Shown here: one piece after another, positions 1-64,000 of the stretch
How the letters are laid out: each line of letters begins with the position of its first letter
Numbering within the stretch: position 1 is the first letter of the stretch
Origin: an uncultured Chloroflexia bacterium
Lineage (GTDB): Bacteria > Chloroflexota > Dormibacteria > CF-121
DNA length: 64,000 nt
Reading direction: 5' to 3'
Assembly (NCBI GenBank): GCA_963795805.1
Contig: CAWCIV010000001.1
Span: 581,859 to 645,858 of the forward strand
Notes under the pieces: generated by a model
Seen by the model: the letters and a program-made list of their open reading frames with translations, nothing else
Told to the model about the DNA's origin: nothing
The model's database searches: none
Made by a program: the position numbers and the translations under genes

Positions 1-1304
1 GGTGCGGGGCCTTCGACCACGAGGCCGGAACGTACTGGGTGAAGCAGCTCATGATCTGTTTGCCCGCGGGAGCGAGCGTGTCGTCGACCATGGTCGGGAG
101 CACGCCATCGGAGTAGGGGTGCGCTGAGGGCCGGCCGTACTTGGCGTCGTCGAAGGCCTGCTCGAGGTACTCCATCGAGTCGCAGAGCTGGATGAAGGAG
201 CGGGCGGCGGTCGCGGAGTCGGCCTCAGAGAGTCCCGTGAAGCGGGGCGGCTCCGCCAGCGCCAGGTTCACCTTGACCGTGCCCGACCGGGTCTTGTAGC
301 GATCGATTGCCCTGATGAAGTCGGCCGGCAGCTCGGTCGACGCCACCAGGTCGCAGAAGGTGGTCTTCGGATGGGCGTTCGAAATGACCACGCGCGCGTG
401 GACCTCGGTGCCATCGGCGAGCGACGACGCCGGTTGCCCTGCCACCCCCGACGAGGATGCGGGCCACGGTCGCCGCCGGTCCTGATCTCGGCACCGTGCT
501 CGCGGGCGTCCGACGCGATCGCCTCGGAAACGGCGCCGGTGCCGCCCTTGACGAAGGCCCACTCGGCCATCTGCCCTTCGATCTCGCCGATGTAGTGATG
601 CAGCAGTACATAGGCAGTGCCAGGCGTGTACGGGCCTCCATAGGTTCCGATCGCGCCCGAGACGCAGCGGGCCGCCTTGACCTGGGGCGACTCGAACCAT
701 TCTTCGAGCAACTCCGCGACGGAGAGGGTCATCACCTTGACGAAGTCGGCGGTTCCCTGGACGTCGAGGCCCTTCAACTTCCAGGCAAACTTCGCCAGCT
801 CGAGCAGGTCGGCCGGCGACTTCGCGCCCACCGCGGGCGGGGTCATGAGCAGGAGCGGCCGGACGAGCCTGGCGATCTTCGCCAGGTAGGCGCTGAAGGC
901 GCGGCCAGACGTCGGCATCTTTTTTGGAGAATTTTGCGATCTCCTCGTAGGCCTGCTTCGGGTCCTTGGTCAGAAGGAGGTGGGACCCGTCGGGGAAGGG
1001 GACGTAGTAGTCGGCCGCTAGCGGATACAGGCGTCAGGCCATGGCGGTGAAGCTCGAGCTCTCGGATCACCTCCGGCGGCATCAGCGAGAGGACGTAGGA
1101 GAGCGTCGAGACGGTGTAGCCAGGCCAGGGGTGCTCGCTCACCGCCGCCCCGCCGAGCACGTCGCGCCGCTCGAGGACGAGCGTCGTGAGACCCGCCCGG
1201 CCGAGGTATGCCGCCGTCGCGAGGCCGTTGTGCCCGCCTCCGATGATGATCGCGTCGTATTCGGCCGGCACACGGGGGAGTATATCCGCGGACAAACTGG
1301 ACAT
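1..1304 (-). pseudogene. FAD-dependent oxidoreductase (CrtI/phytoene-desaturase-like NAD(P)/FAD oxidoreductase family); N-terminus at 1304, 3' end runs off window; frame broken at least 3-4 times
   Basis: ORF 843-1304 begins with dinucleotide-binding fold DAIIIGGGHNGLATAAYLGRAGL; the continuation appears in two other minus-strand frames (ORF 268-918 SAYLAKIARLVRPLLLMTPP...GGTGAVSEAIA; ORF 225-641 VARILVGGGRATGVV); one shift lies in a T6 run at 920-925. Confidence 0.6.
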
Positions 1305-1311
1305 TTAGTCC

Positions 1312-2921
1312 TTGACAAGTGTTCTGGCGAAGTATGAAATTCGCTCAGGCCCGGCCGAGGGCCAAACACGCAAGGAGGGAACATTGGCTGTAGATGCGGC
1401 GTCTGAGGACGTCTTAGTCGAAAAACGGAAACTCAAGAAGTCGCTCTTCCGCTTCGACATGATCTTCTTCACGGTCTGCGCGATCCTCGCGATCGACACC
1501 ATCGGGCAGACGTCGTCATATGGGGCCCAGGCGATCTTTTGGTTGGTGGTCTCGGCGGCGACGTTCCTCATCCCGTATGGGTTGCTGACCATGAGCTGGG
1601 GACCACGTTCCCGGTGGAGGGCGGTCCGTACGAGTGGGTTCGGCTCGCCTTCGGCCACATGGCTGGCGCCATCACCGCCGTGCTCTACTGGCTCAGCAAC
1701 CCGATCTGGCTGGGCGGCACCCTGGCTGCGACCGCGATCGCTGCGTTGGACGCGCTCTGGGGCACCAAGATCGGCGGCAATACCGGGCTCTCGATCCTCG
1801 TCGGCCTCGCCTTCATTTGGGTCGCCGTGATGATGAACATCCTGTCCCTGCGCTCGATGAAGTGGGTGCCGAACCTCGGCGCCCTCGTCAAGATCGGCCT
1901 CTTTGCTCTCTTCGCCGTGCTCGTCCTGGTCTCCGGCGGCCAGCATGGCTTCAAAGGCAGTCTTGGCGGCATGTTCGACGGGCTCGGTCCGGCGTTCATC
2001 GGCGTCATCGGCGTCCTGGTCTTTCAATGGGTTGGCTTCGAGGTCCAGAGCAACGCCAGCGAAGAGATCGACAACCCACAGCGCGACATCCCCCGGGCGG
2101 TTGCCCTCTCGGCGGACCTGATCAGCGCGCTCGGATACGCGGTGCCGATCATCGGCGTCATCCTGGTCCTCAGCAGCAAGGACATCTCGAATGTGAGCGG
2201 CTTCGTTGCCGGCTACCAGGCCGTAGTCAGCAATGCGCTCGGCACCACCGGCGCCAACCTATTGAACGGGATCGTCGGGGCCGCGGTCGTGTTTGCGCTC
2301 CTTTCAAGCGGGACGGTCTGGCTGATGGGTTCTGACCGCTTGATGGCGATCGGCGCGCTGCAGGGCTCGGGCCCTCGCCGCCTTGGCTATTTTTCCAAGC
2401 GGTTCGGGACGCCGGTCCCGGTGAATGTCCTGTCGGGTATCCTGGCGAGCCTCTTTTTGATCGCAAACTTCCTGATCACCGGCGGCAGCCTGAAGAACTT
2501 CTTCACGATCGTGCTCGGCCTCGTGATCTCGACAACCACCTTCTCGTACGTGCTCGTCTTCCCGGCGATTGTTGTCCTGCGCAGAAAGTACCCGAACGCG
2601 CGGCGGCCATATCGCATCGGCGGCGGCGTCGTTGGCGTGTGGGGCGCAATGCTGCTTTGCGAGGCGTATGTTGTGGCGGCCACGATCTTCTCGCTCTGGC
2701 CGAACCTATTCTCAGACAAGGTGACGGGCGCAGTCTCGGTCGGCGGTGTGAGTATCGGCCGCGGCACGTATGAGGTCACCGTTTTCGTAGCGACGGGCGT
2801 GATGCTGGCAATCGCAGTCGCCTTTTATGTCATCGGGCGCAAGCACGCGGTTCACGACCGCTGGCCGGATGAGGTCACGACGGCCCCCAGGCCCGAACTG
2901 GTAGGGGCGCGCAGAGTTTAG
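1312..2921 (+). pseudogene. APC-family amino-acid permease; N-terminal ~95 codons (ORF 1312-1830) out of frame with body (ORF 1539-2921); single-base frameshift near 1597-1601
   Basis: N-terminal fragment LFRFDMIFFTVCAILAIDTIGQTSSYGAQAIFWLVVSAATFLIPYGLLT joins ...ELGTTFPVEGGPYEWVRLAFGHMAGAI only after a +/-1 shift at a GGGG run; multi-TM permease body otherwise intact. Confidence 0.5.
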
Positions 2922-2931
2922 ACTGCGTCGC

Positions 2932-4044
<1,113 letters not shown>

Positions 4045-5766
4045 ACGATCTGGCCGCCGACGATGGTGGCAAGGACCGACGCGCTCATGATTCGATCCGG
4101 ATTGGCGAGGATGTCCTGGTCGAGGATCGCGAGGTCGGCCAGCATGCCCGGCTCGAGTGTCCCGACCTGCCGCTCCTGCCAGGCGGCATAGGCCGCCCCC
4201 GACGTGTAGCCGGCGAGCGCCTGGGCGACCGATAGGCGCTGCTCGGGTAACCAGCCACCGGTAGGGCGGCCATCCGCGGTCGTCCGGTGGACCGCCGAGT
4301 TGAGCCCGAGCCGCGGATCGAAGGAGACAACCGGCCAGTCGGAGCCGAACGCCAGCCGTCCACCCGCATCCAGGATGGATCGCCACACCCAGCCGCGCGA
4401 GGCCCGGTCTCGCCCGATCTTCGAGGTGAACAGATCGAGCTGGGCCGGTTCCGGGTCGCCGTGATAGGGCTGCATGCTGGCGATCACGCCCAGCCCGGAA
4501 AATCTCGGAATGTCGCTTGGATCGATGGTCTCGATGTGCTCGATGCGATGCCGCCGCTCGCGCTGGCGGATTCCGGGCCAGCGCGGATTCGTAGGCGTCG
4601 AGGGCAAGGCGCACGCCCGCGTCGCCGATGCCATGAATCTGGACCTGCCAGCCACGGGCATCGGCGATCCGGACGGCCTCGGCGAGCTCGCCCGGCTCCC
4701 ACACCGGCCGGCCACGAGCACCCGGCTGGCTCGCGTCGCAGGCCCTCATAGGGCTCGAGCATCATGGCCGTCTCGGACTCGATGACGCCATCGGCGAAAG
4801 CCTTCACGATGCCGCCGGAGACCCACGGGTCGGCGCGACGAGGGAAGGCGACCTCCTCGTAGAGAGCCAGCCGGCGTTCCCAATCCGCCATGCCCAGCCC
4901 GGGCTCCATCCGCTGGGCGAGCCGGATCCGGATCCGGGGCCGGCCGGAGTCGGCAAGGGCCTGATAGATCTCGAACTGCTCGAGGCCAGCGCCGGCCTCC
5001 TGGACGCTGGTCAGGCCGTGCTGGTGAGCGAGCCCGATCGCCTGGGCCAGGCTATGCAGGTCCTGCGCGATGGTCCGGGCGGGTAAGGCGAGGTCGACCA
5101 GGTCCATGGCCGCCTCTTTGAGAATGCCCGTGGCGTGTCCGGCGGCATCACGCTGGATCTCACCCCTAGGTGGGTTCGCCGTCGCGTCGTCGATCCCTAG
5201 TCGCGCCAGGGCAGCCCCGTTGACCCAGGTGGTGTGGCTGTCGTAGGCCTCCAGCGCGACCGGGCGGCCGGGCACGATTCGATCCAGCAAGGCGCGATCG
5301 GGCATCCCGCCCTCGAAAACGGCGTAAAACCAGCCGCGCCCGAGCAGCCAGTCGCGACCGGGGTGTCGTGCCGCGAAGTCATCGATCCGTGCCAGGACGG
5401 CCCCAATGGTCGTCTCGGCCGAGAGTTCGAGGTTTTCGAGGTTGCGCGCCCCGTTCAGGAAGTGGACGTGGGCGTCGTTGAAGCCGGGCATGATCAGGCC
5501 GCCGGCCGCATCGACGACCCTCGTATTCGGACTGATGAGGCCGCTCAGCTGCTCGTCAGAGCCGGAAGCGAGAATGCGGCCACTTTGGATCGCAACGGCC
5601 GTAGCGGGGCCGGCAGCGGGCCAGACGCGGCCATGGTGCACCACGATCGAGGCGGAGGGTTCGATGCACAGGATCGTAGCGGCCGGTGCCCACCGTTTAG
5701 GTCATTGACGAGGTCCGGGCCGCCTGCTACGTTTGGCGGAGTTTAAGGGAGAGGAGGGAACCCCCC

Positions 5767-7323
5767 ATGTCGTCACACGGTCTCAAGCCGCCTCCGACCA
5801 GGATCGAGGCGTCCAGTTCCCAGGAAGCGGCCGATGCGCGCGACCTGGCCGGGTTTGGCTACAAACAGGAACTCAAGCGCATCCTCGGCGTCTACTCCAG
5901 CTTCGCCGTGGCGTTCTCCTATATCTCGCCGAGCACTGGCATCTTCACGCTCTTTGCGCCGATCGGCCTGGCGATCGCCGGGCCCTTCTTCTTCTGGAGC
6001 TGGCCGCTGGTCGCGCTCGGTCAGTTCATCATCGCGCTGAACTTCGCCGAGGTCAGCTCACATTTTCCCGTTGCAGGGTCGGTTTACCAGTGGACGAAGT
6101 ACCTTTCCAACCGCGCCTACTCCTGGATGACGGGTTGGATCTACCTGTTTGCCGGCATCATCACGGTCACCGGGGTGGTCGCGACGATTCCGGGGCTGGT
6201 GCTCATTCCGTTGCTCAACAACCTTGGCATGGGCATCACGAACAATGCGCAGACGCAGGTGGCGATCGCGCTGGTGATTCTCGCCAGCACCACCTTACTG
6301 AACGTCTTCGGGGTTCGCCTGGTCGCCCTGATCAACAACACCGGGGTCGTGTTCGAAATCCTGGGGATGGTGGTCTTTGCGCTTGTCCTCCTGATCTTCT
6401 ACCATCACCAGCCGGCCACGGTCATCTTCGACAGCAGCTACCTGGGCTCCAGTAATCAGGTCGGCGTCTTCCTTGCCGCCATGTTCATGTCCCTGTTCGT
6501 GATCTACGGCTTCGATACCGCCAGCACGCTTGCGGAGGAGACGAGGAATCCGCGAGTGGAAGCCCCCAAAGCGGTCCTTGCCTCCGTGGTCGGGGCCTTC
6601 ATCATCGGCACCGTCTTCCTCCTCGCCTTGATCATTGCCATACCGAACATGCAGAAATTCGTCGCGGGTGCAGGGGCAACCCCTCCAACGATCACGTCGC
6701 CCGCCGACGTTCTCAACGCCGTTCTTCCCGGGTGGATGGCCAACCTCTACCTCGTTGTCGTCCTCGCCGCAATCTACGTCTGCTGCCTGGCGATCCAGAC
6801 TTCAACCATCCGGCTGGCGTTTGGCATGGCGCGCGATGGCAAGCTCCCGCTCGCGCGGTTCTACAACAAGGTCAGTCCGACGCTGCACACCCCCGTCATC
6901 ACCTGCCTGGTCGTGGGCGTCCTTGCCGCGCTCCCGTTCATTTACTATGCCGGCGCCGGGCTGATCGCCATCGTCGCCACCGGCATGATCTACCTGGCCT
7001 ACATGCTGGGCAACATCGCCATCCTGCTCGCCCGGCTGCGGGGTTGGCCGACCGAGGGCGCGCCGTTCAAACTTGGCGGCTGGGGCACGATCATCAACGT
7101 CCTCGGCCTTGCCTGGGGCGCCTCGATGCTCGTCAACTTCCTCTGGCCCCGTCCCGCGAGTAATCCGAGCGTCAATGCGATCCTGGCCCCTGGCGGCGCC
7201 AGCCTGGGAGGGTTCGGTGACGCCGTGCCGATCTTTGAACTCGTGGTGGCACTGATCGTCGTCGTCGGCGCGATCTACTACCTCGTGGCGCAGCGCGAGC
7301 AGACCCGGACGGTATCTCGGTGA
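5767..7323 (+). CDS. APC-family amino-acid permease
   Basis: 518 aa, about 12 predicted TM segments; typical amino-acid permease N-terminal region; RBS GGAGAGGAGGG upstream of the ATG. Confidence 0.8.
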   Translation: MSSHGLKPPPTRIEASSSQEAADARDLAGFGYKQELKRILGVYSSFAVAFSYISPSTGIFTLFAPIGLAIAGPFFFWSWPLVALGQFIIALNFAEVSSHFPVAGSVYQWTKYLSNRAYSWMTGWIYLFAGIITVTGVVATIPGLVLIPLLNNLGMGITNNAQTQVAIALVILASTTLLNVFGVRLVALINNTGVVFEILGMVVFALVLLIFYHHQPATVIFDSSYLGSSNQVGVFLAAMFMSLFVIYGFDTASTLAEETRNPRVEAPKAVLASVVGAFIIGTVFLLALIIAIPNMQKFVAGAGATPPTITSPADVLNAVLPGWMANLYLVVVLAAIYVCCLAIQTSTIRLAFGMARDGKLPLARFYNKVSPTLHTPVITCLVVGVLAALPFIYYAGAGLIAIVATGMIYLAYMLGNIAILLARLRGWPTEGAPFKLGGWGTIINVLGLAWGASMLVNFLWPRPASNPSVNAILAPGGASLGGFGDAVPIFELVVALIVVVGAIYYLVAQREQTRTVSR

Positions 7324-7353
7324 TCGAGGACAGGCGGCGGGGAAACCTGCCGC

Positions 7354-7366
7354 TTGTACCTATAAT
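7354..7366 (+). promoter_or_regulatory. candidate -10 box (TATAAT at 7361-7366, preceded by TTGTAC), predicting a near-leaderless transcript for the operon starting at 7376
   Basis: perfect TATAAT 10 nt upstream of the ATG in a 68% GC background; no good -35 at 17 bp. Confidence 0.3.
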
Positions 7367-7375
7367 GCGGAGACC

Positions 7376-7651
7376 ATGGCCGTCAAGATCCGGGTCCCGG
7401 GTGCGCTCCGCCAGTTGACGCGTGGCGCTGCGATCGTCGAGGTCAGCGCACAGGACGTCGGCCAGGCGCTCGATGCGCTGAACGAGCAGTTCCCGGGATT
7501 CCGCGAGCGCCTTTATGACGATAAGGGACAGCTGCGGCAGTTCATCAACATCTATCGCAACGACGAGGACATCCGCTTCGGATCGGGACTCAAGACGCCA
7601 CTGAGCGAGACTGACGATCTTTCGATTGTTCCGGCCGTCGCCGGCGGCTGA
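7376..7651 (+). CDS. CysO/MoaD-type ubiquitin-like sulfur-carrier protein (ThiS/MoaD family, C-terminal AVAGG)
   Basis: 91 aa ending ...DDLSIVPAVAGG; FINIYRNDEDIRF core closely resembles the mycobacterial CysO sequence FVNIYVNDEDVRF...ILPAVAGG. Confidence 0.8.
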   Translation: MAVKIRVPGALRQLTRGAAIVEVSAQDVGQALDALNEQFPGFRERLYDDKGQLRQFINIYRNDEDIRFGSGLKTPLSETDDLSIVPAVAGG

Positions 7652-7657
7652 GCCCAG

Positions 7658-7888
7658 ATGGCGCGGACGAGCGTGCGCCTGACGTTCCGCCGTGACACCC
7701 TCAATATCCCCGTGATCTATCAGATCGGCAAGGATTACAAGGTGGTCACAAACATCCGGCGCGCCGAGGTCAAGGACGAAATGGGGTGGGCCGATCTCGA
7801 TCTCGACGGGGAGCAGCCGGAGATCGAACGTGCCCTTACCTATTGCCAGAACCAGGGGGTCGAGGTGCAGCGCCTGGGGCCGGCGTGA
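7658..7888 (+). CDS. stand-alone NIL-domain protein (MetN C-terminal-like domain)
   Basis: 76 aa; pattern [65 protein letters not shown] matches the NIL domain layout; 7 nt after cysO-like stop. Confidence 0.55.
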
Positions 7889-8973
7889 GAGTCGCCGTCG
7901 CGATGAGCGGCGGCGTCGATTCCTCGGTGGCGGCGGCGCTCATGCGGGATGAGGGCCACGAGGTCTTCGGCGTGACGCTCCAGCTCTGGCCGAAGGAGAT
8001 GGCGGCCCGCGACTTCGATAAGCACCACGGCTGCTGCTCGCTGGACGCGGTCGAGGACGCGAGGCGGGTTGCGACCCGGCTCGGAATCCCGTATTACGTC
8101 CTGAACTTCGAGGACCAGTTTCGCGCGGCCGTGATCGAACCCTTCACCACGTCGTACCTGGAGGGTCTCACGCCGAACCCCTGCATCCGCTGCAACGAGA
8201 CCATCAAGTTCGGCCTGCTTCTCCAGAAGGCCCTCGCCCTCGGCGCCGACGTCCTCGCCACCGGGCACTATGCCCGCATCGATGATGGTGAGGGCGGGCT
8301 GCTGCTGAAGAAGGCGGTCGATCAGCGCAAGGACCAGTCCTACGTGCTGTACCAGCTCGGCCAGGGTGAGCTGCGCTCGCTCCGGTTCCCGCTCGGCGAA
8401 TGGACAAAGGCGCAGGTCCGTGCCCGCGCCGCGGAGCTCGGGCTCGTGACCGCCCTGAAGCCCGAAAGCCAGGAGATCTGCTTTATCGCGGACGGCAGCT
8501 ACCGGGACTTGTTGAAGACGCGCTTCGCCGAGCGGGTGCGCCCGGGACCGGTAATCGATGAAAGCGGAGCCGTGGTCGGCGAGCACGACGGGGTCGCGAT
8601 GTACACCGTCGGGCAGCGCTCCGGCCTGCGACTGCGATCGGCCGGTCCCGCCGCAGAACCGAAGTACGTGAGCGCGATCGACCCGATCGCGAACACGGTC
8701 ACCATCGGAGGCAATGCCCGAATGTTCGCGACCGCCTGCCGGGTGAATGACGTCCGCTATGTCAGCGGCGCGGCGCCGTCGGGTCCATTTCAGGCGCAGG
8801 TCAAGGTGCGATCGCATGCCGCCGACGCTGATGCGCTCGTCTGCCCCCGGGGTGACGAGGCGACGATCGAGTTCGCGGAGCCGCAACGCGCCCTGGCGCC
8901 CGGCCAGGCGGCGGTCTTCTACGACGGCGACCGCGTGGTCGGCGGCGGCCCGATCCGCGCGACGCCCCGGTGA
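7885..8973 (+). CDS. mnmA: tRNA-specific 2-thiouridylase MnmA (PP-loop ATP pyrophosphatase)
   Basis: [15 protein letters not shown]-loop; HHGCCSLD and [12 protein letters not shown] catalytic-Cys motifs; GTG start overlaps NIL stop (GTGA). Confidence 0.85.
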
Positions 8974-9266
8974 CTCAGCTCGACCTGGCAGCGCAGCACC
9001 CCCTCCTGCCGGTTGCCGCGCAGATCCTTCTTGCGTACCTGGCATCGGTCGGCGGCGTCCTGGCGGCAAAACTCGCCTGGGAGGGTCGGACGGCGTACTG
9101 GCTTTCGGTTCTCGGCGTGCTGCTCTTCCTGATCGGGGCGCTCTGGGGGCGAGGCATTCTCGCCTCTGGGACGACCTTTAGCGCGGTGGGGGCGGGCATA
9201 GCGATGGTGATCATCGGGGTCGCCCTCGACCTCCTCTTCGGGCCACCCTTCAGCACGACCAAATAG
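8970..9266 (+). CDS. small membrane protein (3 predicted TM), unknown function
   Basis: 98 aa hydrophobic ORF whose start overlaps the mnmA stop (GTGA); no recognisable motif (no NuoA FD.E signature). Confidence 0.45.
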
Positions 9267-9274
9267 CATTACCG

Positions 9275-10054
9275 GTGATGGACGCGTCCGACAAGTACAT
9301 GAGCGCGGCGATCGTCGCCCGCAAAGACTACGGACCGACCCTCTTCAGTGTTTGGATCAAGCCCCCGGAACCCTTGCCGTTCAAGGCCGGACAGTACGTC
9401 GCCTTCGGGGTCGAGCACAGCGACAAGGTGCTCGAACGGGCCTTCTCCATCGTCTCGAGCCCGCTCGAGGCGGAGCTGGAGTTCTTCATCGAGATGGTCC
9501 CTGAGGGCGCGCTCTCGCCGCAGCTACACCGGCTGGCCGTCGGCGACCACGTCTACATGCGAAAGAAGGCGAAGGGCATCTTCAACCTCGATGCAAAGTC
9601 CGGCCACCGGAAACACTTTCTGATCTCGACGGTCACCGGAATCGCCCCCTATGTCAGCATGGTGCGCACCCTTGCCCGGGACCTTAGGGAGGGTCGCCTG
9701 ACAGAGCCCCAGCGCCTGGTTATCCTGCAGGGCGCCGCGCGCTCCGACGAATTCGCCTACGATCGCGAGCTGATCGAGGCCGCGGCGGAGTTTCCCTGGG
9801 TGACCTACATCCCGACGATCAGCCGGCCCTGGGAGGATCCGGAGTGGGGCGGCGAGCGGGGAAGGGTGGACGACCTCGTGCGCAAGTACTCGGACACGCT
9901 TGGCCTCGAGCCGGCGGAGACCACCGCCTACCTGTGTGGCAACCCAGGCATGATCGTCAACGCCCGCGACATCCTGCGCCGCCGCGGCTACGACCACGCC
10001 GCGATCAAGGAAGAGACGTACTGGAAGCCGGGGGAGGGTGAGGTTGAGTACTGA
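9275..10054 (+). CDS. ferredoxin-NADP+ reductase-type flavoprotein (FAD/NAD(P)-binding two-domain oxidoreductase, no Fe-S domain)
   Basis: RAFSIVS (RxYS FAD motif), LISTVTGIAPYVSM (GTGxAP NAD(P) motif), YLCGNPGMI; 259 aa. Confidence 0.7.
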   Translation: MMDASDKYMSAAIVARKDYGPTLFSVWIKPPEPLPFKAGQYVAFGVEHSDKVLERAFSIVSSPLEAELEFFIEMVPEGALSPQLHRLAVGDHVYMRKKAKGIFNLDAKSGHRKHFLISTVTGIAPYVSMVRTLARDLREGRLTEPQRLVILQGAARSDEFAYDRELIEAAAEFPWVTYIPTISRPWEDPEWGGERGRVDDLVRKYSDTLGLEPAETTAYLCGNPGMIVNARDILRRRGYDHAAIKEETYWKPGEGEVEY

Positions 10055-10667
10055 GATAGAATCTCTCGCCGTGCCGCTGATCGGGGCGCTTCCCCAGTCG
10101 ATCACAGACCAACCTGCCGTCCTCATCATCTATGTGCTGCTTGTCGTCGCGATCGGCTCGGCGCTGGCGAGCGTCCTGCTGCGTAGCGTGCTCTACGCGA
10201 TTGCCGCCTTCGCTGTCACCATGGCCGCGGTGGCGTTTCTCTACCTGATGCTGGCGCCATTCCTCCTCTTCGCCGTCCAGCTGTTGATCTTCACGACGGT
10301 GAGTGCCGGCCTGCTGATCGGCTTGCTTCGGACCACGACCGGGCTCGACGAGGCGCCTGCCAGCCCATTTAGCGCTGAGTTGATCGCCGGCGCGGCCATT
10401 GCTGCGGCCGTCGCCGCCCTGCTCGGGGTCGTCGTCGGAGCCACCCACTGGCCGGTGCATTTCACGGACCTCACCGAAGGCTTTGGACATTCGCTTCTGA
10501 ACACCTACATCGTCGGGATCGCGGTTCTGGTAGTGATGGTCGCCTCGGCGGCTCTTGGCGCCGGCCTGCTCGTAACCCAGCGTCTCGGCCGGCGCGCCGC
10601 GGTGACCGCGCCTCCGGCGGCCCTGCAGGGGCGGCAACGGCCACGGCGACCGGAGCCCCGCCGATGA
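10038..10667 (+). CDS. nuoJ: NADH-quinone oxidoreductase subunit J-like membrane protein
   Basis: SVLYAIAAFAVTMAAVAFLYLMLAPFLLFAVQLLIFTTVSAGLLIGLL matches the NuoJ/ND6 core; start overlaps FNR-like gene end. Confidence 0.65.
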   Translation: MRLSTEIESLAVPLIGALPQSITDQPAVLIIYVLLVVAIGSALASVLLRSVLYAIAAFAVTMAAVAFLYLMLAPFLLFAVQLLIFTTVSAGLLIGLLRTTTGLDEAPASPFSAELIAGAAIAAAVAALLGVVVGATHWPVHFTDLTEGFGHSLLNTYIVGIAVLVVMVASAALGAGLLVTQRLGRRAAVTAPPAALQGRQRPRRPEPRR

Positions 10668-10981
10668 GCGCCGGCCTAAACCTGGTCCTGACCACCTCGG
10701 CCATCGTGTTCGGCATCGGCGCCCTGGCGCTGCTCGTCAAGCGGAGTGTTGTCGTCATGCTGATCGGCACGCAATTCATGCTGACCGCCGGCAGCCTCGC
10801 CTTTATCGCTTTTTCACGCTTCGGCTTCGGCGCGGTGAACCCGTCCCGAGGCCAGGTGGTCGCCCTGATCGTGTCGGGATTGGGGATCGCCGAGTTGGCG
10901 GCGGGGCTGGCGATGGCGGCGATCATCTACCGCGAGCAGCGGACCTTCCTGGTCGACGAGTACGAGTCGGTAGCGAGCTGA
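10664..10981 (+). CDS. nuoK: NADH-quinone oxidoreductase subunit K-like (NuoK/ND4L)
   Basis: 105 aa, 3 TM; MLIGTQFMLTAGSLAFIAFS and C-terminal AAGLAMAAIIYRE typical of NuoK; ATGA overlap with nuoJ. Confidence 0.7.
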   Translation: MSAGLNLVLTTSAIVFGIGALALLVKRSVVVMLIGTQFMLTAGSLAFIAFSRFGFGAVNPSRGQVVALIVSGLGIAELAAGLAMAAIIYREQRTFLVDEYESVAS

Positions 10982-10982
10982 C

Positions 10983-12935
10983 GTGACGCTGAGTCTCCTC
11001 GCGGCAGCCGCCAGGGGTCCGCTGGATACCTGGAGCCCGACCTTTCTCGCGTTGCTGGCCTTGCTCCTGCCGCTGATCGCGATCGTGTTGATCGCCGCCT
11101 TCACGATTGACTCGCGCCGCCTGAGCGCCGGCATCGCAGTCCTCTTCACGCTGGCCAGCGCGATCAGCGCGCTGCTGGTCCTGGCGATCGAAATCACCCA
11201 CCCGCTGCATCTCGAACGCGAGGGCACGTTCCTGCAATTCTTCACCGGCCTGTCGGGTACGGCCGCGGAATTCACGCTCAAGTGGGGGGTCACGGCCGAT
11301 CCACTGGCGGCCGTCATGCTGGCCACGGTCGCCATCGTCAGCGTCCTCGTGCAGCTCTACGCGCTGGGATCGATGCGGCGGGATGACGGGGCGATCCGGT
11401 TCTTCATGGTCATGCTCGTCTCCAGCTTCGCGATGTTCGGTTTCGTCCTCTCGACGAACTACTTCGAGCTGTTCCTCTTCGGCGGCCTGCTGACGGTCTC
11501 GTCGTACCTGCTCATCGGTCACTGGTGGCAGCGAGATGATGCCGCGCGAGCCGGGACCCGGACTTTTATCGTCTTCGCGATCGCGGACGTTGGCCTGTTG
11601 ATCGGGATCGTCTACATCTATTACCGGTTCAACGAGCTGAATTTCCAGGCGCTGGCGGGTCAGTACACCGGCGGCAAGGTGAGCTCGAACGGCCTCTTCT
11701 TAATGGCCCTCCTGGTGTTCATCGGCGCCGTTGCGCGCTCGGCGCAGTTCCCACTGCACGTCTGGCTCTCGGGCAGTGTCCAGGCGCCTGCCCCCGCCGT
11801 GGCGCTGATGCACTCGGCGACGGTGGGGGTCGCGGGGGTCTACCTGGTTGCCCGCAGCTATGCGCTTTTTATCGCGAGCCCACGTGCGCTCGTGGTCGTC
11901 GCGATCGTGGGTGGCCTGACGGCGGTGCTGGGCGTGGTCTGGTCCCTGTTCCAGGACAACCTGAAGCGGGCGATCGCCTACGCCACCATGGGCGAGCTTG
12001 GCCTGATGATGCTCGCGCTGGGGATCCGTGCCTACGGGGCGGGTGCCTTCGAGGTCATCACGCACGCCTGGCCCAAGGCGCTGCTGTTTCTCGCCGCTGG
12101 GATCATCATCCGCGAGCTCCGCACGGAACAGATGGCCGAGATGGGTGGACTGCTGCGGCGCATGCCGCGCACCGGTGTGATTGCGCTGATCGGGGTCGCG
12201 GCCCTGGCCGGCATCCCCCCGCTCAGCACCTTCTGGAGCAAGGACGCCATCCTGTCGCGCGCGCTGGCAAGCGGGAACCCCGTTTCCATCGCGGTCGTCG
12301 TCCTCACGACCTTCCTGCTCGCCGTGGCCGTCTTTCGAGTCTTCGCGCTGGTGTTCCTTGGGCAGACGGCGCGCCGGCGCCGCTTCGAGCCCGACCGGAT
12401 TCGTGAGGCGGGCGGTCGGGTTGCGCTCGCCATGATCCTGCTCGCCGTCGCCAGCGTCGTGGCGGGGGTCCGAGGATTCCCGGGGCGAAGTGACTACCTC
12501 GGCTTTGTCTCCTTCCACGGCCTCATCCCCTCGAACTCGCACCTGGTCGCCGCCGCGATCACGATCATCGCCAGCGTCGCGGGCGCCGGTGCCGCGCTCC
12601 TCGCCTACGGGCGCCGGCCTCTGCCGGCAATGCCACCGGCCCTTGCGCCGGCGCGGCAGGCCCTGGGCCAGGGCCTCTACCTCGACCGGGGCTATCAGTT
12701 CGCCGTCGATCGCGGCGTGCTGCCGCTCAGCGGCGCGTTTGCCTGGACCGATCGCCGGGTCATCGACCAGGGCGTCGACCTCGTCGGCGACTCCATCACG
12801 TTCGCCTCGACGCCGCGCCGGCGCCTGCCGCGGCTGCGCGCGCAGCACTTCGCGCTCGGCCTCTTCACCGGCCTGGTCGCCCTGGCCGCCGTCACCATCC
12901 TGATCGGCGCCCATCTGATCAAGGGCGTCGGCTGA
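10983..12935 (+). CDS. nuoL: NADH-quinone oxidoreductase subunit L-like (antiporter-like subunit with lateral helix)
   Basis: 650 aa; NuoL/MrpA signatures (WGVTADPLAAVMLATVAIVS, LIGHWW, HAWPKALLFLAAG). Confidence 0.85.
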   Translation: MTLSLLAAAARGPLDTWSPTFLALLALLLPLIAIVLIAAFTIDSRRLSAGIAVLFTLASAISALLVLAIEITHPLHLEREGTFLQFFTGLSGTAAEFTLKWGVTADPLAAVMLATVAIVSVLVQLYALGSMRRDDGAIRFFMVMLVSSFAMFGFVLSTNYFELFLFGGLLTVSSYLLIGHWWQRDDAARAGTRTFIVFAIADVGLLIGIVYIYYRFNELNFQALAGQYTGGKVSSNGLFLMALLVFIGAVARSAQFPLHVWLSGSVQAPAPAVALMHSATVGVAGVYLVARSYALFIASPRALVVVAIVGGLTAVLGVVWSLFQDNLKRAIAYATMGELGLMMLALGIRAYGAGAFEVITHAWPKALLFLAAGIIIRELRTEQMAEMGGLLRRMPRTGVIALIGVAALAGIPPLSTFWSKDAILSRALASGNPVSIAVVVLTTFLLAVAVFRVFALVFLGQTARRRRFEPDRIREAGGRVALAMILLAVASVVAGVRGFPGRSDYLGFVSFHGLIPSNSHLVAAAITIIASVAGAGAALLAYGRRPLPAMPPALAPARQALGQGLYLDRGYQFAVDRGVLPLSGAFAWTDRRVIDQGVDLVGDSITFASTPRRRLPRLRAQHFALGLFTGLVALAAVTILIGAHLIKGVG

Positions 12936-14401
12936 TGCTGCTCCTGAGCGCCATCGTCTGGGTCCCCGCAACCGCGGCCCTGCTCCTGCTCTTCTTCCCC
13001 ACGCGGACCCCGGCCGAGAAGGCCCGGATCCGGACCGTCGCCATGGCGGCGGCCGCCTTCGTCACCGCCCTCGACGTGCTGATGTGGTACGGCTTCCGCG
13101 ACCAGAGCGGCACCTATGCCTACGATGAGAGCCGCTCCTGGCTCCCGAGCCTGGCATCGAGCTATCACCTCGGGGTCGACGGCGTCAGCATGTCGCTGCT
13201 GCTGCTCGCCGGCATCCTCTCCCTGGTCGCGATCCTCGTCTCCAACCGGATCCGCGACGATGTCCGGGGATTCTTCATCCTCATCCTGGTGGTCGAGACC
13301 GGCGTCAATGGGGCGCTCTGCTCGCTCGACTTCCTGCTCTTCTTTCTCTTCTGGCAACTGCAAGCGGTCCCCCTCTGTTTTCTGACCGCCGGATGGGGTG
13401 GGCCACGGCGGCTGGCGGCCGCCTGGAAACTGCTCGCCGTCGAGATGATCGGGAGCGGCCTGCTGCTGCTGGCCATCCTGATCCTCTACATCAAGGCGCC
13501 GACTCATACGTTCGATATGGCCACCCTCCACGACCTGACCTTTCCGGCGTCTGCCTCCGGTCTCGTCTTCGCGCTTTTCTTTATCCCGTTCGCTCTGCGG
13601 CTGCCCGTGTTCCCCTTCCATACCTGGTTCACGGACGCGCAGGCAGAGGCCGCGCCGCCGGTCGCGATCATCCTGGCCGCCATCGTGACCAAGCTTGGGG
13701 CGTACGGCCTGATCCGGGTCAACGTCGGGGAGTTCCACTCGACGCTGCACAAGGTCTCGGGAGCGATCGCGGTGCTGGCGGTGATCACGGTCCTCTGGAG
13801 CGCCATCGCCGCCTTCCGCGAGGATGATTTGCGCCGGGTCATCGGCTACCTGGTGGTCGGCCACGGGGGCGTTCTGCTGCTGGCGGTAGCCTCGGGCTCG
13901 CCGGTCGCTTTGAACGGCGCCGTCCTCCTGATCGCAGCTGACGGACTCGCCGCCGCCCTCATGATCCTGATGGTGGCCGCCGTGGCAGAGCGAGCCAACA
14001 CGCGCTCCATCCGCGCCATGGGTGGACTCGCGGCGCGGATGCCCCGAGGTGCCCTCCTCTGGTTCCTCGGCGCCCTCGCCGCCCTGGGGCTGCCCGGGCT
14101 GGCCGTCTTTACCGGACAGCTTCTCGTGTTCCTCGGTGCCTACCCGAGCCAGCGGCTTGTCACCAGCCTCGCCATCCTCGGCAGCCTGCTGACGGCCGCG
14201 GTGATGGTGTGGACGTTCCAGCGCGTCTTCTTCGGATCGCTGAGCGAGGCCTACGTGAGGGTCCGTGATGTCGGAAGCCTCGAGCTCGGGACTGGCATCG
14301 GCCTGCTCTCCCTGCTGGCGCTGCTCGGGTTCCTGCCCGTGATCCTCATGGACAGCATCAACTTCTCGGTGCTGACGCTGCTCAGCGGAGTTGGTGGGTG
14401 A
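12935..14401 (+). CDS. nuoM: NADH-quinone oxidoreductase subunit M-like
   Basis: 488 aa antiporter-like subunit (SWLPSLASSYHLGVDGVSMSLLLLAG...HTWFTDAQAEAAPPVA). Confidence 0.85.
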   Translation: MLLLSAIVWVPATAALLLLFFPTRTPAEKARIRTVAMAAAAFVTALDVLMWYGFRDQSGTYAYDESRSWLPSLASSYHLGVDGVSMSLLLLAGILSLVAILVSNRIRDDVRGFFILILVVETGVNGALCSLDFLLFFLFWQLQAVPLCFLTAGWGGPRRLAAAWKLLAVEMIGSGLLLLAILILYIKAPTHTFDMATLHDLTFPASASGLVFALFFIPFALRLPVFPFHTWFTDAQAEAAPPVAIILAAIVTKLGAYGLIRVNVGEFHSTLHKVSGAIAVLAVITVLWSAIAAFREDDLRRVIGYLVVGHGGVLLLAVASGSPVALNGAVLLIAADGLAAALMILMVAAVAERANTRSIRAMGGLAARMPRGALLWFLGALAALGLPGLAVFTGQLLVFLGAYPSQRLVTSLAILGSLLTAAVMVWTFQRVFFGSLSEAYVRVRDVGSLELGTGIGLLSLLALLGFLPVILMDSINFSVLTLLSGVGG

Positions 14402-15828
14402 CGCTCGACAACGTCCTCGCGTTCGCGCCCGAGCTCTGGCTGCTCGTCGGCGCGGTCGTCGTCTTTGCGCTAGCCCGCTTCCGGCCGGGGTTCTCGGCGA
14501 CCGCTGTCGCGCTGGCCGCGGTGGCGCTGGCCTTTCTGGCGCTGCTGACACAGGCGAAGCAGACGATCACCATCCTCGACGGCGCCTTCCTGCTAGATGG
14601 GTACGCCATCGTCATCGACATGGCCATCCTGGTCGCCAGCGCGCTTGCGCTCCTCATCAGCTTTGGCGACGTCATCCCAGGTGAGTCCCGCGCCGGCGAG
14701 CTTGCCGGCTTCCTGTTGCTGGCGACCGTCGGAGCGATGCTGTCCGCCTCGGCGGCCGAAATGGTCGCCTTGCTGGTCTCACTCGAGTTGCTGGCCGTGA
14801 ACCTGTACCTGCTGGCGGCCCTGGCGCGCCGCGGCGGCGATGCGGCACATGCCGGCGTGGGCTACCTGGTTCTGGGCATGGCCGGCACCGCGATCCTCGT
14901 CTACGGGCTGGCGTTGATCTATGGGCTCACCGGCGAGACCCGGCTGGCGGCGGCCGGACGGGCGCTTCGCGCGATCGGGCCGGGCCAGCCGGCGGCCCTG
15001 CTCGCCCTCACCCTGCTGATCGTCGGCTTCCTCGGAAAACTCGGCATGACGCCGGTTCGCTGGTGGACCCGGGCCTTCGACCTGGGGGTCCCGATGCGGG
15101 TCCTGGCCTTCGTCTCGTCGGTGGGGGTGCTGGCCGGGTTTGCCGCCTTCACCCGGCTGCTCTGGTTGACATTCAGCTTCACATCGATCGGCTACCCGAC
15201 CGTGATCGCCGTCGTGGCGGCGATCACGATGACCGGTGGCGCCGTGCTGGCGCTGGCCCAGACCAGCGTCCGGCGGCTGCTGGTGTACTCGACGGTCGCG
15301 CAGGGTGGCTACGCCCTGGCGGCGATGGTCGATCTGCCGCGCAACGGCGTGCGCGCGGTGCTGGTATTCATGATCGCCCTCGGCCTCACCAACGTGTGCG
15401 CCTTCGCGGCGATGATGGCCTACGGGCGGGCCGTCCACAGCGACGCGATCCGCGACCTTGCCGGAATGGCTCGGTCGACCCCCGGCGTCGCGGTCGTGCT
15501 CGCCCTTGCGATCGCCTCCCTGATCGGGCTGCCCCCACTGGCGGGATTCTTCGGCAAGTTCGTCGTGCTGAAGGCGGTGGTCGACGGCGGCTTCGCCTGG
15601 CTGGCGGTCGTCGGCGTGCTCGACATCCTGCTCCTGGCTCTCTGCTACCTCCGGTTGGTCCGGGTGGCCTTTCTCGACCCGCCGGTCTACGAGGTCCCGC
15701 CACATCGGCTCGACTGGCCGCTGCGCCTGGCGATGGGCGTAAGCACCGCCGGGGTCATCTTCCTCGGGCTCGGGCTCGGACCTCTCCTGACCGCGGCCAG
15801 TTACGGCCAGCACAGCCTTGTGCACTGA
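14398..15828 (+). CDS. nuoN: NADH-quinone oxidoreductase subunit N-like
   Basis: 476 aa antiporter-like subunit; start overlaps nuoM stop. Confidence 0.8.
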   Translation: MTLDNVLAFAPELWLLVGAVVVFALARFRPGFSATAVALAAVALAFLALLTQAKQTITILDGAFLLDGYAIVIDMAILVASALALLISFGDVIPGESRAGELAGFLLLATVGAMLSASAAEMVALLVSLELLAVNLYLLAALARRGGDAAHAGVGYLVLGMAGTAILVYGLALIYGLTGETRLAAAGRALRAIGPGQPAALLALTLLIVGFLGKLGMTPVRWWTRAFDLGVPMRVLAFVSSVGVLAGFAAFTRLLWLTFSFTSIGYPTVIAVVAAITMTGGAVLALAQTSVRRLLVYSTVAQGGYALAAMVDLPRNGVRAVLVFMIALGLTNVCAFAAMMAYGRAVHSDAIRDLAGMARSTPGVAVVLALAIASLIGLPPLAGFFGKFVVLKAVVDGGFAWLAVVGVLDILLLALCYLRLVRVAFLDPPVYEVPPHRLDWPLRLAMGVSTAGVIFLGLGLGPLLTAASYGQHSLVH

Positions 15829-15935
15829 GCGTTAAGAACGCACCTGGCTATCACGTTTCGCCCAAGCGCCTGATCTGACCGGCACGGCCCGCCGACGGTA
15901 ACCTTGCCCCCAATGCCACCGTTTACCGAGACGCC

Positions 15936-18146
15936 GTGAGAAGCCGGAGAAGCATGCGCCAGCGCCGGGGCCGGCACGCGCCGCAGGTCGTTCGCGCCGC
16001 CGTCCCGGCCCCGGCAGCCCGCCGGCGCCACGGGGCACCACGGTGGCTTCGCCGGCTGCTGCTCGCGGGTCTGGCGGGCTCGCTGGCCAGTCTTGTCGGT
16101 GCGGGGACATTTCTGTACAGCTATGCCGGTGAGCTGCCCAACCTCGCCAACCTGAGCGCGGAGAACCTCCCGCAAACGACTCGCATCTACGCCCGCGACG
16201 GGACGACCTTGCTCGAGGAGCGCTACCAGCAGCGCCGGACCGTCGTGCCCCTTGAGCAGGTGGCCTGGGACCTGCGGCACGCCACCATCGCGATCGAGGA
16301 TCGCGACTTCTACAACCATGGCGCCATCAGTCCGCTCCGCATCGTGGCCGCCGGCTTCTACGACGTCACGCATGGAAGCGCGGCCCAGGGCGGAAGCACG
16401 ATCACCCAGCAGCTGGTCAAGAACTATCTGCTCCAGGACACCGCCCAGAGTCGCAGCCTCGACCGGAAGGCGCGCGAGCTGGTGCTGGCGGTGGAACTCG
16501 AGCGTGAGTACTCGAAGGACCAGATTCTTGGCATGTATCTGAACACGATCTTCTACGGGAACCAGGCGTTCGGCGTCGAGGCCGCCGCGCAGACGTACTT
16601 TGGGATGTCGGCGGCGAAGGTCGACCTGGCGCAGGCGAGCTTCCTAGCCGGGCTGCCGCAGCGACCAAGTTATTTCAATCCGTTTCTGGCCACGGGCTTC
16701 AGCGAGGCCCGCGCACGGCAGCGGGACGTGCTCAATGCGATGGTGCGGGATGGATACGTCACCGCGGCTAACGCCGACCGCGCCTATGCGGAGGATCTGC
16801 GTCCAGCCCTGACCACGGCGCGGCAGGCCGCGGGCGGCCGCCGCTCTTCGATCGCTCCCCATTTCGTGGACTACGTATGGAGCGAGCTGGAGCGCCGCTA
16901 CGACCCGAACTATCTGCGCTCGGGTGGGCTGCGGATTGTGACCACGCTCGATCCGCACGCGCAGGCGCTGGCGGAGCAGGCCGTGACCAGCGGCGTGGCG
17001 CATTTCGCGAAGTCAAACGGGGTCAACAATGGGGCGATGCTCGTCATGGACCCGCACACGGGTGCGGTGCTGGCGATGGTCGGAAGTGCCGACTACTTCA
17101 ACACCGCCATTGGCGGCCAGGTCAACTACACGGTTTCGCCGAGGCAACCCGGCTCCTCCTTCAAGCCCTATACCTACGTCACGGCCCTGCTGAACGGCTG
17201 GACGCCCGCCTCACCGCTGGACGACAGCCATGGGGCGACGGCGTTTCCGGGCTACCCGGTCCACGACTGGGATGGCAAGGAGCTGGGCACGATCACCTTG
17301 CGGCAATCGCTCCAGCAGTCGCGCAACATCTCGTCGGTTCACCTGTTCAAGGACGTCGGGATCGACAAGGTGTTTACGGTGGCCAAGGGCCTGGGGATCA
17401 GCACCCCGCTCGATCCGACCCTGCCGACGACACTCGGTGCGAGCGAGCTGCGCATGATCGACCACCTCTCCGCCTATAGCAGCTTCGCCAACGGCGGGCA
17501 CCGGATACGCGCCGCGACCGTGCTGGAGATCCGTGACGGCCGGGGCGCGCTGCTCGAATCCAACCGGCCGCAACGAGATTCCGGGGAGCGCGTGCTGCCC
17601 GCCTCGGCCGCCTACATGCTGACCGACATTCTCAAAGGCGCCGTCCGGCCTGGCCTCGGGTTTTCGGCTGCCGCCAAGTCGGGAACAACCACCGATTTCA
17701 AGGACGCCTGGTACGTGGGGTACACGAGCGACCTGGCGGTGGCGAGCTGGATGGGGCGGACCGTCACCCTGCCGACGCCGCGCAACGAGTCGATGAATGG
17801 GCTCTGGGGTGAGGTCGGGCCGTCGATGGCCTGGCGGCAGTTCCTCAAGGCCTACTATGCCGGTCGCAAGCCGGCCGACTGGACCCGGCCGGCGGACGTC
17901 ATCTCGACCACCCTGTGCAAGCTCACGGGACGCCCGGCGGCGCAGATTCCCACCGACCTTGCCGTTACCGACCTTACCGTCAAGGCCGACGTGGCGCCGA
18001 CGGCATCCTGTGGCCAGCCAGGATCGGGCCAGCCGGGGCGCATCCTTCCCATCGAACCGCCAGGCCTGCCAGGCCTTCCGACGATGCCATCCTTGCCGCC
18101 GCTGCCGTCGCTGCCCCCCTTGCCCCTGCCCAGCCTGCAGCCCTGA
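15936..18146 (+). CDS. class A penicillin-binding protein (PBP1A-type glycosyltransferase + transpeptidase) with proline-rich C-terminal tail
   Basis: GT51 motifs (EDRDFYNHGAISP, GGSTITQQLVKN), transpeptidase SxxK/SxN/KTG (SSFKP, SRN, KSGTT); C-terminus LPGLPTMPSLPPLPSLPPLPLPSLQP. Confidence 0.85.
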   Translation: MRSRRSMRQRRGRHAPQVVRAAVPAPAARRRHGAPRWLRRLLLAGLAGSLASLVGAGTFLYSYAGELPNLANLSAENLPQTTRIYARDGTTLLEERYQQRRTVVPLEQVAWDLRHATIAIEDRDFYNHGAISPLRIVAAGFYDVTHGSAAQGGSTITQQLVKNYLLQDTAQSRSLDRKARELVLAVELEREYSKDQILGMYLNTIFYGNQAFGVEAAAQTYFGMSAAKVDLAQASFLAGLPQRPSYFNPFLATGFSEARARQRDVLNAMVRDGYVTAANADRAYAEDLRPALTTARQAAGGRRSSIAPHFVDYVWSELERRYDPNYLRSGGLRIVTTLDPHAQALAEQAVTSGVAHFAKSNGVNNGAMLVMDPHTGAVLAMVGSADYFNTAIGGQVNYTVSPRQPGSSFKPYTYVTALLNGWTPASPLDDSHGATAFPGYPVHDWDGKELGTITLRQSLQQSRNISSVHLFKDVGIDKVFTVAKGLGISTPLDPTLPTTLGASELRMIDHLSAYSSFANGGHRIRAATVLEIRDGRGALLESNRPQRDSGERVLPASAAYMLTDILKGAVRPGLGFSAAAKSGTTTDFKDAWYVGYTSDLAVASWMGRTVTLPTPRNESMNGLWGEVGPSMAWRQFLKAYYAGRKPADWTRPADVISTTLCKLTGRPAAQIPTDLAVTDLTVKADVAPTASCGQPGSGQPGRILPIEPPGLPGLPTMPSLPPLPSLPPLPLPSLQP

Positions 18147-18213
18147 TCTCGGCCGCCCCGGTGGCCGCCATACGCACCTTGACGGGTGAGGGCAAAGCGC
18201 CTTTACTCAGATA

Positions 18214-19134
18214 GTGGTCAGGCGACCCTCCCAGAAGCCAGCCCAGGCCGACGAACCGGAGCTTCCGCCGAATCTCTTCGTTATCGGGCTGCTCAACGAT
18301 CTGAAGAAAGGCGCCTACAGCCGTCGCGCCTGGGGCGCCTTCTGGCGTGCCTCGTGGGTCCGGTCGATCCAGAACATGCAGGAGCACGAGGAGTTGCGCG
18401 CCTCGTGGGTCCGGTTCGCGGTCGGCGGCGCCACCGCCATCCTGCTCGGGTCGGTGGCGGTCTTCAGCGCCGCTCACGCGATGGAGTCACTCTTCTTCCT
18501 GATTACGTGCCTTATCTGGTGGGGCGTCCTGATGGTCGACATGGGTCTCCATCTCGGGCTGATGGTCAACCTCGAAACCGGCGAGATGCAGCGGTCGCTC
18601 GGATGGCCGAACCGCCTCACGGCGATGCGCGGCTTCTCCGCGGTGCTGGTGGGCTGGGGCGCGCACTGGGCCAGCCAGGGCTCGTACGTCGCCCTGGTCG
18701 CCGTCTTCGGGGTCGCCGCGCTGACGGACCTGCTCGACGGTTGGCTGGCGCGGCGAGGCCACGCCTCCACCCGATGGGGCCGCCTCTACGACCCGTTCAT
18801 GGACGGCATCTTCTTCAGTGTCGCCGCCGTCTCGCTGGCCGTGATCGGGATCCTGCCTGAATGGCTCGGCGCCCTGGTCGCTATCCGGTACGCGTTTCCG
18901 ATCGTCGGCGGGATCGTGTTCCTCTTCGTCCGCCGCCGGACGCTGCGGGTTAGGCACACCACCTGGGGTCGTCTCTCCTCGGCTGGGATCGCGGTCACGG
19001 TCTTCGTCGCCGCCGCGGCGGCCTTTTTGCACCTGCCGTTCAGCTTGATTGCGCCCGGCCTTTACGCCGCGGTCTGCATTGCCGCGCTGGGTGCGTTCAT
19101 CACGATTTTGATGAAAGGCGTCGAGCAGATCTGA
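18214..19134 (+). CDS. CDP-alcohol phosphatidyltransferase family protein with ~130-aa N-terminal extension
   Basis: ALTDLLDGWLARRGHASTRWGRLYDPFMDGI = D(x)2DG(x)2AR...G(x)3D(x)3D motif; true start uncertain (alternative starts near 18375 or 18481). Confidence 0.6.
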   Translation: MVRRPSQKPAQADEPELPPNLFVIGLLNDLKKGAYSRRAWGAFWRASWVRSIQNMQEHEELRASWVRFAVGGATAILLGSVAVFSAAHAMESLFFLITCLIWWGVLMVDMGLHLGLMVNLETGEMQRSLGWPNRLTAMRGFSAVLVGWGAHWASQGSYVALVAVFGVAALTDLLDGWLARRGHASTRWGRLYDPFMDGIFFSVAAVSLAVIGILPEWLGALVAIRYAFPIVGGIVFLFVRRRTLRVRHTTWGRLSSAGIAVTVFVAAAAAFLHLPFSLIAPGLYAAVCIAALGAFITILMKGVEQI

Positions 19135-19209
19135 TCGTCGCTTGCAGGCGGTAAGCGTGGTGCAGCAGGCTGGCTGGGGCTCGATCCCGGCACCCCGTTC
19201 GGCAAACGC

Positions 19210-19599
19210 GTGGAGCGCCGGCTGCGAGAGGAAGCCATGATCTGGCTGACGACCGTGAGTCCCGCGGGGGCGCCGCAGCCGAGTCCGGTGTGGTTTGTCT
19301 GGGACGGGACGCCGGTTCTCGTCTACAGCGAACGGGCCAAACCCAAGCTGCGCAACATCGAGCGCAATCCGCGGGTCGCGTTGCATTTTGACGGCGACGG
19401 GCAGGGCGGCAACGTGATCGTCATTCGCGGTGAGGCGCGCATCGCTCCGGAGATGCCGGCGGCAACCGAGCTGCCGGAATATGCCCGGAAGTACGACGCG
19501 GGCGGCTTCTACCAGCGCATTGGGATCACCGGCCCGATGTTCGCCGCGAAGTATTCCATCCCGATCGTGGTCAAGCCGACGGGGTTGCGTGGGCACTAA
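19210..19599 (+). CDS. PPOX-class (pyridoxamine 5'-phosphate oxidase-like) F420/FMN-dependent protein
   Basis: 129 aa split-barrel pattern (WLTTVSPAGAPQPSPVWFVWDG..VLVYS....K.RNIERNPRVAL). Confidence 0.6.
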   Translation: MERRLREEAMIWLTTVSPAGAPQPSPVWFVWDGTPVLVYSERAKPKLRNIERNPRVALHFDGDGQGGNVIVIRGEARIAPEMPAATELPEYARKYDAGGFYQRIGITGPMFAAKYSIPIVVKPTGLRGH

Positions 19600-19613
19600 C
19601 TAGAATTCGATCC

Positions 19614-20858
19614 GTGCGTGCCCTCCCGGGCCTCCTCGCCGTCGCGGTGCTGGCGGGAGCCTCATGCGGCCAGGCGCCGGCAGCCGGCTCGACGATCAAG
19701 GTCGGCGCCGTCTTCCCGTTGACCGGCCCCCAGGCCCCCCTGGCGCGCCAGGAGGTCACCGGCGTCGAGATCGCCCGTGACTTCGCCAACGCCGAGCGCG
19801 GCGCGAACGGGCCGCGCATCGACCTCGTGCTCAAGGACATCACGACGGCGGCCGACGCGACGGCACGCGTCGAGGCGCTCAAGGCCGCCGGCGTGCAGAG
19901 CGTCCTGGGTGCTTACTCCAGCACGCTCTCGATGCCGGTCAGCGCGGCGGCGCAGGCGCGCGGGATGCTGTACTGGGAGGCGGGCGCCGTTGCCGACCAA
20001 CTCACCGGGCGGGGCTACCCGCTGGTCTTCCGCGTAGGGGCGACCGGTGGGAACCTCGGTGCGATGTCGAGCCATTTTGCCGCCACGGTGCTGGCGGCCC
20101 GGCTGCAGGTGCCGCCCTCGGCGCTCCGAATGGTGATCGTTCACAACCTCGACGGCTACCCAACCTCGGTCGCGACCGCCGCGGCGCACCAGGCGATCAG
20201 CGAAGGATTCCCGGCGCCCACCCAGGTTCTCTACGACGCGAGCGTCCCCGATTGGGGGGGCGTGATGGGCGCGATTCGCGCCGCCAGCCCGGACATCCTA
20301 ATGCTCTCCTCGTACATCGATGACGGCGTCAGGTTCCGCCGGGCGATGCTCGCCTCGGGCCTGCACGTCAAGGCGCTGATCGGGACGACCATGGCACAGT
20401 GCGTGCCGGACTTCGGCGCCATGCTTGGCCCAGACGCGATCGGCGTCTTTGCCTCGGACCGCCCGACCCGTGGCTTCAACCCGGGGGCGCTCAACGCGAC
20501 CGGCCGGGCGATCTACGACCGCTTTGCCATGGCCTACCGGCAGCGCGCCGGAACCGACCCGACCGAGGAATCCCTGGCCGGCTTCGCAGCGGCCTGGACG
20601 CTCTTTCACGATGTCATGGGGCGGGCCAGGGACCTGAGCGCCACCGGCCTTGCGGCGTCGGCGCGAAGTCTCGATCTTCCGGCCGGAACCCTGCCCAATG
20701 GCGCCGGCGTCCGATTCGCCAGCACGAGCGAAGCCATGGGGCAGAACCTTCGCGCCGCAGCCGTCATCTGGCAATGGCAGGGTGTCCGCCAGAGCGTTAC
20801 GGTCTATCCACCGGTCTTCGCGACCGGGACGCCCGCCTTCATCCCGCTCCCTCGGTGA
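19614..20858 (+). CDS. ABC transporter substrate-binding protein, type-1 periplasmic-binding fold (LivJ/branched-chain amino-acid-like)
   Basis: signal peptide MRALPGLLAVAVLAGASCG; IKVGAVFPLTGPQAPLA...VQSVLGAYSS pattern. Confidence 0.7.
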   Translation: MRALPGLLAVAVLAGASCGQAPAAGSTIKVGAVFPLTGPQAPLARQEVTGVEIARDFANAERGANGPRIDLVLKDITTAADATARVEALKAAGVQSVLGAYSSTLSMPVSAAAQARGMLYWEAGAVADQLTGRGYPLVFRVGATGGNLGAMSSHFAATVLAARLQVPPSALRMVIVHNLDGYPTSVATAAAHQAISEGFPAPTQVLYDASVPDWGGVMGAIRAASPDILMLSSYIDDGVRFRRAMLASGLHVKALIGTTMAQCVPDFGAMLGPDAIGVFASDRPTRGFNPGALNATGRAIYDRFAMAYRQRAGTDPTEESLAGFAAAWTLFHDVMGRARDLSATGLAASARSLDLPAGTLPNGAGVRFASTSEAMGQNLRAAAVIWQWQGVRQSVTVYPPVFATGTPAFIPLPR

Positions 20859-21424
20859 TCGCGCTCCCGGTCCGACTGGGTGGCTCGGCGGCACGGGTCA
20901 CAGGCCTGGTCCTTGCTGCGGCCGCCCTTCGCGCGCTCCTCCTGCCGCTCGGGGACGGCCTGAGCACGGCAGCATTCGGACTCTGCCTCGGAGGGATCGC
21001 GTGGGCGTGGCGACAGGAGGATTCCGGCGCCGATCGGTGGGGGATCGGGGTCTCGGTCATCGCGGGACTCTGCCTCGGCGTCGTCCTCCTCACTCCGCTG
21101 TTCGGCAGTGCCGTAAACGGGCGGCCACTCACTGAGTTCTGGGAATGGGGGGCCATCGCCGCCGCGATCGCGACTCTCGAGGAGGTTGCCATCCGAGGAC
21201 GGCTTCAGCAGTGCTGGAGCCAGGAGGCGGGTCCGGTCGCGGCGATCGTGATTGGAGCCGCGGTGTTCGCGGCGATTCACCTGTCGCGCTACGGGGTTAC
21301 GGCGATGCCCCTCGACTTCGCGGTGGGGCTGGCGCTTGGGGGCATCCGCGCGATCACCGGCCGGGTCCTGCCCGGAGCGCTCGCGCACATCATGGCCGAT
21401 TGGGGCGCCTGGTTCTGGGCGTGA
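20856..21424 (+). CDS. CPBP family intramembrane glutamic endopeptidase (CAAX protease/bacteriocin-processing family)
   Basis: EEVAIRGRL (EExxxR), FAAIHL (FxxxH), ALAHIMAD (HxxxN/D); GTG start overlaps SBP stop. Confidence 0.7.
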
Positions 21425-22149
21425 CGGCCACCCGCCGGGCGGGACTGGTGGCGCTCGCGGTCGGCGTGGTGGCGACCATGCTGATGCACGGGCGCGGGGC
21501 GGCGCCGCCGGTCTTCGACGGCATCGTGACGCCACCTTCCCCGTATCACTGGGCGTCGCCACCGCCCGAACTCCGATCCGGCAATGTGCCGCCGTCGCCG
21601 GGCGACGCCACCTTTCCCGTTCACAACGGCCAGGTAGCCGGCGGCAGCCTGCAAACCGGTGACGCCCAGGTCGTGATCTACTTCGGTGTCGGGCTCTTCG
21701 CGTTATCGCCCTCGGCCCAGAGCGTTCGATGCACCGTTACGCCGCTGTCGAACCCACCCCCGCCCCCGCCCGGGAGCCAGATCCGTGGCAACGTCTATCA
21801 CATTCAGTGTATCGAGCAGCCAGGTGGCAAGGTCCTGACGGCGGTCGGAACATTCAACCTGACGATGCGGTATCCGAGCGGTCCGTTCAAGGAGATCCAG
21901 TACGACGATGGCGCCGCCTGGCACCCGCTGCCAACCACGACCGTCGGCGGAGGCAACCCCTTTGCCGGTGCCCGGCCTGGCGCGTTCGGCGACTTCGCCG
22001 CCACGGCGCCGGCGGGGGCGACCGGGCCGGGGATCCTCGACTTCCTCGGACGCTCCCTCGAGTTCTACGGCATTATCCTGTTCGTGGTCGTGTTCGGCGT
22101 GATCGCGATCGTCCAGGAAGTTCGTCGCCGGAGGAAGGCCAGGCAATGA
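21421..22149 (+). CDS. hypothetical exported protein with polyproline segment and C-terminal TM anchor
   Basis: N-terminal hydrophobic segment, SNPPPPPPGS, C-terminal EFYGIILFVVVFGVIAIVQEVRRRRKARQ; GTGA overlap with upstream gene. Confidence 0.4.
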   Translation: MTATRRAGLVALAVGVVATMLMHGRGAAPPVFDGIVTPPSPYHWASPPPELRSGNVPPSPGDATFPVHNGQVAGGSLQTGDAQVVIYFGVGLFALSPSAQSVRCTVTPLSNPPPPPPGSQIRGNVYHIQCIEQPGGKVLTAVGTFNLTMRYPSGPFKEIQYDDGAAWHPLPTTTVGGGNPFAGARPGAFGDFAATAPAGATGPGILDFLGRSLEFYGIILFVVVFGVIAIVQEVRRRRKARQ

Positions 22150-23474
22150 CGCTGATCCCACTGCACGCGTTCGGCACGAGGTACGACCTGCCCGCGCCCC
22201 TGTATCTGTTTCTCCTGGGCGCGGGCGCGGTCGTCTTCATGTCGTTTCTCCTGGTTCTCCGGCAGCCGGTTGGCCGCCGTGTGCCATCGGGCGAGGATGT
22301 GGTGTCGGTTCGGCACGGGGCGAGCTGGCCAGGGTGGGTTACCGTGGCGCTTTCGTCGCTGCTCGTCGCCATCGGCCTGTTCGGTACCCAGAGCACGCCG
22401 GACAACGTCGCCGTCACCGCCTTCTGGCTGGTGTTCTGGATCGCCGTCCCGATCAGCATCGCGATCGTCGGGAACTTCTGGCCGTTCATCAGTCCGCTGA
22501 ACGTCGTCGCCCGATTGGTCGGCCCGCGTCCCCGTGTTCCGTATCCAACTGCCTGGGGATTCTGGCCCGCGGCGGTTTTGTTCTTTCTCTTTGCCTGCGG
22601 GGAGCTGATCTTCAATGCCTACACCACCACACCGGCCGGCGCGGCCGTGGTGATGCTGGCCTACGGCATCGTTAACGCGGTAATGGCGTCGGTCTTCGGC
22701 GCCGAGACCTGGCTACGGCGCGGGGAGGTCTTCTCGGTGCTGTTCGCCACCTGGGGCCGGCTGGGCTATTTCCGCTTCGGGGAGCCCGGTCGGCGCGGGT
22801 TCCTCGGTGGTCTCACCCGTCCCTTCGAGGCGTCGGTCAGCCGGCTGACGTTCGTCCTGCTCCTGCTCGTCTCGGTGAGCTTCGATGGCCTCCTCTCGAC
22901 CCCGAGCTGGAAGCAAATGGCAGGCGGGCTCCCGGAAAGCTTCAGGCCAGGCACCAGCGGCTACGTCCTGGTCCTGCTGGCGACGTTCGTCGCTTTGGTG
23001 GCGTTGATCTGGGGGCTGTTTGCCGGGTTCAGCGCGGCCGTGCGCGCCGTGGGTCGGCTGGATGCACCGTTCCTTCGGGTGATGTCGGGCTTGGTGCCAT
23101 CCCTTGTCCCGATCGCCTTCGGCTATCTCGTCGCGCACAACCTGGATTACCTGGTGATCAATGGCCAGCTGCTCATCCACCAGATTTCCGATCCCCTTGG
23201 CACTGGAACGCTCAATCTCTTCGGCACGGTCAACTACGAGCCGAACCCAAACCTGATCCCGACGGGGGTGATCTGGTATTTTCAGATCGCCCTGATCATC
23301 GCGGTGCACATTGCCGCGGTCGTCCTCGCCCATAACTACCTCGGCCGGGTGGCGCGCACGGAGCGGCAGGGCAAACAGGCGGAGTGGCCCTGGATCGTGG
23401 CGATGGTCGGGTACACGATGTCAAGTCTCTGGTTGCTCGCGCAGCCGATCGTGCAGGAAGGCACCAAAGGCTGA
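22146..23474 (+). CDS. polytopic membrane protein (about 10-12 TM), unknown function
   Basis: 443 aa, hydrophobic throughout; ATGA overlap with upstream gene. Confidence 0.5.
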   Translation: MTLIPLHAFGTRYDLPAPLYLFLLGAGAVVFMSFLLVLRQPVGRRVPSGEDVVSVRHGASWPGWVTVALSSLLVAIGLFGTQSTPDNVAVTAFWLVFWIAVPISIAIVGNFWPFISPLNVVARLVGPRPRVPYPTAWGFWPAAVLFFLFACGELIFNAYTTTPAGAAVVMLAYGIVNAVMASVFGAETWLRRGEVFSVLFATWGRLGYFRFGEPGRRGFLGGLTRPFEASVSRLTFVLLLLVSVSFDGLLSTPSWKQMAGGLPESFRPGTSGYVLVLLATFVALVALIWGLFAGFSAAVRAVGRLDAPFLRVMSGLVPSLVPIAFGYLVAHNLDYLVINGQLLIHQISDPLGTGTLNLFGTVNYEPNPNLIPTGVIWYFQIALIIAVHIAAVVLAHNYLGRVARTERQGKQAEWPWIVAMVGYTMSSLWLLAQPIVQEGTKG

Positions 23475-24283
23475 GCCTCCATCCACTGCATGCCAGCCTT
23501 TCGCTGACGACGTGGTCGCTGGACCCGACGGTCCTGCTCGGCACGCTAGCGCTGGGGGCGGGTTACGCCTGGCTGATCCGCGGCCGTGGCCAGATCGCTG
23601 CGTGGTCACCGGTCGCGCGTCTCTACTTCGCCCTGGCGCTGCTGGCCCTGATCCTGGCGCTCGAGTCGCCGATCGATGTCGGCGGGGATCGCTATCTGTT
23701 CAGCCTGCACATGGTGCAGCATCTGCTGCTGGCGATGGTGGTGCCACCCCTGTTGCTCCTCGGCCTCCCCGCGGAGTGGTTGCTGCTCGAGCGGCTCCGG
23801 ATCCCGCCCCTGGCCGCCATCGTAATTTTCAATCTTGTCCTCGCCGTCTGGCACCTGCCCTTCCTCTACGAGGCGACGCTCCGCAACGGACCAATTCATG
23901 TCGCGGAGCATCTGAGCTTTCTCGCCGCCGGGGTGCTTTTCTGGTGGCCGATCATGGCGCCAAGCACCCCCCGCCGGGGCCTCACCGCGATCGGGAAGAT
24001 CGCGTACCTCGGCTTCGCCGGGGTGCCGCCCACGATCCTCGGACTCGCCTTCATCCTGTCGCGGAGCGTGATTTACCCGTTCTATGCCGCGGCTCCGCGG
24101 GTCACCCCGCTGTCGCCCCTCGAGGACCAGGTGGCGGCCGGCCTCGTCATGTTCGGGCTGGGCAACCTCATCTATTTCGCGGCGATCGCGATCATGTTTT
24201 TCCGTTTGGATGACGCGGACGCCACAGCCGGTGACCTCGTCGGGAAGGCCCCGCAACAACCCCATGCCACAATGAGGTCGTGA
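23384..24283 (+). CDS. cytochrome c oxidase caa3 assembly factor CtaG-like membrane protein
   Basis: SLHMVQHLLLAMVVPPLLLLGLP...HLPFLYEATLRNGPIHVAEHLSFLAAGVLFWWPIM; only canonical start is GTG 23384 (overlaps upstream gene by 91 nt), real start may be later. Confidence 0.6.
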   Translation: MALDRGDGRVHDVKSLVARAADRAGRHQRLSLHPLHASLSLTTWSLDPTVLLGTLALGAGYAWLIRGRGQIAAWSPVARLYFALALLALILALESPIDVGGDRYLFSLHMVQHLLLAMVVPPLLLLGLPAEWLLLERLRIPPLAAIVIFNLVLAVWHLPFLYEATLRNGPIHVAEHLSFLAAGVLFWWPIMAPSTPRRGLTAIGKIAYLGFAGVPPTILGLAFILSRSVIYPFYAAAPRVTPLSPLEDQVAAGLVMFGLGNLIYFAAIAIMFFRLDDADATAGDLVGKAPQQPHATMRS

Positions 24284-24717
24284 CCCAGAGGACCACGGCA
24301 ACCGAGGCGCTGCACACGTCCGGCTACCGCCTGACGATGCAGCGGCAGATCGTCTGGGATACCCTCCGGCAGGCCAAAAAGCATCTGAGCGCCGACGATC
24401 TCCTTGGGCAGATCCGCAAGCAGTATCCCCGTTTCAATGTCGCGACGATCTATCGATCCCTCGAGGTACTTGAGGAACTGGGGCTGATCAAGGAAACGCG
24501 GATTGGCGATCGCGGGTACTACGAGCTGGCCGAAGAGGGGACTGATCATTATCACCTGGTCTGCGATCAGTGTGGTTCAACCCTGCATATCGAAGGTGAT
24601 CACCTGGTGCCGGTGCTGCATCACATCACCGAAGAACACGGTTTCGTCGTCAGCTCGGCGGACCTCGTGGTGCACGGCCGCTGCGCCCGCTGCCAGTCGA
24701 AGGCATCGCGGCCCTAA
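24280..24717 (+). CDS. fur: Fur-family metal-uptake transcriptional regulator
   Basis: winged-helix N-domain, HYHLVCDQCG and HGRCARCQ metal-site motifs; 145 aa. Confidence 0.85.
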   Translation: MTQRTTATEALHTSGYRLTMQRQIVWDTLRQAKKHLSADDLLGQIRKQYPRFNVATIYRSLEVLEELGLIKETRIGDRGYYELAEEGTDHYHLVCDQCGSTLHIEGDHLVPVLHHITEEHGFVVSSADLVVHGRCARCQSKASRP

Positions 24718-24723
24718 TCGCGT

Positions 24724-25974
24724 TTGGCGGCCGCCGACGAGGAAACGATTCGGACGGAGGCGCTCGTTTGGCCGCGTGCCGGCGGGCCACTGACCGCGCT
24801 GGTCATCATCAGCGGCAGTCACGCCGTCATCCACGCGTACTCGACACTGCTGCCGCTGATCTACCCGCTGGCGCTCACGGACCTGCACTTCTCGGTGGTC
24901 GCCCTCGGCATCATGGTCGCCCTGTCAAGCCTGGCCGGCGGCATGCTGCAGCTCGGGGCCGGCGCCGTCACCCGCGTGATCCAGCGACACAGCCTGATCG
25001 GATGGGGCGCGGTCGCGATGGGCCTGGCCGGGGTGATGACTGCGACCGCGGGGACGTTCGCGCAGTTTTTTGCCGGGAACCTGCTGCGGTCGGTTGCCAC
25101 CAGCGCACAGCATCCGGTCGGGAACTCGCTGCTGACGGACCTGTACGAGAAGGGTCGGCGTGGGGTCGCGATCTCCGGCCACGTCGCCGGCGGCAACCTC
25201 GGGACCGTGTTCCTCACGCCGCTCGCGGGCTTGCTGTTGAACGCCTGGGGCTGGCGCAATGCGCTGCTGCTCCTGACGGTTCCCGCCACGATCGCCGGAG
25301 TAGCCGTCGTCGTGCTGATCCACGAGCGGACGCGACCGATCCGCGCGGGAACGCCCCTGGCGGACATGCTCGACGGGCTGCGGATGGTGCGGCGCTCCTC
25401 CGCGCTCACGATGATCTTCCTGGCCTCCCTGATCGCGGCCGGCGGGCGCGGCCTGGGCGTGGTCATCCTGGTGGTGCCGCTCTACCTCAAGCTGCACCTG
25501 CACCTGTCCAACGGCTACGTCACGGTGCTGTACTCGGTGCTGTTGATCGGGAGCGTGGCCGGCCCCCTGATTGCTGGTCCGCTGAGTGACCGGATCGGGC
25601 GGCGCCTGCTGTTGCTGGTCGCGTATCCGCTCAGCGCGGTGACGACGGTGCTGGTGCTGCTGGTGCCGGCGAGCGGTCCGTGGCTCGCCGTAGCCCTGGC
25701 GGCGATGGGGCTGGTCGTCTACGTCGAAAGCCCGATCCTGCAGGCCTTCCTTGCCGACGAGGCGCCGGCCGCCCAGCGTGATGCGATCTTCAGCCTCTAT
25801 TTCGCGGTGGCGTTTGGCGTGGGTGCACTCTGGGCTGCCGGCGTTGGCGCCATGATCGGTCCGTTCGGATTTGGCGTGGTCTTCCTGACGATGGCGAGCA
25901 CGTATCTGCTGGCAGGCCTCTGCGTGGTCGCCATCCGTGAACCGGCGGCCGCCCCGCTCGCGATGCGAGAATAG
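24724..25974 (+). CDS. MFS transporter
   Basis: 416 aa, 12 TM; MFS loop motif region DLYEKGRRGVAISGH. Confidence 0.75.
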   Translation: MAAADEETIRTEALVWPRAGGPLTALVIISGSHAVIHAYSTLLPLIYPLALTDLHFSVVALGIMVALSSLAGGMLQLGAGAVTRVIQRHSLIGWGAVAMGLAGVMTATAGTFAQFFAGNLLRSVATSAQHPVGNSLLTDLYEKGRRGVAISGHVAGGNLGTVFLTPLAGLLLNAWGWRNALLLLTVPATIAGVAVVVLIHERTRPIRAGTPLADMLDGLRMVRRSSALTMIFLASLIAAGGRGLGVVILVVPLYLKLHLHLSNGYVTVLYSVLLIGSVAGPLIAGPLSDRIGRRLLLLVAYPLSAVTTVLVLLVPASGPWLAVALAAMGLVVYVESPILQAFLADEAPAAQRDAIFSLYFAVAFGVGALWAAGVGAMIGPFGFGVVFLTMASTYLLAGLCVVAIREPAAAPLAMRE

Positions 25975-25980
25975 CGCGCG

Positions 25981-26727
25981 ATGGCACAAGCCGACGCCGC
26001 CCGGGGAGGGCCGATTCATCCTCCGGATGCTCCGCAGGGCGGTCTCGGTCGCAAGCTCCGCGATATCATCCTTGGCGGCCAGGATGGCCTGGTCAACGTG
26101 CTGGGCCTCGTGCTCGGGGTTGCCGCCGCGACGGCGCAGCTGAAGGTCATCATCGTCGCGGGGCTCGCAGCAACGTTCTCTGAATCGATTGCGATGGCCG
26201 GGGTCGCCTACACGTCGGCGTTGGCCGACCGCGATTATTACCTCGCCGAGGAGGCCAAGGAGCGACGCGAGATCGAGGAAGTGCCCGAGGTCGAGCGCGA
26301 GGAGATCCGCCAGATCTTCCGCCAGAAGGGCCTCAAGGGCGACCTGCTCGAGCGTGTGGTGACGGAGATCACCGCCGACAAAGACATCTGGGTCGACGTC
26401 ATGATGCGGGACGAACTGCACCTGTCGCCGGTGGCCAAGGAAGGGATCGCCGGACGGGCGCTGATCACCGGGGTGGCGACGCTGATCGGGTCCTTGATTC
26501 CGCTGACGCCGTTTCTGCTTGTGCCGCTGTTTGGCGTCTCAGTCACGGTGGCGACGCTCCTGGCGGTTCCGCTGTGCGCGGCGGTGCTCTTCGGCGTCGG
26601 TGCCTACAAGGCCCTCACCCTCGTGGGGGACTGGCGGATCAGCGGGCTGGAGATGCTGGTCATCGGCATGGTCTCCGCCGGTGCCGGTTACCTCGTCGGC
26701 CGGATCCTGCACGTCAGTGGTGGTTAG
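25981..26727 (+). CDS. VIT1/CCC1-family Fe/Mn transporter
   Basis: ILGGQDGLVNVLGLVLGVAAA N-terminal signature, cytoplasmic acidic helix EEAKERREIEEVPEVEREEI, C-terminal TM bundle. Confidence 0.75.
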   Translation: MAQADAARGGPIHPPDAPQGGLGRKLRDIILGGQDGLVNVLGLVLGVAAATAQLKVIIVAGLAATFSESIAMAGVAYTSALADRDYYLAEEAKERREIEEVPEVEREEIRQIFRQKGLKGDLLERVVTEITADKDIWVDVMMRDELHLSPVAKEGIAGRALITGVATLIGSLIPLTPFLLVPLFGVSVTVATLLAVPLCAAVLFGVGAYKALTLVGDWRISGLEMLVIGMVSAGAGYLVGRILHVSGG

Positions 26728-27100
26728 GATCGGCAGCATCGCGACCACCCGCGGCCTGCATGGCGCGGGTGAGGACACGCTCCATGCCGGAGTGCGCGGC
26801 TAACACAGCTCCGAGCGCCTGGGCGCGCGCCCGGAGCTCGGTCTCCAGGTGACCGCTGACGGCGACGACACGGGGCGTTGGGTCGGCCTGACACAGTTGC
26901 TCGATGAGCGCCAGCTGGCGGTCCGGGTTGAGCGTGACCTGGACCACCACGACGCTGCCAGGGTCCCAGCGGCGTTCTGACGCCTCCGGTGGCGTCACGG
27001 TCGTGAGCGGGAGACCCAGCCGTCGCGCCATCGCGCGAACGCGCTCCGCGAAAAAGAGGTCGTCCTGGACCACGTACAGACGCGGCGTCATCGACTCCAC
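26714..27100 (-). CDS. hypothetical protein, weak resemblance to a degenerate CheY-like receiver domain
   Basis: LYVVQDDLFFAERVRAMARRLG...VVVVQVTLNPDRQLALIEQL...RVVAVSGH resembles REC topology but the phospho-acceptor Asp is replaced. Confidence 0.3.
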   Translation of the reverse strand: MESMTPRLYVVQDDLFFAERVRAMARRLGLPLTTVTPPEASERRWDPGSVVVVQVTLNPDRQLALIEQLCQADPTPRVVAVSGHLETELRARAQALGAVLAAHSGMERVLTRAMQAAGGRDAADPNHH

Positions 27101-27254
27101 AATACGGCTCGGCCCAAACGGCTGCCCTTTTAGCTATCGCCAAACCCTCTTCGGCGCTTGCTATAATCCGCCGCGGGAAGTTTGGGTCGCGGGGCTGCGC
27201 CGGGCTTCCGGCGAAGACTCCGAATCCAAAGTAGAAAGAAAGGAGACCTTTGCC

Positions 27255-27545
27255 GTGAGCTTCAGCGATAGGACCTTAACCTGCCGTGACTGCGGACTCA
27301 ATTTCGTCTTTACCGTCGGTGAGCAGGAGTTCTACGCCGCGAAGGGGTTTCAGCATGAGCCCTCACGCTGCCCGGACTGCCGCTCGATCAACCGCAACGT
27401 ACGGGGGACAGGTCGCGCCAAGGAGCTTCACGAGGTCGTCTGTGCCGAGTGCGGCAAGCCGGCCCAGGTGCCGTTCACGCCCACCATGGGACGTCCGGTG
27501 TACTGCAGCGATTGCTTCGACAAGGTCCGAACCACCCGCCGCTAG
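27255..27545 (+). CDS. small zinc-ribbon protein with two CxxC..CxxC modules
   Basis: AAGGAG RBS 9 nt before GTG 27255; CRDCG/CPDC and CAEC/CSDC pairs. Confidence 0.5.
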   Translation: MSFSDRTLTCRDCGLNFVFTVGEQEFYAAKGFQHEPSRCPDCRSINRNVRGTGRAKELHEVVCAECGKPAQVPFTPTMGRPVYCSDCFDKVRTTRR

Positions 27546-27643
27546 GCAGTTTTCGGCCGGATCGTAACGATTGCCGTAATCCAGCGGGCGCAGCATCGTT
27601 TCAAGCGGCTACCAGGCCTATCGGCTGGTGTCCGCCAAACAAT

Positions 27644-28171
27644 ATGCGCGACGGACTGAACTTGCCGCTTCGCCTGGTGGGCCCGGCCGATGATGCCGGT
27701 CAACCACGGATTCGCCGCGTCGGCGGCCTCACGATCTGGGCCGAGACGCTCACCCTGCAGACGAGGGCGCCGCGTGAGTTCATCGACATCACGGCCCGGG
27801 TGGCCGAAGTTATCTCGCGCTCCGCTGTGTCACAGGGTTGGGTCGGGGTCTTCTCCAAGCACACCACGGCAGCGATCGTCCTGAACGAGAACGAACCGCT
27901 CCTGCTGGCGGACATGGGCGCGTTGCTGGAGCGGATCTCGGCATCGACGGGCGTCTATGACCACAACGACATGAGCCGGCGCAGCGGCGAAATGGAGCCG
28001 AACGAATGCGCTAATGGCCACGCGCACTGCCAGCACCTCTTGCTCGGTGGCAGCGAGACCATCCCGGTCGCCGACGGCGAGATGGACCTTGGCCGCTGGC
28101 AGCGGATCTTCCTAGTCGAGCTTGACCGCCCCCGGGATCGCCAGGTCGTCGTCCAGGTCTTCGGCGCCTAA
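27644..28171 (+). CDS. YjbQ/UPF0047 family protein (secondary thiamine-phosphate synthase-like)
   Basis: FIDITARVAEVISRSAVSQGWVGVFSKHTTAAIVLNENEPLLLADM...HAHCQHLLLGGSETIPVADGEMDLGRWQRIFLVELD. Confidence 0.65.
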   Translation: MRDGLNLPLRLVGPADDAGQPRIRRVGGLTIWAETLTLQTRAPREFIDITARVAEVISRSAVSQGWVGVFSKHTTAAIVLNENEPLLLADMGALLERISASTGVYDHNDMSRRSGEMEPNECANGHAHCQHLLLGGSETIPVADGEMDLGRWQRIFLVELDRPRDRQVVVQVFGA

Positions 28172-28236
28172 AATCGTCCTCGGCGCCGTTTCACAGCAGC
28201 CACCAGCCGGCAGCCATCGCGATCGAGGAGGACGAG

Positions 28237-28893
28237 ATGCTCGAAAAATTCACCTGGTACAAGCAATCCGCCTACAAGTGGCAGGGTGACGGACGGACCT
28301 TGTACATCGACCCCTGGGGCGTGACCAAAGGTCAGGATGCGCCCGCCGACGTGATCTTTATCACCCATGCGCACTTCGATCATTTCCAGCCCGAAGAGAT
28401 CGACAAGGTTTTAGGACCCAAGACCCAGATCGTCGCGCCACACGATATCGCGAAGGAACTCGGGGGCAACGTGAAAGCGGTCAAGCCCGGTGAGTCGTTC
28501 GAGGTGGCGGGCATCAAGGTCGAGACTGTGGTGGCGTACAACACGCATCCAGAGAAGCTGCAGAATCATCCGAAGGCGAACAATTGGGTCGGGTACATCC
28601 TGAAGCTGGGGGATCATCGCTACTATCACGCTGGCGACACCGACCCAGCTCCGGAGCTCGAGAAGATCAAAACCGACGTCGCCTTCGTGCCGATTGGCGA
28701 CACCTACACCATGGGCGCATCCGAGGCGGCCGGCTTCATCAAGAAAATTCGCCCCCAGCTCGCAGTGCCGATGCACTACGGGTTCGTGGTCGGGACGCCG
28801 GCTGACGCGGAAACCTTTGCCAGGGAATGCGCGCCGGTGAAGGTCCAGACACTGAAGCCGGTTCACGCGTTCGAGACGGCGGCCGCGCACTAA
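28237..28893 (+). CDS. MBL-fold metallo-hydrolase
   Basis: ITHAHFDHF (HxHxDH) and later His/Asp ligands; 218 aa. Confidence 0.75.
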   Translation: MLEKFTWYKQSAYKWQGDGRTLYIDPWGVTKGQDAPADVIFITHAHFDHFQPEEIDKVLGPKTQIVAPHDIAKELGGNVKAVKPGESFEVAGIKVETVVAYNTHPEKLQNHPKANNWVGYILKLGDHRYYHAGDTDPAPELEKIKTDVAFVPIGDTYTMGASEAAGFIKKIRPQLAVPMHYGFVVGTPADAETFARECAPVKVQTLKPVHAFETAAAH

Positions 28894-29094
28894 CGGCCGG
28901 CACGGCCGCGGCCCGACGGCTGCACTGCAACGTAGCGGAGGGTTTTCGGCTTGTAGGTCTGTCTGGTTCACCAGGCGGTTCTCGCTCAACGGAGGCATGT
29001 CAGCGAGGGTGGTGCATCGGCACGCCTCTTTGGATGCGGTGGTCCGTCGACAAAGAGAATTGAGTCTGCGTTTTGACAGACAGCTGTCGCAGTC

Positions 29095-30321
29095 ATGCGT
29101 CAGGATGAAAGCATGGCCGCGGCAGACGATCGTTGCGAGACTCCGCTCGACCTGATCCGTCGCGGCTATGAGCGGATGCCGGGCTGGTTGACCGGCAAAC
29201 GTGACGAAGCGTGCGGCCCGATCGCGATCGAGCTTCAGGAGTTTCGCGACCGATCCGAGGCGAACTCGGCCGAGGCACTGCGCCGGTTTGAGAAGTCAGG
29301 TTCGTGGACCGAAGACGGATCGCTGAGCCTGGTTGCCTGGCTGCGCACGCACGGGAAGCTCTCCGGCGGCGCGGCGATGCAACGGGTCACGATCGCCCGG
29401 CAGCTGGAACAGCTACCGGAGACCGGGAAGGCGTTCCAGCGTGGCGACCTGGGTTACGAGCATGTGGCCATCATCAGCCGAACGGCGGAACACGTCGGAG
29501 TGGCCGCGGTGCAACACGCGGAGTCGGCACTGCTCGACGCGGCGCAGACCAAGGATCCCGGGCAGTTCGTGGCGGTCGCCAAAGAGTTCGAGCACCGGGT
29601 GGATGCCGAGGCCGCCTTGCGTGAAACCAATCGGGCCTTCAGTCGCCGGTACTTCCACCTGAGCGAGCCGAAGGACGGCGTGGTCCACCTTGAAGGCCTG
29701 CTCGATGCCGAGGGTGGCGCGACGCTGAAGACCGCGCTTGACGGGGTGATGTCGGTGCCCGCTCGTGATGACGACCGGACGCCAGGGCAGCGCCGCGCGG
29801 ATGGAATCGTGGACGTCGCCAGGATGGCGCTCACCGGTGGCAAGCTGGGCCGGACCGGCGGGCAGCGGCCGCACCTCGTGATCACCGCCAGCGTCGAGAC
29901 GCTCGCCGGCGTGCCGGGCGCCGCGCCAGCGCGGATGGACGGCGTCGGCCCGATCCCCCTGGCGACGGCGGAACGTCATGCCTGCGACTCCACGATCAGT
30001 TGGCTGGTTGGAAAGGCCGAATTTGAAAGTGAGACCAGCCACGCCCACCGACAGATTCCAGCGTCGACGCGACGGGCGTTGGTCGCCCGCGACCGCGAGT
30101 GCGTCTTCCATGGCTGTCACCGGCCGGCGAGCTGGTGCGATGGGCATCACCTGCTCTTCTGGTCGCGTGGCGGCGAGACGAAACTGGACAACCTGGCACT
30201 CGTCTGCGGCCGGCATCACCGAATGCTCCACGAAGAGGGCTGGACGCTGCAACGCTCCGGCGGCCGGTGGGTAACGAAACCGCCCGGGCAACCGGTTCCC
30301 GCCCACGCCCGGTCCGCCTGA
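29095..30321 (+). CDS. DUF222 + HNH endonuclease domain protein (actinobacterial 13E12-repeat family type)
   Basis: C-terminal HNH motif CVFHGCHRPASWCDGHHLLFWSRGGETKLDNLALVCGRHHRMLHE; N-terminal DUF222-like region (LVAWLRTHGKLSGGAA...). Confidence 0.8.
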   Translation: MRQDESMAAADDRCETPLDLIRRGYERMPGWLTGKRDEACGPIAIELQEFRDRSEANSAEALRRFEKSGSWTEDGSLSLVAWLRTHGKLSGGAAMQRVTIARQLEQLPETGKAFQRGDLGYEHVAIISRTAEHVGVAAVQHAESALLDAAQTKDPGQFVAVAKEFEHRVDAEAALRETNRAFSRRYFHLSEPKDGVVHLEGLLDAEGGATLKTALDGVMSVPARDDDRTPGQRRADGIVDVARMALTGGKLGRTGGQRPHLVITASVETLAGVPGAAPARMDGVGPIPLATAERHACDSTISWLVGKAEFESETSHAHRQIPASTRRALVARDRECVFHGCHRPASWCDGHHLLFWSRGGETKLDNLALVCGRHHRMLHEEGWTLQRSGGRWVTKPPGQPVPAHARSA

Positions 30322-30537
30322 GAGCCGACCAGCCTTGCGGTCGAGCAGCCGGACCGCGTTTGCCCGATAGGCCGCGCTGGGCCTGCCGGCCCTCGCGAGC
30401 GAGGCTTAAGTGCCATGCGAGCGATTGCGGCATTAGCGCGCAGACCGACGACGCTGACCGCCGTTCTTTATCGGGAACTTTTGGATGGCCTCCGACGTCT
30501 GGATGCTGACGTCAACGGACGGATTAGGAGGCACTCA

Positions 30538-31652
30538 ATGCTCAACAAGCTCGTTCCGGCAGCTGCCGCCACGCTCGCGGTGTTTCTAACGCAGGCGCTC
30601 CCCGCCGCCGCCTGTGGCGGGTTGGTGGCGCCCAACGGGGCGATTCGACTCGACCGGGCGACGACGCTCGTTGCCTGGCACGACGGTGTCGAGCACTATA
30701 TGACCAGCTTCAGTTACCAGGGCAGTGCCAAGAGCTTTGGCTGGATCGTGCCCCTGCCGACGATCCCGGACAAAGTCGAGCCAGGCGGCAAATGGACGCT
30801 CCAGCGGCTCGTGCGTGAAACGCATCCGCAACCGTTTGAACTCCGCTTCGGGGCTCAGGTGCAGGCGGCCTCCGCGGACACGGCCATTGTTCTGCAGCAG
30901 GTGCAGGTCGACGCGCTCGATATCACGGTTCTGAGTGGCAGCGGGCAGGCCGTCCTCGATTGGGCTTCGGCCAACGGGTTCAGCATCGATGCCGAGACCC
31001 ACGCGCATGTCCTCCAGTACGCCAAGGGCAGCCCGATTTTCATGGCCGCGAAATACAACACCGCCCGGGCCGCATCACAACGACTGCTGTTTGGCGACGG
31101 CGCGCCGGTCCTGATCACGATGAAGCTGGCGCACCCGTGGGTTCCCTTCGAAGTCCTCGCCGCGGGTCAGCAGGTCAAGGCTGATCTTTACCTGCTGTCG
31201 GATCAGCCGGTGAACACCAGCGAGCTCGGCGCCGCGCTCGGGGTCTCGGGAGTTGGGACATCGGTGCCGGGAGCCGACGGTTTCACGCTCAAATTTCAGG
31301 AGGCGATGAACACCAGTCTCTATCAGGATCTTTCGAGCGACCGAAACATGAGCTGGGTGCGTCCGGACGGCTGGCTGACCTACATGACGCTTGATGCGCC
31401 GGACAGCAAAGTCACATACGACATGAGCATCACGCCGATGGGCGTCGTGAGAATCGCGCCCTTCGGCACCAACCCGATGGCCATCGTGGACGGAGCGAAG
31501 GGCCGGCCCGCGGCCGCGAATCTGCCGACTGCACCGATGGGCACCGGCCTCACGCTGGCGCTGCTGGGTCTCGTCTTCGCTGCCGGCTTAGCGCTCTACC
31601 GCTGGCGCCGTATCGCCCGCATGTTCGATCCGTCGCGGCGCGACTCGACCAG

Positions 31653-31656
<4 letters not shown>
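30538..31656 (+). CDS. exported protein with C-terminal membrane anchor, unknown function (possibly DUF2330-like)
   Basis: AGGAGG RBS then ATG 30538; signal peptide ...ALPAAACGG; C-terminal TM LTLALLGLVFAAGLALYRWRR. Confidence 0.45.
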
Positions 31657-32468
<812 letters not shown>

Positions 32469-32755
32469 CTGGATAGCGGTTTGCCCCGCTTTGCTGATAG
32501 GCTATTCCCCTATTTGCTACGGCTGTGCTAGGGTCATAAGGGGGCGATCCCCACTCACTTGGGAGGGTGAACCAGGGGTGCGCCGCGCATGCACAGGCCG
32601 CGCCGTAAAGCGGATCACGACGGGACTATGGAGGCGGATCCGTCCGCGGGGTCACGATTTGGATTTTCCCCCTAGCGTCCGGCACCGGCGCGTTGCAATC
32701 GCAACTAAGAAATGACGCTGAGAAAAGACACCGAATCACGGGAGGAGAAGCAACA

Positions 32756-34405
32756 ATGACAGGACTCTCACAAGCGAGGTCGTCGCTCTGGGCAGTTGCG
32801 GTCGCGGGTTGCCTGGTTGCGCTGAGCGCGTGCGGTAATGCCAACAACGCTGCGTCCGGAAACACCACCCTGACAATCCAGGGCGATTCGGGCAACCCAA
32901 CACTGGTCGAAAACTTCAATCCCTTCGCGGGTTCCGCCTTGCATGGCGTCAATCTGATTTACGAGCCGCTTGAGATCCCGAGCCCGGTCGACGGGACGTA
33001 TACGCCGTTTTTGGCCACGTCCTACAAGTTCAGTGATCCCAAGACGCTCGTGTACACCATCCGGCAAAACGTCAAGTGGAGCGATGGCAAGAGCTTTACG
33101 CCCGCCGACGTAGTCTTCACGTTCAATTTGCTCAAGAAGTACCCCGCGCTGGACAACAAGGCGGTCTGGCAACAGATCAGCTCGGTCTCCGCAAACGGCA
33201 ATGATGTGACCATGAATTTCACCGCGCCCAACGTCCCGTTCGCGATCTCGATCGCACAAACGCCGATCGTGCCTGAGCACCTGTGGTCGAGCATCGCTGA
33301 CCCGGTCAAGGACGCCAACACCCATCCGGTGGGGACCGGACCGTACATGCTGGACGCCTTCGCACCGACCCAGTACACGCTCAAGAAAAACACCGGCTAC
33401 TGGCAGGCCGACAAGATCGCGGCTGACCAGGCCGTCTTCCCGGCGCAGGCCAGCAATCAGAGTACGAACCAGCTGGACGTCGTCAGTGGCAAGTTCGACT
33501 GGTCCTACAACTTCTTGCCGGACGTCAAGACGACCTACGTGGCGAAAGACCCGGCCCACAACCAGTACTGGTTCCCGGCGGGCGGCACGATTGCCCTTTA
33601 CCTCAATCTGACGAAGAAGCCTTACAACGACGTGAACTTTCGTAAGGGCCTCTCGATGGCGCTTGACCGCACGACGATCGCGACCAAGGCGGTCAACGGT
33701 TACCTCGACCAGGCCAGCATGTCGGGCTTGATCCTGCCGAACCTCAAGAAGTGGCTCGACCCGAGCCTGCCGAACCAGGGGCTCGTGGCGAAGGATGCCG
33801 CGGGTGCGCAGGCGGCCTTCGCGCAGGCCGGCTACACCACGCAGGGCGGAAAGCTGATGAGCGGCGGAAAACAGGCCACCATGACGATCGTGATGCCCGG
33901 CAACTTCAGCGACTGGGTCGCCGCGGCCAAGGAGGTCGTCAATCAGCTGGGCGCCGTTGGCATCAACGCCACGTTGGATCTGCCCCAGTACGCGCAGTAC
34001 TCGACGGGAATTCAGGCCGGCACGTTTGATGCCGCGATCGGCGGCTTCGGCGGCAGCGGCGATCCCTACACGGATTACAACCTGGCGCTGAGTAGCACCT
34101 TTGCGACGCCGGTGAACACGCCGACCTCGAACAACTTCGAGCGGTTCAAGGATCCGACGGTCGACCAAGCGCTGGCAACGCTGGCATCGTCGACCGACCA
34201 ATCAGCCCAGCAGCAGGCCACCTACACCCTCGAGCAAGCGATGTACAACAAGGTCCCGATCGTGCTCATGTACTACGGCGGCAGCTGGGGTCTGTTCTCA
34301 ACGAAGCGATTCACCGGATGGCCGTCAGCCTCCGACCCGTACACCCTGCCTACCAACTACAACAATTCATTGCTGACGGTGGTGACCCACATCAAGAAGA
34401 CGTAA
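32756..34405 (+). CDS. ABC transporter substrate-binding lipoprotein, family 5 (oligopeptide/oligosaccharide-type, DppA/OppA fold)
   Basis: lipoprotein signal ...VALSACGNANNA; family-5 SBP length (550 aa). Confidence 0.8.
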   Translation: MTGLSQARSSLWAVAVAGCLVALSACGNANNAASGNTTLTIQGDSGNPTLVENFNPFAGSALHGVNLIYEPLEIPSPVDGTYTPFLATSYKFSDPKTLVYTIRQNVKWSDGKSFTPADVVFTFNLLKKYPALDNKAVWQQISSVSANGNDVTMNFTAPNVPFAISIAQTPIVPEHLWSSIADPVKDANTHPVGTGPYMLDAFAPTQYTLKKNTGYWQADKIAADQAVFPAQASNQSTNQLDVVSGKFDWSYNFLPDVKTTYVAKDPAHNQYWFPAGGTIALYLNLTKKPYNDVNFRKGLSMALDRTTIATKAVNGYLDQASMSGLILPNLKKWLDPSLPNQGLVAKDAAGAQAAFAQAGYTTQGGKLMSGGKQATMTIVMPGNFSDWVAAAKEVVNQLGAVGINATLDLPQYAQYSTGIQAGTFDAAIGGFGGSGDPYTDYNLALSSTFATPVNTPTSNNFERFKDPTVDQALATLASSTDQSAQQQATYTLEQAMYNKVPIVLMYYGGSWGLFSTKRFTGWPSASDPYTLPTNYNNSLLTVVTHIKKT

Positions 34406-34460
34406 CCACGATGTCCCTCGATACCACTCGACGCGCTCATGGCGGGCCTCGACGCCCGCC

Positions 34461-35462
34461 ATGCCGTGGCCGGAAATGAGCTACATCGTCCGCAAGGCGG
34501 CGTTGTTTCTCGTCACCTTGTGGGGCGCGATCACGCTGAATTTCCTCCTGCCGCGGCTGATGCCGGGTTCCCCGGTCGATGCGGCGCTGGCAAAGCTCGC
34601 CTCCAGCGGCGTCCCGATCACAAACGCCGAACGCCAGGCGGTCGAGATCCAGCTTGGCTCGCCGCACGGCAGCCTGCTGACCCAGTACTGGGACTATCTG
34701 GGGGGCATCGTCCACCTCAATTTCGGCAGCTCGTACTCGTTCCCGAGTGAGACGGTCGCCCAAACGATCGGCAAGGCGGCCCCGTGGACGCTCGGCCTGG
34801 TGGGCGTGACCACGATCGTCGCGTTCATCCTTGGAACGCTGTTGGGCGTATATGCGGGCTGGCGGCGGGGAAAGACGGCGGACACGACGGTCACATTGGG
34901 CGCGACGTTTTTTGCCGCCTTCCCGCCGTTCTGGCTCGGACTGTTGCTGCTCTACGTTCTCGCGTTCAAACTCAACTTGTTTCCAATCAAAGGTGGTTAC
35001 AACCCCGGCGAGACGCCGAACCTGAGCCCGGCGTTTCTCGCGGACGCGGTCTTCCACAGCATTCTCCCGGCGCTGACCCTGGCGGTGACCACCCTTTCGG
35101 GCTGGGTATTTGGGATGCGCAACAACATGATCAACACCCTTGGCGAGGACTACGTGACGTTTGCGGAGGCTAATGGGCTACGCACCCGGACGATCGCGCT
35201 GCTGTACGCCGCGCGCAACGCGATTCTGCCCAATGTCACGGCCTTCGGTCTCTCGTTGGGTGCCGTGGTCGGCGGCTCGGTCCTGGTCGAGGGGATCTTC
35301 AGCTATCCCGGTCTGGGGAACCTGCTTTACGTCGCCGTGTCGAATCACGATTTTCCCCTGATGCAGGCGCTGTTCCTGGTCATCACGGTGAGCATGCTGG
35401 TTGCGATCTTCGTCGTCGACCTGCTGTACGTTCGCTTGGATCCGCGGGTGCGACAAGGATGA
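34461..35462 (+). CDS. ABC transporter permease (DppB-like)
   Basis: 6 TM, EAA-like loop region; alternative ATG at 34476. Confidence 0.8.
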   Translation: MPWPEMSYIVRKAALFLVTLWGAITLNFLLPRLMPGSPVDAALAKLASSGVPITNAERQAVEIQLGSPHGSLLTQYWDYLGGIVHLNFGSSYSFPSETVAQTIGKAAPWTLGLVGVTTIVAFILGTLLGVYAGWRRGKTADTTVTLGATFFAAFPPFWLGLLLLYVLAFKLNLFPIKGGYNPGETPNLSPAFLADAVFHSILPALTLAVTTLSGWVFGMRNNMINTLGEDYVTFAEANGLRTRTIALLYAARNAILPNVTAFGLSLGAVVGGSVLVEGIFSYPGLGNLLYVAVSNHDFPLMQALFLVITVSMLVAIFVVDLLYVRLDPRVRQG

Positions 35463-36400
35463 GTATTGTCACACCGGTTCCGCCACCCACCGTTCCCGGC
35501 GCCGAGGTCAAAATCCCGATTCGTCAGACTGGTCCTGTTCCGGGCCCGTTACGGTTCGTAAGCCGTTCGCTGCTCACGCTCTGGAGCAATCGCAAGGCCC
35601 GCATCGGCCTGGTGATTCTCGGCCTGGACATCCTGGTGGCCGTTCTGGCGCCAGTGCTCGCACCACACTCTCCGACGGCGACGACGTTCCCCCCGTATCT
35701 AGGCCCAAGTTCCACCAACTGGTTTGGCACGACAGGGAACGGCCAGGACGTTTTCTCGCAGCTGATCTACGGCGCACGGATCTCGTTGCTCGTCGGGCTT
35801 GTGGCAGGGGCGGTGGCGACCTTCGTGGCCGTGACGATAGGCCTCATCGCCGGCTACCGGCCTGGCGTGGTCGACGAGGTGCTCAGTTTTGTGACCAACC
35901 TGGTGCTCGTCATTCCCGGCCTGCCCCTGATGTTCATCCTGGCCGCGTACCTGAAGAGCCGGTCAGTGTGGACCATCGTTCTCGTGGTTGCGTTCACGAG
36001 TTGGGCAACGGGTGCTCGCGTCATCCGTAGTCAGGCCTCGACCTTGCGGACCCGCGAGTTTGTGACTTCAGCGGTGTTCTCCGGTGAAGGGCTGTTCCGC
36101 GTCGTGTTCCGGGAAATCCTTCCGAATATGACGTCCCTCGTGGCCGGCAGCTTCTTCGCGGCGGCGACGGCCGCTGTCATGGCGGAGGCGAGCCTGGAGT
36201 TTCTCGGGTTAGGAGACCCGAGCACGGTCAGCTGGGGGACCATCCTGTATTACGCCCAGCAGCAGAATGCCCTCCTGACCGGTCAATGGGTGATGATCTT
36301 CGCCCCGGGCCTGGCCATCGCCCTACTGGCCCTGGCGTTCACGTTGGTCAACTTCGGCGTGGACGCGCTCTCCAATCCGCGACTGCGGGAGAAGGCATGA
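35459..36400 (+). CDS. ABC transporter permease (DppC-like)
   Basis: N-terminal extension then 6 TM; ATGA overlap with upstream permease. Confidence 0.8.
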   Translation: MSIVTPVPPPTVPGAEVKIPIRQTGPVPGPLRFVSRSLLTLWSNRKARIGLVILGLDILVAVLAPVLAPHSPTATTFPPYLGPSSTNWFGTTGNGQDVFSQLIYGARISLLVGLVAGAVATFVAVTIGLIAGYRPGVVDEVLSFVTNLVLVIPGLPLMFILAAYLKSRSVWTIVLVVAFTSWATGARVIRSQASTLRTREFVTSAVFSGEGLFRVVFREILPNMTSLVAGSFFAAATAAVMAEASLEFLGLGDPSTVSWGTILYYAQQQNALLTGQWVMIFAPGLAIALLALAFTLVNFGVDALSNPRLREKA

Positions 36401-37419
36401 CGCAATTGCTTGACGCCAAGGGCGTAAATGTCGTCTACGAGCCGGCGCGCGGCCTTCGCATCTGGTCCGTGCGCGATGTGCACCTTGCGCTCGAGCAGGG
36501 AGAGTTCATCGGGCTGGTCGGTGAGTCCGGGTGTGGCAAGTCGACCCTGGGTTTCGCCCTCACCAGGATGCTCCGCGCGCCCGCCAAGCTCGAGAACGGA
36601 ACCATCAACTTCGACGGCGTCGACATCGCCAGCCTGAGCGGCGAGAAGCTGCGCCAGCAGCGACGCGACGGTTTCGCGATTGTGCTGCAGAGCGGCATGA
36701 ACGCGCTGAACCCGGTTCGCAACGTCGAGGATCATTTCGGCGACATTCTCGGCGCCCACGCCCGATCCGGCGAACATTACCCCAGTCAAGCCATCCGGCG
36801 CCGCGGCGCCGAGTTACTCGGCAAGGTAGGGCTCGATGCCGGGGTTTTGAGCAAATTCCCGCACGAGCTCTCGGGCGGCATGCGCCAGCGGGTGTCCATC
36901 GCTCTGGTTCTGGCGCTCGAACCCCGGTTGATCGTCTTCGACGAGCCGACGACGGCACTTGACGTGATCGTGCAGAAGGCCGTGATGAGGACGATCCAGG
37001 AGCTTCAGCGGGAGAGCGGGTTCACGGCGATCCTCATCAGCCACGACCTTGGTGTCGTCCTCGAGTCGACCAACCGGTTGATGGTGATGTACGCGGGCCG
37101 GGTCGTCGAGGATCAACCGTCCAAAGACCTCGTGCGCGGAAAGCACCACCCGTACACGGAGGCGTTGCTGCGCTGCTATGCGGATCCCCGAGCCGAGGAG
37201 ATCCATCTCGAAGGCATCCCGGGTAGCCCGCCGGACCTGTCGCTCCCGCAGTCGGGCTGTTCCTTCGCCCCGCGGTGCCCGCTGGCGCAGGACATCTGCT
37301 GGAAGGTGGACCCGCCACTGGCCCCGCTCGGACGCGGTTTAGCCGCCTGCCACGTCAGGGCCCCGTCCGAGAAGGTTGCGGGTGCCAAGGAGGCCAGCGC
37401 GAAGGTGGCGCAAAAATGA
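36397..37419 (+). CDS. ABC transporter ATP-binding protein (DppD-like, with C-terminal oligopeptide-type extension)
   Basis: Walker A GESGCGKST, signature LSGGMRQR, Walker B LIVFDEPTTALD; ATGA overlap. Confidence 0.85.
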   Translation: MTQLLDAKGVNVVYEPARGLRIWSVRDVHLALEQGEFIGLVGESGCGKSTLGFALTRMLRAPAKLENGTINFDGVDIASLSGEKLRQQRRDGFAIVLQSGMNALNPVRNVEDHFGDILGAHARSGEHYPSQAIRRRGAELLGKVGLDAGVLSKFPHELSGGMRQRVSIALVLALEPRLIVFDEPTTALDVIVQKAVMRTIQELQRESGFTAILISHDLGVVLESTNRLMVMYAGRVVEDQPSKDLVRGKHHPYTEALLRCYADPRAEEIHLEGIPGSPPDLSLPQSGCSFAPRCPLAQDICWKVDPPLAPLGRGLAACHVRAPSEKVAGAKEASAKVAQK

Positions 37420-38270
37420 CGACCGTTCCGTCGAATGGGCAGGCAGCGTCCGATCGGGCCAGCAAGGTTGCGCCACTCGTCGTTCAGGGCGTGTCCAAAA
37501 TCTACAGAGCCCGTGGTCGTGGCGGGAGGATGACGGCGGTCGACAACGTATCGTTCACGCTCGCGCCCGGCGCGGCGATCGGGCTGGTCGGCGCGAGCGG
37601 CAGCGGCAAGAGCACGCTTGCCAAGATGATCACCGGCTCGGAGAAGCCCACGTCGGGATCGATCAGGTTCGGCGATCTCGCAGTCGAGCGCCTTCACTCC
37701 GGCGGCCTGCGCAAATACCACACACGAGTGCAGATGGTCTTCCAGGACCCGTACGCGGCGCTCAACCCCTTGCATACCGTCGAGTACACGGTCATGCGTC
37801 CCTGCCAGAATTTCCTCGGCATGTCCCCAACAAAAGCCAGAGATCGCGTCCACGAATTGCTGGAGATCGTCGGGCTGACGCCAGCGGAACACTATGCGGC
37901 CAAGCTGCCGCATCAGCTCTCCGGGGGGCAGCGTCAGCGTGTCGTGATCGCCCGCGCCCTGGCCTGCGACCCGGAGGTGATCGTGGCCGACGAGCCGGTT
38001 TCGATGCTCGATGTGTCACTGCGCGCGGGGGTGCTCAAACTGCTCGCGAAGCTGCGCGCGGAACGCGGGCTCAGCCTGCTCTACATCACGCACGACTTAC
38101 TGGGCGCCAGGGTCATTACCGACGAAATCCTCGTGCTGAATAAAGGAAAAGTCGTTGAACAGGGGCCGACCAAACACGTGCTCCAACATCCGAAGCACGA
38201 GTACACGATCCAGTTGCTCGATGCCGTCGCTACCCCGTTCGCTGCAGCTGACGCCAGTCCAAGCCGTTGA
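37416..38270 (+). CDS. ABC transporter ATP-binding protein (DppF-like)
   Basis: Walker A GASGSGKST, LSGGQRQR, VIVADEPVSMLD; ATGA overlap with upstream ATPase. Confidence 0.85.
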   Translation: MTTVPSNGQAASDRASKVAPLVVQGVSKIYRARGRGGRMTAVDNVSFTLAPGAAIGLVGASGSGKSTLAKMITGSEKPTSGSIRFGDLAVERLHSGGLRKYHTRVQMVFQDPYAALNPLHTVEYTVMRPCQNFLGMSPTKARDRVHELLEIVGLTPAEHYAAKLPHQLSGGQRQRVVIARALACDPEVIVADEPVSMLDVSLRAGVLKLLAKLRAERGLSLLYITHDLLGARVITDEILVLNKGKVVEQGPTKHVLQHPKHEYTIQLLDAVATPFAAADASPSR

Positions 38271-38292
38271 TTCCGCCGGGAAGGAGCCAGAT

Positions 38293-39978
38293 ATGAAAAG
38301 AAAGGGATTGTTTCGTGCGCGACTATTCGGCGTGTTCATGGTTGCCGTCCTTGCAGGTGCGGGTCTGGCCTCGCCAGCCCTCGCGGCGGGACCGAACGAC
38401 AACCATGGGCAATCGACCTGCAAAGGCGACCGAGTAAGCCAGGACTGCAACGGCCTGACCGGCCAGCAGCGCGCGAGCCTGATGGCGATCGCGCGGGACA
38501 CCTGGAAGTTCTATGCGGAAGATGTCGATCCCAATACGCACCTCCCATTGGACAACACCACGCACGCCGCCGGCTCGCCGGTCGCCACGGATTATGGCCG
38601 GTACACGTCGGCCGCCAACATCGGCGTCTACCTGTGGGCCGTCGTGGCGGCCAGTGACCTCGGGCTGATCAGTAAGCGCGAGGCCACCAGGGAAATCTCA
38701 GCCACGCTCACGACAGTCAAGCGACTCCAGAAGGATCACGGGTTTCTGTACCAGTGGTACGACACGACCACGGGAGCAGTCATTCCTGGGCCCGGAAACC
38801 CCCACGCGTGTGGCGGCGCGCCGAGCTTCGACAACTGTTGGTTTATTTCGAACGTCGACAATGGCCTTTACGCATCGGGTCTGATCGTGGTCCGCAGTGC
38901 CCTTCCCAACCTGCGGCGGCAAGTAAACGAGCTGATGGCGCCGATGGACTTCGGTCTCTTCTATGACAACCGTCCCCAGACGCATTGCAACACGAACCCC
39001 GCCGTCCCGGGGAACCAGCCAACCGGCCAGATGTACGGCGGTTACTATGTCGGGCTTCCGCCCGAGACGGGCACCAACTGGCAGCACTACTACCACAATG
39101 GCGCCCTCTACAGCGACCCACGGATCTCGGCCTACATCGGCATGGGTTTGCATCAAATGCCGGGCGACGTCTGGTGGCGCAGCTGGCGGACGCTCCCGCC
39201 AAAGGCCCCCTTCGCCGATTGCCAGGCAACCGACCCCGATTTCTCCTGGCAGGGACAGTGGCCGGTCCCCGGCTACTGGACGGTCTACCGTGACCCGCAG
39301 TCAGGCAAGCGATTCAACGTCTGGGAAGGCCATTACAACTATTACGGTGGCGATCCGACGTTCGTACCGACCTGGGGCGGTGGGATGTTCGAAGGGTTGA
39401 TGAACGACCAGGTCGTGCCGGAGACGACCTGGGGCCCCCGCACGTTCGGTCTAAATGACGTGCGCACCGTCCAGGTCCAGGCCAAGTACGCGACGGAAAA
39501 GCTGGGTTACCAGGTATGGGGTCTCTCGCCGTCGAGCACGGCCGACGACACCGGAAACTACAACACCTATGGCGCCGAGGGTCTGAATACCCCGTATGCC
39601 GCCAAGAAGGGCTTGTCGCAGTGCTACGGCTGCGCGACCGAGGACGTCGTCAGTCCGCATGCGTCCTTTATTGCCTTGGATGCCGCGCCGCAGCTGGCCT
39701 ACGCCAACATCCAGAAGCTGCGCCAGCTCTACCAGGGCATCTACGGATCGGGTGGGTTCTTTGATGCCGTCAACCCGAAGACCGGCTCGGTCGGTCACCG
39801 GTACCTGGTTCTCGATCAGTCGATGATCATGGCTTCGCTGGACAACGCGCTGCGGAATCGGGCAATGCAGCAGCACTTTGCGGAGGACCCGGTCTCCTGG
39901 GCGGCCAAGCTGTATCTCTCCTACGAGACAATGTCGATCAGTGGCGACGCAGGCGACCAAGACAAGAACAAGCAATAG
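38293..39978 (+). CDS. secreted glucoamylase-like/DUF3131-type putative glycoside hydrolase
   Basis: signal peptide MKRKGLFRARLFGVFMVAVLAGAGLASPALAAG; segment TDYGRYTSAANIGVYLWAVVAASDLGLISKREA...HGFLYQWYD recalls DUF3131/GH144-type (alpha/alpha)6 enzymes from memory only. Confidence 0.45.
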   Translation: MKRKGLFRARLFGVFMVAVLAGAGLASPALAAGPNDNHGQSTCKGDRVSQDCNGLTGQQRASLMAIARDTWKFYAEDVDPNTHLPLDNTTHAAGSPVATDYGRYTSAANIGVYLWAVVAASDLGLISKREATREISATLTTVKRLQKDHGFLYQWYDTTTGAVIPGPGNPHACGGAPSFDNCWFISNVDNGLYASGLIVVRSALPNLRRQVNELMAPMDFGLFYDNRPQTHCNTNPAVPGNQPTGQMYGGYYVGLPPETGTNWQHYYHNGALYSDPRISAYIGMGLHQMPGDVWWRSWRTLPPKAPFADCQATDPDFSWQGQWPVPGYWTVYRDPQSGKRFNVWEGHYNYYGGDPTFVPTWGGGMFEGLMNDQVVPETTWGPRTFGLNDVRTVQVQAKYATEKLGYQVWGLSPSSTADDTGNYNTYGAEGLNTPYAAKKGLSQCYGCATEDVVSPHASFIALDAAPQLAYANIQKLRQLYQGIYGSGGFFDAVNPKTGSVGHRYLVLDQSMIMASLDNALRNRAMQQHFAEDPVSWAAKLYLSYETMSISGDAGDQDKNKQ

Positions 39979-39992
39979 AAGAGCCTAAGACG

Positions 39993-40023
39993 GGCGAGCA
40001 GCGGAAAGAGTCCGCCGCTCGCC
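39993..40023 (+). terminator. GC-rich hairpin (11-bp stem GGCGAGCAGCGG/CCGCCGCTCGCC, 7-nt loop) 15 nt after the stop of the 38293-39978 gene; no U-tract
   Basis: near-perfect inverted repeat read directly. Confidence 0.35.
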
Positions 40024-40130
40024 TCGACTGGGAGCGTCGCGTTGGTCGCCGTCGTGACTCGGTCGCGGCGGCGATCGCGCATGCGCTCCCGTCACCCTCG
40101 AACGTTCGTGCCGAGCCCGGGGGAGGGCAG

Positions 40131-41834
40131 GTGACGTTACGCTGGGACCCGGTCGATGGCGCCGCCGGGTACGTCGTGCAGCGGGCGGACGCGCCAGGCG
40201 GGCCGTTTCAGACCGTTGACCATCATGGCGGCGACGTGCTGGCGGTCCCGGGGCCGACCTATGCCGACACGACGGGGCAGGCGGGTACCCCGTACTGGTA
40301 CGCGATCGCGTCGATCACCTCCGCTGATGGCGCGCATGGCGAGCGATCCGCCCCAGTTCGAGCAACCTCTCGCGAGGAACGAGGTGCAGTCGAGATTCGT
40401 GTCGACGCTCAGCACCCGGTCAAGCCACTCGCCCGGCCCTGGCACATGGTCGGCTCGGAGCGTCTCTCGCAGCTGCTTCATCCCAGGGACGCCAACGGCG
40501 CCGATGTCGGCTTGGAGTTCGCCGAGTCGCTTCGGATTGCCCGGGTGGAGCTGGGGGCCGATCGGGTCCGCGCGCACGGTGTGCTTCACGACGACCTCGG
40601 CTGCTACACCGAGACCGATGGCCGGCCCTGCTATGACTTTGCCTCCGTCGCCCGCGTCTACGACCAGGTCCTGTCGCTCGGGCTGAGACCGGTGGTCGAG
40701 CTCTCGTTCATGCCGCGGGCGCTCGCCAGCAATCCGCAGGCGACCGTCTTTGCCTACAAGGCGATCTCCTCGCCACCAAAAGACTATGCAGCCTGGGGCG
40801 CCCTCGTCCGGGCGCTGGCGCAGTACCTGGTGGATCGCTACGGCGTGGCGGAGGTGGCCGACTGGGGCTTCGAGGTCTGGAACGAGCCCAACCTCGAGCT
40901 CTTCTGGACGGGAAGCCGCGACGACTATTTCCGGCTCTACGATGTCGCCGCGCGCGCCATCAAGACGGTCGACCGGCGGCTCAAGGTCGGCGGTCCGGCG
41001 ACGGCGGCCGCCGGCTGGATCGCCGACTTTGCTGTCTATGCCGCCGATTCCGGCGCCCCGGTGGATTTTCTTTCCACCCATACGTACGGGAATGTCCCAT
41101 TGGACATCGCCGCGACCGCAGCCAACGCCGGTCTCGAGCGGCGGCCCGTCTGGTGGACCGAGTGGGGGGTCAGCCCAACACACTTCGCTCGCATCAACGA
41201 TTCGGTGCTGGGGGCCCCCTTTGTGCTGCACGGGATGTTCTCTGCCATGGACCGCGCCGAGCACCTCGCTTACTGGACGATCTCGGATCATTTCGAGGAG
41301 CTCGGCCGGCCGCCGCGCCTGTTCCATGGCGGCTTCGGGCTGCTTACGGTCGGGAACCTGCGGAAACCGCGCTTCTGGGCGCTCCGGATGCTGGAAATGC
41401 TCGGCTCTGAGCGCCTGAACGTCGCCGTGGCCGGGGACGGGGCTGAGTCGATGGTGCAGGCCATCGCGACCCGCGACGTCGCCGGGATGATCCAGGTGCT
41501 CGTCTGGAACGGAACGATGGATCAGACCAAGCAGGACGGAACCCCCTTGCTCGGCCGGCAGGTTCGGCTCGGGATCGAGGGTCTGGCAACCAGTCGGTAC
41601 ACGCACGAGCACCTGCGGGTCGACCGGGACCACTCCAACGTCAGCCGGGCCTGGGCCGCGCTGGGGTCTCCCGACTGGCCAGACGAGGCAGGGTGGGCTC
41701 ACCTGCGGGCAGCCGACCGCCTGGTCGAGCTCGAGCCGTCCCGGCCCGTGGAAGCCGCAGGAGGCCACCTGGCGATTGACTTCGAGATTCCCATGCCCGG
41801 GGTCTCCCTGGTCCGCCTGACGCCCGCTCAGTAG
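40131..41834 (+). CDS. GH39-family glycoside hydrolase (beta-xylosidase-like) with N-terminal fibronectin-III-like domain
   Basis: clan GH-A catalytic acid/base GFEVWNEPNL and nucleophile region WWTEWG; N-terminal WDPVDGAAGYVVQRADAPGGPF FN3-like. Confidence 0.7.
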   Translation: MTLRWDPVDGAAGYVVQRADAPGGPFQTVDHHGGDVLAVPGPTYADTTGQAGTPYWYAIASITSADGAHGERSAPVRATSREERGAVEIRVDAQHPVKPLARPWHMVGSERLSQLLHPRDANGADVGLEFAESLRIARVELGADRVRAHGVLHDDLGCYTETDGRPCYDFASVARVYDQVLSLGLRPVVELSFMPRALASNPQATVFAYKAISSPPKDYAAWGALVRALAQYLVDRYGVAEVADWGFEVWNEPNLELFWTGSRDDYFRLYDVAARAIKTVDRRLKVGGPATAAAGWIADFAVYAADSGAPVDFLSTHTYGNVPLDIAATAANAGLERRPVWWTEWGVSPTHFARINDSVLGAPFVLHGMFSAMDRAEHLAYWTISDHFEELGRPPRLFHGGFGLLTVGNLRKPRFWALRMLEMLGSERLNVAVAGDGAESMVQAIATRDVAGMIQVLVWNGTMDQTKQDGTPLLGRQVRLGIEGLATSRYTHEHLRVDRDHSNVSRAWAALGSPDWPDEAGWAHLRAADRLVELEPSRPVEAAGGHLAIDFEIPMPGVSLVRLTPAQ

Positions 41835-41981
41835 TCGAACGCCTGTTCGTTTAGGCGGTCCCGAGAGGAAAGCTGGACGGCGGCGTTATACGGCTGGCAT
41901 TATTTGATTGGGACGGGTCGATTGACGACAGCGCAGCTCCGGGGAGCGCGCCCATCCACCCCAAAGGGAAGTTGATCACGT

Positions 41982-42695
41982 TTGCGGCAAGAACCAGCGC
42001 ATATTCTTCGACCACCCGTCCTCACCGCCGGTCAGAACGGCCACACGCGGGGCATCGTTTTCGACTTTGACGGCACGCTGGTCGACAGCTACCCGCTGAT
42101 CGAGGCGGCGTTCGCGCATGTGATGCGCACTCATAATCTGGAAGATCCGGCCCGCGAGCTCTTCCGTCGTTCCAGGGGCCTCCCGCTGCCCGACCAGATG
42201 AAACTGGTCGCCCCGCACATGTGGGAGGACCTGGTGCAGACCTACCGGTCGGTCGACGCCGACCTGGGGCATGCGCAGGTCTTTCGCGGCATCCCGACGC
42301 TCGTCAAGAAGCTGAGTAAAGCCGGCGCGCCGATGGGCGTGGTCTCCTGCAAGCGGCGCGCGCTCGTCGAAGCCGAGCTCGAGGCGGCCGGCCTGCGCCG
42401 GTTCTTCGGGGTCGTGATCGGCTACGAGGACGTCACGCCGCCCAAGCCGGCGCCTGACCCTTTGAACGCGGCGATCGCCAGGCTCGGGCTCAGGAAGATC
42501 AACACGATTTATGTCGGCGACAGCATGGTCGACCTGGAGACCGGTCGGGCGGCGAGAGTGCGCACCGTGTTGGCGGCCTGGGGACTCACGCCTGAGCTTC
42601 GGGAGCGGTTCCGGCATCACCGACTCTGGGCCACGCGGCCCTCGGAGATGCTGGCCATGGTCCTGAATCCGTCGCCGAATGGGAAAGCCGCCTAG
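41982..42695 (+). CDS. HAD-superfamily hydrolase (phosphoglycolate phosphatase-like)
   Basis: motif I VFDFDGTLVDS, motif III/IV ...YVGDSMVD. Confidence 0.7.
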   Translation: MRQEPAHILRPPVLTAGQNGHTRGIVFDFDGTLVDSYPLIEAAFAHVMRTHNLEDPARELFRRSRGLPLPDQMKLVAPHMWEDLVQTYRSVDADLGHAQVFRGIPTLVKKLSKAGAPMGVVSCKRRALVEAELEAAGLRRFFGVVIGYEDVTPPKPAPDPLNAAIARLGLRKINTIYVGDSMVDLETGRAARVRTVLAAWGLTPELRERFRHHRLWATRPSEMLAMVLNPSPNGKAA

Positions 42696-43767
42696 GAAAG
42701 TCCGCCGTGGGCGCTGGTACGATACGGCCAACCTCGTGGATTATCTGGCCGCGATTCCGAAGGCCGAGCTGCATCTGCACCTCGACGGGTCCGTCCGCCC
42801 GGCGACCGTACTGGAGCTGGCCAGGGAAAACCAGGTCCCCATCCCTGCGGACGACCTGACCCGGCTGGAGGCGTTCCTCGTCGCCGACGATCGCACGCCG
42901 TCCCTGGTCGAATATATTCGCTACTTCGAGCTACCGATTGCCGTGATGCAGACTGTTCCGGCGCTGGAGCGGACGACCTACGAGCTCTGCCTCGATGTTG
43001 CCAAAGACAATGTCCGATACGTCGAAATTCGGTTCGGCCCCTGGCTACACGTCCAGCGTGGGCTATCGCTGGCCGACGTCATCCGGGCCGTGCTGCAGGG
43101 CTGGAACGCCGGCCGAAAAGAGACGGGACTTATTGGTGGCATCATCGTGACGGCACTGCGGGACATGCCGCCGGCGCAGAACGTCTCCCTCGCCCAGATT
43201 GCCGGCCGGTTCGTGTCGGAAGGCGTCGTCGGCTTCGACCTGGCGGGAGACGAGGCGGGCCATCCGCCGGGCCTGCACGAAGACGCCTTTCGCGTGGCGC
43301 GCTCGCTGGGCCTGAGCCTGACGATCCATGCCGGGGAGGCGGCCGGTCCCGAGAGCGTCAGGCAAGCGATCGGGCTCGGCGCCAACAGGATCGGGCACGG
43401 CGTTCGTGCCGAGGAGGACCGCGAGGTCCTCGCCATGGTCAGGGACGAGGGAATCCAGCTGGATACGGCGCCGACCAGCAACGCCCAGACGAAGGCCGTC
43501 CGCCGCTATGCAGACCACCCCGTGAAGCGATTTCACGTTTCTGGCATCAAGGCCACGATCAGCACCGACTCACGCACCGTTTCCCAGATCACGCTCACCG
43601 AAGAATTCGCGAAAGTGTCACGCCTGCTCGCCTGCTCCAACGAGGCCATCTGGGCGATGAACCTGCAGGCACTCGACGGCGGCTTTGGTGAGCCGGCAGC
43701 GCGGGCCAAGCTCCGAATGGAGTTTGTCGAGCGCGAAGCCACCCTCCGGCAGCAGCCCGTCCCGTAG
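42679..43767 (+). CDS. add: adenosine deaminase
   Basis: PKAELHLHLDGS, GFDLAGDE, HAGEA, ISTDSRT motifs. Confidence 0.85.
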   Translation: MGKPPRKVRRGRWYDTANLVDYLAAIPKAELHLHLDGSVRPATVLELARENQVPIPADDLTRLEAFLVADDRTPSLVEYIRYFELPIAVMQTVPALERTTYELCLDVAKDNVRYVEIRFGPWLHVQRGLSLADVIRAVLQGWNAGRKETGLIGGIIVTALRDMPPAQNVSLAQIAGRFVSEGVVGFDLAGDEAGHPPGLHEDAFRVARSLGLSLTIHAGEAAGPESVRQAIGLGANRIGHGVRAEEDREVLAMVRDEGIQLDTAPTSNAQTKAVRRYADHPVKRFHVSGIKATISTDSRTVSQITLTEEFAKVSRLLACSNEAIWAMNLQALDGGFGEPAARAKLRMEFVEREATLRQQPVP

Positions 43768-43784
43768 CGCCGACGCCGGGTCGG

Positions 43785-44768
43785 CTAGATGCCGGGCGGA
43801 ACTGTCGCCGGAGGCGTGACCGCACCGCTGCGGATAGCGGCCTTCTTCGCCAGCACCTGGTTGATGATGTCCTGGGGGACGATGCTGCTCGGCGTGGTGA
43901 AGTCAATGGCGTCGTCGCGAATCGAGAAGACGCGCTTGCCGGCGGTGAAGGAGCCGGCGGCGACTTGCTGGATTGTGAGGGCGACCGCCCGGTCGACGCG
44001 TTTCACGGCACTCGTGATCACCGCCGGGCTCAGATATGCCTCGTCGACGTCTGCGCCGATCGCATAGGCGGACGCGTCGTAGGCCGCGTCGATGTAACCG
44101 GTGGCGCAATGGCCCGTGACCTCGAACAGGATGTCGGCGCCGCCCGAGATCTGGGTGATGCCCAGCTGCTTGCAAAACGCGGGGTCCTGCGAGTCGCTGT
44201 AAGTCACCTTGAACTGGACGTCGGGATCAACCGAGCGGGCCCCGGCGACGTAGCCGGCGACATAAAGATCGACGCCGGGCCCGTGGTTCATCCCAAGGAT
44301 GCCGAGCGTGTTGTGCGTGGCCGTGCCGACTTTCTGTTTCTCGATGAGGCCGGCCATGACACCGACGAGGTAGCCGGGCTCCTGTTCCTTGAAGAGCAGG
44401 TCGGCGACGTTGGACAATTCGGCCGCCTGTCCATTGTCGTCCACCGGCGTGGCGTCGACCAGCGCGAAGCGCAGGCTCGGGTGGAGCTGCGCGGTCCGCC
44501 AGACCGCGGTCGACATGTCCGCTGACACGGCGATGGTCAGATTGGGCTGGCCGGCGGCGCAGCGCTGCAGGTTGCCAAGATAGTCCGAGGCCGCGTGCGA
44601 TTCGATCACCTGCACCGAGGGCGCGGCGCTGTGGGCGCCGGCCGCCGCGACCTGGTTCATGCTGTGCGCCGCGAGGCCGTCGGCATCCGTCACCAGGCAG
44701 ACGTGAAGCCCCGTCGACGGCCCCGAGCCCGGTCCGGCACAGGCGGTCAGCAGTCCCACGACGAACAC
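43785..44768 (-). CDS. BMP-family (Med/PnrA-like) ABC transporter substrate-binding lipoprotein, nucleoside-type
   Basis: lipobox LLTACAG; BMP family pattern ...GILGMNHGPGVDLYVAGYVAGA; convergent with add. Confidence 0.8.
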   Translation of the reverse strand: MFVVGLLTACAGPGSGPSTGLHVCLVTDADGLAAHSMNQVAAAGAHSAAPSVQVIESHAASDYLGNLQRCAAGQPNLTIAVSADMSTAVWRTAQLHPSLRFALVDATPVDDNGQAAELSNVADLLFKEQEPGYLVGVMAGLIEKQKVGTATHNTLGILGMNHGPGVDLYVAGYVAGARSVDPDVQFKVTYSDSQDPAFCKQLGITQISGGADILFEVTGHCATGYIDAAYDASAYAIGADVDEAYLSPAVITSAVKRVDRAVALTIQQVAAGSFTAGKRVFSIRDDAIDFTTPSSIVPQDIINQVLAKKAAIRSGAVTPPATVPPGI

Positions 44769-44790
44769 GACCGCGGCGACGCGGCGCGCC

Positions 44791-46332
44791 CTAGCCAGCC
44801 TGCTGGCGATCGCTTCCGCCGCCTCCCGTCATCAGCAGGCCCAATCGTTCCTCGGGGGTTTCGGCCGGCTCGATGCTGACGATCCGGCCTTCGTAGATCA
44901 CCGCAATGCGGTCTGAAAGCGATCGGATCTCGTCGAGCTCCGCCGAGACGAGCAAGACGGCCGCGCCCTCGTCGCGCTGGGCGACGAGGCGCCGGTGGAT
45001 GAACTCGATCGCCCCGATGTCAACCCCGCGGGTGGGCTGCGCCGCAAGCAAAACCCTGGGCTTCCCGGACATCTCACGGGCAACGATGATCTTCTGCTGG
45101 TTCCCACCGGAGAGGGTCCGGGCGGCCGAGGCCGAGCTCGGCGTGCGGATGTCGAACTCGGTGACCAGCCGTCGGGCAAACGCCAGAATCGCTTTCAGCC
45201 GCAGAATCAGGCCATACCAGGCAAACCGGATCGATCGCTGGCGGCCAAGCACCATGTTGTCCGCGACGGAGTAATTCAACACGAGGCCGGCCCCGCGGCG
45301 ATCTTCGGGGATATGGCCGACGCCGAAATTTCGGGTCATTCGTGCACCAAGTGAGGTGATCTCGCGATCGCCCAGCAGGATGCGTCCCGCCGCAGCCCGC
45401 CGGGTTCCCGCGAGCACCTCGATCAACTCGCTCTGGCCGTTGCCTTCAACGCCGGCGATCCCTAGGATCTCCCCCTGATGCAAGTCGAAGGTCACCCCCC
45501 GGAGCGCCGGAATCCCCTGGTCCGAGAGCGCGGTCAGATTCTGGACGCGTAGCGCGACCGGGCCGATGTTCGGGGTCGGCTTGTCGACTCGGAGAAGGAC
45601 GTCGCGTCCAACCATCATGCGGGCGATATCCTGCTCGTTGGTCTCTTTCGTTTGCAGATGCCCGACGACCTTGCCGCGGCGCATCACGGTGATCCGGTCC
45701 GAGATCTCGAGGACTTCGCGCAGTTTGTGCGAGATAAAAATAATCGTCTTGCCGGTCTTGACCAGGCCGCGCAGCACCCGGAAGAGGTCGATGGCCTCCT
45801 GCGGCGTGAGGACGCCAGTCGGCTCATCCAGGATCAGGATCTTGGCGCCGCGATACAGAACCTTGACGATCTCGACCCGCTGCTGCAGGCCAACCGGTAG
45901 GTCGGCCACTCGCGCGTCCGGATCGAGGGCCAGCCCGTAGGCTCGGGTGAGTTCCCGGATCTCGGCCCGTGCCTGCCTGTCGTCGTACAGGCCCCCGGGC
46001 CTCACCGGCTCCCGGCCAAGGGTGACGTTCTCATGGACCGTAAAGACCGGGATCAGCATGAAGTGCTGGTGAACCATGCCGATACCGTGCCGAATCGCGT
46101 CCCGCGGTCCGTTCATCACGACCGGCGAGCCGTCAACCAGGATCTGTCCCGAGTCCGGTCTGATCAAGCCGTACAGGATGTTCATCAGCGTGCTCTTGCC
46201 CGCGCCGTTCTCGCCAACCAGGGCATGGATCTCGCCCGGCCGAAGCTCGAAGCCGACATGATCGTTTGCGAGCACGCCGGGGAACTGCCTGGTGATCCCC
46301 CGCATCTCGACGGCGAGAGTTTCCTTACTCAT
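44791..46332 (-). CDS. ABC transporter ATP-binding protein with two nucleotide-binding domains (sugar/nucleoside type)
   Basis: NBD1 GENGAGKST...LSGGNQQK..., NBD2 with second Walker/signature set; 513 aa. Confidence 0.85.
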
Positions 46333-47280
46333 TCGGCACCTGGAACATAGGGAATGCCATCAGCGGCCGGGGGACTGCTCCGCCGGACCACAGCCGCGAG
46401 GACAATCAGTGTCAACAGATACGGCGTCATGCTGAGCAGGTACTGCGAGACGTGGATGCTCGAGTTGGCATCGTAGATCGCCTGGCCGAAGCCGAAGATC
46501 AGGCATGCGATGAACGCGCCGATCGGAGTCCACCGGCCGAAGATCATCGCCGCCAGGGCGATGTAGCCGCGGCCGTCCGTCATCCCGGGCACGAACGTGT
46601 TAGAGATCCCGATCGCGAGGAAGGCGCCGGCCAGGCCCGAGAGGAGCCCGCTGGTGATCACCGCGCCGTAGCGCAGCGCCTGGACGTTGATGCCCGCGGT
46701 GTCGGCCGCCTGGGGATGCTCGCCCACAGCCCGGATGCGCAGCCCGAGTCGGCTCCGGAACAGCAGTACCTGGGTACCGACCAGGACCAGCAGCGCAACG
46801 TAGACCATGACGTTCTGTTCGAAGAAGATCTTGCCCAGAAAAGGGATGTCAGCCAGCAGCGGGATGCTCAGGTTGGGCAGCGCGTCGCGGGACGAAACCT
46901 GCCCAACGTCCGATAGCCCGTAGAGGCGATTCAGCAAGAAGACCGTCACGCCGGCGGCAAAGATATTGATCGCGACTCCGGACACGATCTGGTCGGCCCT
47001 GAATCGGATCGACACGACCGCATGGATCAGCGCCATCAGGCCGCCCGCAAGCATCGACGGCGAGCACCGCCAGCAGGACATTTTGCGTGGCGAGATCGAT
47101 CGCCACCGCGAAGAACGCACCGGTCAGCATCATGCCCTCCATGGCAATGTTGACGACGCCGGAGCGTTCCGAGATGACGCCGCCGAGCGCAGGGAGCAGC
47201 AGCAGCGCCGCCGCCTGCAGGGTGGCGTGCCACAGGCCCGGGGTGCCGAGCAGCTGAAAGACGTCGCCAAAGAACCTCAT
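46329..47280 (-). pseudogene. ABC transporter permease (BMP-type uptake system) with one frameshift near 47040-47090
   Basis: N-terminal part ORF 46849-47280 ([31 protein letters not shown]...) and C-terminal part ORF 46329-47120 (...[27 protein letters not shown]...) in different frames; TTTT run at shift site. Confidence 0.5.
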
Positions 47281-48522
47281 GCCGTGTCCTTGTCATCGAT
47301 GCCCGTTGCGGCCGTGTCGGTTTCATGAGCGCCGGAGGCGGCGGCAGCGTCCGCCTCGGGTGTGAGGGGAACACGCCCAACGCCTGGCAGTCGCAGCTTG
47401 ACACTCCGCAAAAAGTTGGCGGCAATGCTGAACAGGATCAGCGCCTGGAGCATGTACACGAGATTTCCCGACACGCCCGCATCACTCTGCATGACGGAAC
47501 CGCCGCCATGCAGGGCGCCAAACAGTGACGCGGCCAGGATGATGCCGACGGCGCTATTCAGCCCGAGCAGGGCGACCGCAATGGCATCAAAGCCGGTCGT
47601 ATCGGTGAAGTACTGGTCGGTCAGGTTGTGGTCGACGCCCGCGACCTGGACCGCGCCCGCCAACCCGGCGAACGCTCCGGCGATCAGCATCGTCACGATC
47701 AGCGTTCGGCGGACGCCGATGCCCGCGTAGCGGGCGGCGCGCTGGCTCTGGCCGACCGCGCGGATCTCGTATCCGAGGGACGTCCGCCAGAGTAAGAAGG
47801 CATACAAGGCGGCGGCCGCGAGGGCGATGAAGAGCCCGGTATGGGCGCGATAGACCGAGGCCGGTAGGCCAAAGATGATCACACTGTTGTCGTGGGGCAG
47901 GAGGGTTGGCAACTCAGCTGAGTGCGAGATCGGTGACGAACGCGAGCTGCCGTGCGGCAGTTGGAGGGGCCCGCCGATGATCAAGAACCTCAAGAACCAC
48001 TGGGCGACGAAGTTCAACATGATGGTGGTCACCACCTCGTGGGCGCCGGTCACGGCTTTCAGGACGCCTACGATTCCGGCCCAGGCCGCCCCCGCCAGCG
48101 CGCCTGCGATAAGGACCAGCGGCAGCAGCAGGATGGCGGGGAGGCCGCCGACGTGGATGCCGACCGTCGTTGCGGCGATCGCGCCCATGATCAACTGGCC
48201 CTCGGCGCCGATGTTGAACATGCCGGCGCGGAAGGGGAGGGCGACGGCGATGCCGGTCATGATCAGCGGGGTCATGAACACCAGCGTGTTGGAGAGCTGG
48301 AGGGCCGGTTGCTCGCCGCCGAAGCAGAAGAGCCCGAAGCCGCCGCAAATCAGAGCCTGGTAGGCGAGGAGCGGGTTCCCGCCGGTGACGCCGACGATGA
48401 CGGCGCCCGCGAGGAAAGCGAGGCCGACCGAGCCGAGCGGAATGCCGAGCGCCCGGCCGGCCCGCCTGACTGACTGCCAATGGCGGGCCTTGCCGGGCGC
48501 TGCGCTTAGTTACCGCGGCCAT
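47277..48522 (-). CDS. ABC transporter permease (BMP-type uptake system); N-terminus ambiguous, probable additional frameshift near 48455
   Basis: body ORF 47277-48281 ([31 protein letters not shown]...); in-frame upstream extension to 48509 encodes genuine TM sequence ([36 protein letters not shown]) but has no canonical start; ATG 48522 is in another frame. Confidence 0.5.
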
Positions 48523-48555
48523 CTGGCCGCTTCACTTTAGACGACTCTCGCGCGT

Positions 48556-49718
48556 TCTTACGGAACCGTGTCGGGGACCGTGGTGCCGGATTTGATCTTG
48601 GCGATCATGTCATCGACCGCCGCCTTGACATCCGCCGGGAGCGTCAGGTGATCCACCTGGTAGCCGACTCCGTCATTGCTCAGGTCCGTAAGTCGTGATA
48701 CCGCCCTTGAACGGCCATCCGTCATGGACCGTCTTGATGGCGTCGTAGGTCGAGACGTCCACTTTCTTCAGCGCACTGACGATGACCGACTTGTCGAAGT
48801 GCCCCTCGGTCCGCATCGACACCGATGCTGTAGACGCCCGCCTTCCCGGCATTCGGTCAGGACGCCATTGCCGCAGCCACCCGCGACCTGGAACAGGATG
48901 TCCGCGCCATGGGCGATCTGGTCGTCCGCGACCCGGCGCATTTGGTCGGGTCGGCGAAATCGTTCGAGTAGCCATTCAAGGGGCTTGAGCGAGGGGTCGA
49001 CCATGTTTCGCCGCCCACTGGTAGCCCGCGATGTAGTGGTCAACCGGTGGGATCTTGATGCCGCCGACCGATCCGATGGTGTTGCGTCTTCTTCGGGTCG
49101 GCGCCGTCCTTCTCGAGCACCCGGCTATCGTGCCTACCAGCGCGCCCGCTTCCTGCTCCTTGAACGAGAGTCCGGCAACGTTCGTGTGATTGAGGTCATT
49201 GCCCTTATCGTCGGCGCCGGTCACCGTCGATGATGGCGAAGTGGATGTTCGGGAACTGGCCGGATACGGTGCCGATCGAGGTTAGCCATCAGGAAGCCGA
49301 CGCCGATGACCAGGTCATAGCCCTTCTGGGCATAGTTCGTCAGGTTGGGGATGTAGTCGGCGTTGGCGTGGGACTCGACGACGTCGCCCTGAACGCCGCC
49401 AATCTGACCCTTGCAGGAGAGGCTGGAACAGATGTTGCCGGTCGAGGCCGCCTTGCTCAGGCCGAGCGCGGCGAGGTGGTTGAAGCTCTTGTCATTGAGC
49501 CCGCCGGTGTCCGTCACCAGTCCGACTTTGTACGTTTTCGTCGACCCGCCGCTGGTCGGGGTACTGCCGCAGGCCGCCATGAAGACGGCCAGCATCAACC
49601 CCACACCGACGCTCAACAAACGAACGCGTGGCTGCCTCATACGTCCTCCCCTTCCAGGTGATGGGCGAGAGCCCGCGGAGCCCTTGCCCCGTGACTCAGT
49701 TCGGCCGGATTGTAGCAC
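48556..49718 (-). pseudogene. BMP-family substrate-binding lipoprotein paralogue, disrupted by at least four frameshifts
   Basis: fragments in four frames: 49221-49718 (MRQPRVRLLSVGVGLMLAVFMAACGS...KVGLVTDTGGLNDKSFN), 48976-49224 (NTIGSVGGIKIPPVDHYIAGYQWAAKH), 48768-49043 (RRVADDQIAHGADILFQVAGGCGNGVLTE), 48673-48975, plus tail to TAA at 48556. Confidence 0.65.
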
Positions 49719-49729
49719 GCGAATTGCGG

Positions 49730-50932
49730 CTAATTCTTGTCTAACAATCTCGCCGGGTCCGTCCCCGCCGCAAGGGCGGTTTGCAACTCGCTGAGATGGC
49801 GGCGCATCTCGGGGGTTACCCGTGCATCGAGCTCGTGGAAGGGAGCCAATCCGACGGCGCCGTCGGCAAGGCCAAGGCGACGGAGTCCGCCGAGCCCGCG
49901 ACCCGCCACCGCCTCGAGCACAACCGTTTCGACGGCGACGTCGGCGTGGGTCAGGGCGCTCGTGAGGAGGCAGGAACGGGCCGAAGGGTCGCCAACGTAG
50001 TCATCGAAGCCGGCGCCGATGCAGAGCCGGCCCGCCCGGGCCGCCGCCGGCAGGGCGCCCTGCCCGGTCCTGCCCCCGGCGCCGAAGATGACATCGGCGC
50101 CCTGGTCGATGAACTGCCGGGCCTCCGCATCGCCCCATACGGCATTCCCGAAGGGCGGGCCGTCGGTGGCGCCCTGGTACCGTCCGAGCACGCGGACTGC
50201 CGGATCGATGAAGGCGGCACCGCGCTCGAAGCCATGGCGGTATCGGGTCATGGCGTCGCTCTCCAGGCCGTAGACGCCTCCGAGGATCCGGCTGTGGCTG
50301 ACCATCGCGGCCAGCGCCCCGGCGAGGAAGGCGGCCTGATCCTCGCGAAACGCGATCACCACCAGGTTGGCCGGCGGGCTCAGGGTCACCAGCGGATCGA
50401 CGAGCACGAACCGAACCGCCGGACGCCGGGACGCAACGGCAGCGACCGCCTCGGTCAGGAGAAAGCTGCCGGCGATGACGAGGTCCGACCGGTCCGCGGC
50501 GACCTCAAGGTTCGCCTCGGCATCCGTCGGACCGGTCGAGCGGCGCAGCTCGGCCAGCACGCAGGGGTTGGCACGCGCCGCCGCTTGCAGGCCGGCCCAG
50601 CCCTGCGCATCAACCGGCGAGTCCAGCTGGGTGACGTCGGTCACGAAGGCAACCCGTAAGGTAGTCGCGCACGCCGTTGACCCTGTCGGTGAAACCAGGG
50701 CTGGTGAGGACGGGACCTCGGGCGCCGAGGAAAGCAGCAGCGCGAGGGTCGAGAGCGCGAGAACGATCCCGGCGAGCGTCAGGTACCGAAGAGACGGTCC
50801 CCGTAGTCGCCAAGCCCGGGCATGATGTATTTCTGGGTGTTGAGCTGGCGGTCCCGGGCGGCGGCGAACACGCGAACCTCCGGGTACGCCTCCTCCAATG
50901 CCGCGATCCCCTCGGGCGCCGCGACCACGCAC
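49730..50932 (-). CDS. BMP-family substrate-binding protein, third paralogue; start uncertain, overlaps upp 3' end in another frame
   Basis: TLRVAFVTDVTQLDSPVDAQGW...ADVIFGAGGRTGQGALPAAARAGRLCIGAGFDDY typical BMP layout; N-terminal TM/signal LTLAGIVLALSTLALLLSS. Confidence 0.6.
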   Translation of the reverse strand: MRGRGARGDRGIGGGVPGGSRVRRRPGPPAQHPEIHHARAWRLRGPSLRYLTLAGIVLALSTLALLLSSAPEVPSSPALVSPTGSTACATTLRVAFVTDVTQLDSPVDAQGWAGLQAAARANPCVLAELRRSTGPTDAEANLEVAADRSDLVIAGSFLLTEAVAAVASRRPAVRFVLVDPLVTLSPPANLVVIAFREDQAAFLAGALAAMVSHSRILGGVYGLESDAMTRYRHGFERGAAFIDPAVRVLGRYQGATDGPPFGNAVWGDAEARQFIDQGADVIFGAGGRTGQGALPAAARAGRLCIGAGFDDYVGDPSARSCLLTSALTHADVAVETVVLEAVAGRGLGGLRRLGLADGAVGLAPFHELDARVTPEMRRHLSELQTALAAGTDPARLLDKN

Positions 50933-51399
50933 ACTAGACGAACGCTTGCCGGCTGGTATTCCTTCAGGATCTCGACCGCCTTGCGGGCGGTGCCGCCGGT
51001 GGCCAGCATCGGATCGAGGATCATCACGGCCTTGCCGCGGATGTCGGGAGGCAGCTTGACGTAGTAGCGGGAGGCGACGGCGGTCCGCTCGTCCCGCTCG
51101 AGGCCGATGTATCCGACGGTCACTTCCGGCAGCAGCTCCAGGACGGGGCCGAGCAAGCCAAGGCCAGCCCGCAGGATCGGCACCGCCACCACGCGATCGG
51201 CGATGGCATAGCCTTCCGTCGCCTCGAGCGGGGTTTGCAGCGGGAAGACTCGGCTGCGCAGGTCACGGGTCGCCTCGTAGAGCAACAGCGTGATGATCCG
51301 GTCGGAGAACTCTCGGAACTGGTCCGGCGGCGTGTCGCGGTCCCGCAGGCGGGTCAGGTAGTGCGCCACCAGTGGATGTTCGACCAGGTGCAGCGTCAT
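50779..51399 (-). CDS. upp: uracil phosphoribosyltransferase
   Basis: LRAGLGLL..., ILDPMLATGGTA PRPP-binding motif, C-terminal YIMPGLGDYGDRLFGT. Confidence 0.85.
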   Translation of the reverse strand: MTLHLVEHPLVAHYLTRLRDRDTPPDQFREFSDRIITLLLYEATRDLRSRVFPLQTPLEATEGYAIADRVVAVPILRAGLGLLGPVLELLPEVTVGYIGLERDERTAVASRYYVKLPPDIRGKAVMILDPMLATGGTARKAVEILKEYQPASVRLVCVVAAPEGIAALEEAYPEVRVFAAARDRQLNTQKYIMPGLGDYGDRLFGT

Positions 51400-51752
51400 G
51401 CGCGTGCCTTTTTGACCAGGTCCGGGGGAATCACCGCAAGACCAACCTTCGTCATCCGGCCATCCTTGAGCAGCCGGGCGATTCGGGTGACATTGGACTC
51501 GGCCCAGTTGCTGCCAGGACGTCTTGGCGTAAAGCGGGTGGTGTAGCTCATCTCATCGATGCGCTTCGTCAATCCGTCGATCCATCCATAGCAGAGCGCC
51601 TCCTCGACCGACTCGTCATAGCTGATGCCGCCCTTCCCTGACGCCTTCTTGTTGTACACGAGCCAGATCTCCTTGTGGTCGGCATGATGCTGTGCCAGCC
51701 AGCGTCGCCACTCGGCGCGCGACGCGACCACCAGCCTCTGGCCAATCTCCAT
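51396..51752 (-). CDS. YdeI/OmpD-associated family small protein
   Basis: 118 aa; EIWLVYNKKASG...EALCYGWIDG...RF pattern. Confidence 0.5.
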   Translation of the reverse strand: MEIGQRLVVASRAEWRRWLAQHHADHKEIWLVYNKKASGKGGISYDESVEEALCYGWIDGLTKRIDEMSYTTRFTPRRPGSNWAESNVTRIARLLKDGRMTKVGLAVIPPDLVKKARA

Positions 51753-51755
51753 CCG

Positions 51756-52508
51756 TCATCCGACCGCCGCGCGGGTGGTCAGGGCAGCAATCGCCACCTC
51801 GAACATCGGTGTCAGATCGAGCGTCGCGACGCGTGACGGCTCGATGTCCGGTTCGCCCGGCTCGTTGACCACGGTGAGGATGGCGCCGCCGCGGAGTCCC
51901 CGCAACGAGCACAAGGTGAAGATCGTCGACGATTCCATGTCATTGCAGAGGACGCGGGCGCGCTGCCACACGCGGATCGCCTGCTCGAGATCCTCTCGCC
52001 GCGGCATCTCCGCGGCATGCAGGTCCGGATAGAGGGCGTCGTGGCTGCGCACGATCCCAGCATGGACGCGGGCGTTGCGAGCCTTCCCGGCGGCCAGCAT
52101 GTCCCGCACCAGTTCGTGGTCGGCGACCGCCGGGTAGCCAAGAGGGACGTACGGTGGTGTCGTCCCCTCGTCGCGGACCGCGGCGGTGGCGACCACCAGG
52201 TCACCGAAGCCGACGCCCTTCTGGATGGACCCGGTTGTGCCCACCCGAATGAAGGTCCTCGCCCCGATTGCCGCCAGCTCCTCAATAGCAATGGCCGTCG
52301 AGGGGGAGCCGATCCCGGTGGAGCAGACGGAGACCGTCTGGCCGCCGACCTGGCCGGTATAGGTGGTGAACTCGCGGTTGCTCGCGATCAGCTTTGAGTG
52401 CTGAAAGAGGCGCGCGATCGACTCCGACCGCCCCGGATCGCCGGGCAGGAGCACCGCCTCGCCCACGTCGCCGGCTTTGCAGCGGATGTGGTACTGGACT
52501 GCGGCCAT
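51756..52508 (-). CDS. purine/uridine nucleoside phosphorylase family (PNP/UDP-1) enzyme
   Basis: LLPGDPGRSESIA, STGIGSPSTAIAIEEL, VRVGTTGS family motifs. Confidence 0.8.
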   Translation of the reverse strand: MAAVQYHIRCKAGDVGEAVLLPGDPGRSESIARLFQHSKLIASNREFTTYTGQVGGQTVSVCSTGIGSPSTAIAIEELAAIGARTFIRVGTTGSIQKGVGFGDLVVATAAVRDEGTTPPYVPLGYPAVADHELVRDMLAAGKARNARVHAGIVRSHDALYPDLHAAEMPRREDLEQAIRVWQRARVLCNDMESSTIFTLCSLRGLRGGAILTVVNEPGEPDIEPSRVATLDLTPMFEVAIAALTTRAAVG

Positions 52509-52541
52509 GGCCGCCTGCAGTCTAAATCAAGCCGTCAATCG

Positions 52542-52997
52542 TCAGTTCGACCAGGAACTCGCGGTGCTGGTGGCCGTCGCGGTATCACCCATGAAGAGCC
52601 GCAGCAGGGGAGACGTGATCGGCTGCCGGTAGGTCACCGTGACATGGATCGGCGCCCGCCTACCGCGCTCCACCAGCGACCCGGGCGAGACGCTGATGGC
52701 AACCAGGTTGGAGTCGATGGGGCCGAGGTTCTCCAGGACCGTCTGGCAGATAGCGGCGTCGCTGTAGCCGGTCGGGTGGGCGAGCCCGCCACTCACGGCC
52801 CAGCATGATGCCTGCGAGGTGCCTGCGGCTTCCAGGCTGCTGCCGGCGACGTAGGCGGCCTCCTGGGCAGCATGGTTCACCTTCGCGGTCGCGAGGGCCA
52901 CCCCGGCGAACTGGACCGCGCTGAGGCCGAGCGCGAAGAGGAACCCGAGGACAAGCGCAAATTCGATCGCGACCTGTCCTCTCGATGCCCCACGCAT
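52542..52997 (-). CDS. TadE-like Flp-pilus assembly pseudopilin-like protein (orphan copy)
   Basis: N-terminal SRGQVAIEFALVLGFLFALGLSAVQFAGV TadE signature. Confidence 0.6.
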   Translation of the reverse strand: MRGASRGQVAIEFALVLGFLFALGLSAVQFAGVALATAKVNHAAQEAAYVAGSSLEAAGTSQASCWAVSGGLAHPTGYSDAAICQTVLENLGPIDSNLVAISVSPGSLVERGRRAPIHVTVTYRQPITSPLLRLFMGDTATATSTASSWSN

Positions 52998-53032
52998 GCC
53001 CCCATGATCGTGGCGGCCAATTTCGGCGGGCC

Positions 53033-54343
53033 TTACGTATCCAGCCGCTCGATGCCCGAAACGGTGACGCGTCGCAAAAGAAGCGGGCGTGCCGTGGCCG
53101 TCGGTCCGATCGAGAAAGCCCCCGCAACGTCAGCCGTAGCGTTCTCGGCACCCTCTGGCGTCCGCGCGTGGATCGTGGCGAGCGGCTCTCCCGCGCCGAC
53201 CGGGTCGCCGACCTTCTTGTGCAGGACGATGCCGACCGCGAGGTCGATCGGAGCATCCTTTCGATCGCGGCCGGCCCCGAGCGCCTTGCCGGCTAGCGCG
53301 ATGGCCAGGGCGTCGATGGCCGTGACGAATCCGGCCGCCGGGGCCGGGACAGACTGCTGGACGGGAGCCGTCGGGAGGCGCCCCGGATCGTCGATCACGG
53401 CCGCGTCGCCCCATTGCGCAGTGATGAGTTCCGCAAGCTTGCGTAAGGCGCTCCCCTCCTCGAGCAGGCGGCGCAGGTTGACGGCTCTGACCCCGGCAAG
53501 CCGCAGCATCTCAGCTCCGAAGCGAAGCGAAAGCTCCGTGAGATCGGCCGGTCCTCGATTGGCGAGCGTCTCGATCGCCTCCCTGACCTCGAGGGCGTTG
53601 CCGACCGCCTGACCTAGCGGCTGCTCCATGTCGGTCACGTAGGCGACGGTCTCGCGGCCGGCGCCGGCGCCGAGCGCGACCAGGGCACTGGCGAGCGCTT
53701 CGGCCTCGGTCACATTCGGGACGAAGGCGCCGCGACCGCATTTGACGTCGAGCAGAATCGCGTCGGCGCCCGCGGCCAGCTTCTTGCTCATCACGCTGCT
53801 GGCGATCAGCGGCAACGAGTCGACCGTGGCCGTCGCGTCGCGGAGCGCGTAGAAGACCTTGTCGGCGGGCACGATGTCAGCCGTCTGACCGGCGATCGCA
53901 ATGCCGATCCGGCGGACCTGGTCGATGAAGGTGCTGGTGGCGAGGTCGACGTGGAAGCCCGGGATCGACTCCAGTTTGTCGAGCGTGCCGCCGCTGTGGC
54001 CGAGCGCTCGGCCGGACAGTTTGGCCACCGGGATCCCGGCGGCTGCGACCAGGGGCGCGACGACGAGCGTCGCCTTGTCACCGACGCCTCCGGTGGAGTG
54101 TTTGTCGACCTTGCGTCCCGGGATCGAGGAGAGGTCGAGCTGGCGCCCGCTTGCGGCCATCGCCAGCGTCAGTGTCCTGGTCTCCGCATCGGTCATGCCC
54201 TTTAGCCGCACCGCCATTAGCCAGGCGGCGAGCTGGTAATCGGGAATCGATCCGTCGGTTGCACCCCGGACCAGGAAGTCGATCGTCCCCGGGTCGTGCG
54301 CCTGTCCGTCGCGCTTCTCTCTGATGATGTCGAGCGCCGTCAC
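53033..54343 (-). CDS. deoA: thymidine/pyrimidine-nucleoside phosphorylase
   Basis: DKHSTGGVGDKATLVVAPLVAAAG, SGRALGHSGGTLDKLESIPG, LDVKCGRGAF motifs. Confidence 0.85.
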   Translation of the reverse strand: MTALDIIREKRDGQAHDPGTIDFLVRGATDGSIPDYQLAAWLMAVRLKGMTDAETRTLTLAMAASGRQLDLSSIPGRKVDKHSTGGVGDKATLVVAPLVAAAGIPVAKLSGRALGHSGGTLDKLESIPGFHVDLATSTFIDQVRRIGIAIAGQTADIVPADKVFYALRDATATVDSLPLIASSVMSKKLAAGADAILLDVKCGRGAFVPNVTEAEALASALVALGAGAGRETVAYVTDMEQPLGQAVGNALEVREAIETLANRGPADLTELSLRFGAEMLRLAGVRAVNLRRLLEEGSALRKLAELITAQWGDAAVIDDPGRLPTAPVQQSVPAPAAGFVTAIDALAIALAGKALGAGRDRKDAPIDLAVGIVLHKKVGDPVGAGEPLATIHARTPEGAENATADVAGAFSIGPTATARPLLLRRVTVSGIERLDT

Positions 54344-54365
54344 CCGGCAAGTTTAAATAGGCGCG

Positions 54366-54923
54366 ATGGTCCTCAAGCTGATTGGCCTGATCGTGCCCCT
54401 GGGGTTGGACACCTTCGCGGTCGCCGCCGCCCTGGGAATCACTGGGCTCAAGCGGCAGGCCCGGCTCCGCGTCAGCCTGCTCTTCACCGGGTTCGAGATG
54501 GGGATGCCGCTGGTCGGGTTTTTTGGTGGCCGCCTTGCCGGCGAGGTGGCTGGCAATGCCGCGGACTACCTGGCGATCGCGATCCTGGTTGGCCTAGGAC
54601 TCTACATGCTCAAGCCGGGCGACAACGAGGCGGAGGAGCAATGGTTGGGTCTGTTGGCGCAGACGCGAGGCCTGCCGGCGATCATGCTCGGCGTCAGCAT
54701 CAGTCTCGACGAGCTGGCGATTGGCTTTACGCTGGGGCTGCTGCGCCTGCCGGTGTTGCTCGTCATCGTGCTGATCGGGGTGCAGACGTTTACGGTGACC
54801 CAGATCGGCCTCACGCTGGGTTCTCGGATTGGCGAGCGGATTCGCGAAGGCGCTGAGCGCGTAGCCGGGGTTGCGCTGGCCGCCCTGGGCGTCCTGCTTC
54901 TGGTTGAGAAGCTACTTCACTAA
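54366..54923 (+). CDS. mntP: manganese efflux pump MntP (DUF204)
   Basis: two-repeat 6-TM layout; LGLDTFAVAAALG and LDELAIGFTLG repeat motifs. Confidence 0.8.
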   Translation: MVLKLIGLIVPLGLDTFAVAAALGITGLKRQARLRVSLLFTGFEMGMPLVGFFGGRLAGEVAGNAADYLAIAILVGLGLYMLKPGDNEAEEQWLGLLAQTRGLPAIMLGVSISLDELAIGFTLGLLRLPVLLVIVLIGVQTFTVTQIGLTLGSRIGERIREGAERVAGVALAALGVLLLVEKLLH

Positions 54924-56561
54924 GTAGGAGTTGACGCCGGGCGCCGGTGCGAAGCGGTAGTTAAACTGGATGAGCAGCCCCGGACTCCCCGCCACCGGGA
55001 GCGTGGGGCAGCTCGCCGGCGACCATGCCGGGCCCTGTTGATTGCCGAGCACGGACCCGTGGTGGAGGGTGATCGTCGCGCTGATGAACTCGCCGTTGAT
55101 CGCGTACTGCCCGCTCGAGTTGCTGTCGCTGGGCGCCAGGTTGTGGGGGCCCAGCTGGACCCCCTGGAGCTCCATGGCACCGCCGGACATATCGAAGACC
55201 GTCCCCCAGATCTGGAAGCGAGGCGTGTTCGACGCGCTGGCATCGAAGCCCGTGTTCGACCACGCCGTTGCCGCCGTGTTCGTATTGGAGATCAAGAAAG
55301 CGATATGGGTGCTTCCGGTCGGGATGTAGTCTGGCGCGACAAAGAAGACGCTGCCATCGTTCGGCAGCCGCGAGTTGTTGGCGCTGAACACGCTCGATTG
55401 GTCGAGGACGAACTCGACACCGTCTGTGCCGTCCGCTGCGGCTGGCAGGTCGCTGGCACCCTGCCCGCCGACATAGTGCGGAAGCCCGGTCGTCGTGTTG
55501 GAGATGTAGCCGCCGGATACCTGCAGACTCGCGCCGCCGGTGAAGTAATAGACGCCGTTCAAGAACACGTACATGCTGTTGGCAGCGTCGGCACTGGCGT
55601 TGTTTGGAATCTGGACCGTATTCGTGTACTTGCCGGGCTTGTAGACGTAGAAGTCGCGGTTGACGGCGGTGCTATTACGGATGGTCGCGCCAGCGACGAT
55701 CGCCGTCTGGCCCGCATTGAGGTTGTTGATCTTCGTCCGGCCCGGATTGAGGACCGCAATGGAAGCCACATCGGGCAGCGTGTAGTTCGGAATCGGGTCC
55801 ACACCGGTGCCCCAGCCGTTGCCCTGTTCCCAGTACTGGTAAAGCCCGTGGTTATCGCTACCCTGGTTGATCACGATATCGCCGTTGACGTTCAAGCCAT
55901 CCCGGTTCGGGTTGGGGATGTGGAATTTTGCATTGCTCATCGTCAGCCCGTTGCCGCTTCGGCTGCAGGCGTCGGTGCCCTCCTGGCCGTTGTCGATCTG
56001 TGCCCAGCCCGACTGGTCGTCGTTCACCGTGTTACCCGAGCCTCGGCCCGCGGTCGCGAACAGGGCGTAGGTCTTCGCGTTCGTGCCGGCCTCGGCGGTG
56101 GCGGTCGCCTGAATGTTGATCTGATTGAAGCCCAGGATCTGGGCAAATGTCCCGGTGGCTTGGTAGCTGACCGAGACCTGGACTTGCTTGTTGTTGTAGC
56201 CGCTCGGCGCGACGGCAGTGACGATGTATCCCCCGCGGGTGTCGGTCACTGTGTTGGCCGGAGGACTGTTGTAAACGCCAGCCCCTTGACCGTTTGTCGG
56301 CGTCTGACCAAAGACCGAGAAGCTGTCCTGCAAGGCGTGGAAGAGGGCATTGCTTGGAGAACCGTTCGGATTACTCGTTGTCCCAACGAGGTCCTGGGCG
56401 GCGGCCAGCGCGCCGGCGTCAACGGCGTCCTGCATCAGACGCCGCTGGAAGTAGAGGCGGCCGGCGTCGATCGCGAGCGCGAGCATGCCGCAGATGGCGA
56501 CCATCGCCAGCGCCATGATGACGATGGCCTGGCCGGAGCGGCTGCGGCGGAACCTGATCAT
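54912..56561 (-). CDS. TadG-like large Flp-pilus-associated protein (Tad N-terminal membrane domain + long Ser/Thr/Asn/Gly-rich extracellular region)
   Basis: N-terminus RSRSGQAIVIMALAMVAICGMLALAIDAGRLYFQRRLMQDAVDAGALAAAQDL; 549 aa, low-complexity beta-rich C-terminal region. Confidence 0.65.
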   Translation of the reverse strand: MIRFRRSRSGQAIVIMALAMVAICGMLALAIDAGRLYFQRRLMQDAVDAGALAAAQDLVGTTSNPNGSPSNALFHALQDSFSVFGQTPTNGQGAGVYNSPPANTVTDTRGGYIVTAVAPSGYNNKQVQVSVSYQATGTFAQILGFNQINIQATATAEAGTNAKTYALFATAGRGSGNTVNDDQSGWAQIDNGQEGTDACSRSGNGLTMSNAKFHIPNPNRDGLNVNGDIVINQGSDNHGLYQYWEQGNGWGTGVDPIPNYTLPDVASIAVLNPGRTKINNLNAGQTAIVAGATIRNSTAVNRDFYVYKPGKYTNTVQIPNNASADAANSMYVFLNGVYYFTGGASLQVSGGYISNTTTGLPHYVGGQGASDLPAAADGTDGVEFVLDQSSVFSANNSRLPNDGSVFFVAPDYIPTGSTHIAFLISNTNTAATAWSNTGFDASASNTPRFQIWGTVFDMSGGAMELQGVQLGPHNLAPSDSNSSGQYAINGEFISATITLHHGSVLGNQQGPAWSPASCPTLPVAGSPGLLIQFNYRFAPAPGVNSYLVK

Positions 56562-56562
56562 C

Positions 56563-57048
56563 TCAGTACTCCGCCCGCATCGATGATCCAGCGGTCATCA
56601 CGAAGGATGTGCCCACGAGGTTGGAAATCATTCCGGTCATGGGCGCGTAGAGAAAGCTGATGCGGACGGTGACCTGATGGTTGCCGGTGGGCCGGGTGGG
56701 TGAGATCCAGATGTACCCGGTATTCGGCGTGCTTGGTGTTGACGGTGTCGTGCACGGGGTTGGATTCGAAAGGCAGGGGTCTTCGGTCAGGACCATGCCG
56801 CCGCCACCGATCTTCGCGAGCGTGGCATTGATGATGATCGTATCGGGAGGAGTGCTGTTTCGATTGCTTCGGAGGACCAGCTGGCGTGCGCCTTCGTGGG
56901 CGGCCTCGGCGATGTTGATATAGATTGCAATCGCTCGGCCGAAGTCGAAGATGCCCATCACGAGGAGGAACAGCAAGGCCGACAACAGTGCGAACTCCAC
57001 CATTGCCTGACCGCGCGACTTCCGACGTGGCATCGCCTGGCGCATCAT
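56563..57048 (-). CDS. TadE-like pseudopilin-like protein
   Basis: RGQAMVEFALLSALLFLLVMGIFDFGRAIA; ATG at 57046-57048 overlaps stop of upstream TadE (ATGA); longer ORF to 57216 is probably not translated. Confidence 0.6.
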   Translation of the reverse strand: MMRQAMPRRKSRGQAMVEFALLSALLFLLVMGIFDFGRAIAIYINIAEAAHEGARQLVLRSNRNSTPPDTIIINATLAKIGGGGMVLTEDPCLSNPTPCTTPSTPSTPNTGYIWISPTRPTGNHQVTVRISFLYAPMTGMISNLVGTSFVMTAGSSMRAEY

Positions 57049-57566
57049 CAGTAGTTCGTCCTCATCTGGACCGACACGCTCATGTGCACCGGGTTGCCGA
57101 CAAGCTGCTGCATCAGCGGCGTGTACAGCTGGAAGTCGTACTTGACGTTGACCGTGACGTAATAGTTCGTCGTTCCGCTGACCCATTTGTCGACGCGGTT
57201 GCTGCTGTCGGGGCATCCCGTCGTACTGCCCGTTGAGTCATGGGGCGGGCAGATCTTGATAGACGACGGCGTGATGTTGCTGTAGAGGAGTTCGCTGTCC
57301 ACGGCATTGACGATCGCCTCGTCGGTCTCGACCGGACACGTCGCATAGCCGTTGCCACTCGAGCATGCGGGGTCCGCCGGGCCCGTGTAGATGTTGAGGA
57401 TTGCGACCCGAGCGCCCTCGCGCGCGGAGTTGGTCACCGACACCTGGTAGAAGTAGGCCCGGCCGAAATCGACCAGCCCGAAGGTCAGGAAGGTAAGCAG
57501 GGGCAACACCATCGCCATCTCGACAAGGGACTGGCCTAGGCGCCGCTGCAAGGAGTGGGGTTTCAT
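57048..57566 (-). CDS. TadE-like pseudopilin-like protein
   Basis: LGQSLVEMAMVLPLLTFLTFGLVDFGRAYF TadE N-terminal signature; 172 aa. Confidence 0.65.
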   Translation of the reverse strand: MKPHSLQRRLGQSLVEMAMVLPLLTFLTFGLVDFGRAYFYQVSVTNSAREGARVAILNIYTGPADPACSSGNGYATCPVETDEAIVNAVDSELLYSNITPSSIKICPPHDSTGSTTGCPDSSNRVDKWVSGTTNYYVTVNVKYDFQLYTPLMQQLVGNPVHMSVSVQMRTNY

Positions 57567-57754
57567 GGATTCGTTACCTGGTCTTATGGCCCGTCGCCCT
57601 ACTGCAGATAACGCAAACGGTAATGGTCCGCATCGGGGATACCGATCACGGCTTGTTACAGGTTCCGTTACGACTTGTGCCCCAAAAGTCGCGCCCGGAT
57701 GAATACTCCCGGGAAAGTGACAACGAGCGTGCGTTCCGGCACAAATGTTCCGTG

Positions 57755-57783
57755 TTGCGGCTTGATGGGGGTGTGACTACAGT
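57755..57783 (+). promoter_or_regulatory. candidate sigma-A-type promoter TTGCGG-17 nt-TACAGT, placing transcription start at about 57790-57791 (first base of element E1)
   Basis: TTGnnn/TAnnnT hexamers with 17-nt spacer; same geometry upstream of E2. Confidence 0.35.
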
Positions 57784-57790
57784 TACCCCT

Positions 57791-58037
57791 GCGACCTGTC
57801 AGAAAGCCAGTTAGAGAAGGAAACGACTCTAGTGGGTCGCCGGCGAGGGATTCGCAAGGATCCCACTCTCGGACCGCAAGGTTCGGGGGCCTGGCCCGCA
57901 AGGGCTGGGGAATCGGATGTCGCAAGACGACCGGTTCTGCCGGTGACGAAGGTCTGGCCCGCAAGGGTTAGGCTGGGCGGCGGGATGAAGGCTTGCTGGA
58001 TAACACTGGCGAGTTGTAAACCGTAACGACGGGTCGC
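57791..58037 (+). ncRNA. candidate structured small RNA, copy E1 (about 247 nt), unknown family
   Basis: 5' GCGACCUGUC pairs with 3' GACGGGUCGC (10 bp); conserved AGAAAGCCAG; GAAA-capped hairpin UAGAG-AAGGAAACGA-CUCUA; several CCCGCAAGGG-type GNRA hairpins; conserved 3' GGCGAG..GUAAACCGUAAC; followed by U-rich AUUCUUAUUUAUCU; paralogue E2 at 61907. Confidence 0.5.
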
Positions 58038-58045
58038 ATTCTTAT

Positions 58046-58537
58046 TTATCTGGCGGTTCGGGCCACCTCCGGAACGAGGGGCTCCACGGCGCTGTCGCTG
58101 ATGGTGGTCTGGCGTGGCAGCCGGGTCTTGGTGTCGAAGCGGTAGAGCGCATCCGGCAGGCGTAGCGCGCGGCCCAGTGCCTGCTCGCCCTCGACGCCGG
58201 AGCCCGCCGCGTGGAAGATCCGGCCGAAGAGGAAGTAGAGGGCAAAGCTTTCGGTCGGCGCGACCAGCTCGAGCATGCCGGAGGAGCGATAGTCAGCCAG
58301 CGCTCGCATCAGGTCGGGCAGCGGCGAAGCGGCCAGGGTCCCACGAGAGACGTTGATCCGGCTCTCTTCCCGGCGCCGTTGCAGCCGGGCGAACTGGCGG
58401 CGGCGGGCCGCTCCCCGGGCCACCAGCAGGGCCAGGCACAGGAACACGATGCCTCCGGCAATCGGAATCGCGGGGCTGACTCGAGGATCAAGCGCTGTCA
58501 GGGCCGGGCCGATTTGCCGAGTGAGTTCGTCAAGCAT
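58046..58537 (-). CDS. DUF4388-domain protein with N-terminal TM segment
   Basis: LPDLMRALADYRSSGMLELVAPTESFALYFLFGRIFHAAGSGVEGEQALGRAL matches DUF4388 pattern; N-terminal AIPIAGGIVFLCLALLVARG TM. Confidence 0.55.
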   Translation of the reverse strand: MLDELTRQIGPALTALDPRVSPAIPIAGGIVFLCLALLVARGAARRRQFARLQRRREESRINVSRGTLAASPLPDLMRALADYRSSGMLELVAPTESFALYFLFGRIFHAAGSGVEGEQALGRALRLPDALYRFDTKTRLPRQTTISDSAVEPLVPEVARTAR

Positions 58538-58635
58538 CCGGCCATCCTATGCACGCGCCCGCTCGGTTTCCATCAAATCGACTGTCCGGTTTCCTGATCT
58601 CGGGGCTTGCCTGCCAGCGATAGAATCAAGCTCGA

Positions 58636-59561
58636 TGGAGGCGGCAGCCAGCGCCAGGTTCGACTCCCTGCTCAAGCGGGGCGAACTGATCGAATCGGTC
58701 TCCGAGATGACGCCGGATTACCTGCGCGAGCTGAAGCACACCCTGATCGTGTCGGGGGACACGGAGCTGATCTCGGCGCCGGCCTACTACCTGGCGGCCA
58801 AGAAGGCGCCCAGCGTGAACGCCTTTATGACCGGCATCGCCATCATCCAGGACGAGCTGGCCCACGCGCACATCGCCTATCACATTCTCGAGGAGCTGGG
58901 CGAGAGCCAGGAGGCGCTGATCTTCAAGCGGGATCCCAAGGCGTTTCGGTACCCATACGCCTTCGACGTGCCGCTGGAGAGCTGGACGGAGCTCGTCGTC
59001 GCCAATGCGATGTACGACCAGGCGGGCTTTTGCCTCCTCGGGGATATCCACGAACAATGTTCCTACGGGCCCTGGAAGCGGGGGTTGGTTAAAGTCATGG
59101 CCGAGGAGAATTTTCACTTGCGCAATGGGCGCAACTGGTCGAAGCGAATCAGCCAGGCGGGCGGCGCCGCTCGCGAGGAGCTCCAAACCGCCGTCGACTG
59201 GATGTTCCCCTTGACGGTTGAGTGGTTCGGGCTGCCGGACAGCCTGAAGCAGCACAGCGCCCAGCTCGACTATCGATTGAAAGGCCTGACCAACGACCAG
59301 CTCCGCCAGCAATGGTTGTCACTGGTGGTGCCCTTCATGGAGTCGATCGGCGTCAAGGTGCCGGCCCATCTGGACGGCCAGGCTTTCGTGCTCGATTACC
59401 CGTTTCCCTGCACCTTCGATGCCGAAGCGAAGCGATGGGACTTCAACGACCCGTGCAGCTGGGATGCGGTGATGTCTCGCTGGCGCGCCCGTGGCCCACG
59501 CAATACGGAGATGGTCGCGCTCTTCCAGGAGAGCTTCAGCAAATTCCAGGTCCACGCATGA
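58636..59561 (+). CDS. paaA: 1,2-phenylacetyl-CoA epoxidase subunit A-like diiron oxygenase (PaaA-like)
   Basis: SYGPWKRGLVKVMAEENFHLRNG and RLKGLTNDQLRQQWLSLVVPFMESIGVKVP align with E. coli PaaA [23 protein letters not shown] / [30 protein letters not shown]. Confidence 0.8.
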
Positions 59562-59884
59562 CGGCCGCGGCCGGGCCGCTCGAGGCGCGCGTCTGGTCCG
59601 CACTGAGCGAGATCGATGACCCGGAGATGCCGATTAATTTGGTGGACCTCGGCCTCGTCTACGGCATCGAGGTGGGGGAGAGGCGGGTGCGCTTGCGGCT
59701 GACGTTCACCGCGATGGGATGTCCGGCGAGCGACATGATCATGGACGATATTACGGCCCGGCTCCTGCGTGTGCCCGGCATCGACCAGGTGGACATCGAG
59801 ATAGTCTGGGACCCGCCCTGGTCGTCATCCCGGCTGAGTGCCGAGGGCCGCGAGACGCTGCGCGCCTGGGGGCTTGCCGTCTGA
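59558..59884 (+). CDS. DUF59/MIP18-type protein (PaaD N-terminal domain-like, metal-sulfur cluster assembly fold)
   Basis: VWSALSEIDDPEMPINLVDLGLVYGIEV...LTFTAMGCPASDMIMDDI; ATGA overlap with paaA. Confidence 0.65.
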   Translation: MTAAAGPLEARVWSALSEIDDPEMPINLVDLGLVYGIEVGERRVRLRLTFTAMGCPASDMIMDDITARLLRVPGIDQVDIEIVWDPPWSSSRLSAEGRETLRAWGLAV

Positions 59885-60108
59885 TGGAATACACACGGGT
59901 ACATCGCGAGGTGCGCGAGTACGCAGTTTTTGCGCGTAAACTGCGGGTCGAGCCGCTGCGGCAGGTTGGCAGCGTCGTGGCGCCGGACGACGAGCTGGCG
60001 AAAGCCTACGCGCGCGCGACCTATGACGAAGAGCGCTGGGTCGAGATGATGATCGTGCGACGGGACGCGGTCATCAGCCTATGGGCTCCCGGCGAGGACA
60101 CTGACTGA
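59884..60108 (+). CDS. paaB: PaaB-like small subunit of phenylacetyl-CoA epoxidase
   Basis: 74 aa; YAVFARK...PLRQVGSVVAPDDELAKAYARATYDEERWVEMMIV resembles PaaB; ATGA overlap. Confidence 0.6.
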   Translation: MEYTRVHREVREYAVFARKLRVEPLRQVGSVVAPDDELAKAYARATYDEERWVEMMIVRRDAVISLWAPGEDTD

Positions 60109-60806
60109 GTCTTTATTCGCTCGTCAAGAGCCTCGCCGACAACAAGCAGTTGCTCGGAATGCGTTACGCAGAATGGTGCACGGCCGCCCCGAGCCTCGAA
60201 GCCGATATCGCGGCCGCTGCGATGGGCCTGGACGACATCGGCCACAGCCGGGTGCTCTACGGGTCGCTGAAAGAGCTCGGGTCTCCCGAGGCCGGCACTG
60301 ACGATCCGGTCACGTATCACAATGTGCCCTATCTCGATCGGCCCTGGGAGGAATGGGCGCAATTCGTGGCCGCCAACGCCGTCCTGGACGGCGCCTTCTC
60401 CTTGATGATCGAGGCGCTCGCCGTTGGGCAGGTTGAGGTGTTGCGCAGCCGGCTGAAGAAGATGCTGCAAGAGGAGCAGTACCACTACCTGCACGGACGT
60501 AGCTGGATGCGTGAGACGGATGCCGCCGCGCAGGTGCACCAGGCATGGGCCGAGGCGATCGCCTGGATCGGGCCCGAAGGCGGCGATGTCGACCAGCTAC
60601 AGACAGAGGGCAAGCTCGCGATGGGAGTCAGGGACCTGACCCAACGGCTCGAGGCGCGGCTCGAGGCAAAGGCCCCGCCGGTCTCGGTCGACTGGACGGC
60701 ATGGGACCCGATCCGCCGCCGAACGGTCGGCGGCAGCATCGATCAGCAGACGCTTGACATGCTGCAGGGACTCGCTGAGAAGCGCTATATGCCGGCCAGT
60801 GGCTAG
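60108..60806 (+). CDS. paaC: PaaC-like diiron-fold subunit of phenylacetyl-CoA epoxidase; start codon unresolved
   Basis: ferritin-like helices; conserved N-terminal-type sequence LYSLVKSLADNKQLLGMRYAEW lies before the first canonical start (TTG 60150); in-frame region opens right after paaB stop at 60105. Confidence 0.6.
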   Translation, partial: SLYSLVKSLADNKQLLGMRYAEWCTAAPSLEADIAAAAMGLDDIGHSRVLYGSLKELGSPEAGTDDPVTYHNVPYLDRPWEEWAQFVAANAVLDGAFSLMIEALAVGQVEVLRSRLKKMLQEEQYHYLHGRSWMRETDAAAQVHQAWAEAIAWIGPEGGDVDQLQTEGKLAMGVRDLTQRLEARLEAKAPPVSVDWTAWDPIRRRTVGGSIDQQTLDMLQGLAEKRYMPASG

Positions 60807-60849
60807 AGAGACCCCCCACCCTAAACTCCCAGTAACCGAGGGGAGGGAA

Positions 60850-60993
60850 GACGTCACGACTCCGCCGGAGGTCTCCTGTACTTTCTGTCAATCGACGGAC
60901 ACCGAGGTCATTTCGCTGTTCGGGAGCCAGGTGATGACGATGCAATGCCGGTGTCGCAAGTGTGGCAACTACTTCGAGGCGAGCAAGTACTGA
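60850..60993 (+). CDS. small zinc-ribbon protein equivalent to PaaD C-terminal domain; start uncertain
   Basis: VSCTFCQSTDTEVISLFGSQVMTMQCRCRKCGNYFEASKY matches the PaaD C-terminal CxxC...S.FGS..C...C..C..F pattern; GAGGGGAGGGA RBS at 60838-60848; no canonical start within 30 nt. Confidence 0.4.
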   Translation, partial: DVTTPPEVSCTFCQSTDTEVISLFGSQVMTMQCRCRKCGNYFEASKY

Positions 60994-60995
60994 CC

Positions 60996-61826
60996 ATGGC
61001 TGACGGGCCCATCTACAGCTGCTTCTCGGTTGAAAGTATCGCGGGCGTCTACGAAGACATCTATGTGCCGCGCATCTTCATCCCGTGGGCCGGCCTCCTG
61101 ATCGAGCAGGCCAGTCTGCGCACCGGCGAGTCGGTGCTCGACGTCGCCACTGGGCCCGGGACGGTGGCGCGCCTGGCTGCCGAAGAGGTTGGACCGAAGG
61201 GCCGCGTCGTCGCAACCGACATCAGTCCGGCCATGGTTGACATCGCTCGGCGAAAGCCGCGCGTGGCTGGCGGAGCCGAGATCCACTATGTCGTCTCGCC
61301 CGCCGCCCCGTTGACGGCGCCCGGGGCCGCGTTCGATGTCGTGACCTGTCAACAGGGCCTCCAATTCTTTCCTGATCGTGGTGCGGCCATCCGCGAGATG
61401 TTTCGCGCGCTCCGGCCAGGTGGGCGACTCGTCGCGGCGGTCTGGCGTGAGATCGCGATGCAGCCGATCTTCGACGCGATCAACACTGCCCTGCATGAAT
61501 GCCTGCCTGCCGAGACGGTAGCGCCGTACGCCGCGCCGTTCCGATGGTCAAATGGCCAGGAGCTTGCCAGTGCCCTGCGTGGCCAGGGTTTTAGGGATGT
61601 CAGGGTCGAGGAGCATCGATTGCCGGTTGTCTACGAAGGTGGCGTGCCACAGGCCATGGCCACGCTCGCGGCCTCACCGGTCGCCGCGGCGATTGCGGAC
61701 ATGCGGGAAGAAAACCGCAACCAGTTATGGAACGCCGGCGCGCATCATCTGAAGCCGCATCTCAAGGGTGGCCAGCTTCACGCCGAGATGGTTTCGAATA
61801 TCGCCACCGCCGCCAAGGAACGCTAG
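60996..61826 (+). CDS. class I SAM-dependent methyltransferase
   Basis: VLDVATGPGTVA (motif I), VVATDISPAM, FDVVTCQQGLQFFPD, LRPGGRLV motifs. Confidence 0.8.
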   Translation: MADGPIYSCFSVESIAGVYEDIYVPRIFIPWAGLLIEQASLRTGESVLDVATGPGTVARLAAEEVGPKGRVVATDISPAMVDIARRKPRVAGGAEIHYVVSPAAPLTAPGAAFDVVTCQQGLQFFPDRGAAIREMFRALRPGGRLVAAVWREIAMQPIFDAINTALHECLPAETVAPYAAPFRWSNGQELASALRGQGFRDVRVEEHRLPVVYEGGVPQAMATLAASPVAAAIADMREENRNQLWNAGAHHLKPHLKGGQLHAEMVSNIATAAKER

Positions 61827-61871
61827 CTCTACCCAGGGGTCGAATGCCTGTTTGCGAACCGCAGTTCGGAG

Positions 61872-61900
61872 TTGTGCGAGGAATCGGCGGCACGTACGCT
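61872..61900 (+). promoter_or_regulatory. candidate sigma-A-type promoter TTGTGC-17 nt-TACGCT, placing transcription start at about 61907 (first base of element E2)
   Basis: same hexamer/spacer geometry as the E1 promoter. Confidence 0.35.
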
Positions 61901-61906
61901 ACGCCG

Positions 61907-62082
61907 GCGACCTGTCAGAAAGCCAGCCGGTGACGGAAACGACACCGGTAAGCTCCCGAGGACCGGGGCCGCAAGGTCTCGGCTAGTACGGAGCGAAGGG
62001 TCTCTCGGAAACGGGTGACCTGGGCGGCGGAAACGAGTCGCTGGGTCACACCGGCGAGGAGTAAGCCGTAACGACGGGTCGC
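61907..62082 (+). ncRNA. candidate structured small RNA, copy E2 (about 176 nt), paralogue of E1
   Basis: identical 10-bp terminal helix and AGAAAGCCAG; hairpin CCGGUG-ACGGAAACGA-CACCGG (stem fully compensatory relative to E1, loop conserved); conserved CUGGGCGGCGG and GGCGAG..GUAAGCCGUAAC; followed by UUCAUUUUUCCU. Confidence 0.5.
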
Positions 62083-62225
62083 TTCATTTTTCCTGCAGGT
62101 CTGCTGGCTCCTCCTTCCCGAGCCTGGTGGACCTGCGCGCGTCAGGATCGGGCGTTCCGTGCCCGCTCGTGCCTGTTTGTTAGGAAATATTAGAACTAAC
62201 ATCTTCGCAGATCTTTACAAACTGT

Positions 62226-62254
62226 TGACTGAACGCCTGGAGCGGGTTAGGGTG
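62226..62254 (+). promoter_or_regulatory. candidate promoter TTGACT-17 nt-TAGGGT for the BNR-repeat gene
   Basis: lower-GC stretch 62170-62235 with TTGACT; would give a ~55-nt leader that excludes E2. Confidence 0.3.
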
Positions 62255-62317
62255 GGGGGGCCTTGGTGCGGGAACACCAGGGCCGAACCGGCTAGCAGCT
62301 CACCCTGGGAGGGAAAC

Positions 62318-64000
62318 TTGACTTTGAATTCACCTGGTTTGCGCGTCCGCCTGTTCTCACGTATCGCATCATTGGCCATTGGCGTCGTCGCCATCTTTGC
62401 AGTGGCGGCGACCAGCCAGCCGTTCCCCGCGACGCAGTCCGGGTCTGGCCTAAGCCAGGATCGACTGAACAAGGCCAGGGCGATCCTCAAGGATTCGCCC
62501 TTCAACGCAGCCGAGGAGCAGTACCTGAACCGGGCGCTGCCCAATACGACAATCTCGCTGCAGCAGGCCCAGAAGGCCAACCAGTCGTTCGGTGAGGTCC
62601 AGAACAAAGGGAACGAGCACGGCGATCAGAACGGCAACGGCGGCTGGCAACTGATCGGACCCACGGTGGGGAACGTTCCAGCTCCGGTGACGTACACGGG
62701 GCGGGCGACCACTGACTCCGGTCGCGTGACATCGCTGGCGATCGCCCCAACCTGCGTCCCGGGTAACTGCCGGCTCTATGTCGGCGCCGCCGGCGGCGGC
62801 ATCTGGATCACGGACGATGCCCTCGCCGTGCCCGCGCACTGGCGATCCTCATCGGCCGGCATGCAGTCCAACTCGATCGGGTCAATCACCATCGACCCCA
62901 CCGATCGCAGCGGCCGGACCATCTACGTCGGAACCGGCGAGCCCAACGGCTCGACCGACTCTGAAGCCGGCATCGGCCTTTACAAGTCGACCAACGGGGG
63001 AGCCAGCTGGAAGCTGGTCGAGGGCAGCGTGCCGGTCAGCCGCGACCGCAGCATCGCGGCCGTTTCGGTCGATCCGGCGAATGCCAACCACCTGCTGATT
63101 GGCACCGCCGTCGCCCGGCACGGGCACTCGGCCGTTTATGGCGGACGCCACACGCCGCCCGGAGCGCCCCTGGTCGGCATCTACGAGTCGACCAACGGCG
63201 GCCGGAGCTGGACCGCCGCCCTGATCCTGCCGCAGGACACGACCACCCCGAGCACCAGCGGTGGTGACTACTTCAAGGGCGGGATCTCTGACCTCCAGCT
63301 CAGCCCGCTCGATCCGACCACGGTCTATGCATCGACCTTCGTGTTCGGCGTGTACCGCCGGGCGCCGCACCTCGATGGCGATACGACGTTCCATCAGGTC
63401 CTGTCCGGTAACGATCAGGCCTCGCCATTCGCGTCTCAGGTGGAGCGGGCGCAGATCGCCGTGACCATGAAGAACGGCCACACGCGAGTCTATGCCGGCC
63501 TTGGTAACGGCGCAACGGCCGATTCGAACCTCTGGCGGGCAGATAACGCCGACCAACCGGCCGCGGCTCTATTTGGCTCCAAGGCGAGCGGGACTGGCGC
63601 CGGCGGACTCTGGAAAGATCTGTCCAACCCGACCCCCGGCACGCCGGGTTATGCCTCGTGGAACTGGTGTGGCGGCCAGTGCTCCTATGACATGCCGATC
63701 GCCACGCCGGCGGGACAGCCGGACAACATCTGGATCGGTGCCCAGATGCAGTACGACGACATCGGCCAGGGTGCACCGGGCGCCCCGAGCCCATCGAACG
63801 GCCGCACCATTCAGCGCTCGACAACGGCCGGTGAAAGCTTCACGGACATGACGAACGACGTCCAGTCGCCGCCGCTGGGGATGCACCCCGACCAGCATGC
63901 GATCGTCTTCGCTTCGTCGAACCCGGATATCGCGTTCATCGGTTCTGACGGCGGCGTGGTGCGGACGAACGGCCACTTCACCGATACCTCGTCCCAGTGC
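62318..64000 (+). CDS. large secreted BNR/Asp-box repeat protein (sortilin/GH74-like beta-propeller repeats), 3' end beyond window
   Basis: own translation from TTG 62318 (GGGAGGGA RBS): signal/TM LFSRIASLAIGVVAIFAVAA; repeated BNR motifs YKSTNGGASW, YESTNGGRSW, IGSITIDPTDRSGRTIYVGTGEPNGS, VDPANANHLLIGT; ORF absent from the track because it has no stop in the window. Confidence 0.6.
   Translation, partial: MTLNSPGLRVRLFSRIASLAIGVVAIFAVAATSQPFPATQSGSGLSQDRLNKARAILKDSPFNAAEEQYLNRALPNTTISLQQAQKANQSFGEVQNKGNEHGDQNGNGGWQLIGPTVGNVPAPVTYTGRATTDSGRVTSLAIAPTCVPGNCRLYVGAAGGGIWITDDALAVPAHWRSSSAGMQSNSIGSITIDPTDRSGRTIYVGTGEPNGSTDSEAGIGLYKSTNGGASWKLVEGSVPVSRDRSIAAVSVDPANANHLLIGTAVARHGHSAVYGGRHTPPGAPLVGIYESTNGGRSWTAALILPQDTTTPSTSGGDYFKGGISDLQLSPLDPTTVYASTFVFGVYRRAPHLDGDTTFHQVLSGNDQASPFASQVERAQIAVTMKNGHTRVYAGLGNGATADSNLWRADNADQPAAALFGSKASGTGAGGLWKDLSNPTPGTPGYASWNWCGGQCSYDMPIATPAGQPDNIWIGAQMQYDDIGQGAPGAPSPSNGRTIQRSTTAGESFTDMTNDVQSPPLGMHPDQHAIVFASSNPDIAFIGSDGGVVRTNGHFTDTSSQC

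Follow-up and report, generated by a model that had tools for sequence, protein, structure and literature searches.

The membrane genes described here are most closely related to those of the 11-subunit complex I, and operons of this type (nuoABCDHIJKLMN without NuoEFG) are found also in Dehalococcoidia, cyanobacteria and other groups. Complex I operons without NuoEFG use other electron donors (PMC4453560). In Streptomyces coelicolor, nuo2 (SCO4599-4608) is a second, partial nuo cluster with a function stated as unclear (PMC9239103); it adjoins a complete nuo operon and, since it is described as being without NuoCDEFG and L, it retains A, B, H and I. The Mrp (Mnh/Pha) antiporter consists only of complex-I-related membrane subunits (NuoL-, NuoM/N-, NuoK- and NuoJ-like) with no redox module. 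On the sulfur side, the ThrC homologue MetM and the carrier MetO form a thiocarboxylate route to homocysteine, as described in bioRxiv 10.1101/2024.10.14.618325; CysO/CysM and the carrier systems TtuA/TtuB (Thermus) and Urm1/Ncs6 can be compared as well.

Here we analyzed a 64-kb window (the whole stretch of DNA under study) from the phylum Dormibacterota, in which ten genes, from a sulfur carrier to NuoN, lie in one row. The NuoJ-N of the window are orthologues of the last five genes of the 11-subunit complex I by position and sequence, and Dormibacterota with a full operon have the same locus and flanks. The window differs in having a ferredoxin/flavodoxin-NADP+ reductase (FNR) gene in place of NuoA, B, C, D, H and I, and in substitutions at 14 of 27 proton-path sites, and its arm probably cannot couple to quinone reduction. 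It resembles nuo2 as a partial nuo cluster without Q- and N-module subunits but keeps J-N only, and the 64-kb window gave no further nuo gene. It shares with Mrp the absence of a redox module, and its NuoL also scores against MrpA models; however, Nuo models give L, M and N far higher scores than Mrp models do, NuoL and NuoM have altered TM5-Glu/TM7-Lys pairs, and Pfam and NCBIfam, in which the small proteins have no Mrp-specific match, gave no MrpB, E, F or G.

The ThrC-like PLP enzyme and ThiS-type carrier of Dormibacterota relatives match the described MetM and MetO pair, but the ThrC-like gene, which full-operon relatives and other phyla possess, is absent at the locus of the window clade, and a NIL protein is not among the pathway components listed in the consulted passage of that preprint. 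The coupling of a Gly-Gly carrier, translationally via the NIL gene, to a tRNA 2-thiolase with three active-site Cys is similar to TtuA/TtuB and Urm1/Ncs6, although the window enzyme is MnmA (U34) and not TtuA (U54). The FNR has the two-domain architecture and the length of E. coli Fpr (1FDR), and its best PDB and NCBIfam matches are in that group, but it sits inside a nuo-derived operon and carries a C-terminal extension (PGEGEVEY).

Layout and family assignment of the ten genes

The first-pass annotation had described ten tightly packed ORFs on one strand, and our ORF check recovered all of them at 7376-15828 on the + strand:

7376..7651, + strand: ThiS/MoaD-type sulfur-carrier protein, 91 aa (Pfam ThiS, NCBIfam SAMP1)
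7658..7888, + strand: stand-alone NIL-domain protein, 76 aa (Pfam NIL, 50.7 bits)
7885..8973, + strand: tRNA 2-thiouridine(34) synthase MnmA, 362 aa, GTG start (NCBIfam NF001138)
8970..9266, + strand: small three-helix membrane protein, 98 aa (no Pfam or NCBIfam family)
9278..10054, + strand: Fpr-type FNR, 258 aa (FAD_binding_6 and NAD_binding_1)
10071..10667 (longest ORF from 10038), + strand: divergent NuoJ-like subunit (weak Oxidored_q3; position)
10664..10981, + strand: NuoK-like subunit, 105 aa (Pfam Oxidored_q2, 55.4 bits)
10983..12935, + strand: NuoL-like subunit, 650 aa, with C-terminal extension (NCBIfam NuoL models)
12935..14401, + strand: NuoM-like subunit, 488 aa (TIGR01972)
14398..15828, + strand: NuoN-like subunit, 476 aa (TIGR01770)

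The ThiS and NIL genes are separated by 6 nt. The NIL/MnmA, MnmA/small membrane protein and NuoM/NuoN junctions are 4-nt GTGA overlaps (the GTG start of MnmA lies within the NIL stop) and the NuoJ/NuoK junction is a 4-nt ATGA overlap; NuoK and NuoL are 1 nt apart and NuoL and NuoM overlap by 1 nt. The gap between the small membrane protein and the FNR is 8 nt, or 11 nt with ATG 9278, the start used by all homologues, and the longest NuoJ-like ORF overlaps the FNR by 17 nt, while GTG 10071, a start conserved with L001, leaves a 16-nt gap. Promoter-like and terminator-like sites did not exceed their frequency in shuffled sequence, and no junction has one. Directly upstream of ThiS is an amino-acid permease gene (52-nt gap) rather than NuoA, NuoH or Q-module genes, and the J-N genes are followed by PBP1A and then a CDP-alcohol transferase. 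In the 64-kb window no NuoA-I or NuoE-G genes were found, so that NuoB, C, D and I are absent, as are NuoH and NuoA (the quinone channel and the E-channel entry), which the operon also lacks. The absence of a nearby Q- or N-module is thus confirmed, and the proposal of one coupled gene string is supported by the tight junctions and by the same order and spacing in 30 GTDB species (see below).

The sulfur carrier matches Pfam ThiS PF02597 (54.8 bits) and NCBIfam SAMP1 (65.8 bits, cutoff 60), and this beta-grasp match together with its Gly-Gly end (...AVAGG) places it in the ThiS family. Its counterpart in the relatives is the MetO/CysO-like carrier, and no other gene of the cluster is as conserved (~88% identity across the clade, dN/dS 0.01-0.05). 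Neither an activating E1 enzyme nor Mec or MoeZ genes were found in the 64-kb window. MnmA scores above the curated cutoffs over its full length (NF001138, 415.5 bits vs 284; TIGR00420, 338.8 bits vs 237), matches PDB MnmA chains at E = 1e-74 and has the PP-loop AMSGGVDSS, the NPCIRC and ICF motifs and the catalytic Cys pair; its dN/dS is 0.12-0.16. It has Cys-x-x-Cys (TPNPCIRCN) where the E. coli enzyme has Asp-x-x-Cys, and we take the resulting three-Cys active site to be comparable with that of Fe-S-type MnmA. The Gly-Gly carrier, thiocarboxylated elsewhere, and the NIL protein may pass sulfur to this Cys-x-x-Cys...Cys enzyme for s2U34 formation in tRNA, although MnmA is not known to use a thiocarboxylate.

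The 98-aa membrane protein is conserved between MnmA and the nuo genes in all locus types, with homologues in 46 loci that include full-operon ones, a dN/dS of 0.13-0.17 and no Pfam or NCBIfam match. A NuoA-like identity was considered and rejected (hhalign probability 0.2%).

The FNR carries the Pfam domains FAD_binding_6 and NAD_binding_1 and, like Fpr-type enzymes, has ~250 aa and no Fe-S domain. In the PDB it is closest to bacterial FNRs (7e-24 for E. coli 1FDR), but it is not the E. coli Fpr equivalog, because it scores 99 bits against NCBIfam PRK10926 (cutoff 390). Homologues with 54-62% identity are stand-alone genes elsewhere and are without the PGEGEVEY tail, which is conserved in the cluster copies and is acidic with a Tyr at its end. 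The dN/dS of the gene is 0.04-0.15. The protein is probably an ordinary soluble NADPH:ferredoxin/flavodoxin reductase.

The NuoJ, K, L, M and N homologues stand in the order of the 3' end of full Dormibacterota operons. NuoJ is matched weakly by models (Oxidored_q3 E = 5e-4, below the cutoff, and a weak PDB match to M. smegmatis NuoJ), yet its position and alignment fit the NuoJ of full operons. NuoK scores 56.3 bits against its NCBIfam model (cutoff 57), NuoL 408.6 and 389.3 bits, both slightly under the cutoffs, NuoM 377.9 bits against TIGR01972 (cutoff 263.8) and NuoN 260.5 bits against TIGR01770 (cutoff 332.6). NuoL aligns end to end with NuoL models and up to residue 631 of cyanobacterial NdhF, and the alignment covers the C-terminal extension, which in NuoL comprises a lateral helix and an anchor helix.

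Descent of the locus within Dormibacterota

A 141-kb JGI contig (L001) and, wherever the contig is long enough, 30 GTDB species genomes of Dormibacterota share the ten-gene order and its tight spacing, and therefore the arrangement is not due to chance. No description of it was found in the literature that we searched, in agreement with the earlier statement that it was not known.

In other Dormibacterota the orthologous locus is ThrC-like (MetM-like) – ThiS – NIL – MnmA – small membrane protein – nuoABCDHIJKLMN – PBP1A (L011, L012/L013, L014, L095, L097, L099-L105 and L109). The ThrC-like PLP enzyme (TIGR00260, 268 bits) adjoins the carrier; PBP1A lies downstream as in the window in L012 and L099, and in L012 the CDP-alcohol transferase is also next. 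In the window clade the FNR gene is located at the position of nuoABCDHI, and neither the window nor any of the 30 FNR-type loci has the PLP gene; amino-acid permeases lie before ThiS there. This comparison shows that the layout from the ThrC-like gene to nuoN is the ancestral one, and that in the window clade amino-acid permeases replaced the PLP gene and a single Fpr-type FNR replaced nuoABCDHI, while the small membrane protein and NuoJKLMN stayed. Because other Dormibacterota have the same genes upstream of a full nuo operon and the same PBP1A and CDP-alcohol transferase downstream, the link between sulfur and nuo genes is synteny that descends from a normal operon for an 11-subunit complex I. 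The genes for the sulfur carrier and for tRNA thiolation are best regarded as inherited neighbours of the arm and not as components of one machine with it.

NIL adjoins ThiS at each of 80 loci in genomes of Dormibacterota, Dehalococcoidia, SAR202 and Nitrospirota. In the latter three groups the pair is accompanied by the PLP enzyme only, with neither MnmA nor nuo genes, and the unit of ThrC-like, ThiS and NIL is common to Dormibacterota and other phyla. Two other Dormibacterota lineages (L009/L010 and L053/L058/L068) have J-N-only loci without an FNR, which is thus present in one of three such lineages. The MnmA tree, together with common flanks and a common indel in the small membrane protein, puts the FNR-less lineages beside different full-operon lineages.

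A census of Dormibacterota-type NuoD (motifs GPHHP and FNWRE) gave 40 clusters. Two full-operon clades hold 39 of them, and every context examined there is a full operon. The remaining one (L096) is rare, has a GC of 0.61 vs 0.66 and lies nearer to the L011 lineage; its locus, citrate synthase(-) – NuoA-B-C-D-H-I – unrelated genes, is the one rare ABCDHI-only operon and indicates that the group does contain split operons. At least 120 clusters make up the FNR-type NuoM family, yet the NuoD census holds no clade assignable to this abundant clade, and the 1.16-Mb source contig of the window gave no NuoD match.

Proton-relay residues and selection on the membrane arm

We compared 27 canonical sites: the TM5 Glu, TM7 Lys, TM8 Lys/His and TM12 Lys/Glu of NuoL, M and N, two Glu of NuoK and the TM3 Tyr of NuoJ. 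Their E. coli numbers are presumed, with NuoK E36 and E72 recounted. In E. coli, changing several of these residues is reported to cripple complex I. The relatives with a full operon retain 27 of 27, whereas 14 of 27 are substituted in the FNR-type clade, consistently across its members. The NuoJ Tyr (Y59) is Phe, and the TM2 Glu of NuoK (E36) is Gln37 (Q in 25/25 clade members, E in 8/8 full-operon relatives), with the TM3 Glu (E72) kept. In the window, NuoL has E144→G168, K229→R252 and H334→E357 and keeps D178, H254, H338, K342, K399 and D400; across the clade E144G/A and H334E are each found in 23/23. NuoM has E144→Q141, K234→R222, H348→D336 and E407→Q395 (E144Q and H348D in 18/18, E407Q in 17/18 clade members) and keeps K265 and H322, and NuoN has K247→V244 and H224→R221 and keeps E133, K217 and K395. 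The first-pass annotation had called this proton-pumping arm complete, which it is not, as it has neither NuoA nor NuoH; about half of the canonical relay residues are also substituted. The FNR-type clade is altered moderately and the J-N-only lineages L009 and L053 strongly, with the NuoL TM12 Lys-Asp not conserved in L009 and both NuoK Glu lost; the L076 locus has no nuo gene at all.

The J-N genes are under purifying selection and are not pseudogenes. Their dN/dS is 0.09-0.36, mostly 0.14-0.25, like that of MnmA, and in ~25 species the matches are single full-length HSPs with intact ORFs, although synonymous sites are near saturation among these species. NuoL has 307 columns at >=90% conservation, and the replacement residues at the relay sites are themselves conserved within the clade. 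That the genes are mere remnants, functionless and decaying after loss of the Q-module and kept by phylogenetic inertia, would fit the lost canonical residues and the graded series from the FNR-type clade through L009 and L053 to L076, but we give this hardly any credence, since it is largely refuted by the selection analysis and ~5.8 kb of useless membrane-protein genes would be deleted quickly.

If J-N were still serving a complex I, purifying selection on them would likewise be expected.

Possible roles of the orphan arm

Our best reading is that the ancestral 11-gene complex I operon lost its quinone-reducing half in a single large clade of Dormibacterota, a soil phylum, and that NuoJKLMN were kept under selection. 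We lean, with somewhat better than even confidence, to a real co-translated mosaic operon that arose by descent and gene loss and contains an orphan, remodelled complex-I membrane module of redox-independent function. With no NuoH, NuoA or Q-module and with about half of the relay residues neutralised or exchanged, the arm would be unable to work as a proton pump driven by quinone reduction. Purifying selection, the conserved replacement residues and the occurrence of Q-module-less arms in at least two other Dormibacterota lineages argue for the redox-independent function. Because the NuoL C-terminal extension and the overall folds are conserved, the small membrane protein and NuoJ-K-L-M-N would still assemble as a complex-I-like membrane arm. 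Our best guess is a putative pmf-driven (Mrp-like) secondary ion translocator that would use the retained residues NuoL K342/K399/D400 and NuoN E133/K217/K395; a structural role in the membrane would be an alternative.

Against the ion-transport guess, the altered TM5-Glu/TM7-Lys pairs of NuoL and NuoM are ones that Mrp requires, and equivalents of MrpE, F and G are absent.

A bolder option, which we regard as possible but doubtful, is that the small membrane protein and NuoJKLMN form an autonomous redox-independent machine derived from the complex I P-module, kept on at least two and probably three separate occasions following loss of the Q-module, with a charge network rewired in the clade (carboxylate to amide, Lys to Arg, His to Asp/Glu); in the Dormibacter clade the FNR, with its special C-terminal tail, may have been recruited to partner or regulate it. 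If true, a complex-I-derived transporter of a new functional class would exist in a phylum that ranks among the most abundant uncultured ones in soil.

It is rather unlikely that J-N are the working arm of a split complex I, with nuoABCDHI at another genomic locus and the FNR possibly supplying reduced ferredoxin. Such a split is seen in L096 and would fit the selection on J-N; 11-subunit enzymes are without a known NADH module, so that an FNR in the operon would suit them, and the genome was read over 64 kb, leaving room for a distant Q-module or for a second complex I of foreign type. However, the relay residues are lost exactly in the lineages without ABCDHI at the locus and are 100% kept in full operons, the NuoD census and the source contig offer no partner for the FNR-type clade, and L096 is rare, lower in GC and nearer to another lineage.

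The first-pass annotation had proposed an undescribed system. In a dedicated system of this kind, sulfur carrier, MnmA, FNR and arm would work together, perhaps as an ion translocator that is NAD(P)H-driven through a docked FNR or is regulated by the FNR, or in membrane-energised sulfur trafficking for tRNA thiolation. The invariant order and tight coupling of ten genes across 30 species, the ThiS-NIL pair that stayed beside MnmA despite the loss of its PLP partner, and the very low dN/dS and acidic, Tyr-ending tail of the FNR can be cited for it. We nevertheless find it improbable, since the adjacency of sulfur and nuo genes is older than the Q-module loss and is explained by descent, the FNR is absent from two of the three J-N-only lineages and ThiS-NIL is never linked to nuo or MnmA in other phyla. 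The FNR also has no Fe-S or quinone chemistry to drive the arm, and the E-channel residues for a redox signal are substituted (NuoK E36Q, NuoJ Y59F), with NuoH and NuoA absent. Of the supposed undescribed system, the conserved gene string is supported, with no description found in the literature that we searched, and the single dedicated machine is not supported.

The FNR at this position in 30 of 30 species, with its clade-specific C-terminal tail, could signal a functional tie with the arm, and we count this against our best reading, which treats the FNR as coincidental.

A conserved ten-gene operon in Dormibacterota

The cluster consists of ten ORFs in DNA with a GC content of ~66%, and its members are listed below.

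Ten ORFs between positions 7376 and 15828, + strand, in gene order, with the family search result and the junction to the next gene
ThiS/SAMP1-type carrier: Gly-Gly C-terminal end; +6 nt
NIL-domain protein: family match; -4 (GTGA)
MnmA: 415 bits against a cutoff of 284; -4 (GTGA)
98-aa three-helix protein (small TM protein): matches no family; +8 nt
FNR: FAD_binding_6 and NAD_binding_1; -17 with the longest ORF, or a 16-nt gap with GTG at 10071, a start conserved in a relative
NuoJ: weak match, E = 5e-4; -4 (ATGA)
NuoK: family match; +1
NuoL: family match; -1
NuoM: family match; -4 (GTGA)
NuoN: family match

An amino-acid permease lies upstream and a class A PBP downstream. The first-pass annotation described these ORFs as ten tightly packed genes on one strand that very likely form a single operon without Q- or N-module subunits, and the coordinates and junction spacings agree with it. 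A Pfam search of essentially all long ORFs of the 64-kb window gave no further nuo gene (NuoA-I, NuoE-G) and no Mrp, no hydrogenase and no E1 enzyme, and it is the permease, not NuoA/H or Q-module genes, that lies immediately upstream. Promoter-like and terminator-like sites are at the background of shuffled sequence and none was found at any cluster junction; Rfam families and tRNA genes gave no matches in the window.

It had also been proposed to look for the same gene order in other genomes. A NIL-protein alignment was scanned against one genome per GTDB species, and the resulting 80 loci were annotated by tblastn. In 30 species (loci L015-L044) the order is permease, ThiS, NIL, MnmA, small TM protein, FNR, NuoJ, K, L, M, N and PBP1A, wherever the contig extends far enough. 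These loci are labelled Dormibacterota (one as 'Candidatus Dormibacter sp.') or carry the older 'Chloroflexi CF_' names. The window NuoM-like protein has a 100% identical counterpart among database proteins, and a near-identical member of its cluster is named Candidatus Dormibacteraeota bacterium, a name also carried by the best FNR match (96% identity). On a 141-kb JGI contig (L001) the ten genes, their spacing and their flanks are all as in the window, with an FNR that is 77% identical. The ten-gene operon is real and conserved.

Descent from a full nuo operon

The canonical NuoM closest to that of the window (44% identity) is found at locus L011, where a PLP enzyme, ThiS, NIL, MnmA and a 131-aa TM protein are followed by NuoA-B-C-D-H-I-J-K-L-M-N. 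The L011 NuoD was used as a query to collect Dormibacterota-named proteins, followed by context look-ups, and the same layout is present at L012/L013, L014, L095, L097, L099-L105 and L109. The PBP1A downstream of the window cluster is also found at L012 and L099, and the CDP-alcohol transferase next to it at L012. Based on this common layout and the shared flanks, the window locus is a full-operon locus without nuoABCDHI, in whose place stands the FNR gene. The operon descended from a ThrC-like – ThiS – NIL – MnmA – small TM – nuo supra-operon with 11 nuo genes, and ABCDHI are gone from this locus in the window and its relatives with FNR (the FNR-type clade).

The PLP enzyme of the relatives scores as a member of the threonine-synthase family (TIGR00260, 268 bits); the window clade lacks it and has permeases ahead of ThiS instead. 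At positions 1539-7323 of the window, as in all 30 FNR-type loci, this ThrC/MetM-like gene gives way to a Rieske oxygenase, an amidohydrolase and one or two permeases for amino acids. This arrangement may reflect a switch from sulfur amino acid synthesis to import.

Other reduced loci lack FNR. At L009/L010 the order is MnmA, small TM protein, J, K, L, M, N, a Trx-like protein and LPLAT, with a flank as in L011, and at L053/L058/L068 it is PLP enzyme, ThiS, NIL, MnmA, small TM protein, J, K, L and onward, with very divergent subunits that have lost both NuoK glutamates (L053:2290-4983). At a further locus, L076 (L076:8454-20219), the PLP enzyme, ThiS, NIL and MnmA are followed by no nuo genes. 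A rough MnmA tree (simple NJ), flanks in common and an indel shared by small TM proteins place the FNR-type clade beside the L012-like full-operon clade, L009 beside L011, and the L053 group and L076 apart. From these three separate placements we infer that ABCDHI were lost with J-N retained on at least two, and probably three, occasions. The window arrangement has its mirror image on a 113-kb contig (L096:8566-12660, JGI 3300038770), where nuoA-B-C-D-H-I without J-N are flanked by unrelated genes, a citrate synthase and a methyltransferase. This locus belongs to a single rare protein cluster and has a lower GC content (0.61); its subunits stand somewhat nearer to those of the L011 lineage.

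Relay residues and possible role of the retained arm

The Nuo folds of the J-N subunits are evident from sequence. First alignments of J-N to solved complex I chains indicated that key residues are missing. We then took 27 canonical sites from the full-operon sequences and tallied the residues at them per locus type, naming the sites by the E. coli numbering of the literature; NuoK E36 and E72 were recounted on the 3rko_K alignment. Full operons are canonical at 27/27 sites (n = 4-8 per subunit), and the FNR-type clade (n = 17-25 per subunit) shows the following pattern.

Relay sites in the FNR-type clade
NuoJ: TM3 Tyr replaced by F, V, S or W
NuoK: E36 to Q (25/25); E72 retained
NuoL: E144 to G or A (23/23); Glu of AMEGP to Q or N; H334 to E (23/23); D178, H254, K342, K399 and D400 retained
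NuoM: E144 to Q (18/18); His of PDAH to Q (18/18); H348 to D (18/18); E407 to Q (17/18); K265 and H322 retained
NuoN: H224 to R (16/17); K247 to V, L or A; E133 and K395 retained
NuoL, M and N: TM7 Lys is a Lys/Arg mixture

Among 150 representatives of NuoM diversity, the canonical residues at eight sites are E-K-H-E-K-H-H-E, and the window protein has Q-R-Q-E-K-H-D-Q. The residues of L009 and L053 are more extreme than those of the FNR-type clade. The arm is not the complete proton-pumping membrane arm that the first-pass annotation saw in it: NuoA and NuoH are missing and relay residues are substituted, and in both respects it differs from the arm of a functional complex I.

Pairwise dN/dS is 0.09-0.36 for J-N (mostly 0.14-0.25), 0.12-0.16 for MnmA, 0.04-0.15 for FNR and 0.01-0.05 for ThiS. 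The matches are single full-length HSPs in ~25 species, and NuoL has 307 columns that are at least 90% conserved within the clade. Frameshift signals in clade genes were rejected as cross-matches between the L, M and N paralogues, since the window itself was also flagged. The J-N genes are under purifying selection; they are rewired, not decayed.

The antiporter-like arm of complex I is usually seen only as a pump driven by quinone reduction, and an orphan, rewired P-module (membrane arm) that is kept repeatedly is unexpected. We suggest that the arm would not be able to act as a quinone-driven pump and may have a redox-independent role; as a guess, it could be a secondary ion translocator that uses the retained NuoL and NuoN sites. 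One alternative, which we consider unlikely, is a split complex I, in which the arm serves a Q-module encoded elsewhere. This question was addressed by searching for NuoD homologues, inspecting their gene contexts and scanning metagenomes with the alignment of a NuoD subclade. NuoD of the Dormibacterota type (GPHHP and FNWRE motifs) forms only 40 protein clusters in a collection of 5.8 billion proteins, namely 14 L011-like, 25 L012-like and L096, the last with these same motifs; the FNR-type NuoM family forms at least 120 clusters at 60% identity or more. In both large NuoD clades all examined contexts are full operons, including the most divergent subclade, which was the target of the metagenome scan, and the homologue search gave no NuoD match on a contig of 1,161,516 bp, the length of the window's source contig. 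Based on this census and these contexts, the FNR-type clade most likely lacks the ancestral Q-module. A complex I of foreign type might be present elsewhere in the genome, and it would come with its own J-N.

That the cluster is a single machine of FNR, sulfur proteins and arm is less probable still. The FNR is closest to bacterial Fpr-type reductases (1FDR, 7e-24), and a general tie between this FNR and nuo genes was rejected because the genes of its homologues at 62% and 54% identity stand alone. The cluster copies share a conserved acidic C-terminal tail, PGEGEVEY, ending in Tyr (window 10029-10054), which does not overlap the conserved NuoJ start and which stand-alone homologues (54-64% identity) lack. 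In Dehalococcoidia, SAR202 and Nitrospirota the linkage is limited to the PLP enzyme, NIL and ThiS, and neither MnmA nor nuo genes are part of it. Together with the full-operon synteny, this makes the adjacency of sulfur and nuo genes an inherited synteny specific to the phylum and not a sign of joint function, and the integrated sulfur-flavin-pump system of the first-pass annotation found no support. The FNR and sulfur genes would then work independently of the arm. A mere vestige is the least credible reading given the signs of purifying selection.

Partial complex I operons without NuoEFG are known (PMC4453560), and the nuo2 cluster of Streptomyces, whose function is given as unclear, has been described without NuoCDEFG and L (PMC9239103). 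In the literature searched we found no description of a J-N-only nuo set or its substitution pattern, and nothing specific on Dormibacterota respiratory complexes; the claim of an undescribed arrangement stands for the J-N-only set, though not for a joint sulfur-flavin-pump system. The cluster also differs from Mrp, whose subunit set it does not contain.

The locus can be seen as a natural deletion experiment: the redox half is gone, but selection has preserved the arm across a whole clade and in at least two further lineages, and conserved replacements stand where the textbook Glu/Lys/His relay residues would be. An arm that works alone would represent a redox-independent P-module function and a living link between complex I and transporters of the Mrp type. 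One that serves a Q-module elsewhere would mean that a natural complex I can tolerate changes regarded as lethal in model enzymes. Both outcomes bear on the unresolved coupling mechanism of complex I. Moreover, metabolic reconstructions of Dormibacterota that count the presence of nuoJ-N as complex I would over-call respiration.

Sulfur genes, small TM protein and remainder of the window

The trio of a ThrC-like PLP enzyme, a NIL-domain protein and a ThiS-type carrier is widely conserved (L046-L094; Dehalococcoidia, SAR202 and Nitrospirota). According to a passage of a preprint, a ThrC homologue and carrier pair, MetM/MetO, forms a thiocarboxylate route to homocysteine, and the NIL protein is not among the components named in that passage (bioRxiv 10.1101/2024.10.14.618325). 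The NIL protein may be an unrecognised component of this pathway. In the window clade, ThiS and NIL are kept beside MnmA after the loss of the MetM-like partner, which suggests that the carrier may serve MnmA. The ThiS-NIL-MnmA trio is a candidate for thiocarboxylate-dependent s2U34 formation. The MnmA has a PP-loop and a Cys-x-x-Cys...Cys pattern, in the literature the pattern of [4Fe-4S]-type MnmA.

The small TM protein was tried as NuoA and rejected, since its motifs do not match and the hhalign probability is 0.2%; 14 homologues gave no Pfam family. It lies 3' of MnmA in every nuo-bearing locus type (46 loci) and was not detected at L076, the sole locus without nuo genes, which hints that it belongs with the membrane arm.

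Elsewhere in the window, a 581-aa ORF (21729-23474) matches nothing in Pfam and has good coding statistics. A Fur-family regulator, an MFS transporter and a VIT1 iron transporter stand in a row at 24280-26727 and are likely a metal-homeostasis unit. At 29095-30321 there is a protein with DUF222 and an HNH endonuclease; such proteins are often part of mobile elements. At 42679-54343 lies a nucleoside salvage island: besides a Bmp/PnrA-type ABC importer it has adenosine deaminase, UPRTase and nucleoside phosphorylases for both purines and pyrimidines, and it includes a 118-aa ORF without a family. On the - strand at 52542-57566, genes for TadE-like and TadG-like proteins of Flp-pilus assembly (151, 549 and 172 aa) are interspersed among those for salvage and an MntP gene.

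Follow-up and report, generated by a model that had tools for sequence, protein, structure and literature searches.

Gene organization of the locus

The window analysed here, a 64 kb stretch of a contig from Candidatus Dormibacteraeota (Dormibacteria), had been described in an earlier note as carrying a complex I membrane-arm set limited to nuoJKLMN, with an FNR-type flavoprotein and a small protein of three transmembrane (TM) segments 5' of nuoJ. All six genes from FNR to nuoN were found on the plus strand where they had been placed, and the Pfam domains and hydropathy agreed with the description of the two upstream genes. The features of the region are the following.

7376-7651, plus strand: ThiS (Pfam), upstream context
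7658-7888, plus strand: NIL domain protein (Pfam), upstream context
about 7903-8973, plus strand: MnmA (Pfam), upstream context
8970..9266, plus strand: small membrane protein of 98 aa, three TM segments predicted by hydropathy
9275/9278..10054, plus strand: FNR-like protein, Fpr-type ferredoxin/flavodoxin-NADP+ reductase (PF00175, 4.6e-15; PF00970, 4.6e-06)
10038/10044..10667, plus strand: NuoJ homologue, divergent (PF00499, E 5e-4, and profile-profile comparison)
10664..10981, plus strand: NuoK homologue (PF00420, 5e-15)
10983..12935, plus strand: NuoL homologue, full-length (NF005141, 6e-122, positions 5-612 of 615)
12935..14401, plus strand: NuoM homologue (TIGR01972, 378 bits, above cut-off)
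14398..15828, plus strand: NuoN homologue (TIGR01770, 3e-77, below cut-off)
15936-18146, plus strand: class A penicillin-binding protein (PBP; Pfam), downstream context
18214-19134, plus strand: CDP-alcohol phosphatidyltransferase (Pfam), downstream context

The ThiS/NIL/MnmA block (7376..8973) is tightly packed against the FNR-nuoJKLMN cluster. In the identical contig the FNR gene is called from 9278. A promoter and terminator scan around the cluster gave nothing above the shuffled expectation. NuoA, NuoH and the peripheral-arm genes had been reported as missing from this unit, and this was confirmed: tblastn with E. coli NuoA-I, together with Pfam scans of essentially all the other genes, detected none of nuoA-I in the 64 kb window, where J to N are the only nuo genes.

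Identity of the membrane arm subunits

Homology to all five families, NuoJ, NuoK, NuoL, NuoM and NuoN, was established by Pfam, NCBIfam and profile-profile comparison. In the case of NuoJ the single sequence is only weakly similar to its Pfam model; the profile of the family matched the canonical NuoJ profile with an hhalign probability of 98.3% (E 1.5e-14). The PDB matches were ND4/NuoM for NuoM and NuoL/NdhF for NuoL. In the AF2 model of NuoL, which has low pLDDT in this part, two helices (552-562 and the long 567-608) are followed by a terminal TM helix (620-645), and Foldseek returned full-length matches of the model to NdhF, NuoL and Nqo12 with TM-scores of about 0.7. The lateral helix and the C-terminal TM anchor of NuoL are present by the coverage of NF005141, by the AF2 model and by Foldseek, and NuoL D542 is Asp or Glu in 137 of 144 family members. 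Taken together, J to N make up the distal membrane domain of an enzyme of the complex I type, with the NuoL lateral helix retained.

The canonical arms, NuoJKLMN of E. coli and Nqo10-14 of T. thermophilus, share with the window proteins the same five families, gene order, lateral helix and fold. They differ in lying in an operon with nuoA-I, while the arm of the window stands alone, has its relay residues replaced and sits on a long branch. In the neighbour-joining tree the family forms this long branch outside all the sampled Nuo/Ndh sequences, with no informative sister group and no special affinity to any canonical clade. Nor are the subunits ordinary ones; they belong to a long-branch family which has lost many residues invariant in Nuo, Ndh and their relatives.

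The possibility of an Mrp-like module, raised previously as well, did not survive the comparison of models. The Mrp Na+/H+ antiporter contains counterparts homologous to the L/M/N, K and J subunits and likewise no redox module; however, the NuoL of the window has a lateral helix of the complex I type, and neither an MrpA-type fusion nor mrpB/E/F/G-like genes were found by Pfam in the flanks of the cluster. The Mrp models reached about half the bits of the Nuo models (for NuoL 229 vs 409), and an Mrp, Fpo or Hyf identity was rejected since the Nuo models score far higher.

Replacement of the proton relay residues

In order to avoid picking residues, all columns at least 95% invariant in 54-79 canonical homologues from many phyla were surveyed. 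The window proteins deviate in 33 of the 97 such columns in NuoL, 13 of 37 in NuoM, 11 of 37 in NuoN, 4 of 8 in NuoK and 4 of 5 in NuoJ; in the canonical sequences the median deviation at the same columns is 0, and the maxima are 10, 4, 3, 2 and 1, respectively. Of 142 NuoL cluster representatives, about 135 are canonical at all of 11 key positions. The residue states were read from MAFFT alignments, where the substitutions stand in well-aligned motif context, and those of NuoM were confirmed by an independent HMMER alignment to the plant Nad4 (7AR7_M). The roles of the relay residues were taken from PMC9271201.

The lateral helix and the channel charges of NuoL had been named in the earlier note as features to be checked. 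The helix is kept; among the charged residues E144G, R175A, D303N and H334E are replacements, as is K229R, and D178, H254, K342, K399 and D400 are retained in the window protein. In NuoM the canonical E144, K234, H348 and E407 are represented by Q141, R222, D336 and Q395. NuoN has V244 in place of K247 and G155 in place of K158, as well as His for E154, Arg for H224 and Ala for D229; its E133, K217 and K395 are retained. In NuoK E36 is replaced by Q37 and E72 is retained, and in NuoJ the residue corresponding to E. coli Y59 is F85 and G61 is changed to Thr. Neither the conserved relay set (TM5 Glu, TM7 Lys, central Lys, bridging His, distal Lys/Glu) in L, M and N nor the E-channel set (NuoK E36 and E72, NuoJ Y59) was found complete.

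As judged from the alignments, the canonical lateral proton relay is interrupted at several points: NuoN is without the central Lys, NuoM without the TM5 Glu of its ion pair and without the distal Glu, NuoL without the TM5 Glu, NuoK without E36 and NuoJ without Y59. The locus most probably specifies a membrane arm that is intact in structure but broken in its canonical relay. Since many universally used charged residues are replaced, conventional proton pumping by the predicted arm is probably slight or lacking altogether. The E to Q, K to R and H to E/D changes, together with new conserved acidic residues (NuoL E338 and E357, NuoM D336), could also mean a relay which is rewired rather than dead.

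Selection on the derived states

Loss of so many charges raises the question of decay, and the genes might be functionless remnants, pseudogenes in the making. The stepwise erosion of canonical residues, different in each lineage, and a NuoL split into 557 + 68 aa in one contig would fit such a process. However, the reading frames are intact in every other locus, and dN/dS is 0.17-0.27 for nuoJKLMN, compared with 0.11-0.18 for the neighbours MnmA, FNR, PBP1A and CDPOH. All five nuo genes are under purifying selection, like their neighbours. The derived states are themselves conserved: within the family NuoK E36 is Gln in 42/42 sequences (E72 being retained in 39/42), NuoJ Y59 is Phe in 157/169, and NuoL carries D303N in 142/144 and H334E in 141/144. 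The cluster was moreover kept between lineages as far apart as 47% MnmA identity. Pseudogenisation was rejected on the basis of dN/dS and the intact reading frames, and decay, largely refuted by the selection analysis, is now highly improbable.

Distribution and relatives of the cluster

Homologue searches with the FNR, NuoL and NuoJ proteins returned family orthologues as the best 120 matches each. Throughout the core clade synteny extends from ThiS to the CDP-alcohol transferase, with the PBP and CDP-alcohol genes 3' of nuoN; the ThiS-NIL-MnmA order is common to 48 metagenome loci and the distant locus L140, and in L137, which has no FNR, the PBP and CDP-alcohol phosphatidyltransferase genes also follow nuoN. 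In over 50 loci, among them L137 and L140, the 10 kb on either side of the gene used as query (FNR, NuoJ or NuoL) contained no nuoA-I gene. Among 80 sampled loci, most of the non-cyanobacterial ones have nuoA/H and the Q-module genes nuoB, nuoC, nuoD and nuoI adjacent. The nuoJKLMN cluster has stood alone since before the divergence of the Dormibacteria lineages.

The relatives differ in how far the relay has been changed. Different lineages show different replacements at the same sites, and the canonical residues were lost stepwise. L137 is the least eroded relative, with nearly canonical L, N and K in a cluster that consists of nuoJKLMN only; in L139 and L140, NuoL too is stripped of nearly all channel residues. 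Because L137 keeps near-canonical subunits in such a cluster, the comparison suggests an origin of this cluster as the arm of a functional complex I whose remaining nuo genes were located elsewhere.

Two complete operons share NuoL changes with the window. In L138, a complete nuoA-N operon, NuoL has the triple change E144G/A, R175A/T and D303N, and in L141 it has E144G/A and R175A/T; both differ from the window in having fully canonical M, N, K and J and adjacent nuoA-I genes. Since the full operon of L138 carries the same triple change, complex I with an altered pump unit does occur in nature.

The 600 matches listed in a search of genome contigs with the NuoL alignment, which came through the universal motif AQFP[LF]HVW, were all canonical operons of other phyla and served as the reference set. 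Of the nearest canonical NuoL clusters, those with an organism name belong to Thermaerobacter, Kyrpidia, Hydrogenibacillus, Rokubacteria and Halobacteria, none of them to Dormibacteria.

Possible partners of the arm

The lack of nuoA-I in the window and in the 10 kb flanks of the related loci would fit genomes devoid of these genes altogether, where the J-N proteins would function by themselves, for instance as an Mrp-like cation/proton transporter working mainly through NuoL, or as a structural membrane complex. The composition J + K + L + M/N corresponds to MrpA, MrpC and MrpD, and NuoL D178, K229, H254, K342, K399 and D400 are retained in most lineages. Precedent comes from Gilliamella and other Orbaceae, where orphan nuoJKLMN genes are found clade-wide (95/95 Gilliamella genomes keep nuoJKLMN only) and have been read as genome-reduction remnants in gut symbionts without nuoA-I (PMC11325843). 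In contrast to these symbionts, the hosts of the window cluster are free-living soil bacteria, the genes lie in a conserved operon-like block, and nuoA and nuoB have been reported in a metagenome-assembled genome (MAG). These two genes, present as KOs in the Dormibacterota MAG DOR_08 (PMC9326234, supplement), are the nuo genes reported in the literature covered on Dormibacteria respiration, and they speak against an arm on its own. So do the Mrp models, which score far below the Nuo models, the lack of mrpB/E/F/G-like genes nearby, and the NuoL of L139 and L140 with nearly no channel residues. We consider an orphan arm unlikely.

An extra arm is a possibility to be taken seriously. The genomes would then contain a complete canonical nuoA-N elsewhere, and the J-N genes described here would be an old, diverged second set forming a hybrid complex I of altered stoichiometry or filling a non-pumping membrane role. 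Loss of pump residues is more typical of a duplicated, freed copy, and the combination of lost invariant residues and purifying selection is the classic pattern of such a paralogue; the lineage-specific replacements at the same sites also fit a relaxed constraint on pumping. The nuo2 cluster of Streptomyces, a second partial set which may form hybrid complexes, provides a precedent (PMC9239103). It is likewise an incomplete nuo set with unclear function or partner, but it consists of A, B, H, I, J, K, M and N without L, while the window cluster is exactly the distal arm, L included. A candidate for the canonical set is the operon L067, which lies on a Chloroflexota chromosome of matching GC with a tetranucleotide correlation of 0.92 with the window; this signal is unspecific, however, an Acidobacteria locus reaching 0.91, and L067 has no flanking genes in common with the window. 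The lack of a canonical Dormibacteria NuoL among the nearest named canonical clusters also counts against a second set, as does the small size of Dormibacteria genomes (median 2.87 Mb, PMC10608941). No recent duplication is visible either, the family being remote from every canonical clade.

The reading which we tentatively prefer, from the sequences at hand, is that of a split nuo operon: a low-gear or structural arm which would be assembled with NuoA/H and the quinone module encoded elsewhere, the FNR not being a subunit. Split nuo gene sets are common (bioRxiv 10.1101/2025.03.13.643058). The lack of affinity to canonical clades is expected for the lineage's own deep-branching genes and so counts for this reading. 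In such an enzyme the J-N proteins would most probably still assemble as the membrane arm, with the separately encoded NuoA/H and quinone module as their partners; the arm would serve chiefly for structure or as a 'low-gear' unit, and few or no protons would be pumped through N and M. NuoL keeps most of its own channel residues. Against the split operon stands the lack of nuoA-I genes in every Dormibacteria locus covered; an organism whose sole complex I has lost pump residues would also, to our knowledge, be without precedent. That this is indeed the only arm in Dormibacteria, complex I there being either de-geared or non-pumping with a structural arm or coupled through rewired residues, appears rather doubtful at present.

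Significance for the complex I mechanism

The coupling of quinone reduction to the four remote proton channels of complex I is still under debate, and the argument rests largely on naturally invariant residues probed by mutagenesis. In the present case a whole bacterial lineage offers relay residues which vary in graded steps in proteins that are still under selection. Since the arm is conserved and many of its pump charges are replaced, it lends itself as a natural experiment on the pumping mechanism. Should the arm belong to a functional complex I, it tells which elements of the 'electrostatic wave' can be dispensed with. It would then also suggest that slow-growing soil bacteria short of energy can lower their pumping stoichiometry, the reverse of what is known from variants with an additional pump subunit. 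If it is the only arm, the series from L137 through the core clade to L139/L140 would record the evolutionary switch-off of pump units. If it is an orphan, it points to a novel role for a large membrane complex abundant in soils. In either case the capacity of Dormibacteria for energy conservation may be lower than the automatic annotation 'complex I present' implies.

The FNR and the 98-residue protein

The flavoprotein has the features of an Fpr-type enzyme: it is soluble, of about 250 aa, and contains FAD_binding_6 and NAD_binding_1 domains. Its best PDB match is the E. coli flavodoxin reductase (1FDR, E 7e-24), with which it shares the two-domain FAD/NADP fold and the RAFS, GTGIAP-like and CGNP motifs; its C-terminal region has an aromatic Tyr-Trp (YW) and then a tail of 10 residues. 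It differs from E. coli Fpr in its score with the NCBIfam Fpr model, its best match there (99 bits, under the equivalog cut-off of 390 bits), in its short C-terminal tail, and in being co-oriented with nuoJ in one clade. Orthologues are 72-96% identical, and the dN/dS of the gene is 0.11.

FNR and nuoJ share a strand and either overlap or are separated by 16-30 nt, and the pair is conserved in over 50 related loci. Such close pairing is what would be expected if the FNR docked on the arm to give an NAD(P)H/ferredoxin-driven ion pump, or supplied ferredoxin to an 11-subunit complex I. However, the whole region is syntenic in the core clade and the FNR occurs beside the arm only where the whole block is; no linkage beyond this general synteny was found, thus the adjacency carries little information. 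The FNR is not present in the more distant nuoJKLMN-only loci L137 and L140, and its homologues with 62% and 54% identity are found in other gene neighbourhoods, unlinked to nuo genes. Hydropathy and Pfam revealed no TM segment or extra domain in the protein, the cluster offers no quinone or Fe-S module, and the arm is without the residues needed to pump. The functional tie between the flavoprotein and the arm proposed earlier finds no support on these grounds, and an FNR-driven pump is very hard to credit. We infer that the flavoprotein is an ordinary soluble NADPH:ferredoxin/flavodoxin reductase which does not belong to the module as a subunit, and that its co-transcription with the arm in one sub-clade is incidental.

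The 98-aa protein matched nothing in Pfam or NCBIfam. It was considered as a cryptic NuoA and this was rejected, the hhalign probability being below 3% against the NuoA, NuoJ, NuoK and NuoH profiles. Its dN/dS is 0.19, and it was kept with the cluster in all FNR-bearing lineages, the orthologues of L005, L139 and L142 being detected by HMM at 1e-21 to 1e-28.

Gene organisation and identity of the arm

The window carries a conserved, stand-alone and structurally complete distal membrane arm of complex I. It lies within a tight block of genes, all in one direction, running from ThiS to a CDP-alcohol phosphatidyltransferase (7376-19134, + strand):

from 7376, +: ThiS, NIL-domain protein and MnmA, the first three genes of the block
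8970-9266, +: small 98-aa protein, three TM segments
9275-10054, +: FNR-type flavoprotein
10038-10667, +: NuoJ-like protein
10664-10981, +: NuoK
10983-12935, +: NuoL
12935-14401, +: NuoM
14398-15828, +: NuoN
to 19134, +: class A PBP, then CDP-alcohol phosphatidyltransferase, the last two genes of the block

From mnmA to nuoN the neighbours overlap or are at most about 10 nt apart, and the other junctions of the block measure 7 to about 110 nt. A tblastn search with E. coli NuoA-I, together with Pfam scans of the window's other genes, turned up no further nuo gene anywhere in the 64 kb. Since the five proteins are homologous to NuoJ-N and the window lacks all other nuo genes, the J-K-L-M-N-only arm behind an FNR gene was correctly recognised in the earlier note.

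In the case of L, M and N, the Nuo models score far above the Ndh, Fpo, Mrp or Hyf models: NuoL obtained 409 bits (positions 5-612 of the 615 in the NuoL model), NuoM 378 bits, exceeding the TIGR01972 cut-off, and NuoN 260 bits against the NuoN model. The single NuoJ sequence showed weak similarity to PF00499; profile-profile comparison of its orthologues with canonical NuoJ gave a probability of 98.3% (E 1.5e-14). The AlphaFold model of NuoL (pLDDT 61, pTM 0.67) has a long C-terminal helix followed by a final TM helix, and aligns over its full length to NdhF, NuoL and Nqo12 chains (TM-score about 0.7). By homology and architecture the cluster is a complex I membrane arm; in catalytic residues and operon context it departs from one. 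An Arg-rich, family-specific loop (GETARRRRFEPxRIRD; NuoL 460-475, window 12360-12407) was observed between TM14 and TM15, where canonical NuoL has HxHESP; it is kept even in L137, the least eroded related locus.

Replacement of the proton relay residues

The canonical proton relay is interrupted in N, M and the NuoK/NuoJ part of the E-channel. The five proteins were aligned with E. coli Nuo and with 54-79 canonical homologues from 80 genome loci of Firmicutes, Actinobacteria, Chloroflexota, Cyanobacteria, Verrucomicrobiota and other phyla, a sample and not a census, in which most non-cyanobacterial loci have nuoA-I directly 5'. Residues invariant in these homologues are replaced in all five window subunits (E. 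coli numbering): E144G, R175A, K229R, D303N and H334E in NuoL; E144Q, K234R, H348D and E407Q in NuoM; E154H, K158G, H224R, D229A and K247V in NuoN; E36Q in NuoK; Y59F and G61T in NuoJ. The motifs around the changes align cleanly (e.g. KSAQFPLHVWLPD vs RSAQFPLHVWLSG; FW[E] vs FW[Q]), and an independent HMMER alignment of NuoM with plant Nad4 gave the same Q, R, D, Q states. According to PMC9271201, E133/K217 of NuoN and E144/K234 of NuoM are TM5-Glu/TM7-Lys ion pairs, K247 of NuoN and K265 of NuoM are the central lysines and E407 of NuoM is the distal residue; the bridging histidines and E36 and E72 of NuoK also belong to these positions. The roles come from E. coli work. Of the two NuoL features raised in the earlier note, the lateral helix is borne out by the long modelled helix, and of the charged channel residues E144, R175, D303 and H334 are replaced.

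In an unselected count, covering every column at least 95% invariant among the canonical sequences, the window deviated at 33/97 columns in L, 13/37 in M, 11/37 in N, 4/8 in K and 4/5 in J; the median for canonical sequences was 0 and the maxima were 10, 4, 3, 2 and 1, respectively. When 1.84 billion cluster representatives were searched exhaustively with phmmer, 142 canonical NuoL representatives were recovered. At 11 key positions about 135 of these carry ERDKHDHHKKD, exactly or with conservative K and E variants, and the NuoL of the window reads GADRHNEHKKD.

Conservation and graded erosion in the family

By name, the nearest homologues of the FNR, of NuoL and of NuoJ are from Candidatus Dormibacteraeota or Dormibacter. 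A 1.16 Mb NCBI contig encodes proteins identical to the NuoL and NuoJ of the window, and the GC content of about 66% is in line with the Dormibacteria class median of 66.9% (PMC10608941). A metagenome scan with the NuoJ family alignment yielded 48 loci, and every locus long enough to show neighbours had the same order (permease, ThiS, NIL, MnmA, small protein, FNR, J, K, L, M, N, PBP1A, CDP-OH transferase), which was also found in the compared loci L005, L006, L139 and L142. The most distant members of the family have 41-52% NuoL identity (P0361-P0367), followed by a gap to canonical proteins at 40% or less. NJ trees place the family on a long branch that falls outside every Nuo and Ndh protein sampled and has no particular sister group; the named members of the nearest canonical NuoL clusters all belong to other phyla. 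In tetranucleotide composition the window correlates at 0.92 with a Chloroflexota locus that has a canonical operon (L067) and at 0.91 with an Acidobacteria locus, a measure that therefore discriminates poorly between lineages.

The derived states were counted in 13-169 family members, depending on the subunit. NuoL has G for E144 in 129/144 members, N for D303 in 142/144 and E for H334 in 141/144, and it retains D178, K229 (K or R), H254, K342, K399 and D400. NuoM has Q for both E144 and E407 in 13/14, NuoN has G for K158 in 12/13 and V for K247 in 10/13, NuoK has Q for E36 in 42/42, and NuoJ has F for Y59 in 157/169. Pairwise NG86 dN/dS values were 0.27 (J), 0.19 (K), 0.17 (L), 0.18 (M) and 0.24 (N); since dS, near 0.8, is high, they are best read relative to the neighbouring genes (MnmA 0.13, FNR 0.11, PBP1A 0.14, CDP-OH transferase 0.18). 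The arm ORFs are intact in the family, save one NuoL split into 557 and 68 aa on a JGI contig (L139:5813-7689); the 90% identical ENA copy (P0525, 646 aa) is intact, and the split reflects either misassembly or a true frameshift in this lineage, the most eroded one. Judged from these sequences the arm genes do not appear to be decaying, and simple decay is a very improbable explanation.

The erosion is graded by lineage: least in L137, intermediate in the core clade and strongest in L139 and L140. In L137 the L, N and K subunits are nearly canonical and M E144Q, K234R and E407Q, N K247V and J Y59C are already present; in L139 and L140 nearly all canonical charges are gone from L, M, N and K. 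Since the replacements at the same sites vary from lineage to lineage, they point to relaxed constraint on the pumping chemistry with constraint on the fold retained.

Outside the family, a complete 14-gene nuoA-N operon (L138:443-15027, GCA_038317525.1) has E144G, R175A and D303N in NuoL alone, with canonical M, N, K and J, and another locus (L141:74-4895) combines NuoL E144A and R175T with M and N of the canonical type. Such changes occur in about 2/142 NuoL cluster representatives and could represent an uncommon, naturally occurring form of the terminal pump unit; the two loci show that complex I with an altered terminal pump unit occurs in nature.

The FNR and the flanking genes

The FNR is a normal soluble Fpr-type reductase with intact FAD and NADP motifs and no TM segment, and among solved structures flavodoxin reductase of E. 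coli (1FDR, E 7e-24) is the closest to it. Homologues of the FNR that share 62% and 54% identity stand in unrelated gene contexts. Two more distant nuoJKLMN-only members lack it: L137 (NuoL 42%, PBP1A 58% identical to the window's), with the order DXP synthase, 72-aa protein, beta-propeller protein, J-K-L-M-N, PBP1A, CDP-OH transferase, and L140 (GC 73%), with ThiS, NIL, MnmA, two small TM proteins, J-K-L-M-N and lipid-synthesis genes. Since it is missing from both and adjoins the arm solely where the whole neighbourhood is syntenic, the FNR is most probably an insertion in one sub-clade and not a defining partner of the arm. The functional tie between this soluble enzyme and the arm, as the earlier note had suggested, is thus not upheld, and a pump driven by the FNR is very improbable. 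The small 98-aa protein co-occurs with the FNR; it is not NuoA-like. A Rieske ring-hydroxylating oxygenase alpha subunit (2932-4044, about 5 kb 5' of the FNR, also in L006) is a conceivable alternative client of the FNR/ferredoxin system.

The ThiS-like/NIL-domain/MnmA unit (7376-8973) is conserved 5' of nuoJ-N also at L139:1038-3813 and L140:1-2777, thus even in a relative with just 47% MnmA identity (L140), and is preceded in both by a PALP-family enzyme; it resembles a pathway that makes tRNA 2-thiouridine through a ThiS-type sulfur carrier. The genes 3' of nuoN are always envelope or lipid genes (window 15936-19134; L137:15165-18186; L140:9984-14525), namely class A PBP and CDP-alcohol phosphatidyltransferase in the core clade and L137, and lysophospholipid acyltransferase, GT4 glycosyltransferase, PlsY and an LPG-synthase-like protein in L140. 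Their constancy could reflect nothing more than synteny, or could hint at a membrane-related function.

Possible role of the arm

Since split and partial nuo sets are already known (bioRxiv 10.1101/2025.03.13.643058; PMC9239103; PMC11325843), the layout of the genes is by itself no novelty. The literature searched contains no account of the invariant Glu/Lys/His of the antiporter-like subunits being lost across a whole clade under selection. We tentatively favour that the arm still assembles as the membrane arm of the lineage's NDH-1, nuoA-I being encoded elsewhere in the genome, and that it would add few or no pumped protons, as a structural or 'low-gear' arm. nuoA and nuoB KOs are recorded in one Dormibacterota MAG (PMC9326234 supplement). 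The main rival, possible but less probable, is that the arm is an old paralogue, additional to a canonical operon; it might then take part in a hybrid complex, as has been proposed for Streptomyces nuo2 (PMC9239103). An orphan arm functioning alone has a precedent in Gilliamella, where nuoJKLMN are the sole nuo genes kept (PMC11325843), and seems unlikely here. A UbiE/COQ5-family methyltransferase, possibly of quinone biosynthesis, lies 45 kb from the arm (60945-61826) and bears on which quinone the host uses.

Other observations

In four Limnocylindria-type loci (L049, L054, L069, L070) the nuo order is unusual, A-B-C-D-H-(short I-like)-E-F-G-I-J-K-L-M-N, nuoH having moved ahead of nuoEFG. 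Long high-GC ORFs of 334, 581 and 231 aa without Pfam match were found at 21145-23474 and 23606-24301 of the window; two of them overlap (21145-22149 and 21729-23474) and the gene calls there are uncertain. A DUF222/HNH endonuclease gene, of a type frequently associated with mobile DNA, is flanked by housekeeping genes at 29095-30321.

Follow-up and report, generated by a model that had tools for sequence, protein, structure and literature searches.

The stretch of DNA analysed here (the window, 64,000 nt) carries two related elements, E1 and E2, in direct orientation. The order of the locus is the same throughout its homologues: TadE genes, E1, paaABCD-like genes, a methyltransferase gene and E2. 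The two elements lie 2.7–6.5 kb apart, with the same gene cluster between them in every case. The neighbouring genes encode TadE/TadG (Tad pilus), a DUF4388 protein, a PaaA/B/C/D-like oxygenase, the methyltransferase and secreted BNR-like proteins, as identified by a Pfam scan of the left-hand and internal genes of the window and, for the other genes, by inspection of the cluster sequences. No consistent candidate for a partner protein gene beside E1 or E2 is present among these neighbours. Neither blastn nor nhmmer finds a third copy in the window, so that exactly two are present in 64 kb. The features of E1 and its upstream region are as follows:

57724..57737, unstranded: box A, distal operator-like dyad CGAGC-GTGC-GTTCC, a weaker copy of GAAC-N4-GTTC
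57739..57750, unstranded: box B, proximal operator-like dyad GCAC-AAAT-GTTC, with one mismatch to GAAC-N4-GTTC
57755..57783, + strand: E1 promoter (-35 TTGCGG at 57755-57760, 17-nt spacer, -10 TACAGT at 57778-57783)
57791..58037, + strand: E1 RNA core, 247 nt, from MFE, RNAalifold and a full-length nhmmer match (E = 5e-83)
57791-57800, + strand: 5' strand of P1, GCGACCUGUC, pairing with 58028-58037 in a 10-bp closing helix opened by G57791
57801..57809, + strand: junction AGAAA, GCC (5' strand of the proposed 3-bp P2) and A
57810..57833, + strand: P3 hairpin with a covarying stem and a conserved apical part AAG-GAAA-CGA
57836..57947, + strand: Pa domain, found in the E1 type only, with a stem closing a five-way junction and four GNRA-capped hairpins
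57951..57974, + strand: Pb hairpin GGUCUGGCCC-GCAA-GGGUUAGGC, common to E2, where it is GAAA-capped
57976..58024, + strand: 3' strand of P2 (GGC), then P5
58025..58037, + strand: junction AAC, then the 3' strand of P1, GACGGGUCGC (58028-58037)
58038..58051, + strand: U-rich tail AUUCUUAUUUAUCU, probable termination site

The -10 box TACAGT is separated by 7 nt from G57791, the first G of P1. A TTGnnn-16..18-TAnnnT promoter placed 5–8 nt before the first G of P1 is present in all 146 distinct upstream regions (72/72 for E1 and 74/74 for E2), and the sequence of its spacer is variable. A sigma-70 scan with the strict TTGACA/TATAAT consensus gave no call; judged by sequence, the promoter is of the sigma-A/sigma-70 type, of the loose TTGnnn/TAnnnT kind only. 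At the other end of the RNA, a G+C-rich 10-bp P1 directly precedes a U-rich tract in every copy. The E1 tail has the consensus AtT.ttTTt.cc, and in 54 distinct E1 tails the first 12 nt contain 7 U on average, which is to be set against a genomic T content of 18%. The E1 U-tract is a probable site of termination. A simple terminator scan did not call P1 together with the U-tract, because P1 is a long-range helix enclosing 227 nt. The TTGCGG-17-TACAGT promoter, the 10-bp helix, the hairpins and the U-rich tail, all of which had been pointed out by a sequence-only reading of this DNA, were recovered at the positions listed above.

E1 folds far beyond chance: its MFE is -139 kcal/mol, versus -96.7 +/- 4.7 kcal/mol for shuffled sequences (z = -9.0). 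Pattern scans of genomes and soil metagenomes yielded 90 full E1-type copies of 246–248 nt, plus one copy of 209 nt, and 94 E2-type copies of 175–180 nt. Both scans demanded an exact match to part of the core, so some of the core invariance described below is imposed; nhmmer profiles recovered all copies. Almost all of these sequences originate from soil contigs or from MAGs of Dormibacterota. With a single E1 and a single E2 at each locus, the ~180 homologues span the phylum. The kinship with E2 assumed in the sequence-only reading is borne out, and the lineage-specific repeat without further homologues that it had named as the alternative does not hold.

The alignment of these copies demonstrates conservation of the paired structure. 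Standard pairs make up 98.9% of pair cells in 70 distinct E1-type homologues and 99.1% in E2, and only 78.8% and 81.1%, respectively, when the minus strand is read; the G·U pairs fix the + strand. In the first set of sequences 20 pairs of E1 and 12 pairs of E2 showed compensatory changes, versus 1–7 in slid controls, and these values were reached by 0/500 shuffles. In the larger set both sides have changed in 31/93 pairs of E1 and 15/49 pairs of E2. For E1, RNAalifold gives 93 pairs with 99% of cells paired, versus 32–46% in slid controls. E1 is a structured RNA gene, as had been proposed from the sequence, and its pairs are kept by compensatory substitutions on one strand.

The fold consists of a core common to both paralogues and a variable part, formed by GNRA-capped helices radiating from it. 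Invariant in E1 and E2 are the junction AGAAA, the GCC/GGC pairing, the P3 apex AAG-GAAA-CGA, CUGGGCGGCGG and CCGUAAC; the shared core also takes in helices P1 and P5. The stretch 57801..57809 (AGAAA-GCC-A) is identical in every copy, an invariance partly imposed by its belonging to both scan patterns, and GGAAACGA inside the apical part of P3 likewise belonged to the patterns. P1 varies among copies by U-G/U-A and G-C/G-U transitions and by one compensatory change of C-G to U-A (in locus L028). The stem of P3 is UUAGAG/CUCUAG in E1 versus CCGGUG/CACCGG in E2. In P5 a base GCGG/CCGU leads through an internal loop to a distal hairpin whose loop is AUAACA, the distal stem exhibiting C-G/U-G and G-U/G-C transitions. 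P2, with zero covariation, and the base of P5 are predicted pairings of which covariation gives no proof, because both are invariant.

Within E1 the hairpins are capped by GAAA (on P3) and by GCAA (on five others). The Pa domain (helices 4–8) contains 14 pairs with changes on both sides, and its caps across homologues are GCAA, GUGA or GAAA, the GNRA types being interchangeable. A 13-codon mini-ORF, MKACWITLASCKP, lies inside E1. The sequence-only reading held that it is not conserved in E2, and it is indeed missing from 66/71 E2 copies; yet its frame is kept open in E1-type copies, with the stop sometimes lost, and is noncoding. Its 12 nucleotide variants give 11 peptide variants, every change being nonsynonymous. 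A small protein or type I toxin was rejected, there being no purifying selection on the frame. The mini-ORF is a by-product of the conserved helix, because of the 11 peptides from 12 variants and the stop losses.

The features of E2 and its upstream region are:

61841-61854 and 61855-61868, unstranded: tandem dyads CGAATGCCTGTTTG and perfect CGAAC-CGCA-GTTCG
61872..61900, + strand: E2 promoter (TTGTGC, 17 nt, TACGCT)
61907..62082, + strand: E2 RNA core, 176 nt, paralogue of E1, with P1, P2, P3, Pb and P5 as in E1
62083..62136, + strand: E2 3' extension, comprising a U-rich linker (62083-62094) and a 42-nt hairpin (62095-62136)

In E2 the Pa domain is represented by one GCAA hairpin only, carried on a loop-E-like AGUA/GAA internal loop. 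The hairpin of the 3' extension is present in 63/67 distinct E2 tails and harbors the conserved loop GCCUUCCC(G/A)AGC; in the window the loop reads CUCCUCCUUCCC and is anti-Shine-Dalgarno-like. Between clades this hairpin changes by C-G/U-G and G-C/G-U, and it is therefore part of the + strand RNA. Since the conserved hairpin lies downstream of the E2 U-tract, E2 transcripts read through the tract, which is not a fully efficient terminator.

The sequence-only reading could not assign the RNA to a family, and searches agree with it. Rfam 15 gives no match at the gathering score in the whole window, and at E <= 10 the regions 57500-58200 and 61850-62200 contain only noise outside the RNAs (ilvB-OMG, 12 bits versus 95.9; mir-330, 14 bits versus 60). 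A literature search with the E1/E2 sequences and for Dormibacterota RNAs returned unrelated primer matches only. E1 and E2 form a previously undescribed RNA family, confined to Dormibacterota as far as sampled. In general character they resemble the raiA motif RNA, ROOL, GOLLD and OLE, which are likewise independently transcribed and lineage-restricted, have covariation-proven multi-junction folds of 170–250+ nt, and share conserved junction nucleotides and GNRA caps. E1 and E2 match none of the corresponding Rfam models in sequence or structure and, unlike these RNAs, occur in Dormibacterota hosts as a paralogue pair in a fixed locus, with an operator-like dyad at the promoter.

Homologous pairs of unequal length kept side by side over the long term are known from CsrB/CsrC, RsmY/RsmZ, GlmY/GlmZ, 6S-1/6S-2 and YrlA/YrlB, sRNAs whose action depends on a protein partner. 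By analogy with them, the shared core and promoter architecture suggest that E1 and E2 answer to the same regulator and have roles that are related without being identical. CsrB-type RNAs have repeated GGA loops, which are absent here. 6S RNA is a rod with a central bubble, whereas E1 and E2 have a multi-branched, covariation-supported fold with four to eight hairpins inside P1; 6S RNA was rejected on this ground and because no 6S model matches. Y RNA possesses a tRNA-like T-arm and an adjacent rsr gene; a YrlA-type RNA was rejected, since no rsr-like neighbour was recognised and no GUUCGAAUC-type T-loop occurs in the sequence. Hammerhead, hairpin, twister and RNase P-like cores, a c-di-GMP-I-like resemblance, SRP RNA and tmRNA were also set aside on reading the fold and sequence.

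The upstream regions of both elements contain operator-like dyads. Box B ends 4 nt before the -35 element, and the consensus of box A, ..aaaCGAgcG...GTT.g.gAAC.., is kept upstream of E1-type copies. A strict GAAC-N4-GTTY dyad occurs in 52/72 distinct E1 and 67/74 E2 upstream regions, a second, weaker dyad sitting 2 nt upstream of it; in both paralogues the half-sites are conserved and the N4 is variable. Apart from one occurrence elsewhere, the strict 14-mer dyad is confined to E promoters in the 1.17 Mb of related DNA. A loose dyad scan of the window was uninformative (52 matches versus 47 expected). E1 and E2 are probably co-regulated via tandem GAAC-N4-GTTC operators abutting the -35 element. 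Rex and PhoP operators were dropped as the identity of the dyad, their spacing being wrong.

The motif GAAC-N4-GTTC is known as the LexA box in Firmicutes and Actinobacteria, and precedents exist in other systems for tandem LexA sites with 2 bp between them (PMC4951493). In comparison with LexA-controlled sRNA genes, E1 and E2 are alike in having tandem GAAC/GTTC dyads with a variable 4-nt spacer directly upstream of the -35 element. The LexA box has the form GAAC-N4-GTTC in Firmicutes and Actinobacteria and occurs in variants in Chloroflexi. The dyads of E1 and E2 lie at about -40 to -65, upstream of the -35 element, and not over the core promoter, the -10 element or the start site. No signatures of recA, lexA, uvrA, uvrB, ruvB or recN were found in the window or in the 1.17 Mb of related loci. 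From the resemblance of the motif alone, E1 and E2 are possibly SOS-controlled, with LexA binding at the operator. The sRNAs known to be under SOS control, such as those of type I toxin-antitoxin loci, are short and act as antisense regulators; 250-nt multi-junction RNAs are not known among them.

We read E1 and E2 as a new family of structured RNAs that are transcribed independently and act in trans, that probably bind a protein and that are possibly SOS-controlled; to this reading we assign a probability of roughly 0.6. A promoter of the sigma-A type would transcribe E1 alone, with a start site that coincides with the first G of the 10-bp closing helix or adjoins it, and the transcript would most likely end at the U-tract after this helix. 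The folded RNA would most likely act in trans, being recognised by, or sequestering, a protein partner through the invariant core, and the peripheral helices may serve as a scaffold. The C/U-rich loop CCUUCCC of E2 could pair with Shine-Dalgarno-like GGGAAGG. Since the operators fit the LexA box of related Gram-positive phyla, E1 and E2 may be inducible by DNA damage. A narrower proposal, offered tentatively and with considerable doubt, is that the two RNAs are the RNA components of a hitherto undescribed, Dormibacterota-specific stress-response system, in which LexA-type operators switch on ornate RNAs of precise size after DNA damage. Rather than by antisense regulation, each RNA would then work by scaffolding an RNP, by acting as a protein sponge, by catalysis or by ligand binding. 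If this were true, we would know of no earlier case in which large multi-junction structured RNAs are subject to SOS control.

Soils and Antarctic deserts harbor abundant Dormibacterota, which are uncultured and known only from MAGs; we know of no description of non-coding RNA biology in this phylum. The ~180 sequences, with extensive covariation and conserved promoters, amount to a well-supported new RNA family of unusual organisation, namely two paralogues of fixed length with an invariant core and operator in common. The family is ready for covariance-model building, Rfam submission and structural work. Should the operator prove to be a LexA site, E1 and E2 would represent a new effector type in the SOS response and an entry point for the study of regulation in a phylum that is uncultured; otherwise the dyad nevertheless marks out a small regulon that is open to searching.

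The location of E1 and E2 invites comparison with cis-acting leaders. A riboswitch in E1 would sense a ligand, with P1 and the U-tract terminating transcription or else permitting read-through into the paa-like operon, and E2 would do likewise for the BNR-like gene. Both elements point in the same direction as these genes, and at two loci (L033 and L106) only 54 nt separate E1 from the start of paaA. As in a riboswitch aptamer followed by an intrinsic terminator, E1 has a closing P1, conserved junctions and a U-tract directly abutting P1; the junction-rich core with invariant unpaired purines is aptamer-like, and E2 transcripts evidently pass the U-tract. However, paaA has its own promoter of the leaderless type, TAGAAT-N8-ATG, which is kept whether the gene adjoins E1 or lies 600 nt from it, and the BNR-like gene after E2 has the promoter TTGTTT-17-TAnnGT. 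In the majority of loci E1 is separated from paaA by genes on the opposite strand, and at some an opposite-strand HtrA gene follows E2. Because of these promoters and intervening genes E1 and E2 were rejected as leaders of paaA and the BNR-like gene, and the independent transcription claimed by the sequence-only reading is upheld: same-strand genes downstream either have promoters of their own or lie beyond opposite-strand genes. Moreover, the cores are nearly identical, yet the downstream gene sets are functionally unrelated; unlike in riboswitches, there is no dependent downstream gene, no match to a riboswitch model and no anti-terminator pairing conserved in both paralogues. A leader function is accordingly regarded as unlikely. 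The same bracketing of one cluster by direct copies 2.7–6.5 kb apart would also be expected of recombination sites or the ends of a mobile island, that is, of a repeat acting at the DNA level. Against this stand the compensatory and G·U-preserving substitutions, whose maintenance of the helices on a single strand means constraint at the RNA level, the conserved promoter on each copy and the stability of the arrangement across the phylum. There is no recombinase, target-site duplication or other copy, and BLAST and pattern scans of phage, plasmid and viral collections gave zero matches to E1 or E2. A repetitive or mobile element (REP, MITE or IS end) was rejected in view of the two copies in 64 kb, the fixed synteny and the presence of one each per locus. 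A DNA-level repeat is very unlikely.

Two other explanations retain an independently transcribed RNA and differ in how it would work. In a base-pairing sRNA the body would stabilise the molecule and the E2 3' loop CCUUCCC, the P3 apex or the P5 loop would pair with ribosome-binding sites. The conserved apical loop of E2 on its long stem, its anti-Shine-Dalgarno-like version in the window and the U-rich single-stranded linker before the hairpin, such as many sRNAs have, speak for this explanation. But E1 has no E2-type 3' hairpin, the highest conservation is in junctions and helices and not in an accessible seed, and the window, when searched for targets of the E2 loop, offers nothing beyond scattered matches of 8–10 nt with no consistent position; we therefore hold this mode of action to be doubtful. 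The strict conservation of length and the invariant junction nucleotides, together with the many GNRA tetraloops able to make tertiary or intermolecular contacts and the loop-E-like AGUA/GAA of E2, would suit a catalytic RNA or a self-assembling RNA-only particle comparable to ROOL, GOLLD and raiA. Such a role is improbable, given that the Rfam ribozyme and ornate-RNA models are unmatched even at E <= 10, that junction strands of 5, 1 and 3 nt (in lengths and order) do not fit a hammerhead core, and that a reading of the sequence revealed neither a tetraloop-receptor motif nor a palindromic kissing loop. A trans-acting RNA with a protein partner at its invariant core remains the preferred reading.

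One further claim of the earlier reading concerned a fragment related to E1 near 57664. This fragment, CCGTTACGAC at 57666, is not derived from E, as nhmmer finds no third copy; it is part of the tadE–E1 intergenic block, which is separately conserved and has weak structure on either strand.

The features ascribed to E1 in the sequence-only reading (promoter, closing helix P1, hairpins and U-rich tail) are all present in the window, which has a G+C content of 65.8%. The -10 element is separated from G57791 by 7 nt, and P1 encloses one GAAA-capped and five GCAA-capped hairpins. The minimum free energy of E1 is -139 kcal/mol (261 nt) vs -96.7 ± 4.7 kcal/mol for shuffled sequences (z = -9.0). The paralogue E2 has its own promoter (TTGTGC-17-TACGCT) and also a U-rich tail. 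The first 20 nt and the last ~60 nt are common to both RNAs; their common hairpin has the apex A(A/C)GGAAACGA and a fully compensated stem (UUAGAG/CUCUAG in E1 vs CCGGUG/CACCGG in E2).

Features of E1 and E2 (window positions)
57724-57737 and 57739-57750: E1 dyads, upstream of the -35 element
57755-57760, + strand: E1 -35 element, TTGCGG
57778-57783, + strand: E1 -10 element, TACAGT, 17 nt after the -35 element
from G57791, + strand: 5' strand of E1 P1, GCGACCUGUC
57986-58027: 13-codon frame MKACWITLASCKP, in domain P5 of E1
58028-58037, + strand: 3' strand of E1 P1, GACGGGUCGC, partner of GCGACCUGUC
up to 58051, + strand: U-rich tail of E1, AUUCUUAUUUAUCU, directly after the P1 3' strand
61841-61854 and 61855-61868: E2 dyads, the second being a perfect CGAAC-N4-GTTCG
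61907-62082, + strand: E2, second copy, same strand as E1
62083-62136, + strand: 3' extension of E2, a U-rich linker followed by a ~42-nt hairpin (62095-62136)

The RNAalifold consensus structures, calculated from 24 E1-type and 32 E2-type sequences, comprise 93 and 49 pairs, respectively. The fraction of paired cells is 99.0% (E1) and 98.7% (E2) vs 26-46% with slid partners, and 20 and 12 pairs are changed on both sides vs 1-7 when slid; none of 500 shuffles reached the observed values. When all distinct sequences are considered, double changes occur in 31/93 (E1) and 15/49 (E2) pairs. Pairing on the + strand then amounts to 98.9% (E1) and 99.1% (E2) vs 78.8% and 81.1% for the - strand reading, which identifies the + strand as the RNA strand. 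Such strand-specific covariation practically excludes that E1 and E2 are a repeat acting at the DNA level; together with the conserved promoters, it supports the earlier interpretation of E1 as an independently transcribed structured RNA.

The fold consists of P1 (10 bp), junction AGAAA, P2 (a 3-bp GCC/GGC pairing), P3, the type-specific domain Pa, Pb, P5 with the invariant base GCGG/CCGU, and junction AAC with the P1 3' strand. Variation in P1 is mostly limited to wobble transitions, and the same C-G to U-A compensation is found in two copies, as seen in locus L028. In Pa of E1 four hairpins, whose loops interchange GCAA, GUGA and GAAA, branch from a five-way junction, and Pa of E2 consists of one GCAA hairpin that sits on a loop-E-like internal loop (AGUA/GAA). 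As no variation occurs in P2 or in the P5 base, their pairing is predicted rather than proven. E1 and E2 are two paralogous genes, each in single copy and with its own promoter, and their compactly folded RNAs are strictly conserved in length. Their GNRA-capped arms covary freely around an invariant junction core, the invariance being partly imposed by the exact match that the search patterns demanded.

A degenerate pattern from the shared 5' part matched 57 stretches in a scan of one genome per species. Four or five of these are chance matches in unrelated genomes; the others come from MAGs with the label Candidatus Dormiibacterota or from soil MAGs named "Chloroflexi bacterium CF_", and a few carry the labels Limnocylindria, Eisenbacteria or Binatus. 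The E1 region of one Dormiibacterota MAG (L019) is almost identical to that of the window, which therefore belongs to this phylum. A second pattern matched at least 120 soil metagenome contigs. Profile searches across all collected DNA, including the metagenome matches listed, found further homologues, whose absence would have spoken for the contrary view: among the matches listed there are 90 full E1-type copies (246-248 nt, one of 209; 70 distinct sequences) and 94 full E2-type copies (175-180 nt; 71 distinct), with exactly two copies in the window. On contigs with both types the two share a strand, E1 preceding E2 by 2.7-6.5 kb, with one inverted exception.

The Rfam scan proposed earlier places E1 in no described family: Rfam 15 gave no match at gathering score in the whole window and only noise over E1 or E2 at E ≤ 10. 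A full-text literature search found no paper with the E1/E2 sequences and none joining Dormibacterota with structured RNAs or LexA. In look, and possibly in way of working, E1 and E2 resemble the orphan ornate RNAs raiA, ROOL, GOLLD and OLE, and as a pair they may be likened to CsrB/C and GlmY/Z. None of these families includes them, and they stay below every Rfam threshold: they differ from CsrB/C-type RNAs in lacking repeated GGA loops, from 6S in lacking its rod shape, and from Y RNA in lacking a T-arm and an rsr neighbour. E1 and E2 robustly constitute a new structured-RNA family of an uncultured phylum, unusual in its fixed two-paralogue locus and LexA-type operator. No match came from a pattern scan of viral contigs or from distant BLAST searches of plasmids and phages, and we regard the family as non-mobile.

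The motif TTGnnn-16..18 nt-TAnnnT is located 5-8 nt before P1 in all distinct upstream regions (72/72 E1, 74/74 E2), with a variable spacer sequence. Strict consensus scans of the window called neither promoter nor terminator at E1 or E2: the promoters are of this loose type, and the terminator scan is silent at P1 and the U-tract because P1 is a long-range helix. The first 12 nt of the tail contain on average 7 (E1) and 6.2 (E2) U in a genome with 18% T. The U-tail is plausible as a terminator of E1. The 3' hairpin of E2 is found in 63/67 distinct E2 tails and has the conserved loop GCCUUCCC(G/A)AGC. Its stem changes between clades (C-G/U-G and G-C/G-U) fit the + strand, so the hairpin is part of the + strand RNA and E2 transcripts must pass the U-tract, which weakens the simple terminator reading for E2. 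The 180-nt E2 subclade (L003, L016, L050) has another G+C-rich hairpin, CCCUCCCCGCGG...GGGGGGAGG, in place of the CCUUCCC one, followed in L003 and L050 by a short repeat made up of the 3' end of E2 and the U-tract (GGGTCGCTTCAGTTTTCC and GGGTGGCTTCAATTTTCC, respectively).

The 13-codon frame is open in all E1-type copies. The earlier statement that it is not conserved in E2 holds for E2 generally and fails for the 180-nt subclade, where it is open. Its 12 nucleotide variants encode 11 peptides, the changes being helix wobbles and compensations. Such nonsynonymous, helix-preserving changes led us to reject a coding function, and the open frame is a by-product of the P5 helix.

Immediately upstream of the -35 element both paralogues have a conserved block (E1 consensus ..aaaCGAgcG...GTT.g.gAACaaAtGTTCCGTaTTGCGG) with two dyads 2 nt apart, which nearly all homologues keep. 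The proximal dyad GAAC-N4-GTTY is strict in 52/72 E1 and 67/74 E2 upstream regions, and its conserved half-sites with variable N4 are typical of sites that a protein binds as a dimer. There is good support for the view that one factor co-regulates E1 and E2; its identity as LexA is a testable hypothesis with about even odds. The dyads are LexA-box-like, GAAC-N4-GTTC being the LexA box of Firmicutes and Actinobacteria, and LexA sites arranged in tandem at a 2-bp distance are on record (PMC4951493). Searches of the window and of the 1.17 Mb of collected loci for recA, lexA and uvr genes found none. Apart from the E promoters, the strict 14-mer has only one further occurrence in this DNA, window 41836-41849 (CGAAC-GCCT-GTTCG, perfect), right after the stop of ORF 40131-41834 (putative glycosidase, by reading) and ~130 nt before the + strand ORF 41982-42695 (putative HAD-type hydrolase, by reading). 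It may be due to chance, or the same factor may have its third target here.

The conserved gene order, read from the window and homologous loci, is: thymidine phosphorylase, a TadG-like gene and two TadE genes (opposite strand); E1; small genes that vary between loci and in many cases run on the opposite strand (in the window one for a DUF4388 protein); paaA, FeS_assembly_P protein, paaB and paaC-like genes; in some loci an aminotransferase; a UbiE-type methyltransferase; E2; and either a ~600-aa secreted BNR-like protein or HtrA on the opposite strand. A terminator-coupled riboswitch or other leader would have to serve the genes downstream, but these have their own promoters: paaA keeps TAGAAT-N8-ATG (58621-58637 in the window) whether its distance to E1 is 600 nt (window) or 54 nt (L033, L106), and the BNR-like gene keeps TTGTTT-17-TAnnGT. 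We thus rejected the leader role; E1 and E2 appear to be genes of their own, and we infer that they act in trans. The conserved paaA motif also suggests a leaderless or near-leaderless mRNA of the paa-like operon.

The most likely mode, at about 40%, is that the invariant core recognises or sequesters a protein, with the arms serving as a scaffold. This is favoured because the conservation of P1 and the junctions extends beyond pairing to the sequence itself and because no accessible seed is common to both paralogues. The latter fact also counts against the alternative of base-pairing regulation, which would act chiefly via the E2 3' loop; this loop (CUCCUCCUUCCC in the window) is anti-Shine-Dalgarno-like, and a search of the window for its targets found no consistent one. 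A ribozyme or RNA-only assembly is a further alternative to the protein-binding core.

The tadE-E1 intergenic region (57567-57735) is itself conserved across the phylum and includes the fragment CCGTTACGAC, taken earlier for a relative of E1. GTTAC, GTAAC and GTAAG words recur in it (CTACTGCAGATAACGCAAACGGTAAgGG ... CCTTACAGGTCCCGTTACGAC), and it has a small hairpin with covariation, CGACUUG/CGGGUCG. Its consensus folding is weak on both strands, and it is probably a regulatory region or 5' UTR of the tad operon. Upstream of the BNR-like gene the stretch 62180-62240 is A+T-rich with repeated TTAACA...GTTGAC and TTGAC words, as is the DNA downstream of E2 in L011, L016 and L046, of the same clade as the window; this A+T-rich stretch possibly serves as an array of promoters or operators. 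Two natural deletion variants were also observed: a 117-nt one without Pa and most of Pb (L013:3272-3388, - strand) and the 209-nt E1-type copy (L167:7385-7593, + strand). Provided that these are real rather than assembly artefacts, they would define a minimal core.
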